Below, in pieces: positions 1-64,000 of a DNA stretch of 64,000 nt (position 1 is its first letter; every line of letters starts with the position of its first letter). The notes beneath the pieces are model-generated. The model worked only from the letters and a program-made list of their open reading frames with translations, did no database searches and was not told the DNA's origin. The DNA comes from Selaginella moellendorffii (taxonomy: Eukaryota; Plantae; Lycopodiophyta). The stretch lies in contig NW_003314278.1 of the NCBI RefSeq assembly GCF_000143415.4, positions 2,190,408 through 2,254,407 on the forward strand, written 5' to 3'. A program made the translations under genes and the position numbers.

Positions 1-260
1 ATGCAAGACCATTATCTAAGAGAATTTCATCTGTACAAAATTGTTACAATACCACTTCATTGAAGTGGAAGTATCTAATAATAGTCATAGATACATTAGC
101 AAAAGCACTAACTTCCACTTAGTGAGTCAAGTATTCAGAGGCAATAATGACATACTTGTTATAAGCAATTAACCATGGAAAAAACCCTATTAAATCAAAT
201 GCTACCAACTAAAAAAAATGTGAAACTACAATTGACTCCAACTGTCTTTTTATAGCATGA
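1..260 (-). mobile_element. Highly degenerate Ty3/gypsy integrase relic
   Basis: Minus-strand translation gives VAFDLIGFFP..NKYVIIASEYLTH*VEV and EILLDNG, which resemble the integrase core motifs, with stops. The surrounding DNA is very AT-rich and the boundaries are unclear. Confidence 0.6.
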
Positions 261-3249
261 GAGGGAGTATTATAAACTTAGCACTAGACACAGTTATACA
301 CTTACTGGATAATATTATATTACATCTTTAGGTAAAATAAAGATTTATGTAGCTTCTTAATCATATGATAATGTCCCATGTGCCCGTTTAGAATAGGAGA
401 GCCATAGTAAGCATATAGAAAGCATGGAATAAAGATTGAAACACCACTAACCATGAATGATTATTAGGATTAGTCCTCACAAAATAAATAAGGTCATCCT
501 TAAGGCAATATTAAGAATATAAATGCCAAAATGACAAATCATTAGCAAATGATGCAAGATTCTTAAACTCATCATGAAGTCTTCAGATTGACAATTTAAC
601 TTTTTGTAAAGAGAAGGTAAATTTTGTTCCATATTTTGTGGACACTAAACATTAAATATAACAACTGCTAACAATAAAAATTTACTAAGGTTGGAACAAC
701 AACTTCATCAAAAACAAAAGAAAAGAAGAGAAAAGAGCTAAAAAAATGTATCAATATCAACAATAGAATATCCTAGATGATGAACAATTTTAAAGTTATA
801 TATTTAAGACTTTAGAGCTTATTTAGCAATACAATCAATCAAGTTCTTTTACTTTAATAGTAAAGTAGCCAGCCTGAGAACCATGTAAATATGCATGAAA
901 CTTTTTGAAACCCTAAACTACTATTAAACACTCCTCAGTCATGAAGAAGTTGTCACGAATGTGATTATGTGTATTGAAAGTTATTTTTTAGCTAATTCTT
1001 ATAAATATTCTTTCTTTATTGACACAACAATAGAAGGTCGGTATTGTTATACCCTTTTCTAGTCTCCATTTAATTTAGTTGAGAAATTGGTCCTCGTATG
1101 TGCATTTAACCAGAAAAGTATAAAGACAGAATTCCTAAATGCTATTAGTCAAGTATACTTGACTTTGGTTAAAGAAACTCATTTGTTGGATTACACTTGC
1201 AATATTCTAGGGAATCTTACTCAAATGCTATATGATGACTATAGGGAATCACATCAAGCTCTGTTGTGCATAAGAACCCATAACCAAATTATTGTTAAAG
1301 GCTCTAATGTAATACTCTGTATCGGTAATTACTACAAGAAAAGGAACCAAATAGAATACAAAGAAAAGATAGGAAAGTGAAGAAGTTTTAGAGCTCTAGG
1401 ATCAAGGGAAAAAGATGTGAGGAAATTTAATCACAAAATTGAGAATTCAACCCTAGAAAAGTGGTAGAAAGAATTAAAAACAATGAAGAAAAAATAAAAA
1501 ACAAAGAAAAGAGCAATAATCCAAGAATAAAGCACTAATTAAGATTGTAGGTTTTGAGGTTTCTAAACTTCTAAAAAGTTTCTTAAATATCATTATCATG
1601 AATGTGACTTTAGGTGTTAAAATATACTTATCAACCAATCCTTATGGATACTTGTTTATTACTATCATGACGGTAAAAGATTGGTACAATTGGATTTCTT
1701 TATGAACCCCTTTTGTGCTAATGGAATTTACTGAATATCTCTATTGTACTTAAACCAAACTTGTGCTAGTGAAATTCACTAAATATCTCTAATGTACTTA
1801 AACCGAATAAATATAAAGATAGAATTCCTATAAAGGATATTGAGTGAATGACTACATCTTGAACAGAATTATAAATGCAGTGATTGTAGATCTAAATAAT
1901 CTAGATACGTTAAAATTATATAGTTTTTGTTATGTTTTATATTTTTGGTTCTTAAAGAATTGATGTTATACACTAGTCAATATGATCTTCTCGATTGAAG
2001 TTAACATTGAAACTTACTGCACAATAAAGTATTACCTATATCTGAATTACAATATTTAAAACTTGGTGTTTACTTTGTTTTTTTTAATTTTTTATTCTTA
2101 GATATCACATTTCTAGAGGTAAATTAGAGGTAGATAAATATATCAAATGACATCCTAACTCCTTGATTTTATGTGTTTTGATCATATATATATCTTTTTA
2201 TTATGAGTTTATTGAAGGAAGTTTGAATTTTCCCTCACTATGATAGTTTTTAATGGCATTTTTATATGGTTTTAGATGTGATTTTATATCAATTACCTGA
2301 AGTTGTTTTTAACTAGGTTAAGGTTATGTTGGTGCAAACTATATAAATAAAATAGTTAGAGAGCTTTAACAATATACCAAGAATCTACATATTTGAAATA
2401 TCTATCTTGCAATTCTTGGTGAGTGGTGTTAAGTCATTTTCTTACTTGCATAAATAAATAAACATTTTCAAGCATGTACAAGTTAAAAGATCATTTCTTT
2501 GCAATTTGAAATTGGTTACTATAGACTTATAACAACTCTACCAATATAGCAAAAATATATCACTATTCAACTTTTACAAATAAAAGATTGAGTATAAAAG
2601 AATTTAACTTTATTATAGATTGGATGGTTGAGTGTGATAGGAATAATTAATCACATTGTAATTTATTTAAATAGTCATATAGTCTATAAACTTTAAGTGG
2701 ATAATTATTCGAAACAATATATCAGTGAACAATAATCTAAGTTATACACTATGTGGGTTATTAAAAGTTATGTGAAAAAGCCATATGAAAGAATTGGTGC
2801 ACCAAAGTAAAAAAATACTATATAAAAATTTATAAATAATGCTATAAATTATATAAAAAAAATGATACCAAAAACTTACCACTTAGATAACTATATACCA
2901 ATTTACACTTTATACAAAAAACTATACAAAATCCAAAAATCACTTTATTTGGTTTGTTATATCACACATAAAGTGTGTTGTGGCACTAATCAATTTCACT
3001 CCAGCTTCATGAGCTTGTGAGAATAAATCATAAGCTACAAATGGGAAAATGAATTTTTTTTTTACCTATATGTATGCACTAGCATCCTTGGGAAGATAGT
3101 GACAATGCATGATAAATGTTAATAATATATAATATAAAATTGTGAGAGAGAATTTATTTATCAAAAAAGAAAACTTGATCTCTTCACTTATGAAAGTATT
3201 GAGCCAAAAGTAATAAATTTGTCCCAAAAACAAGATTTAAAATAATTTT

Positions 3250-4900
3250 TTTTCTTTTTTTATCTTCAAATAGTGATATGAAATGAAATGACACCATCTT
3301 TATTATTATTGTCGAACAAACCATTTAACAACAATTTTCTTTTATCTCATCATTTGCATTGGAAATGTTTCATTTATTAGCAATGAAGCAACCAAGTAAT
3401 GATCCTAAAATACAATGACTTTTAGAATATGTTTTTCTCTTTAGCAAGAAAGCCACTTCTATATCCTTCTCAGTCTCAAGAATATAAATAATTAATTTTC
3501 TTGAAAACAAACTCTCCATATCCTTCCGTGTGAGATTGAAAGAAAATTATAAGTTTATTAAATGTTATCCCACTTGTTTTTGGGTACACATAGAGGATGA
3601 TAAAGGCCAACAAACATCTAATAATTAATTTTGACATTTTGGCATGTCAAATAACTATGTATATACTTCTCAACATTTCCTAAGCTAAAAAAAATGTTTT
3701 TTCACCAATATACATATTCTCTATACCCCCAAATACCCAACACTTAACATATCATGACAATCAATTAATATTTATTTGATGAGTTTATAAACCACTATAA
3801 TTATATTCTTTATGCTCTATGCTTGTACCAAATGTAATGAACATCTTCTATAAAATCTCTTGCTAATGAGTAAGGTCGCCTTGAAGATCATTTTGATGAT
3901 TAAAATATTGAAGAGACTGATAGTCTAAATCCATATAAAAGTTTGATTCATATAAATAATATCACCATTCCTTCATAGTAGCAATCATGATATACAACTT
4001 CTTATCTTAAGTAGGCCAATTTTGTTGTATGGCATCAAACTTGTAGCTCATGTACAGCTAACTAAAACTAATATAGCCCCAATAAAAATATCACTTACAT
4101 TTATCTTGATTGCAAGAGGCTACTTAAGATAAAATTCTAACCATACCAAGGAAACTATGGTGATCATGTATTGTTAAAGGTATAGATCAATCAACCATAA
4201 CTTGGATTTTTGTAGGATTAATTCTTATACTATGCACTAAAATCAAATGCCTAAAATATTCAATCTCCTCTTAAAAAAACTCAGATTTGGATAACTATCT
4301 TTCAAAAGTTGTAAAATACTTCACACATACATTTTATATTCTTCCATTATACAGTTGAACATTAGAATATCATCAAAGTAATTGATCACAAACTTTCCAA
4401 AGTGTTAAACTTGATTCATCAATGCAGGAGCATTTGTTAAACTTCACCAAATACTTGTAATGACTTGTCCTTGTCTAGAATGCCATCTTTGAAACATCCT
4501 CCGGTTTGATATAAATTTGATGATACCCTTGCTTCAGATCAATCTTTGTAAAATATTAAACACCACAAATGTATTTACTACTATTAACTATTTTAAGAGA
4601 AAGAAACTTCCCCTTGTTGTCTATATCAAGTTTATCTTATATGATGTGTGAAGCTTCAATTAATTCCCCTTTACAAGAATTGTTAAATCTAGATGTGGTG
4701 ACACAAAGATGGCCATATGAATATAAATGATAAAGAAAATCATCAATATGGGGGATTGGGTAGATATTCTTCATTGTCTTATTATTAATCCCTTGTAGTT
4801 CATATAAAGACATTATATACCATCTTTATTTTTGACCATCACTAGTGAAACAGCCCAAAAAGACTTGTTTATTTGCGCTTCTAAAGGTATTTAACAAGCT
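3250..4900 (-). mobile_element. Degenerate Ty3/gypsy pol relic (RT and RNase H, possibly integrase)
   Basis: Minus strand reads VMVKNKDG..KNIYPIPHIDDF (about 4740-4860), KIDLKQGYHQIYIKPEDVSKMAF (about 4480-4550) and QQNWPT*DKKLY..KEW*YYLY..DYQSLQYF (about 3905-4040). Many stops are present. Confidence 0.8.
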
Positions 4901-5199
4901 ATTTATTGATTTACTCATTTTTAGGGGGATTAATATGAGTCAACTATCAATGATAAAGAGTAGCTCCAAGAACTAAGTAAATCTTATAGGCAACTCCAGA
5001 AAAATGTCATAAAACACCTTATAAATGCAATTCACACAAACCCTATACAAACATACTCCAACTCAAACATAATTATATTAGAAAGAAACAAGTATACCAT
5101 GAAAAAATTAGCTAACTTCACTAATTCTAAAGCATTAATCAATGGAATATCAAACCACCAACTTCAATATGCAAAATATTACACTCCCAATCAATCCCT

Positions 5200-7080
5200 A
5201 GCTTCCTGTCATAAACCCATTCCTTCCCAAGAATACATCATCATGGCTTCAGCAAGATTTATTAGCATGGTCCTTTCCAATTCAAACAGCATCTCCTTCA
5301 TCAGCTCTCCAGCCCAATGCAAAAGTGCTTGTCCCAAGAGATCGACAATGCCACATAGTGGTCTCTGAGTGGAGCGATTGCATAGTCAGCAACCATGGAT
5401 CTGAAGTACAGGAATGGCTGCAGGCTGTGAGAACACTGACAAAGGTAACCACGTTGGAGAAAATCCCGTGGAGTTCCATGGTTTTGTGGAACTTGAGCAC
5501 TTGGAGTGTATGCCCAGTCTGAGCATTCGACACCATGCTGTTCCAGGTGACCAAATCATGCTCTCATCCTTGCAAAAACCTCCATCGCTTGATCCACACG
5601 ACCAAATTGCCATACATGCTGATGTTCTGATGTCCGACAAGAAAATCTTTCCTGGAATCGTGGAGTGGATCAACTTGCCCTGCGCAAGATCAGGGATGGC
5701 AGCACAGGGATTCAGTGACAGAACAGGTGGCGGCATCAGGAGAATCAGCTTGAGCAACCGGAGAGCTTGGTGAGCATCGCCGCTGCGAGCGTTGGCACAG
5801 ATCATCACGTTCCAAGAGACAACGTTTCGATCCAGCATCCGCTCGAACCAGATGCTGGCCGTCTCAAGATCACCAGCCTGGTAGAATCCAACCAGCATCG
5901 ACGTCCAGGAGTTTACGCACCACTGAGGGATTATGAAGAACACTCGGCAAGGAATGTCCAGCTTCTTTGCGATCACGTATGCATGGAGGAGGCTGTTCCA
6001 GCTTATGTGGTTCCTCTCGACCATCGATTCAAAGCTCCTCTCGGCGTCGAGCACGGTTTCGTCCTGAGCAAACGCATGGAGCATGGCGTTGCAGGACACC
6101 ACATTGTGCTGTGGAGTTTTAGCGTGAGCCTCCCTCGCAGCGATCAAGTTTCCAGAGTCTCCAAATCCGACCAGCATGGTGTTCCAGGAGACGACGTCCC
6201 GAACAGGCATTCCATCAAACATCTCTTTTGGGTGATCCAGGTCGCGACAGTGAACATACGCCGCAAGCATACAATTCCAGCACACAACGTCCTTCTATGA
6301 GAGGCTGTCAAAGACGCTCTTCGTGACTTGCATGTTTCCATCCTGAAATAATAGAGCCGTGCTGGCAATAACGCTTTTCGAGCCCATCATCTGATAAAAG
6401 CGCCTCGCTTGTTCCAGATGCCCAGAGCGGGCAAAAGCCCTCGATCATCACAGTCCATGACACTTCATCCTTTTCAGGGCTGTTCTTCATCACTGCTTGA
6501 TCTAAGTCACCTTCTTGAGCATAGGCTGAGTTCCAGGACACGACATGGTGCTCGGGCATTCTGTCAAAGGCTTCACGAGCAGAGACCATCCCGGGTATAC
6601 GCCGAAACGATAGAGTTCCAGGACACCAAGCTGGTAATTGGCATCTTGTCAAAGAGAGACAAGCTTTCACAAAGGCGACCGAAGTTGGAAAACGCAAATG
6701 CCAGCGCGTTCCAAGACACCACGTCTCATTCCGGAGACAAATCAAACAAGATCTTCGTCGGGTACGGATGCCCATAATGGGCATTTGCTCCAAGAACAAC
6801 GTTCCAAGAGACAGGATTCCACTGTGGCATGATATCAAGAATCTCTTTAGCTTGGGTGGTGCTGGAGGAGTGAAAAATGAGGAGAAAGTTCCAGGAGTAG
6901 ATGTTCTTGACATGGATGGCCTGGAATGCGCTGCACGCGTCGTCATCGTAGCCACATTTGCCATACATGTCCACCGGCAAGTTTCCCAGGTACGTCTCTT
7001 GCAACTCTTCTCCAGACTTGTGCCAGATCCAAAGATTGCACCAGGGCCAGCAGCTGCACCGCTTGATCGCCTCCAATGAA
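5200..7080 (-). pseudogene. Frameshifted PLS/E-class PPR pseudogene
   Basis: PPR motifs (DMYGKCG, MPxxxVVSWN, TFVSVLTACSH and an E-domain-like DLLGQA) are scattered over at least four reading frames. Confidence 0.85.
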
Positions 7081-7224
7081 TTCCGGAGAGATACTTTCTA
7101 GTCAGTATCTTGCTTCAAAGCATATAGTGGTCATATAGGGGAACTTTGCTTCTAGCGTTCCGTTACTTTGATGACGTGGCTGTATCAGAATAGAAGAACA
7201 GAAAAAATAATAAGAGTATTGGCA

Positions 7225-7285
7225 CGAATCTTCCAGATTTGTCAATAGAACTTACCAGATATCTGCCACTCTGCGAGGTATAAAT
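7225..7285 (+). promoter_or_regulatory. Heat-shock elements and TATA box of the small HSP gene
   Basis: cGAAtcTTCcaGAt at 7225-7238, aGAActTACcaGAt at about 7247-7260, and TATAAAT at 7279-7285, about 95 nt before the ATG. Confidence 0.7.
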
Positions 7286-7376
7286 GGGCGTGGAGCTCTT
7301 CCAAGCCTCCATTAGCTTCGTTTTAAGCTATCGATTTTACAGTCTCTCCTAGCTTTCAAGTAAGTAGATTGAGGTG

Positions 7377-7826
7377 ATGGCGCTCTTCTTCTACGGCAAT
7401 GACAATGGTGTCTTCGATCCCTTCCTGGAGCTCTCGTCCATCTTGTCCGGCGGCGGCGGCAACGAGCCCTCCAAGCAGGTAGCCAGGGACGCGAGCGCCG
7501 CCGCCAACACCCGCGTGGATTGGCTGGAGACGCCCGACGCGCACGTCTTCAAGGTGGATCTCCCAGGGCTGAGCAAGGAGGAGGTGAAGATCACGGTGGA
7601 GCACGGGCGCACGCTCCAGATCAGTGGCGAGAGGAAGATGCACGAGGCCCAGAAGACCGACAAGTGGCACCGGGTGGAGCGCCTGTTTGGCAGCTTCATG
7701 CGGAAGTTCCGGCTGCCCAAGAACGCCAACACGGAGGCGATCAAGGCCCAGGTGGAGAACGGGGTTCTCACTATCGTCGTTCCAAAGACTGCCAAGCCGG
7801 AGCCGAAACAAATCCAGGTGGAGTAG
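7377..7826 (+). CDS. Small heat-shock protein (HSP20/alpha-crystallin, class I-like)
   Basis: Intronless ORF with RVDWLETPDAHVFKVDLPG, WHRVER and ENGVLTIVVPK. The ATG is at 7377. Confidence 0.95.
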   Translation: MALFFYGNDNGVFDPFLELSSILSGGGGNEPSKQVARDASAAANTRVDWLETPDAHVFKVDLPGLSKEEVKITVEHGRTLQISGERKMHEAQKTDKWHRVERLFGSFMRKFRLPKNANTEAIKAQVENGVLTIVVPKTAKPEPKQIQVE

Positions 7827-7984
7827 AGCTCGTGGAGTACCTAGAGCTCGCGGACGAGAAGAAAACTCTGCCTTGTATAGAGCAGTGTTGAAAACTGTAT
7901 AGAGCTTGCTTTTCGAGTTTTTAAGATGGGTGTCTCCATCCTTGGTTCTCAGAAGATTTTCAGCACTGGAACTGGGACTGGAAT

Positions 7985-8215
7985 GCTCGATCGTTCCAAA
8001 AATCTTCCTCCCAAGGATTTGACGAGGCAGCCTCTTCCGGGTGTGGAGCCATCTTTCATACTCGATCGTTCCAAACTCATTTGACAGCGTATCTCTTTGG
8101 AGGCGGAGCCATCGTTCATACTCGATCGCTCGAAGCGTTTTCTTCCAGGTTCGTCCACTCAAAAACAGAGTTTGACATAGCAGCCTCTTCCAAAGTCTTG
8201 GATGTGGAGCCATCG
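7985..8215. repeat. Short imperfect duplications at the PPR 3' end
   Basis: CTCGATCG(T/C)TC occurs three times. GGAGCCATC..TTCATACTCGATCG recurs with a 60-nt period, and 8020-8052 copies about 8170-8212. Confidence 0.6.
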
Positions 8216-10394
8216 GGGAGAAAGCCTCTCGCCACCATCTCGTCATACATCGCCATCGCCTCGGCAACCCGGCCCCCATGGATCATGCTCACAATCAGTT
8301 TCCTGTACGCGAAATCGTCCAGCGCAACGCCCTGGCCTCGCATCGCATCCAGCACCACGCAAGCATCGTCCATCCGGTCGCTCTTGCACAGGCCATCGAT
8401 GAGCGAAGTATACACCACCACGTTTGGAGCGTGCCTCTTCCTGCTCATCTCCACGACCAGGCTCCACGCGTCGTCCACTCTTCCCACCCGGCACAGCCCA
8501 AAAACCACGCTCCCCAGCGTCACGTCGTTTGGAAAACACCCGAGGCTCGCCATCTCGTCCGCTAAGTCACAAGCTTCTCTCACTCGGTTCGCCTTGCACA
8601 GCCCATCGATCAAAGTGTTGTAAGTCACCACGTCGGGGACGTAGCCCCGAGCGACCAGGTCCGAGATCAAGCTCACGGCCTTGGAGATGCTGCCGTCCTT
8701 GATCAGCCCACCGAGAACGATGTTGTACGTGAAGAGCGGCGGAACCATGTTGATGGAGACCATCTCTGCGAGGATTTCCCTGGCCTTGTGGACGTTCCCG
8801 GCCCTGCAGTAGCCGCTCACCAGGCTGCTGTACATCACCACTCCTGTTCTACATCCCCGGACGCTCATCTCTTTGACGAGCTTGTGAGCCTCTTCGATCT
8901 CTCCCGACTTGCACAGGCCGTCGACCAGGCTCGTGTAGGCGATCACGTCGGGAATGTAGCCTTGGCGTACGATCTCTTCCAAGAGATAGAACGCGACTTG
9001 GACTTGTCCCACCCGGCATAGCCCGTTGACGAGGATGGTGTACGTGATCACGTCCGGGAGGATGTTCTCCCGGCACATCTCTTCCAAAACTTCCAGAGCC
9101 CGCGGGAGCATGCCGGCCTTGCAGAAGCCATCGAGCAGGGTATTGAAAGTGACCAAGTCCGGGCTGCAGCTCATGGTTTTGAGGATTTCGGCTGCCTCGA
9201 CGACCCTGCCGGCCACACACAGCGCGTGGATGATGCTGTTGTACGTGATCACATCGGGAGCCGGGCCTGCGAGCTTCATGCCGTCCAAGATCTCGAGAGC
9301 TTCTTCAACATCGCCATCTTTGCAGATCCCGCTCACGAGTATGTTGCAAGTCAGCACGTCGGGGTTGATCCCCGCGGCTTTCATCTTCTCTCGGAACTCG
9401 CACACCTCTCGGATCCTGCTAGCTCGGTAGAACGCGTTGATCAGCGTATTGTAAGTCACAATGTCGGGAGCACTCTTCCCTCCTCTCCGGATCATCTCCT
9501 CCAGCAGCTCTCTCGCTTTTTCCAGGTTTCCACTTTTGCACAAGCCACTTATAACCGTGTTGTACGTGAAGATGTCCGGATTCACTCTCGAGCTCTCCAT
9601 ATTCTCAAACAACTTCACTGCTTGATCCGGATTCCCGTCCTTGAATAGGCCATGAATGAGAAAGTTGAAGATGTAAACGTCTGGAGCAACTGAAAACTCA
9701 TCGAGAGCGCGGAGAAACTCCAGTGCTCTCGTCGCTTGTCCTGCCTTGCAGTTCCCGCGGATCAAAATCTTGAAAGTCACCAGGTTTGGCGAGCAGCCAC
9801 TGTGAAGCAAATCCTTGTAGACTTTCCCTGTTCTAAACTGGTGTCCACTCTTGACGAGGATATCCAAAAGATGGTTGTAGGAGTGGACGTCGTGCTTGTA
9901 TCCGTCCTGTTCTCCGGCCCAGTCGAAGAACTGGATAGCCAGATCCGGCCTGGAAGATCTTCTCATGACAGCCACGACCACATCCGGGTCCAAAAGCCGC
10001 GAGCATCCATCCAGGAGCTTCCGAAGATCATCGCCCGGCCTCTTCCTTCTCAGCAGCGACGAGATAAGTTCCACGGAGCTCTTGTGGATCTCAAACTCTT
10101 CCGAGGTGTAAGTCCTGATGTACGCCTGGAGCGCTTCGCTGGAAGAACTCCTCTGGCTGCCGCTGTTAGCTCGAGCCTGGATTCGAGAAGCCGCGCCCTT
10201 GAATCGGAATGCCGCGAAATGGCCCTTGGCGGAGCACTGGAAGCAGCGTTTGTGATTGTTCTTTGGATTTCTCGCGGCATTTGGAGATGGATGCTTCCTG
10301 CCGAGGCAATCCATCCGGAATGTAGGGTGGAAGGAACATACCTGGACGAGCGAGGGAAAACCAAAACCCTAAACCGCAAGAACTCCATGGCCAT
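8116..10394 (-). CDS. P-class pentatricopeptide repeat protein
   Basis: Long array of 35-aa P motifs (PDVVTYNTLIDGLCK). Probable exon 1 at 10394-10342 (MAMEFLRFRVLVFPRSSR, transit-peptide-like) joins in frame through a 44-nt GT-AG intron at 10341-10298. Confidence 0.93.
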
Positions 10395-10523
10395 GCTTTA
10401 ACCACGTAAGAAGTATTTTGGATATAAACCAGTGGCGAGAGATTTTTTGCCCTCGTCCTCGCGAGAGCGAAAGAGAGCGAGGGCGATTGTCAAGGCGGCA
10501 ATGCTGCCGATTGAGGCAGAGCG

Positions 10524-11990
10524 ATGACGCATTTGCGATCGCATCTGGCGCCATTGCAACAGATTCGTGCTCATGCCGATCTACAGAAGGTAATCTCGAT
10601 TCTTCTGACACCGACATTCTCCGGAGAGAGAGAGAATCTCTTGCGCTTCTCTTGCTCAGTGCTCGCCGCCGAGAATCACTTCCAACGTCAAGACGAGCTT
10701 GAAGCTTCTCACAATGCTCAAGGTACTATAGGCAGCTCTCGTGAGAGAGAGTTTCTACCGTGTGATTCTATCTCTACGCTGTCGTTCTCTTTTCAGGAGC
10801 TTGGAAACAACGCAAACAAACAAGCCAAGCCAGCCACAAGCTACAGGAAGAAAAAGGTGGACAAGAAGAGCTTGCCTGAGGATTTTGAGAGCTACGAGGA
10901 TCCGGCAACACAAGTGATCGAGTAAGATGTTTGAGCTAGAAGTTTTTCTGGTGAGCTGGGGAATTCTTTCTCACGATACTTTCCCTGTGATCCAATCCAG
11001 CTGCGGGAAAGAAATCACCATAATTAAACCGGTGCTTCTCGTGGATGGATACAACATGTGTGGCGTCTGGCCCAAGCTAAAGAAACACTTCGCAAGAGGT
11101 GATCTTCTCAGTGCGCGAGAGAAGCTTATTGACGAGCTCGTCACCTTCGGCGCAGCAAGAGGTCTCTCTTGTTTTGTTTTCTCTTCTTTATAACCGCAGC
11201 CCTCGTTCTAGCTGGCAGGAATGAAAGTGGTGGTTGTTTTCGATGCAAAGGAATCGGGTCTGCCATCACACAGAGAATCCAGAGCAAGGTAGACTCCACT
11301 CGACCTCTTTCTATTCCTTTTGGTTTCTTTTTTTGTCCTCTGGGATTTGATTACGCTTTGTTTCTGCAGTGTTGACATCGTGTTTGCGGCCGACGCTTGC
11401 GCCGATTCATGGATCGAGCGTGAGGTACTTTAGATGATTCCTGCATCATGGCTACATAAATTTCCGCTTTGACTGATATCTTTCGGCAGGTCTACTTGTT
11501 GAGAGACGACGGCTGCCCCAAGATCAGAGTCGTAACGTCCGATTCCCTTCATCAGCAGGTTGCAAACGGCGCGGTAAATTCGTGAAAGTCAGAGAACAAA
11601 ACAATGGCTTATTTTCTGCAAAGATTCTTACTGGTTTTTTTCTCGGGTCTTTGACAGGGTGCGTATGTATGGAGCTGCAAAGGTTTGATTGGAGAGGTGA
11701 GACGCTCACCTCAGCTTTAAAGCCAATGGCTTTTTAAGTTCCTGAGCGTTTCAGTTTGCTTGTTTAGATCAAGGACGTGAGGAAAGAATTGGAGCAGCTG
11801 TTACATTCCGACAGGTGATGTTTATATCAGCAAGCGCATTGAGTCAATCACCCAATCTAACATTGTGACTTTTAGGCCATACTCGATGGAAGGCAAATTG
11901 CTAGAACACAACTTATCCCCCGACGTTTTCACCTCGCTCCAGGCGCTCAAGCAAAGGCTCAAGATGGAAGAAGAGCTACAAAAAACATAA
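10524..11990 (+). CDS. YacP-like NYN-domain protein (multi-exon)
   Basis: Spliced exons give PPRITSNVK, TSYRKKKV, PVLLVDGYNMCG, KVVVVFDA, CADSWIERE, DGCPKIRVVTSD and EGKLLEHNL, ending TAA at 11990. The start codon is tentative. Confidence 0.88.
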
Positions 11991-12981
11991 CAAAAACAAA
12001 AAAGATCCCCCCGGCTAACGGTATATTCCACGCCCGCTGGTTATTGGAGCATATTCCGTCAGATTCCCCCCAAAGCCCTAGAATTTTTAGCTAAGCCGGC
12101 GCTGGCGGATCCACACGGCATTATCCGCGCGCGAATGCGCAACTTGCGACATCCGTGGCAGTAGCACAGCAGCGATCATCAATCGCGCAATGAGGAGGTG
12201 AGGAAAGAGGGTGAATGCTGAGTGGGCCAAGCCAAGCAAGCAACAAATCGTCAGTGGCGGCAGCTCGATTGGTTCCATTCTAGTGGAGCACGGCCACATG
12301 CTTCACTGCTGGCTACATCGCTACAGGTCAGCTCCTCTCTGGGCCTTGATCTTCGCATTTCTTACCATTGCTTTAATCAAATTCTTGGGTCTTTCTTGTT
12401 TGGGGCTTGATTATTTCTTACCTTTCGTTCTTGGTGTTCTTGCTTATCAACTATAGTTCTTTCTCTAACATTCGCTGTGCTCCAGTCCAGCGAATGATTT
12501 TATTTTAATCTCCTTGCTGGTGGATTCAGAAAGCTGTGTTCCAGTGAATGATTTGTTTTAATCTCCTTGCTGATGGATTGGCTCGTTCTTTTTCTCCCTT
12601 TTTTTTTTTTTTTTTTGCTTGGGTCAGGGAATCTCTCGCCTATAAGGAGGAGCTACTTTGTGTGTGTGGCGCTAGTGCTGGTACAGCACACAGTCAAACA
12701 TGAGGGTAGCCTCATCATTTTCGGTAAGTTCCCCGTTGGCCCTCCTCTTTTTCTCTCCATGGTTTCTTCTAGGAAGTAGCGACAAGTTCTCAAGCTCACG
12801 TTTTCCTTCCGCTCGACTTAACAGGACGGTGTAAGATGGGTGAGCTGCACCAACAGGGCATTTTTGCCTGACCCGTTGAGGCGGCGAAGAAGATGCTCCC
12901 GTTTGGAGTGAAGAAGACGGAGATGGCTAGCAGAAAGGAGTGAGGGGCGTTCTTCCTCTCTTTCTCTCCTGCTCTACAAGC

Positions 12982-15380
12982 ATGGCTAGCGGCTGGAGAA
13001 AGGCTAGAATTGCTCTCGGGCTGCATGTTTGCGTCTCGGCTCCGCATGATCCTGATGATGAAGGCGGTGTAGATGTGGATCAGGCTGCGTCTCCAGCCAT
13101 CTCCCCTTCTCCTTCTCCCAGATCTGGAGCTCCGAATACTTCTGCAAGGTCTCCCTCTCGTCTCCAGCTGCTCCGGAGTAGCATTCGTCTCTCTCGGGTA
13201 TGATCTTTATTTTGTGGAGTCGCAATTTTTGTTTCCTTTTGTTTTTTTTCAGATTCAATTCTCAAAGCCGATTTTTTTTTGTTGTTTTCTTTTTCCAGAG
13301 TGCGTGCTCCATCTGCCTGGAGCCCATGAAGCCCGGACTTGGCCATGCTCTTTTCACAGCCGAGTGCTCTCATACGTTCCACTTCTCGTGTATTGCTTCC
13401 AATGTACGGCATGGAAATCTGGTATGTCCGGTTTGTCGAGCTAGATGGAAGGAGGTTCCTTGGCAGGCTCCTCCAGAAGCAGGCAAGGATCAAAAGCTTT
13501 CGCCGAGACCCAGACGAAGCCTTTCCAGGAACTCTGAGCAGGAAGGGATTAACAACGGAGAGGGTGCTGAGGTCGGTGACGAAGAATTGAGAAGGCTGGA
13601 TCCCGTGCTGAGAATTCTAGATGAGTCCATTGCAAGTGCTCGAGGAATCAGAAGGAACAGCACCCCAGAGCCACAGAGTTTCGATGACGACGAGCCTCTG
13701 AGAGTGGACGGAGGTGGGGAATTGAGTGCTGGAGGAGCAGAAAGCAGCGAGTCAGACCTCGTAAATTCGGACGATGGCAACCTTGAAGTAACCTGTCACC
13801 CCGAAGTCGAGAGCATTTGCTACTCCGAGTCACGAGATGATTTTACGGTACTGGTTCACGTCAAGGCATTATCTGGAAACAAGCGGCCAGCAGCTGAGAC
13901 TGTAAGCACTCAGGCTTTGTCATCAAACACAACTTCTCGAGCTCCAATCGATCTTGTTACAGTCCTGGACGTGAGTGGGAGCATGGCTGGGACCAAACTT
14001 TTGCTGCTCAAGCAGGCGATGGGCTTCGTCATTCGGAACTTGAGCCCCTCGGACAGGCTTTCGGTGATAGCGTTTTCGTCAACCGCAAAGCGCTTGTTTC
14101 CTCTGCGTCGTATGGTCGAAGATGGCAAGCAACTTGCGCTCCGGGCCATTGACGCGCTAGTCTCGACTGGAGGAACAAACATTGCGGAAGGCTTGAAGAA
14201 AGGTGCCAAGATCTTGGACGACAGGAGGGAACGCAATCCAATCGCAAGTATCATGCTGCTCTCGGACGGCCAAGACACTCACAGCTTGGGTGCTCGAGCT
14301 AATGCCCAGCTATCCAGAGGTGGCAGCTTTCGTCGGGGGCTAGGCTCTGGGAGGCACTTGATGATGCCTTATGGAAGCGTCTCGTTTCCAGTCCACACTT
14401 TTGGTTTCGGGGCCGACCACGACTCGGCGACGATGCATTCCATAGCCGAGAGCTCGGGTGGTACTTTCTCCTTCATCCAAGCGGAAACGGCCGTTCAGGA
14501 TGCCTTCGCTCAGTGCATTGGCGGCCTCCTCAGTGTCGTCGTCCAAGATGCACGGCTCTGCTTCTCCACGGCGGGGGAGAACCTCCAGGTGAAGAGCGTC
14601 CAGGCAGGAAGCTACGAGAGGTCCATCACTGACCAGGGGACCCGCGGCTTTGTCAAACTGGGAGATTTGTACGCCGAAGAAGAAAGGGACGTACTTCTGG
14701 AGTTCCGAATCCCCATGCTCGAAAGTCCGCTGCTCTCAGCCGGGATCGTCAGTGTCGATTGCTCGTTCAAGGATCCTGTTCTCCAGAAGCCGGCTCGCAC
14801 GAGAACCAAGACACTGTCCATAGACCGGCCAGGCAGCGTCAACAGGGAGAACCAAGTGGTGAGCGTGCAGGTGGATAGGCAGAGGAACAGGATTCGCACC
14901 GCGGAGACCATCCTCGAGGCCGGATGCCTGGCGGACAGGGGCGATCTTGTCGGAGCCCAGCAAACGCTCCAGAGCGCCAAGGTGGCTCTCAGAAACTCGG
15001 CCGCGTCGCTTGCCGGCGACCAGCTCTCGAGCGCGCTCGAGTCGGAGCTGACGGAGATCCAGGTGAGGATGGCAAACAGGCAAATGTACGAGCGCTCCGG
15101 CCGGGCTTACATTCTCTCGGCTCAGAGCTCTCACTTCCGGCAGCGTGCCACTGCTCGGGGCGACTACGTCGAGTCCCACAGCCGGGACTATCAAACTCCG
15201 TCCATGGTGGACATGATCTTGAGGTCCCAGACGCTAACTTTTCCTTTGCCACCCTCGACTCCGCCGGCTGGTGCTACTGCTCTTCCTCCCGAGAGATCGT
15301 CCTCGATCGGCAGCAGGCATTCGTATTCAAGCTCGAGGCGGGCCTCTGGACGCGTTCACGACATCGGAACTTCCTTGTAA
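12982..15380 (+). CDS. RING-H2 plus vWA E3 ligase (WAV3/EDA40 family)
   Basis: Exon 1 begins MASGWRKA, followed by an intron at about 13198-13298. Then come the RING (CSICLEPM..ECSHTFHFSCI..CPVCR) and the vWA motifs DLVTVLDVSGSM and LLSDGQD. Confidence 0.93.
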
Positions 15381-16173
15381 ATATGAAAGAAAAACGAGGT
15401 GGTTTTCAGGATTTTTTAGAAAGGGGAAAGGAATACACCTATCATATCCAAATGTATTTTACTGCAATCCAACGGTTGCTCTTTAAACTTTTCTATAATC
15501 AAGATTTAATGCTACTTATCAGCGCTCAAAAGGGGGAGGCTTTTCAACTCAAAGAAGTGGTAGTCTATCTAAAAAGAAAAGGACATGTTATTCATGTTTG
15601 TTATTTTTTGCTAAGTTTCTCGTCAATTAAGTGTGATTGGACGATATAAAAGCTGGAATAGCAAATGCCACGATAGCTGATAAGTTACACCTTGGCTTTT
15701 CTCTGAGCTAACGTCTAAACAAAGATGGCTCATGTAGCCAAACATTATTTGTCAGTTGCTTTTGGCCTCGCTTTGAAGATCCAAGTCATTCCAGGTAATA
15801 AAACTCCAAATCTCTTTAATGCTCGCATATTTCTACTATTTGTTGTCCATAAATACCTATCACTGCCGGTTTTTGACCGTAATTTTTTTAAAAATTATGG
15901 AAATTTTTCATTAACCACGATTTCACCACTTCAAATAAATTACAAATTAGTGATATCCCTATCTGGTGGCCAAAATTTTACCACCCCACTTTTGTTGTCG
16001 GAATAATCTTTGTGGAATTTTTTTGTAGGAATTGAGTTGGTCATTTTTCAGATTGCTATTACATTTTTTTACTCGCTCGCGTCGAAGAAGGCTCGCTTCC
16101 ACCGGCGGGAGCGATTGTAGGACCGCGAGTGGTCGCACCATGACTGCCGTATACATGATTATCACCAATCGTA

Positions 16174-16973
16174 TCATGCGCAGCTATGAGCTCCTAGAAA
16201 AAAGAGTTTGGACACCAACAGTACCTCGAGCATCTGGAGGACACCAGGCAATACATTCGTTGACTTCCATTCGATCCTGATCAGGCTGCTGCTCAAGCTG
16301 TTGTGGATTTGTCTCAGCCTCGCTAAGCTAGCGCGATCTGGCCGATCCTCGTAGTCGAAGTTGTCCAGGAGAAACAAGGATTGCTCGTTGCGCCCGAGCT
16401 GAAGCAGCAGCCAGGAGTAGACTAGCTCCAGCAAGATCTTGGTCACGTCCAAGAGATCCAGTAAGTTAACTTGGGGTGTTCTGTCACGAGAGAAACAAGC
16501 CATCACGCTTGTTGGGTTCCTACTCTCCAAAAAAAAAAGAGAGATCCAACTCTCCAAAACTTACGTGTTAGACGTAGACGTGCCAGTGTTTCCTCTTGAT
16601 CCTCCCACTCAGTCGTCGCAGCATTTGCGGCCATCAACTGGAAAGAAAAATCAGAATCAAACAAGTCTAGAAGGATACCAGAACACTCACCTCGTCCAGC
16701 TTGGACAAGACGTAGTTGCAGCAGCAAAGTGGCAAAACCCTGCTCTCGAAGCCTACAAGAAAGATCAGCATGGTGATGAAAGAACGTACTCTACCGTATA
16801 ATCTTTGCCCTTGCTTCTTGGCCATGATTGTGCCAAGGAAAACTCACAGTTGAAGCGCCACAAGGAATTTGTAGTGCTCAGTCCAGCTCTCGCGCGACTT
16901 TGTGATGGTGTATGGCTTGCGGATCTTCCTGGGCGGCATTCCTCTCCTGCATTTGGCGCTGCTGATCGACCAT
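16174..16973 (-). pseudogene. REVEILLE/LHY-like MYB gene fragment with downstream exon-like pieces
   Basis: 16939-16848 reads [31 protein letters not shown] followed by a GTGAG donor. The FDRDWKKIE and SHAQKYF exons are not seen downstream. Confidence 0.65.
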
Positions 16974-18596
16974 GAAAACTTGGAAATTTTCCCTAATCGT
17001 GCAGAGATTTGTCAAGAAAGTGAAGCGCTGACCAAGTGGAGTAGATTTCGGCCGAGAACGCACAGATTTCGACCGAGAATGCAGCAAGAGCGGACAGAAA
17101 GAGCGCTTTCTAAAACCCTAGGAAACAGAGCACCATTATAGTGACGTGGCTCATGTCAGTGCCACATAGTTTGAACACGTCAGCGCCTAGCTGGATGCAT
17201 TTAGGGTTCTCCGCGTGCCGCAGTGATGCGTAAGCATCGAAATCGTTCTTCCTCGAGCCAGATTCGTTCTTGCAGAGAGTACAACAGCACCGATCAACAC
17301 GAAACCACCAATTATCTCCCATGTTGGAGGCGATCTAGAAGGCAAGCAAGTATATGAAGGAATGGTAGCTCACAAATGAATGACCACAAATCCCACAAGA
17401 TTTATGGTTCAATCAATTCAATTACTTTTACCCACTTTAAAAACTACAATGTTTGAAATTGGTAGATACACTTTCTAGCTAAAATCGCCAAAATCAATCA
17501 ATCTTTGAGAAGGCTTTGAATTTTACTATAATGGGCATATTACCATAACATATTGGGTTATTTTGGTGTCCTGAAAATGTTCAATTTTACCAGTGTATGA
17601 CGCTAGGCAATAAAGTAAGTTGTGTAAAATATAGTTGCTTAAATGTATAGATGTTCACCCATTATTTTCTCTCAATTGTGCTCAAAACCTTCATTTGCCA
17701 CAATTTTTATTCACCTCTCTTTTATGGCTGGCAACATTTGATTTTGATCAGAAGTTCCTTTTTAGTAAAGATTCCCCCTACCTTAGCACCATCATCTTAT
17801 CATAACTTAAATTCAAATTCAAAGGATCTAGAAATCCTCCATAATCAATAAAACCACTTCCACTTAACTCTGAGCATTCAGGCTTTTTAAATAAAAGGAA
17901 GTTTTAGAGGTTTCCTTTTACCCTTAAATATACTTTAACAATTTATATAAAATAAATAAAATTTTCTAACAATTTATCATTATTTGTAATAAAATCAAGG
18001 AAAACTAAAAGTCAAAATCAAGCAAAAAGGTAAAACTAAATCTGAATTATTCAAATTTAAAATTAGCAAAAGCTTCCAGCACAAAGGATTACTTAAAAGT
18101 CTAGTCTATTTTCATATCCTTAATTGGCGATGATAAAGATACATAGTGTAAGTTCAAAACATGTTCATCTTGTTTAACTCTATATCAATTATTTGAGTTT
18201 AAGAATTTTTTTGTCTTCCTAGAGGTATAATCAAGAAGAAAGTCAAGGAAAGAGCTAAAAAAGGTAAGCATATTTGTAAATGGTTCTTCATATTATGCCC
18301 TTGCAATGCAATCTTTAAATTGTTGGCAATTTGATAGGGCGTAATGAAGATCAACTCTATGGCTAAACTCTTAATGAAACAATAGGAGCATGTGAAAACC
18401 ATAACAATAACCTTCATCTCTAACAAATTTAGCATCTTGGCAAAAATAATACTCTTGATCATGTTTATGGAAGCAATTGTCTTCTCATTCGAGATAATTG
18501 TATGATGACATATAATTCAATACCTTTGCAAAAGCAATATTCTTTTAGAAAGCAAGCTCATAAATTAGGCAATCATCAATATCCAAAAAAGATATA

Positions 18597-19975
18597 TATA
18601 AGTAATTAAATTTTTTATCTACTTTAGTTACTTAACCATGCCCTTAACCACTTGGAGGAGTCTCACTCACAACCTTTATAAGTTCCTATCTACTTTAGGG
18701 TGCTTGCTTTTCCCAATATGTGATCTCAAAACCACATTAGCTTCACACTTAATACAAATGTTCTATGTGTCTAATTTCACTTTTAAGACCCAAAGATACC
18801 ATCGATATCTCACTTTATTATGTTAAGATTATGTTTATTCACCCTTGTGTTATTGGTAGTCCAAGACCACCTACAACATGGTCCCATCTCTTTGACATTG
18901 GGCTATCTATCCATGAGTTGTCATCCCATGACTACATTTTAACATCCTTAAAATGCCCTAAAGTATTAAGAACACCATCCTTTAATATCCCTCCTTCAAT
19001 CCCTACCAAGTCTTTTTTTGTTCATGGTAGTGCTCACTAACACCACTAACACCACTATTGGTCCAGAGCTTGAAGCCCCATCCACTAAACTCCCACAACT
19101 TCTAAGACTTCTTTACCACATAATTATACCTTTGGTCACCAAACAAGAAGATTAATCTTCTTTTTCTCCATGGTCCAGGACTTTGGGACGATAATTCAAA
19201 ATACTACAGCCCAATGTAAGCCTTATAAGTATTCCACCCACCTTTCGTTATTAAGATGCCCTAACCATGTGGCTAGAGCAAAGTTCTGATGAACCATGCA
19301 AGGTATCCAAGTAGATAATGCCACTCACATTTGGATTGGAGTATTAACCATTTAATATTTCAAATGAGTTAAAATCAGCTCTGGAACACTTCACTAAGTT
19401 ACCCCATTAATCTATCCATGTTTATTTTAACTTTGAACTCTTTAGTGGCTATATTATCATGCACTATGTGAGTGTAACTTTCCTTTGTCACACTGACCTT
19501 TCTTAACCAAACTTATTCCATTAGTCCTCCCCTTACTATCCCACAAGGACTCATTAAACCCCCTAGGGTCTAGAAGACAATTATTTTGGGCTTTTACCCT
19601 CGCATTCAGACTCAGACTTGAACTTGGACCTAGACTTGGATGTGGTCTAGGACCTAGTCTTGGTCTTAGTTTTGGTCTTGGTCTTGGTCTTGGACTCCTT
19701 AAGCTTTGCCTCGGACTCCATTTCAGACTTTATGTCAAGCTTAGTCTTGACATTTCTACTTGTCACAACATTTGCATATGTTGGTGATTCTTTTGTCCCT
19801 TTTTCGAGATTCACTCCCTAATTTCTTTGTGTTCATTTTTTAAACACTTCTTTGGGCTCCTATTTTTGACTTTCTAAGTTAGAGCTTTTAATCTAAATAT
19901 GTTTTGCTCGTTGGGTTTTTGCTTCGGCCACTACCACATGATACACTTTAGGCATTTAAAAATTTGTGTCTCACA
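18597..19975. mobile_element. Old LTR, 'family A' (same family as 55886-57403)
   Basis: Colinear with 55886-57403 from T(G/A)TAAGT..CTACTTTAG..CACTTGGAGGAGTCTCACTCACAACC to GTCTCACA. It is followed by ACTCCACCAC, a minus-strand PPT also seen at 48958. Confidence 0.85.
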
Positions 19976-22300
19976 ACTCCACCACTTATAAATGAAGTTT
20001 AATATCCTCATCGAAAGATAAACCATTTTCTAAAGTAACCCCATTATGGATTACCATTTTATCTTTTGCACCAAGCCATTATTTCCCAATTATTTAACAC
20101 TGCAGATTCATCATGCCTTGCACATCTTTTAAAGAGTGTAGACCCTCCAACTTAGAGAATCATAGAGCCACTTATGATGGTTCTTTCACCTTATTAATTT
20201 AGATGCTACTAGACCCATTAGAGATGCCATATTTATCTCAATTTTACTACTTATTTTGGAGTACTTGTGTCAAATTGGACACAAGTATTTTGGAGTACTT
20301 GTGTCAAATACTTAGAGTCCCTTTATATAAGGATTACCCTTTTGGAATTTTAATATTAACTTCTCATATCAATTTCCTAGGTGTCTTTGACACTTTTCAT
20401 TGCACATTTTGTATAAATATTATTTCTTAAAGAGTTCTTAACTTGGATGTTTGGCATTTAACATTAGCATTAGGTTACATAACTGTTCCATCTCTTGGAT
20501 CTTTCACCTTTCACCAAATTATAACACTTGAAAATCCCATCCCTTGGTATTTTATCACCTTTCCTATAATCCTTTAACATCCACCATATAGTGGTTTCTT
20601 GCATAATTTATCATTTGAATTCCTTTAAATTTTTAGTTATTAGTCTTTTTTTCTATCCATTGATTATTGCACCAAACAATCTAAGATTGCTACTTCTATC
20701 CTTAAGGTATTCTTTTGTCTTAAAAAAGGCTTTACTTTTACAAAGTCCATGGAATGTTCACCCCTAATAAGTCTCACTAACATTTTCCACTTTAGCAGCA
20801 TTTATAGCAAAATCTTATGACTTTTTCATGGGTCCTTTCTTGGAGACTACTTTTTTGGACTCACAATATCATTTTATTGTCATAGATCATTTTACTTAGA
20901 TGTCTTTCTCATTTGATCATTTTGACTAAGTCATACTATACCATTTGTTTAAATCACTACTTTGAACTAGAAATATTGTTCCTTAACCTAGTTTGTCCTT
21001 AATTATCTAACCATTAGATATTTTAAAATAAGTATTAGATTTACTAGATTTAAAAATTATTGATCATGATCACGAAGGCATCCCCTATATTTTGCAGTGT
21101 GCCCAAGCTAGCCCTTTTGGCCAAGGGTCCATAGCAACTAAGATTGGTGTATCTCATTCACCACAAATTTAGTGTCATTTGCCCTAAAGTGTTTAAATTA
21201 GATATAACAAACTTTCACACTAAACACTTTAACTATGCATCATGATTCTAGGGCATCCTTTGCTTGGTGGTATATCCAACCAAGCCTCTTTACTAATAAC
21301 CTATGATGAATGAGTGCCTTTATATTCTAAACTATCACCACGCTTTAGTGGGTTGGCACTAGAGGGTTGGGATTTGAACCCAACCTCTATATATGCATTT
21401 ATAGATAGCATCACACAAAATGTTTAGTGTATTTCCTTATGTAGGTGCACCAAATTTATAACTCTGTTAATTAACTTTTATTTCATATCTGCACTATGGA
21501 TCACACCTTAGGAATTTGAACTCCCAACTCCTTTCACTTGATAAGGTAATTAGTTAGCCTAGTCATGTATGGACTCCTCCATGCTTAGCCTTATGGACCA
21601 CCCTTTTTGAAATTAACACCTTCAACTAAGGTTATTGTTCCTTTAACTTACAAATCCCATTTAGCAAGTCACCTATGGTTTTATTCATAAGTGTGAAAGT
21701 CCTCAAATATTGACTTTTGTTTAAAGCTATCTTTTTGAACATGTAAGAATTATTTCCTCAACCTTAATATCCTCACCTCATAGTAATCTTCAAGACCACA
21801 TTTCTAATACACTACTTTAATTTTGTGCACTCTTATGAACTATTTACACTCGTTTTTCTAAGTTGTAATTTACCCAAAATTATCTTTGGAACATTGAAGA
21901 AACTTCATTCTTAATTTGTTAAAGCCTCTCTTTTCACAAACTTTCTATCCGTCATTTAGTCTAATATGGATAATTCCATATTTTAGACTTTCCTTAGCAC
22001 CATGATTGCAAATAGTAAAACCCTCGAACACCCATTTAATTCCCCACTTCCAATTCATATAACCACATTATGTTATGTATTTTGATTTTCATGGTTCAAT
22101 TATATCTGTTTACTACTTGCTATTGACTCTATACATTCCCTTTTTATTTATTCTCCTCCATGTTAAGAATGTAACTTTGCATATCCTTAGCATATTTTTA
22201 GAAATGAATTGGACCATGGCTCTATTTTCTCCAAGTCCATTGTGTTCCTAGCCTTATGCCTTGACTGGGATGGAGAATCTCCCAAGCTGAGGCAAGTGCC
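19976..22300 (-). mobile_element. Decayed internal region of a gypsy element attached to the family A LTR
   Basis: A PPT adjoins the LTR. 21060-21390 resembles the 3' non-coding region at 49020-49205 of the young element. The right boundary is uncertain. Confidence 0.55.
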
Positions 22301-22522
22301 TAACAGCATTATGCACATAAGAGGATGTTGCCAAGTTCTTAGGAAGAAATCCTATTTGTGATACTAGTGAATCAATTATGCAAGAGTAGTGTTTGGATCA
22401 AACTTACATAGATACTTAGAGAGAGTGAGGTGTGAAGTGCATATATAAGTCATAAATTTTTATGTTAAATATAGTTAAGGCTCATATTTGTCAATAACTA
22501 TTTTCTTAACACAAATGGAAGG

Positions 22523-24739
22523 ATGGGCATTTTGCCTTGCCTCACCTTGGTGGCCCATCCCAAAGCCATGCTCCACGGGGAAGAGGAGAGGATCGAGAAG
22601 CTTGCGCTACTTTTGAGGGAGTGTGGGAATTCTGGGGACTTGAAGAGAGGGAGACAGATTCACGCCCTGATCAGCAGCACAAGCAGCAACAAGTTCCTCT
22701 CTAATTTGCTCATACAGATGTATGGAAGATGCGGGAGCCTGGTCGAGGCACGGGCGGTGTTTGATTCGATTCCCCAGCCCAACCTTTTCTCGTGGAACAT
22801 CATCCTTACAGCATATGCCCAAAACGGGCATCTGCAAGAAGCCCAAGCCATGTTTGATCGAATGCCAGATCGCAACGTCGTTGCCTGGACGACAATGATC
22901 TGTGCGTTGTCGCAATTTGGGAGCCTTGCATATGCAGAGCGTCTGTTTAATTGCATGCCAGGAAAGAACCTAGTAACTTGGAACGCTATGATTAATGCAT
23001 ATGCCCAAAATGGGCATATGTTCAAAGCGGAAAGAACTTTCTACTCCATGCCTATTAAGGACACGGTCTCTTATAATCTAATGATCCAAGGCTACGCGCA
23101 TGAAGGAAACCTCAACAATGCGGCCAGGATTTTCCAAACCATGCCTCTTCCAGACGAGATCTCATGGAACACGATGATCACAGGTTTTGCACAGAACGGG
23201 GAACTGGATCTCGCCAGGGAGTTCTTTGATAGAATGCCGAATCCAACCGTGGTTTCGTGGACTGCGCTTTTGGCGGCATATGCACAGAGCGGCCATCCTG
23301 GCATAGCAAAGCAAATATTTGACCAGATGCCGCTGAGAAACATCGTGTCTTGGAACGCAATGATCCAGGGCTACGCTCAAAGCGATCGTTTAGAGGATGC
23401 GAAGAAGATGTTTGATTCCATGCCAGTACACAACATTGTGACTTGGAACGCACTGATCGCAGGATACGCGGAGGGTGGTCATCACAATCAAGCCAGCAAG
23501 ATCTTCCAAACAATGCCCAAGAGGGACATTGTCACTTGGACCACACTTCTATCAGCCTTTGCGCAAGCTTCTCAGGTGGATGACGCGAAGAACTCTTTTG
23601 ATGCAATGCCGGAGCACAACATGGTTTCTTGGAACACAATGCTCCAAGCTTATGCCTTAAACGGGCATATCGATCTAGCTGCCAACTTGTTTAGCTCTAT
23701 GCCCTTCCGGGACGTAGTTGCTTGTACGGGCATGATTCAAGCATTTGCTCAAGCCGAGAACCTTGACGATGCCAAACTAGCCTTTGATCAAATGGAGAGT
23801 CACAACGTCGTTTCATTTAACGTACTTCTGCAAGCGTATACCCAGCTTGGGCATCTGTGTGAAGCATTAGCATTGTATAAGACAATGCCAGAGTGGAGTG
23901 TGGTGACTTGGAACACGGTAATACAAGGTTACATTCAAGAGGGAGACCTGGAGAGTGGAAGACAATTGCTTGATGCCCTGCCTGTAAAGGACGTGGTTTC
24001 GTGGACAGCCATGGTTGCAGCATACGCTCAAAGAGGGTACATTGAGGAAGCTAGAGTGCTGTTCGAGAGGATGCCTGTGTGGAGCGTGGTCACTTGCAAT
24101 GCAATGATCTCTGCATATCCAGCCCTGCTTAGCGAGTCACTCGCCATCTTTGTCACAATGCTCGATCGAAACCTCATCACCTGGAACTCGATGCTGGAGA
24201 TTTACGCGCAGACCGTTCCAGCAGTGAGGAGAGTGGCGGCTGTTTTCAGAGCGATGCCGGAGCAAGACGTAGCTTCGTGGAACACACTGATGGCGGCACA
24301 AGCTCGAGCTGGCTATGGTGGAGTCACTGTAGAGCTCTTTCGAGAGATGACCCTCCAAGGCCTCGAGCCAAACTCGGTCTCCTTGGTGCTGCTGCTCAAC
24401 GCTTGCAGCCACAAAGGCCTGCTCCACGCTGGCAGCTCCCACTTTCTCAGGATGAGGGACGACTTCGGCATTGCTCCTTCGTCGGAGCATTACTGTTCGT
24501 TGATCGATGTTCTCGGGCGGGCTGGAGAGCTCCAAAAAGCAGAAGAACTTATGAATGCAATGCCATACCTGCCTAGCTTTTCTGCATGGGGAGCGTTACT
24601 CAGTGGGTGTAAGATCCATAGTGATGTTCGACGCGCTACGGCTACTGCGAAGCATATAATCTGTAAGGTTGATTCCACTTTTACTGTTCCTTATGTGCTG
24701 CTCTCTAACATTACCAAGTTAGCAGCAAGCAGTCTGTAA
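22523..24739 (+). CDS. PLS-class PPR protein with E domain and no DYW (candidate RNA-editing factor)
   Basis: Intronless 738-aa ORF with about 31-aa repeats (MPxxNVVSWNAMIxAYAQxG) and C-terminal HYCSLIDVLGRAG..AWGALLSGCKIH. The start could be at 22568. Confidence 0.93.
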   Translation: MGILPCLTLVAHPKAMLHGEEERIEKLALLLRECGNSGDLKRGRQIHALISSTSSNKFLSNLLIQMYGRCGSLVEARAVFDSIPQPNLFSWNIILTAYAQNGHLQEAQAMFDRMPDRNVVAWTTMICALSQFGSLAYAERLFNCMPGKNLVTWNAMINAYAQNGHMFKAERTFYSMPIKDTVSYNLMIQGYAHEGNLNNAARIFQTMPLPDEISWNTMITGFAQNGELDLAREFFDRMPNPTVVSWTALLAAYAQSGHPGIAKQIFDQMPLRNIVSWNAMIQGYAQSDRLEDAKKMFDSMPVHNIVTWNALIAGYAEGGHHNQASKIFQTMPKRDIVTWTTLLSAFAQASQVDDAKNSFDAMPEHNMVSWNTMLQAYALNGHIDLAANLFSSMPFRDVVACTGMIQAFAQAENLDDAKLAFDQMESHNVVSFNVLLQAYTQLGHLCEALALYKTMPEWSVVTWNTVIQGYIQEGDLESGRQLLDALPVKDVVSWTAMVAAYAQRGYIEEARVLFERMPVWSVVTCNAMISAYPALLSESLAIFVTMLDRNLITWNSMLEIYAQTVPAVRRVAAVFRAMPEQDVASWNTLMAAQARAGYGGVTVELFREMTLQGLEPNSVSLVLLLNACSHKGLLHAGSSHFLRMRDDFGIAPSSEHYCSLIDVLGRAGELQKAEELMNAMPYLPSFSAWGALLSGCKIHSDVRRATATAKHIICKVDSTFTVPYVLLSNITKLAASSL

Positions 24740-24777
24740 AAATCAAATACCACTCTTGAAACAAAATCCAATCCGGC

Positions 24778-26065
24778 TCAAGGAAGACATCTCATTCTCT
24801 GCAGAAGCACAAAATCCATGAGTAAAACATTGTTTTGTTGAAGAAGACCAAACCTGTTCCTCCAGCTCATTTGATGCTTGAATCAATCTTCTCCTCAAAA
24901 TGGACACTTCGTCCTCGCACTTTAAAGGAACAGGATCCACATCTGAAATTACAATTACTTTAGGTGAGTAAAGGACTACATAAAGCGAAGGAATTACCAT
25001 AGTAGTACGTCGAAAGAATGGTTACTCGTTCCTGGGGCTGAAATTTAAAACAGAGATGAAAACAAGAAAAAAATAAAAACAGCCTCGTACCATCACAAAA
25101 ATCCCTTCGCGCTTTGTAGGCAGCTCTTGGAGGAGTTCTAATGTTTCAAATCCTTTGGTCACCTTCCCAAACACAGCGTACTGCAAAACAAAAAAGGAAA
25201 ACAAGGAAAGGTCAACCTTGTACAAGCGAGTAAGATGAAACTTGTTTTGCAGTGTCTGAAGTCAGCACCATTATTCTGATGCGTACAAATTCTCTGCAAG
25301 TTTACTCTAGCATTCTTCTTTTCTAGCGCAGCTGTTTACATGCGTACAACAGTAGCAGCTGCTTTGTGTTACAGAAGAATGCAACGGGAAAACAGCATAA
25401 AAAGAAAAAAGAATGAGACTTACCTCCCGATCAAGGTGTGGTGCAGAACCAAGTAAGATTGAAAACGACGATTGAGCGCTGTTTGGATCACTATACCTGA
25501 AAAGAAAAGCCACAAATCACTTGAAATTCTCCATAAAACGAAAAGACCATAAACACAGAGAGAGCTCACCTCACCTGCCCATGGATAAAATCCCACGAAC
25601 ATGTTTCACGTCCGAAAACTCCCCCTTGATCGTTTTCTTCCCCTCCTCCATCTGAGCTTCATTTAGAGGAGCCTTTCTTCCTCCAACAACATCAGCGACT
25701 TGTGCAACAAATCCTTTGTCGACCTTCTCGCCAAAAAAAAAAAGAAAGAAAAAAGCGAAGAAATCGGTGACATTCTCCAAAATCTATATACCCTGAAGAA
25801 ATGGTTCGTGTTGTACGCTCCGAGCCTGACAAGCTTGAAAATGTGCTCCACGGTGACGGGAGCAACATCGGGATAGAATCCAAATTCAATGTCGCCATAC
25901 TTTGTCTGCCAAATCCGAGAGAAAAAAGGCTTTGAGATCTGAGGGATGAGAAGAAGATCTACACATTACCTGGAAGACGACTCGAGTGGATCCCAGCTGC
26001 GGCTCCGCCACAGCCGCCGCTGCCGCGCAGGCTAAGCACAAAAACCCTATTCTCCAGAGTGCCAT
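24778..26065 (-). CDS. CYP23: Cyclophilin, CYP23-like, with signal peptide
   Basis: Exons give PQLGSTRVVFQ, TKYGDIEFGFYPDVAP, VDKGFVAQVADV, KHVRGILSMGR, SFSILLGSAPHLD and YAVFGKVTKG, ending RMRCLP*. Confidence 0.9.
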
Positions 26066-26129
26066 TTCCAACGCTTCTCTTTCCTCACATAAAAATGAAA
26101 GTGTTTTAGGTTTAAAATGTTAGAAAGAT

Positions 26130-26201
26130 TGTGGCTGCTGGGATTCGAGCCCAGGTCTCCACGGCCACAACGTGGAATTCTTACCACTAAACTACAGCCA
26201 C
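26130..26201 (-). tRNA. tRNA-His(GTG)
   Basis: GTGGCTGTAGTTTAGTGG..CCACGTTGTGGCCGTGG..GGCTCGAATCC..CAGCCACA forms a cloverleaf with anticodon GTG. Confidence 0.96.
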
Positions 26202-26425
26202 CTCAAATGACATTCACACTGAGAAACCACTTCACATAGGAGAACTACGTTGCGTACACTTTGTTTGATATTTTGGAGTAATTATAGACATGATAGAACT
26301 TCTATCTACAGCAATGAAAGAATTGCAACGCATAAAACAAATACTTCAACTTATATAAGCAACCAAAAGGTATCACAAACATCATAGCGAGCCAATGCGT
26401 CCACAAATCGCCGCTCCTTCCGAGC

Positions 26426-27183
<758 letters not shown>

Positions 27184-27568
27184 GGCCGCGGCAGCAAGCA
27201 AATCGCAATACCCTAGTCGCTCCCCCACAAAACCCTAACAAGGGCACGCAAGAACTTTCTAGATAGGCTAGGGTAGGGTCCTTTCTTTATGCTGGTTGAG
27301 CGCAGGGTCGGCGATGGTGATCCTTCGTGAACCAAATCAAGATCACAGCGATCAAACTTACATTCCAGCTTGGAGAATGGAGAACTTCCACTCCTCTAGA
27401 TCCCAAGAGATCTTACCTTTGTTCTGGAGTAAAATGTTACATGCAAATCTAACGGTCCACAAACCTTCACTGAAGAAAAACTCGTGATGGTTTGCTCGAT
27501 CCATGGATTTCGATCCTCCACTCTTTGATCCACTCTAAGAGAAATCGCATTCTACCGCTCAATCTGGA

Positions 27569-28474
27569 TTACATGCTGCTGCTCGATCGCTTCGCCGATC
27601 GATGACGACCGGGAGGACCTGCTGGATCCTCGCTTGTGTCGGCGATCGCGATTGGTTTCTTCGTCTTTGATGGAGCCGTCGCCACCGCCGCACGGATCTT
27701 CCTCGATGCTGGGCTGCTGCGACTGCTGCGATTGCTGCGATTGCTGCGATTCGGCTGGAGGAGAGGCGGATTGGGTGGGATCGTCGGCGTCGTCATCGTC
27801 GGCGAATGCTACAGGGACGATTCGCCCGCTCTGGAGCAGCGATGTTCTACAGATTGGACACGTCGAATTGCCCGCCAGCCACTCGTCGATGCACTCGACG
27901 TGGAATGTGTGCCGACACGTTGGGAGCTGCTGGAGCTTCTCGCCGATTTGGTACTCGCCGAGACAGACCGCGCATCTGGGTCAAAGGAAAGAGTTCTTAA
28001 CACAAAAGTTCTTCCGTGAACTCCGGGAACCTTACTTTATAAGTTCCAGATAAAAGAGAGAGAGAGAGAGAGAGAGAGCGTGAGAAAAGAAAAAGAGCTT
28101 AACTGTGTATCTCCGCCACGGGTCTCCGCGAACTTGGCATCGAACACGATGGTGGGAATGTTGTCCCGGAAGGATTTGTTCAATCCATGGTCTAGCGGCT
28201 GCGTGAGATGGATCACATTTTCAATCCGGAAAACAAAAGAAAAGGAAGAAATCGAGATTTTTACCGCGGCGAAGAGACCCCTGGCGAAGAACTGCGCACG
28301 AATCTGGGACACGGCCCTGGCGTTCCTCCGGCGCTTGTAGTAGAGCAGGCAAAAGAGCAGCAGCAAAACGAGCGTGAAGAGAATGGGCGTCGCGAAGATG
28401 AAAGTCTGGTAGAGCTTGAGCTGCGAGCTCGTCCCCGCGTTGCAGCTAATGCCACACGCGGACTGGCTCGACAT
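27569..28474 (-). CDS. ATL-family RING-H2 E3 ligase, 3 exons
   Basis: N-terminal transmembrane segment ([21 protein letters not shown]), GLD-like region [12 protein letters not shown], and RING-H2 [27 protein letters not shown]. Confidence 0.92.
28055..28078. repeat. (AG)12 microsatellite in an ATL intron
   Basis: Read directly from the sequence. Confidence 0.9.
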
Positions 28475-29299
28475 GGAAGCTCTCACTTCTCTGCGAAATC
28501 TCCCCCTGTTCTTAGCTCTCCTAGAAACTACTCGCTACTCTCTACTTCGATTTCTGTCCAAGCCCATTTGGCCGAATCAATCTCCCAGAGTCTCTCCTTA
28601 CCTCGATCCAAAAGCCGTATCGCAAAAGCATCGCAAAACAACGAAGCGCACACAGGCACTCGAAGTCAACCCACGCAGCGAGATCGGAATCGAACCCCTA
28701 TCAACGAATATGCGGAAGAACCATACGCGTTCGGAATATGCCGTGCTTCTGGAATTACAAGTCACTGACTGTGTCGCCACGAGTTGCGAATTTAGGGTTG
28801 GAGGGCGAGGCCGACGAGCGGCGGTCGAGGCGAGCTCTGCTAGGTAGGGATTTTGCTGCTGCGCGTCATCGTCACAGCTTCGAGGTGCGAAATCTTCTGC
28901 TACCCCACTCGTGAGTCGTCATTTCTCGCCACTCTGTCTATTTCGTGATTGTTTGCTCGTCCTTTGCTAATCGTTTTGCCTCCTCGCGTTTGAGACAATC
29001 ATTTAGAAGCAAAAGCCCGATTGCGCGTGATGATCTTTCCTTGTTTCTCTCCTTCCATTGCTAGTGTACCGCATTTTTGCTTGTTCTTCCAACAAAACTC
29101 GTTTTGTTTATGCCCAGCGACGATCTTCTCTCTTGTTTTCCTTTTCGTACATTTCTTCTCATGGTAAAGCTGGAATCGTGATTTCTTCCTGCTACGCTTT
29201 TACTCTTTGCAAAGGTGTCCGTCCACCACCTAGAAACGCTGCGCTCTGTGTTTGGCAGGATGCACTCAAGCACACGCGGGCCAGCACCAGCAGCGGCAG

Positions 29300-29797
29300 A
29301 TGTCCCTTCGAATCAAGGCCGTGGTCGAGAACTTTGTGAGACAGCTCAAGGAGGCACTCGAGGCTGACATGCGAGACCGGATCATGAAGGAGAGAGAGAT
29401 GCAGAGCTACTTGGAGGAGAGAGAGCGCGAGGTGGCGGAGCGAGAGGCCGCGTGGAAAGCTGAACTGTCCCGACGAGAGGTAGGCCTCGCACCTCACCTT
29501 TCTATCTCTCTCGCTTCTTCTCTCTAATCGTTGGCCAGCGAGAGCTTGTCTTCCGGCCCCTCTCCTTGGTTTGTTGCAGCGAATTTTCTGTTCGCTGACA
29601 CCTGTGTCTTGTGGATTTGGCAGGCCGAGATCGCCAAACAGGAGGCCAGGCTCCGGATGGAAAGAGACAATCTCGAGAAGGAGAAGAGCGTCCTCATGGG
29701 GACTGCCTCGTCATCGGATAATCAGGATGGCGCTCTCGAGATCACTGTCAGCGGCGAGAAGTATAGGTGCCTCCGCTTCTCTAAAGCTAAGAAGTAA
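29300..29797 (+). CDS. Conserved small plant coiled-coil protein of unknown function, 2 exons
   Basis: MSLRIKAVV..EREREVAEREAAWKAELSRRE joined in phase 0 to AEIAKQE..GALEITVSGEKYRCLRFSKAKK*. Confidence 0.85.
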
Positions 29798-30207
29798 GCT
29801 CAGCTAACTTCTCGATTCGATTCTTCTTCGTTGTCTTTCTCACACTTGTCAATATGTAAACTTCGATCGAAGACCGATCTCATTTAAATACTCAGGCAAA
29901 CATCTACATTCACAAAACTTTTCTGGATCACACCCTCTCGCAGGGCCCCTCGCTACAAACCTGGGCCCAAAACTCTCTCAACAGCTCGCTACAAAACTTT
30001 CTCAGTAGCGTCACTCTCATCATCTGATATGTATAACTTAAGAACAAAAATAAAACGAAGGAAGAAAACTTATGTACCTGACTGAAACTGAAAAGCCGAG
30101 TTCCTCCGAGAGTTCTCAAGACCTCCAAACAAAACTGGCTCCCAAAATTCTTGCTTCTCTAGTCACACGCACCGATCCATTTTGATCGCTCGCTTCGCTC
30201 ACACCCA

Positions 30208-32046
30208 TCACACTTGTATCGTCGACAAATCGGCGAAGTACTCCAAGTCCATCTCGTCCTCACCGAAACCATCCCCGAGCATATCCAAGTCGAGATCCAT
30301 ACCACCAACGCCGCCACCCCGGCCACCATCATCGTCCCCATTGAAAGCCACCCCCAGCATTTGCAGGAAATCGTCGTCAAACATAGAGTCCTTGCTGCTG
30401 TTCTTGGACACCTCCACCTCGAGCTTGAAAGTGGAGCCCGAGTCCTCAGTCATGTACGACTCACTGTCCGTGGTACTACTCGTGGTCGTGGTCGAGGTCG
30501 TGGTAGTGGTCGTGGTAGTAGCCGCTCTCCGCGAGAGCGAGCGGACCAAAACGGAGCTCGGCGAGTTCGCCACCATGCTACTGCTGCTCCGGCTGAAGCA
30601 CCTCTTCCGAGTAGCCGCAGCCGGCGACCTCTCGCGCCCGCCGGTTTTGTCCGAGTTCTCGGCCACCACCATCCTCGACGACACCACCGCCCGACTTTTC
30701 TTCTTGGCTCCAGATCTCGCCACCGTCGTCGGCAACTGTTGCCGGCTCGCCTCGTCCTCATCCGCAACAGTGAGATGCGAGGAAGTACTGCAAGATCCCA
30801 CCGTCGTACCGCACGGAGACGCAGCACGAGCCTTGAACGGCGATTGCGCTTTTGACGAGCTTGGGGGCCCGGGCTTGAGCAACAAATCTTGCTCGTCATC
30901 CCCATCCTCTTCTTCTTCTTCCACCTCCTCCTCGATCTCCTGTTGCTGCTGTTCATCCTCGTCGTTATCTCCGCCATCCTCGTCCTCTTCCTCGCCTACT
31001 TCCTCGCAAGTCCCGCCAGCATACGGCGTCGAGAAGTTCATCACGCAAACGTCCTTTCTGGGAGGAGGAGGCGCAGCAGCAGCAGCGCTAGCAGCAGTGG
31101 CAGTCGTAGTAGTAGTAGCAGCACCACCACCACCAACTTTTCGCGGCGTGCCGCCAACTCTCTCCGATCGATACGTCGTGATCTCGTTGTCGCTGTTCTT
31201 GAACACCACCACCTCGCCGGGGGCGAAGTTGGTCTGCGCGTTATCGCCCCTCAAGTCCCGGGCCTTCTTGTCGTAGGCTATGGCGGCCTCCTCGGCGGTG
31301 TCATACGTGCCCAGCCACAGCCGGGTGCCTTTGAAAGGATCTCTAATCTCCGCGGCCCACTTCCCCCACGGCCTCTGGCGGACGCCGCGGTACTTGGACT
31401 GCTGGCTGCGTCCCTTGCCGGGCTTGGCGCTGGGGACGAGCTTCCGGGGCTTTCTATTCGCCACCTCGGACACCACCTCGGACTCGTTGGTCTTGCACGG
31501 CGGTATGCCGCCCGCGTCATCCTCCTCGTCCTCGTCCTCTTCCCGGCTGCTCGCCATTGGAGTCATCAACGCCTTGACGTAGCTGCTACTGCGGTACGCG
31601 CCGCCAATCTCCTCGCTCTCGCTCTCGTCCGACGAGCAGCCGCCGCCGCCGCCGCCGCCGCGAGCTTTCATGCTCTTGCGCTCGTCATCGTCGCTCGACG
31701 ACTCGGTGGCTTCCGGATCCAAGCACACGACGCGCAGCTTTCTGGGTCGATACATCCGGCTGTTCCTCCACAGGCTCTCGTGCTCATCCTCGCTCTCCAC
31801 TGTTTCCTCCACTCCGACTTGGATGAGATTCTCCTCCACCACTATCAGTTCGTCATCGCCGCCGCCGCCGCCCCTGTGCTTCTTCGCGATCGCGCACTGA
31901 GCTGCGGCTACCTCTACTTCTACCTCCTCCCACGCGTTCTTGGCGGCTCTCTTCCCCTTCTTGCTGGCTATGGCTGCGGGCGCGACCACGCCCGCCTTGA
32001 GCATGACGCTCAGTGGCCTCGATGAGCGCATCTGCGGCCCCGGCAT
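30208..32046 (-). CDS. Cytokinin response factor-type AP2/ERF transcription factor
   Basis: CRF motif [21 protein letters not shown]2 domain [32 protein letters not shown], and the SPSSVL motif. Confidence 0.92.
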
Positions 32047-34633
32047 TGTGCTCCGCGCGATGCCCCGTGCTAGATTGCCGCTGGCACGCCGCCGCCGCTA
32101 ATGGGTCGATCGGGAGGCGTGCCTTCACTGTTAAAAAAATAGAGCATGAGAAACCAAGAACAGCGAGAAGACCGAAAAAGATCCATGCACCGCTGCGAGA
32201 GATTCGAGCGATTCATACCTCGTGAATGGCCGACTGTTGAATATGGGCGTCGATCTAAAGTCCCGGAAGGAGAGGCGCTTGGTCTTGAGGAGCTGCGGCG
32301 ACAGGAGCACCAGATCCCTTTGGCGATTCGTGTTCGTGCTCGAGAAAGAGGCCCCAAATCCTTGCTGCGAGGAGGGCGGGCACGAAGAACACAAGAAGGA
32401 AGAACGGGATGAGGAGGAAGAACCAGAGCAGCGGCCTGTGAGCACTACTGCGGACGAAGATGCGAAGGAAAGAAGAGGCATGGAGAGCCGAGAGGTGGGA
32501 TTCTCTGTGGGATTCGATGTCCAGGCCGGGCGCTCTTCGCGCGACAGAGCTCGCTACTTCAGCTATGGAGGACGCACAGAAATGCCCCGCTGTGCGATTC
32601 GCGATCTTTTCACTCTCGAGCGCCCGCTGGGTAGAAGAAACTCGCGCGAGCTCCGGCTATGGCGGCCAGCGTCCTCCTCCTCTCTCTCTCCTTCCTCCTC
32701 TCTCCTCCTCTCTCACCCGCTCCTCTCGCCTCTTTTCTTTGCTCAAAGGCTTTTGGTGTGCGCCGTAAAGAAACATGGAGAGGCGCCTATCCGACGTGTA
32801 TGATCCTTATTAGCCAGCCGCCGTACTCGAATATTCATTTCCGTACAAGTGGGGCGGCGCCACGTTTTCACCAGGTTGGACCGCGATTCTTACTTGCTTG
32901 GGTCTCAAGCCATCTGCCATGTGGCGGGCATCCAGTTGTCCGCTGCTATTTTAGGGCGCGCCTTCCCGTTTCGTTGTCCATTCTTAAGTATCCTAAAGTG
33001 GCGCGCGATTGAGCGATACCCCTGGACAAGCCGGATTAATTACCGGTTAGAAAATGAACGAACCAAATGATTCGGCCGTCAAAAAAATAAGATTCAAGAC
33101 CCGGTCAATGCCATTCTGACCGATGTCTAGTCCAACGCTTAAGACACCAAATCGGTTTTGCTTTGAACCCCATTCTCTTGTCTCCAACTCGCCGAGACAA
33201 ACGAATCAAATGTAGGCCCACAACCAAGATAGAGGGGGGAGACGTGTTCTCAACGCCTCAAACTCTCCTGCGGATTAAAACCCTAACCCTAGCAGCATCG
33301 GGTCAAAGGATTGCGATTTTCCCGCCATGCCGCAGATCCCACGTGTCCATGCTTTATTTGCTGTTGCCAGCTGTGAAGACCGGCTTTTTCCCGCCAAGAC
33401 AAGGCCGGAAATAAATATCTAGCGGACCGGAGCATACAGAGCACATGGTAAATCCATTTTTTACACCGTGCCCAAAGTATCTATCCCGGGGCGGCGCTAC
33501 CGCAGGACGCGGGGTATTCTCTTTACCCCCCACCGGGTAAGTAAAAGTAGGTGAGTTTTCCTTTGTATTTTTGTTTACTGGCAGGCAGTGCCAGGTGCTG
33601 CGGCGAGTATGGCGTCCCTGACCGTCTATACAAAAAGCTTCCCGTCTATACAACATAAAAATACGGCATCCCCCTCCTGGGAGCCATCATTCTTGTTTAC
33701 AATGCAATGCAGCGTAGAATTCCTTGTATACGCCTGTGCCGTATGCCGGGCAGGCCAACAAATAATACAAACTTGTCGTATAAAAATCGGGATTCAAAGG
33801 TGCCAAGGTTGACGAGACCTCGCGATTACGATCGCCACACATGAGTATTCAACGTCGTAGCAGACAGTAGCAGCTGGTGCCTGTCGGATTCCTGGTATAT
33901 TCACCGCGTGGGATATTCTTGTCCAGGCCTTTGACGGGCGGTCGCGGTTTCGTGATGGATGGATAGATGGATTAGAAGATAGAGCGGTGGTTCTCGTTCG
34001 TTGAATCCCCTGGACAATAGGGCCAAACGAAATTAGGGCTGGCCTCCTGGCTGGAATAAGAATGTCTGGATTTCTGCCAGGGGCGGGCATTCACTGCTCA
34101 AGTTGCCCTTCCCTTAAAAACTTCCCAAAACACGACTCGATCGAGCTTCCTCCCTGGCCACCTCGCCCGTACGCGAATACGTATGCCCCCCGTAGACGTC
34201 ACCGTCGGTGATTAACGGCCTGCGCAAGACAACAAGAGAGGGGTGGGCATCGTACCGGATAGCAATGGTGGCTCTTGTTTTGTTCGTTTCGTCGACGAGC
34301 CCTAGGGTAGAAATCTTGCGTTTTTACCGCTGGGCGGGGTAAATTTTCTCTGTTTTATGACACGAGCCCCGTGATCCAATTCACAATGGACAGGAGAAAA
34401 TTTTCGCCTTGCTCTTCAAGGAATTCACGGGCAAGGATTTTTGTCACGACACACAGGAACAAACAACATGATTCTTTCTTCCAAAGTTTCCGAGGATTCC
34501 GTGCTCGTGTAGTAACACTCCGGCACCATATTCCGTTCCGGAATGCGGCGAGCAGATGGACGGCTTGGATGTTCCCCAGTGCAACGGGAGCTCGGCACAA
34601 AAATTTAGGGCTCGTGGGTGGCTTCCTAGGGCG

Positions 34634-35494
34634 ATGAAGCGCCGGGAGGAGATGGAGCGCGGGCTGCTGTGGAAGCTACCGCTGGTGAAGTCGTCCGAGT
34701 GGGGTAAGCTCGGCCCAGCTTTCGGCGCTGGTGTGGGCTGCGGTGTCGGTGTCGGCGCTGGCATTATCGGAGGTAAGCTCGCGATTGTTTCATCGTGGTA
34801 TTTTTTTGCTCGCATTCATGTAGCATAGCGTGTTTCATGTTTTTTATTCTCCGGATCCAGCTTGCAGTGTTGGCTGGATGACTCCTTTAGTTTTCTATGG
34901 TTTGAGTCGAAGGCCAATCGATTATGCCGCATATCTGAGCTTAATTTTTCTGGATTTGTCGACTGCTTGGAGAGAAATCTTTTGTTTTCTTGTTTCGTAT
35001 GGGCTCGGTGAATTGAATGAGCTTCTTCAAAGTCAGCCTATCTTTTTCTTTTTTTTCTTTTGGAGATTGTCTCGCTCTGGGTCGTGTCATTCTGTATTAT
35101 ATCTCTTTTGTTTACGCCATTCAATACTCATTTGTGCGATCCGTGTCTGATTCTCAGGTGCCGGCTTGGGATTTGGTTTCCCGGGATTTCAATTCGGAGT
35201 GGGCTTAGGTGCCGGATGCGGCATTGGTGTCGGTTTTGGATACGGGCTTGGCAAGGGACGTGCGTACGATGAGAATGGAAGCTACAGCAACATGGGTAGA
35301 TATTCAGCAAAAAGAGCTGCTTCTAGCGGGTAAGTTTATCAAACTTCTCTTTTTTCTTTGTTTGAGAGCTCAATCTATGTCGCCTTCACTGTGACAGTGC
35401 CGAGATCCGTGCTATAGTTGACGACTTTGTGTCTGGGATGCGGCGAGCTTTGGCGAGCTGGGAGAGTGAGCTGCAAAAGAGGCGGAGGTCGTGA
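34634..35494 (+). CDS. Conserved plant glycine-rich protein, 3 exons
   Basis: GLLWKLP..GKLGPAFGAGVGCG, then GLGAGCGIGVGFGYGLGKGRAYDENGSYSN, then AEIRAIVDDF..RRRS*, joined in frame. Confidence 0.85.
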
Positions 35495-36628
35495 TCGTGC
35501 GTCGCTCGTTCGTTCCTCGTTATTCTTTCGTGGGCCTTCACTCACTCACGCAGCGGTTCGTAAATATAAAGCACGCGCAGTTTTTCCTCTCTTTTTTTTT
35601 GTTTCTTTTTTAAGCTTTGCTCTCAGCGTGCTCGCTCCCTCCGCGTCTTGTGAGACTTCAGGCAAGTTCCGTGTAGAGCCCGAGCAACAAAATGAAGACC
35701 ATCGTTTTCGCTTTCCTGCAAGGAAAACTCCTACGGCTTCCGGACAAAACTTTCTCTTGCTCAGCAATTCAGAATGTCTTCACTGTAGTTTCGACAGAAA
35801 TCACAGGTTGCAAAAGCTATTGACGTGACGCATACGTTCGGGAGTGTGTCATCTTCAGACAAAACTCTCACGGCTCTCTGTACGGTATTAGTGAGATAGC
35901 GAATGATGTGCTGCCACCAGAACTGAAATCACTACCATAAAATCTCTCTCTATCTATCTATATGCTGTTTTGATAATCTTGTGGTGCCCATCTTGAAACG
36001 TGAGTCTGATGGATGCAAGAATGCAATTTGGATTATCTTACAGTGTTCCACTTCTTGCCATCTTTGTGCTCCTTTCTCACTTGCCCTGGGGAGCTCCTTC
36101 TACCTAGGGTGTGCAATTTGTAAATTGCATAACTCTGATTGGCTGCTTGATATATAAGTTTTATATATATATATATGGATGTTCATGGAGGAAACCATAA
36201 GTTAAATTTGTAAATTGTGCAAATTAGCTACTTGATATATGAGTTTTTTATATACATAAATGACTCTTTGATAGAAGAAACCATGAGTTATAAAATATAA
36301 AGTTGCTGTAGGATATTCTTGGATGATCAATACAATTGTTTATCTTTGCAATTCAAAGCATATCAAAATAAGTATATTACATTTTAATCTATAAGCAATC
36401 AGACACAATAATTTCAAAGAAGGGTTCATTAACAGAAGTACAATTTTTTTTGTCTTAGAATACTTGGGTTTGAATAATATTATATATAACATTTTAAGAA
36501 GTTTAAAAACCTATATTTAATATTAAAGAAGTTGTAAGACCCTAGTACCCAATTACACTTAACTCTAAATCCCAAGCTGCCAAATTGACTATAGTGACCG
36601 CAGTACTATTCAAACTCAAGGATATTTA

Positions 36629-39600
36629 TATAAGTGATTAATTTTTCCATTCTACTTTAATCACTTAACCACACCTCTGACCATTTGGAAGAGTCTCATT
36701 CACCACTTTCATAAGTTTTATTCTAAATTTGGGGACTTGCTAGCCTTGAGAATGGCACCTATTCCACTCAACCTTTGTATTTGGTCCAAATGCTCTATGT
36801 GTCCGACCCCTTGACTGACACTGAAAGGTACCATCGACATATCAACCTGTTACATTAAAGCCATGCCCATTCACCTTTGTCACTAACACCACTTGCATCA
36901 TAGTCTTGTCTTTCAAAGACTAGGCCATCCATTCGGGAGTGATTGTCCTAAATCCACTCTTTAACATTTGTAGAATGCTTATAGATTTAAGTCCTATTGG
37001 TGCACTCACTACGAGACAAACACACACAACATACAGTGCTGATTCAAGCTTCACCCAGAGCTTCAGCCTCCATCTTCTCAATGTGCTCAACAACATCCTT
37101 TTGCTGATAACTCCACACCGCCTTGGGGTCCAGAGACATATCAAGAGCAGTTGGAGTGACAAGCAATTGAGGTAGCCCCTTCGTCAAGCAAAGGCAAGGC
37201 ACCAGCCTCATCAATCAACATGATTTTGGTAGCCCAGGAACTCTATAGGCAACAGCAGCAAACTGTAGCCACTCAAGCCCAAGTGAAGAAGAAGGTAGCC
37301 ACTCAGCCTACCATAGATCCCCCGGTGCCGGTTGAGAGCGAATCTCTGTTGGCATTAGGCCTAGTGACACAAAGGGTGGCTTGTAAGCTCCCCTTCAAGT
37401 CACTACTCTCTTCTCCTTCTGAGATCTCACCAATAGCTATTCCTGTTCTGGAGTCGGTTCTTCAACAATTGGTTGACACTCTCGTCACCTTTTCACTCCA
37501 AGACATATTGTGTCTTGTCCCAGGATTCGGCTAGTGTTTAGAGGAGTTTGCATAGTCAGGAACACTAGAGAGCACTCTCAAGAGGACTCCTCAAGAGGGG
37601 CACATTGTCGACATGACAAGATATGGTGGAGATCCTGGTCCATTCTTCGTCCCGGTACAGATTGGTACTTCCTCTTGTAAGATGGATGCTTTGGTTGACT
37701 CTAGTTTTGGAAGCAACATTATCTCTCTTGAAACTGCCCTTTTGGCATGGCTACAGATCATTGAGAGGTCCTCCATTGTGCTCAAAACCTTTGCCAACCA
37801 CACTATTCCTCCAGCAGGCATTTGCTGTGGTGTCAAAGTCTCAGTACAAGGTGTTATTTTTGAGGTGGATTTCCTTGTGGTTGACTACCAACATCTTGGA
37901 ACATCCTCTTTGAAGGACTTTATCATCCTTGGCCACTTATGGCAAGTCACAGCCCATTGCACTATTGACAGCGCAAAAGGCAAGATGGAAATTAGTGATG
38001 GAACCTATAGCACCACTTTTCTCAACAACCACGGTAAAGCTCTTTCTTAGCAAGCTTAGCAAGCTCTTCCTTTTTCTTTTTCTTTTTCTTCCTTTCTTTC
38101 ACTTTACTTTCGTGGCTACTTTTTTTACTTTCAGAGGGTGTTTCTCCATTGGACCGTGGCCTATGCCTTGGATTTCACGCTTAGGCTACATTGCTGTTTG
38201 TATAGAGGTTCCTCACTTGGCTCGGTCTATGTTCTAGGTTCTTTGGCCCTTCCCTTACCATTACTACACCCCACACATTCCCCTCACTCATTCCATATCA
38301 TCTACACTCACAGTTCCATCACCACTCACTTCCAGCAGCATTGCCCACACTTATCTCTAGATGCCCGTCTTGCATCTTTCATTCTTTTACCATCATTCAC
38401 ATCTCCGTTTGAGGTCATATTTACACCATAACACAGACACACATATGTGCACCAGTAGCAAATGACACCACCTCATTTGGATGTGCCATTTCCGAGATAT
38501 CCTTACGACCATTTGCCGACAACACATTAGCTTTTTTGGAGGAACCTTCTTCCAACCAAGTGAATCTGTTCACTCAAGGCACCTAGGTGGATCTTTAGGC
38601 AAGGCCACAGAAGCCAAAACCACTTTCTTCTATTCCAGCACTCAGTAGACACATGCCACCTCCTTTTACTAGCAACCCAGTGACCTCACCATCCTTTTCA
38701 GTTGATAACTTCTTCAATCCGACACGTCAGACTAGCCATCATCTCAGCGCTCCACCATATTACTCCACCATATCGGTGCTAGAGTAGGTGCAGGAGTAGG
38801 AGTGAGAGCAGGCGGTTACTGGTTATAGGTACTTGGCTACTAGTTACTAGTTCCTGGTTACTAGTTACCGGCTACTCCGAGAGGTCAGCACTTACTCTAC
38901 AGGCCAACAGTTATCAATGGCCACCTTTTCAAAGTGCCACCACCATCTTGGTGCTCCACCATATCACTCCACCATATTAGTGCTGGAGCAGGCACAGGAG
39001 TAGGAGCGAGAGCAAGTGGTTACCGATTACAGGTACCCGGCTATTGGTTACTAGTTCCTGGTCACCAGTTACCAACTACTCCGAGAGGTTAGCGCTTACT
39101 TTACGGGCCAATATTTATCAATGGCCACCTTTTTAGAGTGCCACCACCATCTCGGTGCTCCACCATATCACTCCATCTTTCATCATTTCCATATTTACCA
39201 CCCTTGGGCAACACATCCCCTCTTCTACCTCTCTTTCTTTCTCCATTTTAGCCAATCCTTAGAGCATACTGGAAGTTATCAAGAGGCTGCATTTGCATAT
39301 TACACTTTCCTAAGCCGAAATCCAGATACAGGTTAAGTTCTTTGGGTACTCACACTCTTTTTCCTCTATTTTCTTCCTCTTTTCACACTTTTTCTATACT
39401 TTTCTTCAACTTCAGAGTCTAATTTGACTATAGGGTTTCTTATTGGGTTTTCCTCCCTATCTCCAAACTTCATACCTACCTCTTTTCTTTCTTTTCCACT
39501 TTGTTTTCTAGAGTTTTTACTATTTCATGCAGCTACTAGCACTTGGCATCAGTAGCAGAGGTACACTCTACACCCTTCGAAGGGTTCTTGCACGTCTGGA

Positions 39601-40462
39601 GCCAACACAATCCACCATGGTCACATGTTAGGGCGTGGCCACCAAGAGAGTGAGAGAGAGAGAGAGGGGATATTCTGGTCCTTAGAATATTCCCCATCTT
39701 CCTTGTATAAAACCCTTGCCTCACAAGGGCAAGGGGGGGGGGCATTTGCGAAGAGCATTGAAGCATTTCTTATGTTTGAGCGAGCGTTGGGGGAGGCACC
39801 CTTCCTTCCCCCAACATCACCCCATAGCCTGTATTAGTATTCAGACTCAAACTCGAAAGGATTCAAATTCAAATGGACTCAAACTTGGACTTAGACTTGG
39901 ACTCAGTCTTGGTCTTCTGAGACGGACCCGAAATAGAAATTAAGACCAAGACCTAGACTGGGACCAAGACCAAAACATAGACCGGGACCGCTCCATCTTA
40001 GACTTCATCTCGAGTCCATCTCGGACTTCATCTCGGGTCCATCTTGGACTCCATTTTGGGTCCATCTCGGACTTCATCTCATGTCCATCTTGGACTCCAT
40101 CTCAGGTCCATCTTGGACTTTGTCTCGAGTCCATCTTGGACTCCATCTCGGATTCCATCTCAAACTTTAGCTTGGTTCCACCTCGGGTCCATCTCAAACT
40201 TCTTCTCAAACTCTTCCTTAGACTCTATCTCAACACTTCCACATGTCATATATTGGTCCTATTGTGTCCCTTTTCTAGAGACTTATTTATTGCTCGCTTC
40301 ATACTTGTTCCTTGAGCCCTTCATTAAGAGTTCCATTCCCACTCTCGACTTTTTAAGTTGAAGCTTTTAGTCTAAATGTGTTACACTTGTTTAGCTTTCG
40401 CTTCAGCCACTACCACGTGGCACCCTTTCGGCTCTTTGGGGCTTAGGGATTTGTATCTCACA
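36629..40462. mobile_element. Family A LTR whose middle is replaced by a foreign gag/protease-like fragment
   Basis: 36629-about 36990 and about 39820-40462 match the two ends of 55886-57403. The flanks are ATTTA/ACTTA, an imperfect TSD. 37613-38050 (+) encodes a retropepsin-like sequence (ALVDSSFGSNII..VDFLVV..IILG). Confidence 0.72.
38749..39177. repeat. 204-bp tandem repeat, just over two copies
   Basis: GCTCCACCATAT starts at 38749, 38953 and 39157, with colinear sequence between the starts. Confidence 0.85.
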
Positions 40463-40865
40463 ACTTAATCCCAAATATCTCAAGAGTCAATCGAGTAAAT
40501 TAGATTTGCTATATGTCAATGTCAACATATGGCATGATTCCTCAGTCAACTAACAAAATTGAACTTGAGACCACTCTAATACAAAATATATTCTGAGACC
40601 ACTCACCCAACCCAGTACTACGCAAACCCATTAATAAGCATTTATTGATTAGAAAAGAGTGTGCATTTTTATTCATAGGCACTTTCCCTCTATATTTAAA
40701 CCCATATAGATTATTTCTTGAGTTATTCTCTTTGGTTACTTATAGAGGTTTGACATCTATTAGTTCTGTTAAAGAGGTTTTAGATTCAACTTTATTAGTT
40801 AAAAGAATCACACTATATATTGAAATTGATATCTAGTGGTTTTATTAGAAAGATAGGTATGGTAG

Positions 40866-41308
40866 TGTAACCTCATGAGTTTAAACTTTCCAGGAAGTCC
40901 AAACTCAAGAAGTTATATTTGGTATCAAAAAGGGTCTTAGATCCAACTCTATTGGTTGGTTAGAGGAATTACACCATATGTTAATTGACATCTAGTAGGT
41001 TTAGTTTCCTTTGGCTAAGTTCAACCTAAGGGGTAGAGTGTTAAGAGAGCAGGCCTCTCAAGAGAGTTGTGGCTCTTAATTTTCGTTCACTAGAGCGTAA
41101 ATTTACATGGAAGCATAATTAATTATAAATAACTAACTTGAGAGATGATCTATAGGGTTTAAATATAAAGGGAAAGAGCCCATAAATAAAAGTGCACTCT
41201 TTTTTCCAATTGATTAAAGGTATTAGGATATTAAGGGTTAAGTGTCTTTAGATTTGAATAGTACCGAGCTTGATGACTTCTTAGGAAGTCCAAACTCAAG
41301 AGCTTACA
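40866..41308 (+). mobile_element. Cassandra-like TRIM with a 5S rRNA-derived segment in the LTR
   Basis: An LTR-end remnant is followed by PBS TGGTATCA (40920), a 121-bp non-coding interior, PPT AAGGGGTAGAG, and a 270-bp LTR TG..CA (41039-41308) containing 5S-like 41237-41291. Confidence 0.75.
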
Positions 41309-42664
41309 GATGGATTATGAACAATTAAGGAGAACAAATAAAAAGATAATCCATTAAAATTCTAAAACTATAAAAATATCTTAAGCATTACTATGACTTG
41401 ATTAATCCTCATGTAGTCTTTGTAGGAAGTGGTTCAGTAATTATGAGGGAGTGTTGTTTTTTAAAGTGGAAATATAGATTGATATAAGTTTCAACAAGAG
41501 AAATTTATTATTATTTTAAAACTAACTTCTCTTTCTACTTTATAACAGAGATCACTCAGCTCATAATGCTCAAGAAACCCTTGATCAAAGCTACCTTATT
41601 TCAAATACAAAAGAAAATCTTCTCATCCTCACTAGTTATTTTGAGATTTCAAAAGGTTTAAAAGACCCTCAAACATCCTTCTATTGTCTTTTGAAAAAGC
41701 TTGAAATTATATAGTTAAATTATTAAAGTGCAAGACAACTAAACCTTATACTAAAAGTTGAATTTCACCCATATTTGAAACTAAATTTATACCCACTTGG
41801 ACTAAGTGCAACTCTTATTACAGAGAGATAAATAATTTAAAGTATTTTTATATCCCTTATTATTTTCAGAGAATTCATTAAGAGGATCCCACTTAGCATC
41901 ACTTAGCCAAAACACTATACTTCCTTATCTTATGAAAAATATCAATGCTCTTAAGTGAGTTCTCCGATAAAGTGGGTGGTACAAAGCATTGTTGATCATA
42001 TAACTAACATGCTCTACTAACATTCCTCTCATTCCAGGCACATACTCTACTAACAAGCAACAGACCAATGAAGTAAATTTTCCCTATTGTGCCACCTTGA
42101 AGTTTAAGGTTTACATTATAACAGCTAAAGCAAGATTTAAACCTTTAACATTTGCAAGAAGGTATGATTAGTATTTTGAGTAGGACATAATGTTTGTGAA
42201 AATGAATTCTCCTTTTTTATATAATGGCTACAACAATATAAGATACACAAGTAACCAAGCTTTCCACCGTAGTCACTCTCTCATATGAGAGATATGTTCA
42301 TTGATACAAATAAAAACTAGTGGCAAATGAATGCTATACAAATGGTAGTGAATAGCTTGGATGAATGTGTTTATGATCCATAATATAACTTATGCATGGC
42401 CTTATTAGACCCATGGGATATAAACATGATTGATATGGATATTAGATATCAATATATATACCATTCTATGCAAGAAAGAATATACTTAAAATATTTAAAA
42501 TATTTATACCCTTCTAACCAATAGGAATAAAATATATGGCACATGCAAGGGTTGCGAGTCAAGTATCAAGCAATTTACAAATTGTATAGTATACTATTGG
42601 AGGTTATTATGGTGAAGTGGAAAGTTATCACCTTATTTGCAAGAATTGAAACACAAACCCAATG

Positions 42665-43075
42665 ATAGTTAGCCTTAAATATCCCAAAACCATTAATCGA
42701 TTAAAAAAAGGGATACACTTTTATATATGGGCTTTTTCCCTTTATATTTAAACCTTTATAAATCATTTCTTGATTTTTTCCCTTTGATTGCTTACAATCC
42801 ATTACGCTTCTCTACAAGTTCACGCCCTTGTGAATGAAAGTTGAGAGTTGCAACTCTCCCAAAAATCCCACTCTCTTAACACCATACCCCTCATGTCGAG
42901 CCTAGTCAAAAGCAAGCTAAACTAATATCAATCTTAACATATGGTGTGATTCTCTTTGCTAATCGAGGGAGTCGAACCCAAGACCTCTCTAATACCAAAT
43001 GTAAAGTTATAAATTTAGACTTTCTAGGAGGTTACCCAATCCAGTAATATTCAAATTCAAGAATGTTTAACCCAA
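42665..43075 (-). mobile_element. Second Cassandra-like TRIM copy, inverted and truncated
   Basis: Reverse complement of the 40.9-41.3 kb element: PBS at about 42990-42997, interior 42882-42999, and 5S-like 43017-43071. Confidence 0.72.
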
Positions 43076-44115
43076 ACCCAAGCTCGAGTTCGAGTTCAAG
43101 TCCGAGTCCAAGTTTGAGTCCGAGTTCGAGTCTAAGAGGGTGAAAGCCCAAAGCATTCATCTCCCAGACCCTAGGAGGTTTGGTGAGCTCCAAAAGTATA
43201 ATAGGGGGAGGACTTCAGTGGAGCTAGTTTGGCTAGGAAAGGCCAGTTTGGCCCAGGAAGGCTGTACCCAGGTGTTGGGTGACAGGATAGCCACTGGGAG
43301 GTCCAACGCTAGAGTGAATATAGACCATCAAGCGGGGTAATTTGGTGAAGTGTTCAAAAGACGGCTGTAGTTCTTTTGGGAGATTAAATGGTCGATACAA
43401 GTATGGGTGGCACTACTTACTTGGATACCTGGCATGGCTCAACGGAACCTCGCTCTAAGCCCATGGCTAGAGCACCCAAAGGTGGAAAGTGGGGAGAGTA
43501 CCCATGAGGCTCGCGTAAGGCTACGGTGTTCTAAAATGTTTTCCCAAAGTCCCAGACTATAGAATGGAAGAGGAGCAATCCTCTGGTGTGGTGACCAAGG
43601 ACACGGTCATGTGGTGATAAAGTCTTAGAGGACAGTGGGACTTAGTGGTCGGGCCTATCGGCTTTGTCTCAGTGGTAGTGTAGGCAAACTCAGCCATAGA
43701 TAGAAAAAAGACTTGGTGGGGACTGTGAAAGGGATATTGGGAAAGGCAATTCCCCATATCTGGGGGCATCTTAAGGAATAGATCTTGGATGGTCACTCTT
43801 GGATAGATGGCCTAGTCATTGAGAGACGGGACTGCGATGTAGGTGGTGTTGAACCATTAGTATGACTAAGGTGAAGGGGCATGGCCTTAGCGTAACGAAC
43901 TGGTATGTCAGTGGTACCTTGGGGTGTTGGTCTTGGGACCGGACACGTGGAGCACTTGGACCAAGTGCAAAGGATGAGTGGCATGGATGCCATTTTTGAG
44001 GCTAGCAAGTCCCAAGTCCTGAATTAGAGTTAAGGAGGTTGTGAATGAGACTCCTCCAAGTGGGCGGAGGTGTGGTTAAGTGACTAAAATAGAATGGAAA
44101 ATTTAGTCTCTTACA
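43076..44115. mobile_element. Inverted partial family A LTR
   Basis: Reverse complement of about 55886-56930, ending TTACA at 44115. Confidence 0.85.
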
Positions 44116-47100
44116 GTTAGCTATAGATGTCTGGCCCGAAAATCTTATTACTAGGGAATAGAAATTAACTATTAGAGTGCCCTATTATATAGTGACAATA
44201 TAAATTATATTAGTCTCAGATGAGCTAGGTCAACACATTATAAAACACAAATCTTTAAATCCCAAATTGGAGCCCAAAATGTGGTAGCGGCCGAAGCAAA
44301 AGCTCAATGAATGTAGCATGTTTGGACTAGAAGCTCTAAATTAGGAAGTCGAGAGTAGGATTGGTACTCATAATGAAGTACTTTTATTTGTCATCAAATA
44401 TATCACCATTTGATATTAACATCAGAAGGTCCTAGAAATGGATTTATCCTCGAGGAGTAGCATGTCAAGAGAGCATGGATCTCCATTTCAGTTCAAATAG
44501 GAACATATAAGCAATGTAATGGATAGAAAGGGGCTAATAAAGGAATGACTTTAAGATGTTGGGAATAGTAGAAGGTTTTTCTTAGAGAGTTAAAGATGTA
44601 ACACATAAGCGTTTGATTTTGCAAATGGGTAATAAGCCTAATACCCTCATGAGCGAATGGTTCAAATTAAAACTAATCCAATGACTATTAAAATCCTATA
44701 TAGCTATGGTTGTAGTAAAAAATTATAGTTGTGATTATAAGAATGATAAAAACTCCTAGATAATAAAGGAGTAATAAGATTCTTCTCATATGGTTGAAGA
44801 TGGTGTTCAAGGATTTGAGACTAAAGTTTATGACTGTAAGAGGTCAAATATAGATGAGGAGATATATCCTTAAAATGATAGCTAGGGCTAACTCTAATAA
44901 ATATTGAAACAATTTAAAGAGTTAAGGGTGTACTTAAAGGATGAGTTGGTATTTTCATCATTTGAAAGGATAAATTCTAAGAGGCAAAGGTAATTTATGT
45001 GGAATAAAGAGTAATTAAATGTTAGAGTAACACTTGCAAGGATGGTTGAAACACATTTGGAGTGAGTGTATTATACCCAATCATGTATTGGGAGGATTAT
45101 GAGATTTAAGTATGTGAATACTAAGCATCTCATTGATGGCGGAAGGTGCTATACTAAAGTCATGAAAAAGTGTTTATGAAAAAAAACAACTTTTGCAAAG
45201 AGTTCTAAGTAAACACAAGAGTGAAGTATTAATCAATAGTTAGCATAAGAAATGACAAATATGACTTTTGTAAAAGATATAGATATAAGTGAAATATGTC
45301 ATGAGGATAGACCCATAGAGTTAATAGTGCAGAGACACCAAATATCTCAAGAGAAGATGCTTTGAAATCAAGTTGGCTAATTCATGAAAACCTCTCACTA
45401 AAAGAACCCCAATAGAAATGGGTTTAGCTTAACCTAAGCTGGAAGGCATAAGATTTGTCAAGACCCCCAACAAGATCAAAACTGGAAAATGTAGAAGACA
45501 AAGAGAAAAACTAGTGGAAACAAAGAAGAAACCTTAGATTGGTGTTAATTCAGATTGTGGAGAAATGGAACAAGGCTAACCTATATATACTATAGGTTGA
45601 TGAAGCTTCACCACTCTTAGATCGAGGATGGCTTAAATATAGTTGAGGTCGAGGAGGTGCCATATCATCATCAAGAATGTGGTTCGAGACTCATGAATCG
45701 GGAAGAATAGAGAAGTGTCTCGAGAGTCAGGAATGAAAAGAATGAGGACTGGGACGAGAAGGATAGCAGTGGTGGAAGTCCTGAACAAGGTTAAGAGAAT
45801 GAATCAGGTTGTCTGAAGGTTCCCAAGTGCATTCCTTAGGTCCGTAACCCTTCTAGTCTACCAGATAGTAGAGTTTAGACCGTGAGATCTTGGAATCAAG
45901 GATGTCCTGAACCTCGTACTCAAACCCATCCTCGAGATACATTGGTGGAGGCGGAGGAATGACCAAATTTGGAATAGGACTGGGAATATAAGACTTAAGG
46001 AAAGAGGAGTGAAAAATAGGGTGAATTTGATATGATGAGGGAAGTGCAAGGCGATAAATGACAAGATTAATGATGGCAGTGATAGGGAAAGGACCGAGGC
46101 ATTTGAAATTGAGTTTGGGACATGGCTTGGTGGTGGAGATATTTTGCCAGAGGAGCTAGATTTTATCCCCAATATTGTAAGGGGGACAATCCTGATGATG
46201 GACATTGGCAAATGTTTTATGAGATTGTTGAGCACAATGGAGGTGGAAGGAGATGGAGTTGTGGATTTCCTGGAGATTGGAGATAAATGCCTCAGAGCGA
46301 GGATTTGAACGAGAGGATTTAGATGGAGAAGGAAGTGAGAAATTGAATCGAGGATTGCAGCCAAAGTTTGCAAAGAAGGGGGAAATTTGAAGGGAGGAGT
46401 GAATAGAGTTGTTATAAGAGAACTCAGCAAAGGGAAGGATATCGAACCAATCATCCTAATGATAGTTGATGAAGCACCTCAGGAATTGTTGTAATGTCTG
46501 AATTGTTCGCTTGGACTGTCCATCAGTTTAAAGATGATACGTTGAAGAGAGGTTGGCCTTCACTACAAGCAACAGCAAGAACCAGTGCCAAAAATGAGAG
46601 ATGAACTGAGGTCCTCAATCCGAAACCACATCTGCGAAAATCCCATGAAGTCGGAAAATTTCCCTGAATACCAATTTTGCCATGTCCTCACCCAAAAACT
46701 CCTTGGTACACAGCAGGAAGTGCGCCATCTTTGTGAAGCGATGCACCACAACTAAAATGCTATTGAAGCCTCCAGAACTCAGAAGATCACTCAAGAAATC
46801 CATAGAGATGGATTCCCAAGGATCTGAAGGGACCGGGAGGGAACAAAGCAAACTTGAAGGAACGTGGCGAGGTACCTTATTCTGGGCGCAAGTGTCACAG
46901 GAGGTAACAAAAGCTTTGATGTAGTAGTCCATATGGGGCCACCAAAAATCTCATGTAACCAGCTCATAGGTTTTTGCAATGCCGAAGTGACCAGCAGTCG
47001 GGCTATCGTGGCACGCCATCAGGACCAACCATAACCCTAAACCCTTCAAGAACGTGAAGCTGCTCCCCACGGTACAACAAGCCATCTAAGAACTCGAACT

Positions 47101-48599
47101 CATCAAATCGCTAGCAGTCGGGAGTCACTAGGTATCCATCTTGAAGATGGGGGAAAATGTTGCTAGCGAGATTGTCGAATTGAAGATTGTTTCGGATCGC
47201 ATCCATCAAGGAGGAGTCCTAAAGGGCCAGGGAAATTGCCATAACATGAAGCCAATTAGGACCGAGGATAACCTGATCCTGTTGATTGAAGGTAGAATTA
47301 CTAGGCCTGAGACTAAGATAAGAGCGTCTTGAAAGAGCATTAGGAAGGCCCTAAAGCTTTCCAAGTCTATACTTGATGACAAAGTCAAACCGACTCAAAA
47401 ATTGTGCCCACCTTGCCTGATGACGGCTCAAAACTCAGGAAGTGGCAAAGTACTTGAGATTTTTGTGATCCATCCAGACCATTGTTTGATGGCTTGCCCC
47501 CTCCAAGAAATGACAACACTCTCCAAAGGAATCCAAGATGGCAAGGAGCTCCTTGTTGTGAATTTCATAATTGATCTCCGCAAGCTGGAATTTAATGGAA
47601 AGCGACCGGATGAAATTCCTAATCTGCTCCGAATTGAGATAGCACAACACTGATGGCCAAGTCGGAGGCGTTTGCCTCGATGAAGAAAGGTTGTGAGGGA
47701 TCAGCATGGATCAAAATGGGAGCAGAACTAAAGGCTGCCTTGAGTGTGTCAAAGGCTTGTTGGGCAGCAGCAGACCAAGAGAAGGGAACATCCTTGCAAG
47801 TGAGATGCGTGAGAGGAAGGACAATGTTGGAGTAGTGAGCAATGAATTTGCATTAAAAGTTGGTGAATCCAAAGAAAACCTGAACATCCAACATTGATTG
47901 TGAAGGCTCCCAATCGAGAATAGTCTTGACTTTGGCAAGATCCATCGTGATACCCTTAGGAGTGACAATGTACCCAAGGAACTCCACAGACTCCTGATCG
48001 AAGGAATGTTTCTCAAGCTTCATGTATAGGCCATATTCCCGCAGTTTCACCAGCACCTTGCACATATACTCGTCATGCTCCTCTTGAGTTTTCGAATAGA
48101 TGAGGATGTCGTCAAGGTAGACGATCACCATCTAATCAAGAAACTCCTAAAAGACATCATTCACCATGTGTTGGAAAACTGCTAGAGCATTTGTTAAGCC
48201 AAACGGCATGACAGTGTACTCGAAGTAGCCATAGCAGGTTCAGAATGTAGTGTTCCATTCATCGCCAGGCCGGATCCGGATCAGGTTGTATGCTCCACGG
48301 AGGTCAATCTTGGTGAAGAAGCGAGCACCGCCAAGGCATTCCAATAGGTCCAAGATCAGAGGCAGTAGATAATGGTTCGAAGTCCGGCACCAGCGAAGTC
48401 CATGCTCACTCCCACCCAAGGCCCCTCGGTCCCAGTCCCAACCTCAAGTCGGTTTGGAAGCCCAACTGGAGAGTCCCTTCAAAACTGGTTCCTAGACCTC
48501 ACTATCCCTGCTATACTTTTGGAACCCCCTGCAGCCCCCCCCCCCTGGGAGACGCACGCTTTGGGCTTTCACCCCTTGATCCGTATTAGTATTTGGACT

Positions 48600-48872
48600 T
48601 AGTCTCTGGCTCGATCTCGGACCCGATTTCGGATCCGACTTCGGATTCGGGTTCGGACTCGATCTCGGACTCGATCTCGGACCCGATCTCGGACCCGACC
48701 TCGGACTCGACCTCGGACTCGGTCTCGGACCCGATTTCGGATCTCGGACTCCGTCTCGAACTCGGTCTCGAACTCGGACTCGAACTCGGTCCCCGAGTCG
48801 GTCTCGGACTCGATTCCGGACTCTATCTCGAACTCGGTCCTAGAGTCGGTCTTGGACTCGATCTCGACTTGG
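48600..48872. repeat. 6/12-mer (CTCGGA-type) array inside the LTR
   Basis: Runs of TCTCGGACTCGA. The same array is at 54985-55258, and related CCATCTCGGACT arrays are at 39990-40220 and 56890-57205. Confidence 0.9.
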
Positions 48873-49360
48873 TCCTATCCGATGAACTCTTTGTCATTTT
48901 GGTCATGCTTTCGGGGTTTCTTTAGCCTACGACACCTCGGCGAGTTGGTTCCTTACAACTCCACCACCCATAGAAGAAGTTCGATGCCCACATCGAACGT
49001 CTCATTTTATCCTACGACTTGTTGACCATGTCTCCGGGGGCATCCCCCCACTTAGCGGTGTGCCTAAGTTAGCCTCCCCGGCCAAGAGCCCATGACAACG
49101 GAATATAGGTGTTCCTATACTCCTCACCTCACCACGCCCTAGTATGGGGTCGGGACTTGGACCCAGCCTTGCTTTACTAGGGGGTTGGGACTCGAACCCA
49201 ACCTCCGTAGAATACGTCTACGGATTCGACATCCCCGCGGGGAGTCGGGCGTAGTGCCCTACGCCTGGTCGACCTATCCAACCCATGCTAATTAGCTTAC
49301 CTTTGGCGCGCCTTCGGGTCCCAACATATGCCACTTGCTCAACTTTGCAAATTGATATTT

Positions 49361-52300
49361 TTAATTGAATTTTGCATAAGTACATAGAGTTCTGCCTTGC
49401 AGAAATTCCTCCACTAGATCTCGCGCGTTCGCTAGGTTCTCCTCCGGTTCCCATGTTGCTTCGCAGTATGGAAATCCTTTCCACTTCACATGGAACTCTC
49501 TCACCTCGCGTCCTTGTCGCTTGCTCTTGCGCACATTGAGGATGGCCTCGACTTCGTATTCCTCTTCCCCTTGGATAACCTCAGGTAAAGGTCTCACTTG
49601 GTCCTTGCGAAGCAGATCCTCAAAGTACGGCTTGAGTAAGTTCACGTGGAACACTGGGTGCATCTTCCCCATCTCTCGAGGAAGTCGGAGTCGGTAAGCC
49701 ACTTTACCGATTCGTGCCTCAATTTCATAAGGCCCCGTGAACCTGCTTAAGGAACTCAAGATCAATTCATTTACAGGAATACATGCATCTTTACCTTTGG
49801 GTCAACTTTCGGCTGATCCCACTTGGTAGTCTGAGGTTCTTGGTGTTCAGCCACACCTTCTCCCCAGCTTGGAACTCCACATCCCGACGCTTTTGGTTCG
49901 CATACTTAGTTTGCCTTTGTTGAGCCCATTCCAAGGAATCCCTCACTAGATTCCAAATGTTGAGTCTTTCCGCCGTGAATGCCTCCACTGCGGGTAACTC
50001 TCCATGATACTCGGCCATGCCGAGTTCCGCAGGACCTTCAATAGCTCGCCCATTGATGACTTCCCATGGACTCACCCCGATGCTTGAGTGTGGTGAGTTG
50101 TTATAACACATTTCCGCAAGTCCCAAATGACTTACCCAGTCGGTCTGGTCTCCCGAGACATAGCATCGCAAATAATCCTCCAGCTGCCTATTCACCCTTT
50201 CTGTTTGTCCGTCTGTCAAGAAGTGTTAGTGCCATCAATCTTGACTTAATACCCATTACCTGTTTGTGGGTGATAGGCTGTGCTGAATTTCAATTTGGTG
50301 CGATACTGTTCTAGGAGTGTCCTCCAGAACCTACTAGTGAAGATCTTATCTCGATCTGAGATAATCTCTTCCGGCCTTCCCCGCACTCGGACCACTTGTT
50401 CGAAGAATAGCTTCGCCACACCTTCCGCATCCACGTCCGTTGTGGTGGGTATGAAATGTGCCATCTTTGAAAATCGGTCCACCACCACGAATATCGCATC
50501 GAACCCCTTGCTTGGGGGTAGTCCCGTGATGAAGTCCATCGTAAGACATTTCCACGGGTGATCTGGAATTGGGATGCTTTGCAACAAGCCCCCACTAGCC
50601 TTAGTCACGGCTTTGACCTGCTGACATGTTGGACATGTCTTTACATAGTCTTGGACGTCCTTAGCCATATCTGGCCAATGGTACTTCGTCTTGAGTAAGC
50701 CCATCGTCTTGGGCACTCCGCCGTGTCCCGCAAGAGGTCCGTCATGACACTCTTCTAAGGCTACCTTCCTTAGTCCCCCTTCTGGAACATACACCCTCGT
50801 TTGCTTGTAATAAATGAGTCCGTTGCGTTCCGCATAGCCCGTTTTCTCTTCCGTTGGCAACTCACCTCTCTGGTGAGCTTCCCGCGCCTCCAGATTCCTC
50901 AACAACACTTCTTGTGCTAGACCATCATTCTCATATGCTGTCCGCACATCGTCCCAGAAGGTTGCTGTTGCGCTGGAGATCGCCAACCTCAAGCTCGCTT
51001 TTCGACTTAGCGCATCTGCCACGATGTTGCTCTTCCCAGGCTTGTACAGAATCTCGCAATCAAACTCGGCCAAGGCATTGGCCCACCGACCTTGTTTCCC
51101 TCTCAGGTCGGGTTGTGACAAGAAGTGTTTCGTTGCCACATTGTCCGTGTAAACCTTGAAGTGTCTCCCAAGGTAGTGTCGCCACTCCTTGAGCGCCTTG
51201 ACCACCGCAAACAATTCCTTCTCGTGGGCAGGCCACTTCCGTTGAGCCTTGTCCAGCTTCTTCAAGAAGAACGCTACTGGATGGTTGTCTTGCTTCAAAA
51301 CTGCGCCCAACGCAAAGTCCGAAGCATCCGTGTCTACCTCAAAGTCCTTACCAAAGTCTGGTAATGCCAACACCGGAGCCTTCCTCAACTTCCCTTTGAG
51401 GTGGACGAATGCCGCCTCGCATTCCGCTATCCATACCATCTTCCCTTTTCCCGTTTGATCTGTTAAGGGCAGAGCTACTCTCGAATAGTGTCTGATAAAC
51501 TTTCGATAGTAGTTGCATAGCCCCAAGAATGCCCTCAACTCATGTACATTCGATGGTCGCTCCCATTCCTGGATCGCTTGGACCTTCTCCGGGTCCACCT
51601 TGAGCCCGTCTTGGCCCACCACATGCCCGAGAAACTTTACCTCTTGCTGAGCAAAGTCACATTTGCTCTCTTTAGCATACAGTTTATGTTCCCTTAGTTT
51701 CTCAAACACCTTCGCCAAGTGTTCGGCATGCTCCTCTAGCGTCTCGCTATAGATCAGGATGTCGTCAATATAGACAACCACGAAGTGATCCAGATAGGGT
51801 ACAAAGATGTGGTTCATCAACGCCGAAAACGTTGCCGGCGCATTGCACAGCCCAAAGGGCATCACCAAAAACTCAAAGCTCCCATACCTCGTTCGACAGG
51901 TTGTCTTCTCGACATCTTCCTCGGCTACCCTGATCTGGTAGTATCCTGACCTTAGGTCAATCCTCGAGAAGTATTTTGCCTTTCCCAACCTATCGAACAG
52001 GTCCTCAATCCTTGGCAACGGGTACTTGTTCTTCTTGGTATACTTGTTGAGCAACCGGTAATCTATGCACATGCGCATAGATCCATCTTTCTTTTTCACA
52101 AATAATACCGGTGCCCCATACGGCGACTTGCTCAACCTAACATACCCTTTGCCCACCAACTCCTCTAGTTGGCACTTGAGCTCCTTGAATTCTTTTTCGT
52201 TCAAACGATAGGGGGGACGAACCACCGCCTCCGCACCCTCGACCAGCTCAATCTTATGTTCTATCGGTCGTGCGGGGGGTAACCCCGCCGGTAGCTCCTC

Positions 52301-54133
52301 CGGCATGGTATCCTGGAATTGGTCCAACACCTGCTGGATCACTAAAGGTATTTCTTCCGTTCCTGTCTTTTTGTCACTCTTCACCGAGAGTAAGCACAAA
52401 AAGGCTGCCTTAGTTCCTTTAGTGAGTTGTCCTCTCGTGGACACCAGGTTTAAGCAAGATTCTTTGGCCTTGCTTTGCCCTACCTTTAGATCCTGGGCCT
52501 CCACCCTAGATCTTCTTCCTTGGGCATTCGCTAGTACCACAAGGTTCCTACCTTGTCCATGCAGGGCTACCACGAACCGATTGAACCAATCCATTCCGAA
52601 GATCACGTCAAATCCCGCCATGTCCAACACGGTGAAATCCATGTCTACTTTCCATGTCCCTACTTCGACTCTCGCTTGTCGAAGTACCTTATCGGTGCTT
52701 TGGCTACCTTGAACAAACTCTATAGTCCTTGGTTCGCCTAGCCGCTGCACCGTTAGTCCGGCTTGCCGGACTATGTCTGCAGCCACAAAATTATCCGAAG
52801 CACCCGTGTCAATAAGGATCTTAACAAAGCTACCTCCAAGCTTCCCTCGGAGGGCTAGTAGATGCCGCGAACGACTCTCTACCAAAGTTGCTCGTGTAAT
52901 GAGCAACTTTGAGTTAAGGACTGGATCACATACCTCAGTTTGGACTTCACCCGACTTGATGGCCATATTGGCTCTGGCCTTCTTCGGGTAGGGACATTCC
53001 CTCGAGAAGTGTCCCGCTTCACCGCAGTTGTAGCATACGTTGTTTCCCACGCTGCTATATGACTTGACCTTCTTATCCGTGGGTTTGTCTCTTTTCGCTT
53101 AACTCCCCCACGTACTTGCTCGCTGGCCACCGGATTTGCCTTTCCGGAACCCAGAGGACTCATTCTTAGAGAAACTCTTCTTGAATTTCCCCCTGCTATA
53201 TGTTCCCCTTGGTTTGGCCCCTTTGCTGAACGTGGATCCCGACCCCGTCGTGTTCCCCTTTCGCAGGTTATCATTGAAATGCACCTTGATGGCCACATCC
53301 AACGCTTCCTTGTAGTTGGTCGGGTTCCAGCGCATCACCTCACCGCGAGCCCAGGTTTGCAAACCTGATATGAAGGCATGGAACGCATCCATATCCCCCA
53401 TGTCCGTGACAAGTATCCTCTTTGCCATGAACCCATTCACATATTCCTGGATGGTTCCAGTCTGCTTCAGCCTACTCAGTTCATCCCTCAGATGCAGAGT
53501 GGCATTCGGAGGAACATATGTTGCGCGGATCCTCGCCTTCATCATGTCCCAAGTGACCACCGGTCCTTTGTTGGCCTCCGTTGTTCTCCACCAAGACTTG
53601 GCATTATCTGCCAAGTATGGTTTTGCACATGGGACCTTCTCCGAGCTCGATAACCGCAACGCTCGGAAGTAGTCCTCCATATCGTAAAACCAATCCTCCA
53701 CCACCTTATAGTCATTCACTCCCTTGAAGACCGGTGGGGGCTTTGGTTTGTACTTGGGAACTGCCTGAGGGACTGATTCCACTTCAGTCTGTTTGACCTT
53801 GTCTGGTTTTGCCTCAGTCCCTGCCGAAAGGTCCGCACCTTCTGCGCTGCCAACATCCGCAGTCTTTCGCCTTTTCTTCCGCTTCTCGTCACGCTTTAGC
53901 TTGCGTACGAGAGTCTCCAGCAGGGCATTGGTCTGTGCCAATTGACCTTCTAGAACGTCCAATTGAGCCTTGGACGACCGAACCTCGCCACCGGACTCCT
54001 GTTTGGAAGTTTCCTCACTAGAGTCCTCCTCATGCAAGGATTCCTCATCCATAGCCTCTTGTTCGACCGGAGGCTCCAGCTCTGGCAGAGGTTCTGTCTC
54101 CGCCTGGGTTCGCTTACGCCCTGCCCTTGCCAT
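49361..54133 (-). CDS. Gag-Pol polyprotein (Gag, CCHC, protease, RT, RNase H, integrase, chromodomain) with one in-frame TAA and two predicted introns
   Basis: [38 protein letters not shown]35-E, GPY and KWKG..TWEP. TAA at 53101-53099. Predicted introns at 50259-50213 and 49794-49743. Confidence 0.88.
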
Positions 54134-55885
54134 CTCCCAGCAATCCGCCTCTATCCTTCGCTAGAACTGAGGAGAAGGCTCCGATACCAAATTGTAAGCC
54201 ACAAATTTTTCCTTTCCAATTTGCCAGCTTACCTCGTCTATCCGTCCAACACTGCCTTGGCTTTTGCTAAGTTCCCTTGCCAAGGTTTTCGCCTATGGTA
54301 CCAGCTCCTACTTGGTTTCAGCTACTCACTGCACGAGCAACGGAGTGTTAGCCATCCTTCCACGGATTCCCAAATCACTCTCAATCCCCCTCCCCGGGTT
54401 AGACTGGACTTAAGGTTCGGCTACACTCCCCGCAAGCACAAGCAGCCAAGCACACCAAGCTTCCAGGTTCCTAACATCCCTTGGTACCACAAGACTTGAT
54501 CATGGGACCCTCTAAATCCCAAGTCTTGAGTGCAACACTTGCTTCGGGACGCCGGGGCGAAACACCGTGGCCTAGCGGCCCGGTATGGGTACCTCTCGCC
54601 CCCCACTTCCATCCCGAAGGAAGGCCCAAGCCCCTAGGAAGGGCGAGGACCAATGAGCCGCATGGTACTCAAGTGGGGCACCACTCCACATGAGCCGGGA
54701 GCACCGCAATCGGTTTCCCTTTCGGGAGTGGGAGCTGCTCTTGAGCACTTCCTTGGATGGCCCCTCCGGCACCAGCCAAGTCCATGCTCACTCCCACCCA
54801 AGGCCCCTTGGTCCCAGTCCCAACCTCAAGTCGGTTTGGAAGCCCAACTGGAGAGTCCCTTCAAAACTGGTTCCTGGACCTCACTATCCCTACTATACTT
54901 TTGGAACCCCCTGCAGCCCCCCCCCCCCCCCTGGGAGACGCACGCTTTGGGCTTTCACCCTTTGACCTGTATTAGTATTTGGACTTAGTCTCTGGCTCGA
55001 TCTCGGACCCGATTTCGGATCCGACTTCGGATTCGGGTTCGGACTCGATCTCGGACTCGATCTCGGACCCGATCTCGGACCCAACCTCGGACTCGACCTC
55101 GGACTCGGTCTCGGACCCGATTTCGGATCTCGGACTCCGTCTCGAACTCGGTCTCAAACTTGGACTCGAACTCGGTCCCCGAGTCGGTCTCGGACTCGAT
55201 TCCGGACTCTATCTCGAACTCGGTCCTAGAGTCGGTCTTGGACTCGATCTCGACTTGGTCCCATCCGATGAACTCTTTGTCATTTTGGTCATGCTTTTGG
55301 GGTTCCTTTAGCCTACAACACCTCGGTGAGTTGGTTCCTTACAGCAGCCTAAACTCAATCTGTCTCGCCAAAACATGCTTCGAGCTTTTCTTTGAACAGT
55401 TGAAGATCCATCAACTCTGGAACCATGACCCCTTTCATGCTCTTCTTCAGGAGAGGAGAAAACCATGACAAATCTACACCTTCAAGTAACATCCCAATCA
55501 CGCTGATTTGAGACTTAGGAGTGGGGTACTGCTGATGTTGAAGTGCGAAGATCAGCTCCATCTGGTTCAGGAATCCGTGAAGCTCCGAACGCTTGCCTGA
55601 GAACTTCACCGGGAAACTCACCTTTGGTTCAAGAACTCTACTTGATCCTTGAGCCGAAAGTGAAGCAAGCTCCTGTTGCATGTGAAGAAGGGTTGCCTTC
55701 AACTCAACATTCTCATACTGGATTTTTGCAAGGACTTCGGCAAAGAAATCAGGATGGCTTGGAGACTCCATTGGCAAAGAAGAAAGAAAAGGGGGGGAAA
55801 AGGCAAAGGCAATCAAACAATCAAAACAAGCTAAAGCAAAAGCAAAAAACACAATCTGAATCAAACTGTCAAGACCCCCAACAAG

Positions 55886-57403
55886 TGTAAGTGACTAATT
55901 TTTTCATTCTACTTTAGTCACTTAACCACACCTCTGACCACTTGGAGGAGTCTCACTCACAACCTCCATAAGTCCTATTCCGGACTTGGGCATGCTAGCC
56001 CCGAGAATGGCATCCCCGCCACTCAACCTTTGCATTTGGCCCAAGTGCTCCACATGTCCGATCTCATGACCGACACCCCAAGGTACCACTGACATATCAA
56101 CTTGTTACGCTAAGGCCATGCCCCTTTACCTTGGTCACACTAGTAGTCTAACACCACCTATATCATAGTCCTGTCTCTCAAAGATTGAGCCATCTATCTA
56201 TAAGTGATCATCCCAGATCCACTTCTTAGCATCCTTAGGATGCCTGCAAACATGAGGAATAGCCTTCCCTAATATCCCTTTTCCAGTCCCCACCAAGTCC
56301 CTTTTTGCCTATGGCCGTGTTCGCCAACACTGCCACTAGATCAAGGCCCACAGGCCCGACCATTAAGTCCCACGGTCTTATGAAACTTCCTCACCACACG
56401 GCTGTATTCTTGGTCACTACATCAGAGGAGTACTCCTCTTCCTTTCTACAGTCTGGGCCTTTGGGACAATATTTCGGAACACCATGGCCCTACACGAGCC
56501 TCATGGGTACTCTCCCTGCCTTTTGCCTTTGGGTGCTATAGCCATGGGCTTTGAGCAAGGTTCTGTTGAGCCACGCCAGGTATCCAAGTAGGTAGTGCCA
56601 CCCACACTTGAACTGGGAGCATTGACCATTCGATTTCCTGGGGGAACTAGAGCCAGCTCTTGAACACTTCACCAACCTACCCCGTTTGTCGGTCCGTATT
56701 CACTTTAGTCTTGGACTTTCCAGTAGTCAACTCATCACCCAACACTGGGTATGGCCTTCCTTGGCCAAACTGGCTCCACTGGGCTCCAACCCCCACACTC
56801 TCCCTACTATACTTTTGGAACCCCCCGCAGCCCCCCCCCCCCGGGGGACGATTGCTTTGGGCTTTCACCCAACAGCATGTATTAGTATTCGGACTCGGAC
56901 TCGGTCCCAGTCCCGGTTTCGAACTCGAACTCGGACTCGGTCTCGGTCTCGGTCTCGGTTCCATCTCAAACTCCATCTCAGAGTCCATCTCGGATCTATC
57001 TTGGACTTCATCCCGGATCCATCTCAGACTCCATCTCGGGTCCATCTTGGATTCCATCTCGGACTCCATCTTGGGTTCATTTCGGGTCCATCTCGGACTC
57101 CATCTCGGACTCTATCTCAGACTCCATCTTGAGTCCATCTCGGACTCCATCTCGGGTTCATCTCAGACTCCATCTCAGACTCCATCTCGAACTCCATCTC
57201 GGGTCCCTTTTTGGAGCCTCGCTTATTACTCACTTCATGCTCATTCCTTGAGCACTTTTGTTGGGAGTTCCACTCCCGCTCTCAACCTTTCAAGTTGAAG
57301 TTTTTGGTCCAAACGTGTTACGTTCGTTTGGCTTTCGCTTTGGCCACTACCTCGTGGCACCCTTCCGGCTCCACTTTGGGGCCTAGGGATTTTGTGTCTC
57401 ACA
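55886..57403. mobile_element. Solo LTR (family A, 1518 bp) inserted in the 5' LTR of the Tcn1-like element
   Basis: TGTAAG..CTCACA with a perfect TSD ACAAG (55881-55885 and 57404-57408). Removing it restores the sequence seen in the partner LTR at 45456. Confidence 0.95.
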
Positions 57404-60001
57404 ACAAGATCAAGACTAGAAAATGCAGAAGACAAAGAGAAAAACTAGTGGAAACAAAGAAGAGGCCTTAGATTGGTGTTGATTTAGATTGTGGAGAAAT
57501 GGAACAAGGCTAACTTATATATACTATAAGTTGATGAAGCTCCACCACTCTTAGATCGAGGATGGCCTAAATATAGCTGAGGTCAAAGAGGCACCACATC
57601 ATCATCAAAAATGTGGTTTGAGATTCAAGAATCATACGAGAAATCAGAGAGTTATGAATAAGGAAGTGTCTCAAGAGTCAGGAATATGGTCTATAGGTCA
57701 GAAATCCGGCGAGACTCAGGAATGTGACAAGAATTGGGGGATTCCTAACAAGATTCATGTGCTTTGATAAAATATTTATGGAGGTATGAAAGTACTGACA
57801 ATGAGTTATAGGGCATAATAATTACCCGACATGAAGTCTCAAGAAGTTAGTTTCCACTATTTCGACTAATTACAATTCATGTAAGTCAGTGTTTTGGCTG
57901 CTGGTGATGCTCCTGTAAGAATGTTGAAGATCTGAAATCTACAGTGTTTAGTTGCCTCAATAAAAAGTTTAGATACATCCCTTAAGGGAGAACATATTTA
58001 TGTTGATATATAATGAGTCAGTATTATAATAGGAAATGCTTATTGTCTAGAAAGTCTGTCATTGAAACAAATAAGCAGCACGATCCATTGGCTGCCCATG
58101 TTGCAAGTGGGAATTGGGATGAGGTGCTAAGCATCTAAAAAATAAGAAATTGAAGAAAGAACTTGGAAAAAGCTGAAGAGTAGTGAGTTCATGATCACCA
58201 CTTGTGATCATGGAGGAGATTTATGTTGAGCTCTAGCAACTGAAATAGCCTTCAATCTCTAGAGGATGATAATGTGGGCAAAAGGGATCTAGTGTGCTGC
58301 CATGGCAATAGCATTTTAGTTGTTGATTCATTTATGTTACTATATAAGCTAATTTAAGATATGTGATGAGAAAAATTATTCATATTTAATGTAAGTTTCG
58401 TTTATGGACGTGTGCAAAAAGTCTCAAACATATTTGTTATATTAATATTTCAATGTGTGAGGGCCAAGTGTCACAAATGTAGATTATTTTAAATTATAGC
58501 ATATGCTAATGATTTAGTGAATAATATAGTGCAAAACACATTTTTAATAAATTGTTATGCATTGCATGTAGCAACGTTTGGTTTGCTTAATAGTAGTGTT
58601 ATTCTTACTTATTAATCCAAATGATCAAATAAGTTTAAAATTATAAGCATATTTGTAATTTATAAGCACAAGATTAATCTAATTGCATATCAACACTGAT
58701 AGAATAAAAAAGAATACACTAGAAAGGTTTTAAGAAAGTTTTTAAGTTATAAAGATGTTTATAAATTATAAATACAAAATTAATCTAAATAAATAACAAT
58801 TTTTAAATGGTAGAATATTCTAAAATATTTAAGCATGTTCTAGGTATATTCACTACCATCTCAATCCCCCTACAGGTTTGCTTAAGCAAACCAAAATGAA
58901 GCTTTAGATGTTATTACTTCTTACACTGCATTATAACAATATAGTTTGAAAGGATATAAAAATTCTTATTGCAATAAATTAGTTTTAAATTTTATTTTAT
59001 TTCTTAGTTTGCTATATTATTCACCCTAAATTATGAAAACATAATTTTATTATTTTTCCAAGTAACTAAAACCTTTACTCATGGTTTTCTGCCATAAATA
59101 AAAATTAAAAATAAAAAAAATCCTCAAAAATTCAAGAACTCACTTTCTTCCCTTTCAATTTATCTGCCTGTAGATTAATGTATGATAATGATTATTCTAA
59201 GACACTCTACCTTCTTTGGAAGAAAAAAAAACGAAATGAAATCTCTCATCTTTAGAAATAAAGAAAATAACATATTCCATCTTCTTTATTTAAAATTCAC
59301 CTAATTGAAACCCAAGCATACAGGAAAAGAAGGGAGGCTCCTATTATCTTGAAAGTTTAAAGAATCTTTAATTGAGAGCATTATGAAACATTTCTTTAGC
59401 TACAATACATCAATAACTTGCAATTGTAACAATGCCTCAATAAGATTTTCCAAACTCCAAACAAGCTGCATTAACAACAATTATGAAGTAAATAGGGCCT
59501 ATTGCTAAAAAAAATTTACCTCTAACAATAATCAAAAATAGCTGACCTTACCCCGTCAAAAACCTAATGCTAGATACATTAAAACAGATTCTAAAATTGC
59601 AAAAAACCCTAAACTCGTTTCAAGGGAAGGTAGACTGGTAAATCTTTTCTGCAAGTATAAAATAAATATTTCCCATTCGGAAGACATTTTTACCATTGAG
59701 AGATTTTCCCATCGGGAAAATTAGTCTGGGAAAATTCATCTTTATTGGGAAATTTATTATTTACATGATCCCCAATATATACTAAAATCAATCAATCCAT
59801 ATCAAGACTTCAAATTTTATTATAAATCAGAATAGATTATTTTGGTGTCCCAAAACAACTAGTAGAACTTAGCATGAAATTCTTCCCAAACCACTAGTTC
59901 AAGCTATTTTGACCGTTAATTGACTAGAAGATACTCTTCACAAGTCCAAAAGAAAGAACAAAAGAAACCTAAATTAATAAAGGTAGGTAGATGGGCGAGC
60001 T

Positions 60002-61343
60002 ATGGAAGCCATGGTGATCAGGAAATTGGTAATAGCTCTTGTGATGGCGGTGTATAGGATTCTTGCGGTTCGATCGGGCCAGTCCAGCAGCGGCAGCATT
60101 GTCAGCCCCGATTCCATGTTTGCATTTGGGGATTCTTTGAGCGACACCGGAAACGATGCCTCGGCGTTCCCTGGATCAAAGCCCTCGCTCCATTACGGCC
60201 AGACTTTCTTCCGCAAGTTTGCTGGCCGGGCCTCGGATGGGAGGCTTCTCATTGATTTCTTGGGTCAGTTCTTTCGATCTTCCTTTCCAAGTGAATTTCT
60301 TTTCAAGTTCTTGTTCTTTCTCCGAAACTTTTAGCGCAAGCATTTGGTCTTCCATTCCTTAGCCCCTACTTGCAAGATTTCAATGCGGACTATCGGCATG
60401 GAGTCAACTTCGCGGCTAGAGGAGCCACTGCTCGCAGCACCTCGATCGTGACACCGTTTTTTCTTAGTGTTCAAGTCAGCCAGATGATCCACTTTCGCGA
60501 AGCTGTTCTTGCTGCTCCACAAGGTTCCAGTGGTAAACTTTTGTTTGGCTCTTGCTAAGCTTTTGCTCGCAGCCACTCCACTCCTCCCAAACTCGACTGT
60601 GTTCTCCACGGCGCTCTACGTGATCTACATTGGGATCAACGATTTCTGGCAAAATCTAAACAACAATCGCATGACCATCCAGCAGATAAACTCGACCGTG
60701 GTTCCCCAGTTGATACAAACAGTACCCAAAGCTTTGGAGGTAGCAATTCTTCTTCTTCTTCTTCTTCTTTATATGTAACAATGAGATGATCTTTCTCACG
60801 TCTTTCTCTTAAGGCACAAGCAGAGGCTCTACCACGACGTTGGCGCGAGAAAGTTTCTTATTGTCACTGTTCCTGCCGTGGGATGCCTTCCAGTCGTCTT
60901 GAGTGAGTTTGGATCCTCCAGTCCGGAAGATTACGATGCCAGTGGCTGCTTGCGAGCTTTCGACGATGTCGTGGGGTCGTACAACGCACGGCTGCGCTCT
61001 CTGGCTCTCGGTTTCGCGGGGAAGTTTGCTCAAGCTCGAGTTTTCTTTGGAGATATCTTCGCGGTTCACAAGGATGTGATTGCCAATCCCGAGCTTCACG
61101 GTACGTTGTGCTGATCGAGCTTTGTTGATCTTTCTCGCGGCAGGATTTGCGCCAAGCTCGAAGTTGAGTGCTTGCTGCGGTGGCGGCGGCAAACTCCATG
61201 AAGCCGTGAAGCAGTGCGGGGTGATTGCCACGCCGGTTTGCGAGTCCCCGTCCTCCTACATCAGCTGGGACGGGATCCATTTCACTGACGCGTTCAATCG
61301 CGTTGCCGCTGCCAGTATCCTTGGATCGATTCCATCGATTTAG
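60002..61343 (+). CDS. GDSL esterase/lipase (multi-exon)
   Basis: Signal peptide, FAFGDSLSDTGN, GRASDGRLLIDFL, GVNFAARGA, IGINDF and SWDGIHFT. Confidence 0.95.
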
Positions 61344-61395
61344 ATAGAGCATTCTTGTTGGAAAAACATGGAGCGTTCGCGTAAAGCTGTTTGTA

Positions 61396-62362
61396 TCAGT
61401 TGTCTGGCGACAGAAACACGCATGGATCAGAGCTAGATTGAAAGGAAAGAAAGAACTTTGCAAGAGTAAGTACCAAGAATGCCACACTGCGAAATGACAA
61501 TCTTTGCGTATGGTCGATTGAATCCCCTCTCAGCAACCACTGCTCGGGTATCGCCTATAAGCTTGGCAGTGCTGTGGGGATCCGAGATGAGATTTTTCCC
61601 AAGGAACGAAGAGAAGAAAATACATACCGGAAGTAAAGATTGCTCGTGTTATCTTTGACCACCCTGGTACTCGCGATCTTCCGGACAACGTCCAGGCCTT
61701 CTACCACCCGGCCTACCACCGAATTCGTTGGATCAAGCTCCGGAGCATCCTCAAAGGCAATGCAAAACTCAGTCCCGTTTGGATCCGGCCGTGACTCTTC
61801 GTACACGACTTCAAACTTCCCGTCGCGAGCTATAAGTTTCGGCTTTGCTGGAGGCTTTGTGGCATCTATGGCCACGATCGAAACCGCACCTTTCACGTTC
61901 TTCGGCCGTTTCCCTGTCTCGTCTAGCGTTTTCATCTCGCTGGCTAGAGCTTTAGCGTCTAGACCACCTGCGAATTGAGCTGTATCCTTGGCTCTACCGC
62001 TCAGGCTGAAGGTCCTGAGGCCTCCATTCTGTATGTAGTTCCCTGTTATCTTGTAAAAATCTCGCTTCCTATAACTCACTCCCTTCTGACCAGCCGCAAT
62101 CTCTCCAAAGCGTCTGGCGCCCACTGGTACGTCGTCTTCGTAGAGTCCAACGACGACGCGGCCTGCCGGTTCTCCATCGATGCTGATGTCCAGAAACACT
62201 TTGCGTGTCACAGTTGGACACGGCTCTTCGTCAGCGAAAGCAAAATTGTCAAAAGTACCGTGCAATGCCCCTAGTGTATACACTGCCTGAGCAACAAAGC
62301 TGCGTTTTCCAGTTGAGAAACTTAAGAAAGGCTTTTCATTCTCTTTTGCTCCAGCGGATTTC
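61396..62362 (-). CDS. Thylakoid-lumen cyclophilin, CYP26-2-like (first exon unresolved)
   Basis: FLDISIDGEPAGRVVVGLY, KPPAKPKLIARDGK, PNGTEF and RAVVAERGFNRPY. It is preceded by KRSF, a hydrophobic stretch and AFA/DEE, a lumen-targeting-like signal. Confidence 0.88.
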
Positions 62363-62567
62363 CTATATACAATGTCAGTATAATAAATATCAAGAAACTA
62401 CACACCCGCGTTCTTTCGCTTTTCTCTAGCATGCAATGTAAATAGCATACCTTCTGCGACACTAATAACCCTTTCTAATGTGTTTATACCGACCACATAA
62501 CTATGAACGGGTTGCTGAATCATGCTCTATCGAAAGCAGAATTCATCTGCCAAAACCGAAAAGGTAC

Positions 62568-64000
62568 TTAGTACCTGTTGAAATGTATGCATATGCATGG
62601 TAACTTCAGCACCTAGAGATGGAATAATTCTTACCTTCGAGAAAATGGAAGCGAGAGAATCGCTAGAACAACCTTGACAACCTTTTCAGGAATTCCACTG
62701 AAATTAAACATGTCAATAAGGGAAGCAACAAGCAATTTAGCTCAATACCTTTTTTTCTCATCTAGCGCTTTCACTTCGGATTTCTTCGTGGCGTCCGATT
62801 CAACCCTGCAGAAGAGGCTATTTAGTAGCTGTTGAAAAATGTGTTTACATTTTGACCACTGCCCATACGCGCAAAACAAACTTACCGGACTTTGCTTTTG
62901 CTACAAATATACGAACAAGCAACCACAACATGGAGTTTAAGTTTCGCGCATTACTTCTCGTCAAAATCATAAATGCAAGATCCATTGTCACTCCTTGCGG
63001 TTGGGTCATAGTTCGCTGCATTGGGATCCGCGCACCCTTCAGGCACTGGAATGTTAACCTGTTGTGCGGCCTTTCCTGAATCAATAATACACAGAGGTCC
63101 AGCAGAGGATAAGAACAAACAAGTAGTTACCGTAAATGTTGGATTTATCGGCGACGGAAATTTTGGGTTTAGAAGCTTCAGCAGAAAAGTCATATTCGCA
63201 AGTTCCATCATCGCTTCTTGCAGTCGGATCGAAATTAGCAGCATTGGGATCGGTACAGCCCTCAGGAACTGGAAGATTGATTTGCTGTGCAGCTTTTCCT
63301 GAAAAAAAAATGGTTAACAATCTCTCAGGTGTTTTAGAAAACGTACCATATAAATTATCTTTTTCAGCTTTTTGACCTTCGGAAAAATCATAAACACAAG
63401 TTCCATCATCGCTTCTTGCCGTTGGATCGAAGTTTATAGCATTGGAATCCGTACATCCCTCCGGCACTGGAAGATTAATCTGTTGTGCAGCCTTGCCTGG
63501 TAGAAATGTTCAAGCAAGCAAATAAAAGAAAAACGCACGAGCTTAAATGCTTACCATACAAATTGTCTTGTTTCAAAGAACTCGTTGCGGGAGTTTTCTC
63601 AGCAAAATCATATTCACAAGTTCCGTCATCACTTCTGGCCGTAGGATCGAAGTTTCTTGCGAAGGGATCAGCGCAGCCTTCTGGAACTGGAAGCTTGACC
63701 GCTTGGGCAGCTTTGCCTGCAGTTAAAATGTTCCTCTAAGAAAAGAGAAAGAACGGCGAGTTTTTCTTTTTTACCGTAGAAGGTATCCTTCTCCCTTTCA
63801 TCCTCATTTGCATCACCCAAGGAACTCCCCTTCATATACTTATCAGCCAGATGATATCGCTTCACATTCTCCTGCTCTTGAACAAGCATATTTCCATATT
63901 CGAGTAGCTTGTCAATCGTCATGGGAGGCTTTGGAAAAGTCGGGGGACCATCCTTAGAGTTGACCAGCTTCGGGCCTATATTTTCCACCCCAACCTGGGT
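62568..64000 (-). CDS. RCA: Rubisco activase, 3' part, with fourfold C-terminal extension
   Basis: KLVNSKDGPPTF..KLLEYGNMLVQEQENVKR..ADKYM..TFYG, then four exons of GKAAQ..PVPEGCxDx..N(F/Y)DPTARSD(D/N)G(T/S)C. The gene runs off the window end. The stop is 62951 or, after further exons, about 62568. Confidence 0.93.

Follow-up and report, generated by a model that had tools for sequence, protein, structure and literature searches.

Does the activase gene RCA, which lies at one end of this window, finish at its own stop codon, or do the small exon-like segments that follow it add a tail to the protein, and if they do not, to which gene do these segments belong? The window, by which we mean the whole 64,000-nucleotide stretch of DNA that was analysed, comes from GL377582.1, a scaffold of Selaginella moellendorffii (stretch at about 2.19-2.25 Mb). 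RCA runs on the minus strand at the far end of the window and extends past the window edge at 64000; coordinates given for the RCA tail region and for CYP26-2, the cyclophilin gene downstream, are all on the minus strand. The relevant parts of RCA are:

63776-63997, minus strand: upstream exon of RCA (Pfam RuBisCO_activase_AAA_helical)
63716-62951, minus strand: redox C-terminal-extension modules 1-4 of RCA, each with the motif and two Cys
62951..63075, minus strand: module 4, the last canonical RCA exon, ending ...CIYDFDEK with the TAA at 62953-62951

Extensions of the RCA alpha type comprise about 35-40 residues at the C-terminus, with the motif KxAQQxNxPVPEGCxDP...DPTARSDDGxCxYxF and two Cys about 19 residues apart, and angiosperm RCA-alpha has one extension copy. 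Here the motif, in the form KAAQQxNxPVPEGCxDP...DPTARSDDGxCxYDF and with two Cys per copy, is present in all four modules (4/4); the tail proposed further downstream does not carry it. An activase with four tandem redox extensions is unusual and worth study in its own right. Because each module occupies its own phase-1 exon, any of them could be skipped without loss of frame. The four module introns measure 48-58 nt, and intron 3 (63346-63299, minus strand; 48 nt) is in frame and stop-free (ORF 63081..63467); its retention would add 16 residues between modules 2 and 3, and the protein would not be terminated. The 3' end of module 4 reads GAC GAG AAG TAA, which places the stop 7 residues past the second Cys. 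RCA-alpha reportedly ends a few residues beyond this Cys (Zhang and Portis 1999), and the RCA stop is thus at the usual end of a redox extension. A search of the PDB with module 4 returned no matching chain. RefSeq holds at least five isoforms of 'RCA 1' in S. moellendorffii, up to X5 and from two loci (PMC9951593, Table 1), and for isoform X4 the theoretical mass is given as 73.8 kDa (PMC6928197), which fits a multi-module activase, the mass itself not telling which C-terminus is carried.

An initial annotation of this DNA proposed that splicing from a donor at the RCA stop adds three micro-exons to the activase, which encode a charged linker and a hydrophobic helix that could tether the protein to the thylakoid or envelope membrane. 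The segments between the RCA stop and CYP26-2 are as follows, a slash marking a splice point here and below:

62901..62954, minus strand: putative intron A, 54 nt, GTAATG...TGTAG; contains the ATG at 62931-62929
62886..62900, minus strand: micro-exon 1, 15 nt; (N)KSKV(R) in the frame of the initial annotation, AKAKS in the frame of the ATG at 62931
62806..62885, minus strand: putative intron B, 80 nt, GTAAGT...CTGCAG
62749..62805, minus strand: micro-exon 2, 57 nt; VESDATKKSEVKALDEKK in the frame of the initial annotation (62804-62751)
62698..62748, minus strand: putative intron C, 51 nt, GTATTG...TTTCAG; contains the ATG at 62711-62709
62635..62697, minus strand: micro-exon 3, 63 nt; GIPEKVVKVVLAILSLPFSR (62696-62637), ending TCT CGA AG/
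62575..62634, minus strand: intron D in the model of the initial annotation, 60 nt, GTAAGA...AACAG
62451..62574, minus strand: candidate 124-nt cassette ('poison') exon, starting G TAC TAA, with short dead-end ORFs only
62363..62450, minus strand: putative intron E, 88 nt, GTATGC...ATATAG, the acceptor being closely preceded by TACTGAC, which resembles a branch point

Peptides predicted for the region are VESDATK, SEVKALDEK and VVLAILSLPFSR, together with YDFDENK across the RCA junction.

The architecture on which that proposal was built can be read directly from the sequence. Across the AAG-TAA junction of RCA lies a donor-like GT (62954-62953; GAGAA/GTAATG), module 4 read through unspliced ends in DEK at the TAA, and the three phase-2 micro-exons of 15, 57 and 63 nt are all present, open and bounded by canonical GT-AG introns. 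The 47-residue reading was likewise reproduced, from translations made exon by exon (micro-exon 1 gives KSKV at 62899-62888) and from the codons split across the chain (AA/C for N, CG/G for R, AG/T for S and AG/G for R, followed by TAC TAA, with the stop at 62570-62568); spliced models were handled exon by exon throughout, and joined readings such as this one are local frame bookkeeping only. The RY with which the proposed tail ends requires the acceptor at 62575, which leads into the 124-nt candidate exon upstream of CYP26-2. This exon has a good donor at its 3' end (GAAG/GTATGC); a further option is that intron D forms the 5' portion of a longer intron of 272 nt (62634-62363). Inclusion of the 124-nt exon stops the frame after two codons (RRY and a stop), and skipping it lets the frame run into CYP26-2.

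Introns A-D have GTA donors, YAG acceptors and pyrimidine tracts, and their lengths are in line with those of the RCA module introns. Exons are also richer in GC (0.43-0.47) than introns (0.33-0.40), an alternation that RCA shows too. Open chains are easily found when only bare GT-AG rules are imposed: 83% of Markov-randomised sequences then allow an open chain of at least 46 residues, and enumeration under loose rules gave 21,606 splice chains from an ATG to CYP26-2, so that open frame paths by themselves are weak proof. Under the stricter rules that all four proposed introns obey (GTA donor, YAG acceptor and pyrimidine tract), a chain was found in 3.5% of the randomised sequences, and chains with at least four introns in none of 400; of 489 GTA sites in non-genic sequence from the window, 1.6% had such a chain, and no chain had three or more introns. 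Introns A-D are probably real, because strict-rule chains are this rare in both randomised and non-genic sequence.

The hydrophobic part of the predicted tail falls short of a membrane anchor. Its longest hydrophobic run, VVKVVLAILSLPF in micro-exon 3, has 13 residues with a mean Kyte-Doolittle value of 2.38, an internal Lys, and a Pro near its end or after it. The best 19-residue Kyte-Doolittle window reaches 1.33 and the helical moment (muH) is 0.3-0.5. For a tail-anchored or transmembrane segment we required a helix of at least about 18 residues near the C-terminus with a 19-residue Kyte-Doolittle mean of at least 1.6, and the predicted tail does not reach these values. Since it has only 13 residues, VVKVVLAILSLPF cannot span a bilayer and is at best a weak amphipathic patch. 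In common with tail-anchored membrane proteins, the tail has a hydrophobic stretch within about 10 residues of its predicted C-terminus, followed by basic residues; in those proteins, however, the stretch comprises about 18-22 residues, whereas here it has 13, contains a Lys, is followed by a Pro and is of sub-threshold hydropathy. The exon translations of the tail contain no Cys and no RCA extension motif, and show no similarity to RCA. The literature yielded isoform names and one theoretical mass, but no paper that deals with a tail on the RCA of Selaginella, with repeated extensions or with a link between RCA and a cyclophilin. The proposal of a membrane-tethered activase is therefore not supported by the length and hydropathy of the run: the genuine-looking exons and introns and the phase-compatible donor stand, but they give no support to an RCA-specific membrane tether.

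If the micro-exons are not an activase tail, the gene immediately downstream is the candidate owner. It comprises:

61628..62362, minus strand: main exon of a CYP26-2-like gene, 735 nt, encoding a cyclophilin domain (Pfam Pro_isomerase, E=2.5e-17)
61433..61571, minus strand: last CYP26-2 exon, (R)TAKLIGDTRAVVAERGFNRPYAKIVISQCG..., with the stop TAG at 61435-61433; compared with the C-termini of relatives

The intron between them (61627-61572) measures 56 nt. The main exon also encodes an acidic spacer, a twin-arginine-type motif (KR), a hydrophobic region and AFA/DEEP (the slash here marking the putative cleavage point), that is, a twin-arginine-type lumen signal right before the domain. Cleavage behind AFA would give a mature N-terminus of DEEPCPTVTR. 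Its best matches are Marchantia Mp6g17300 (60-61%) and Riccia (58-60%), and judged by this similarity the gene is an orthologue of CYP26-2. Traced upstream, this frame stays open as far as 62397, with no ATG before ...ASEMKTLDE; the main exon thus lacks a start, and coding exons must lie upstream, between it and the RCA stop, a distance of about 590 nt. Within that interval, the TCT CGA AG/ that ends micro-exon 3 (62635) can be joined to tatatag/G AAA TCC (62363/62362), a phase-2 junction that carries the frame on into the cyclophilin.

The product of this gene appears to have escaped annotation. A collection of 5.8 billion proteins contained no S. moellendorffii protein of 123-392 aa with the main exon and, in this length range, nothing above 60% identity to it; among representatives of 50%-identity clusters, searched without a length limit, nothing exceeded 61% identity to the main exon. 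A wider search was headed by a 560-aa cyclophilin, and generic cyclophilins dominated the matches listed, Marchantia CYP26-2 not being among them, which makes this search uninformative. The exact products of a retrotransposon gag ORF and of a 198-aa ORF are not on record either. As no stand-alone CYP26-2 protein is on record, annotators did not find a simple independent gene. JGI/UniProt/EukProt and RefSeq thus seem to lack a stand-alone CYP26-2 at this locus, as would be expected if its start is obscure or if RCA transcripts cross the gene, and CYP26-2 here appears to be an unannotated or mis-annotated gene.

Comparison with the CYP26-2 genes of other plants bears on what precedes the main exon. 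In Marchantia, the big exon follows three small leader exons, whose introns are in phases 1, 0 and 2; exon 3 ends ATA CGA AG/ and exon 4 begins /T GTG GCA, in phase 2. Riccia fluitans CYP26-2 has the same AG/T junction (..ggcag/T GTT), also after three small leader exons, and in assembly GCA_022343405.2 a small first exon is joined to the big exon by a phase-2 AG/G. In alignment A2, the main exon of the window gene and exon 4 of Marchantia and Riccia begin in one and the same column; GKR faces SRR in this alignment, the second R being invariant, and AFA/DEEP faces ALA/EDE. The window gene, too, has a phase-2 intron at the conserved position, leading from a small leader exon to the big exon. 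Because both the column and the phase of this junction are shared with the liverworts, micro-exon 3 is best read as the exon before the main exon. Like the leaders of Arabidopsis AT1G74070 and Marchantia Mp6g17300, that of the window gene has an acidic spacer, a motif of the twin-arginine type, a moderately hydrophobic region and A-x-A, and as in Marchantia several small 5' exons are followed by a phase-2 ..CGA AG/N intron. The likeness has its limits. The window gene has KR in place of RR; its leader exons, unlike those of known CYP26-2 genes, begin 50 nt past the stop of another gene and have no clean start codon; its leader sequence as such cannot be aligned with those of the liverworts; and the first two intron phases are 1 and 0 in Marchantia, as opposed to 2 and 2 in the chain of the initial annotation and 1 and 2 in a chain that starts from the ATG at 62931. 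A resemblance between the Marchantia leader and the window (MAAFATIPPR with MFNFSGIPEK, and LTRQPGRT with LNRTPRRN, Marchantia first) was rejected as evidence, since the leaders of Riccia and Marchantia differ from each other equally. In Marchantia (locus 1823-12561) a DnaJ gene lies upstream of CYP26-2 on the opposite strand, with no RCA nearby, and in both Marchantia and Riccia a DUF7895 gene lies downstream of CYP26-2. As Marchantia has no RCA beside CYP26-2, the adjacency seems specific to the Selaginella lineage, or is at least absent from liverworts.

The start codon is the weak point of any gene model here. The micro-exons as delimited by the initial annotation contain no in-frame ATG, and the two candidate starts are both awkward. 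The ATG at 62931 lies 17 nt past the RCA stop and reads MLWLLVRIFVAKAKS to the donor at 62886, which it reaches in phase 1, as exon 1 of Marchantia does. Its chain, read by eye from the sequence, needs a weak internal donor, AA/GTGAAA (62775/62774), if it is to meet micro-exon 3 in frame, and that donor is outdone by a stronger one 26 nt downstream; moreover, the first 10 codons coincide with the apparent pyrimidine tract of intron A. Transit peptides are typically basic and without acidic residues: the first 29 residues in the frame of this ATG are basic with none acidic, whereas the frame of the initial annotation has 7 acidic residues in 24 over the same DNA. In the former frame a TGA overlaps the GTGAAA donor (62775-62771), the second overlap of a stop and a donor within 180 nt. 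The other candidate, the ATG at 62711 (MFNFSGIPEK...), shares the frame of micro-exon 3, and the ORF that it opens is the simplest; this ATG lies inside the well-formed intron C and as a start would require this intron to remain unspliced. Micro-exon 1 has a good acceptor and hence calls for an upstream donor, the nearest phase-compatible one being that which overlaps the RCA stop.

Taking these results together, we put at about one in two the probability that the micro-exons would be genuine small 5' leader exons of CYP26-2, into which RCA read-through transcripts may occasionally be spliced. The initial annotation had itself allowed that the exons might be part of the CYP26-2 transcript only, and this now appears to hold in large part. 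The micro-exons would encode the portion of a bipartite chloroplast/lumen targeting sequence that precedes the twin-arginine-type signal, the latter being encoded by the first part of the main exon. In the productive CYP26-2 mRNA, position 62635 would be joined to 62362, the 272-nt intron being removed and the 124-nt exon skipped, and VVKVVLAILSLPF would be a piece of a cleaved leader and not an anchor of RCA. A leader of this kind would agree with Arabidopsis, where CYP26-2 is a proven lumen protein with its mature N-terminus at residue 75 (PMC8346976). Since only 50 nt lie between the RCA stop and micro-exon 1, RCA read-through transcripts could splice into the micro-exons; a conjoined mRNA of this type that includes the 124-nt exon would end its frame in RRY and, because introns follow that stop, would probably be degraded by nonsense-mediated decay. 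Against CYP26-2 as the owner of the exons count the 272-nt intron, which is long for the RCA/CYP26-2 locus, the micro-exons without an in-frame ATG, the two awkward candidate starts, the good acceptor of micro-exon 1 with its nearest phase-compatible donor at the RCA stop, and the missing record of a separate CYP26-2 protein.

Four other explanations deserve to be weighed. RCA and CYP26-2 might form one transcription unit, in which splicing at the RCA stop and at the 124-nt exon would choose among three products (the plain four-module activase, the activase extended by a short hydrophobic tail, and a read-through that enters CYP26-2 or shares exons with it); a start-less CYP26-2 would then depend on the RCA promoter and perhaps on the exon for the RCA transit peptide. 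We consider this unlikely. Still less probable is a dedicated activase tail, that is, a regulated alternative splice that removes the RCA stop, adds the 47-residue charged linker and hydrophobic helix, and yields a functional, membrane-binding activase. The donor at 62955/62954 is indeed phase-compatible and the four introns are well formed and of typical size; the 73.8-kDa isoform X4 (PMC6928197) is compatible with a short extension, at least five RCA 1 isoforms exist (PMC9951593), and the missing separate CYP26-2 protein would fit RCA transcripts running over that gene. There is also a parallel in angiosperms, where the RCA alpha and beta forms arise by alternative 3' splicing around the stop codon (Werneke et al. 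1989, as cited in PMC9951593), so that here, as there, a splice choice beside the stop would decide between ending the protein and extending its C-terminus. Alpha/beta splicing, however, adds a redox extension with two Cys, whereas in Selaginella four such extensions are already constitutive and the tail has neither Cys nor similarity to RCA, its last coding exon being shared in frame with CYP26-2. The 13-residue run speaks against a dedicated tail as well, since it is not long enough for a transmembrane anchor and its amphipathicity is only moderate, and so does the position of the stop: at least one more intron and the CYP26-2 exons would come after a stop in the 124-nt exon, which predicts nonsense-mediated decay unless polyadenylation is immediate. 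Nor does Marchantia CYP26-2 have RCA as its neighbour, and the arrangement would be lineage-specific.

A splice-like landscape that is never used is as improbable as the dedicated tail. The region would then be RCA 3' UTR together with the promoter and 5' UTR of CYP26-2, with translation from the ATG at 62711 and a single leader intron. This start gives the simplest complete ORF, with a 69-residue leader close in length to that of Arabidopsis (mature N-terminus at residue 75; PMC8346976), and open chains under bare GT-AG rules are common (83%). On the other hand, strict-rule chains are rare in random and non-genic sequence alike, GC alternation and intron sizes match those of real introns, an upstream ATG at 62761 precedes the start, and so easy a gene model is found in no database. 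We give somewhat less credence again to a true fusion, or conjoined gene, in which CYP26-2 would be made only from RCA-initiated transcripts, having lost its own start or sharing RCA exons. The frame is open from RCA module 4 through the micro-exons into the cyclophilin if the 124-nt exon is skipped, no independent ATG is convincing, and micro-exon 1 has its good acceptor. As in conjoined tandem genes, the two genes lie on the same strand, 50 nt separate the stop from the first exon, and phase-compatible sites allow an in-frame bridge; they differ from such pairs in that no fusion protein was found among the cluster representatives. Indirect hints of a conjoined transcript are the missing record of a separate CYP26-2 protein and the five RefSeq isoforms (PMC9951593). 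A fusion of about 960 residues would very likely be its own 50%-cluster representative, but nothing above 61% identity was found. Moreover, the cyclophilin retains its KR, hydrophobic region and AFA, aligned with the lumen signals of its relatives, and a lumen signal works at an N-terminus, not within a stromal protein of 70 kDa.

If the micro-exons are indeed leader exons of CYP26-2, the matter is mostly one of annotation: public Selaginella annotations apparently lack the protein of a conserved lumenal cyclophilin, the reasons being an obscure start codon and leader exons that lie right behind the RCA stop. The idea of a membrane-tethered activase should then not be adopted. The locus also provides a test case for how compact plant genomes separate, or fail to separate, two highly expressed chloroplast genes on the same strand.

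At its 3' end, CYP26-2 (61433, minus strand) faces a convergent gene for a GDSL-type lipase (60002-61343, plus strand), with the motif FAFGDSLSDTGN in its first exon; the two stop codons are about 90 nt apart. The window has another annotated cyclophilin gene (Pro_isomerase, 234 aa) at about 24740-25400 (L003 21762-22399, minus strand), about 36 kb from the CYP26-2-like gene. The window further contains an intronless WAV3-like ORF (13200-15377) that is 100% identical to LOC112346725, and a Ty3/gypsy retrotransposon (50246-54133, minus strand) with a gag of 344 aa and a pol of 934 aa, comprising protease, RT, RNase H and integrase domains, whose flanks are AT-rich (GC 0.26-0.36). PPR genes and an AP2 gene are also present and, with the Ty3/gypsy element, fit a plant nuclear genome.
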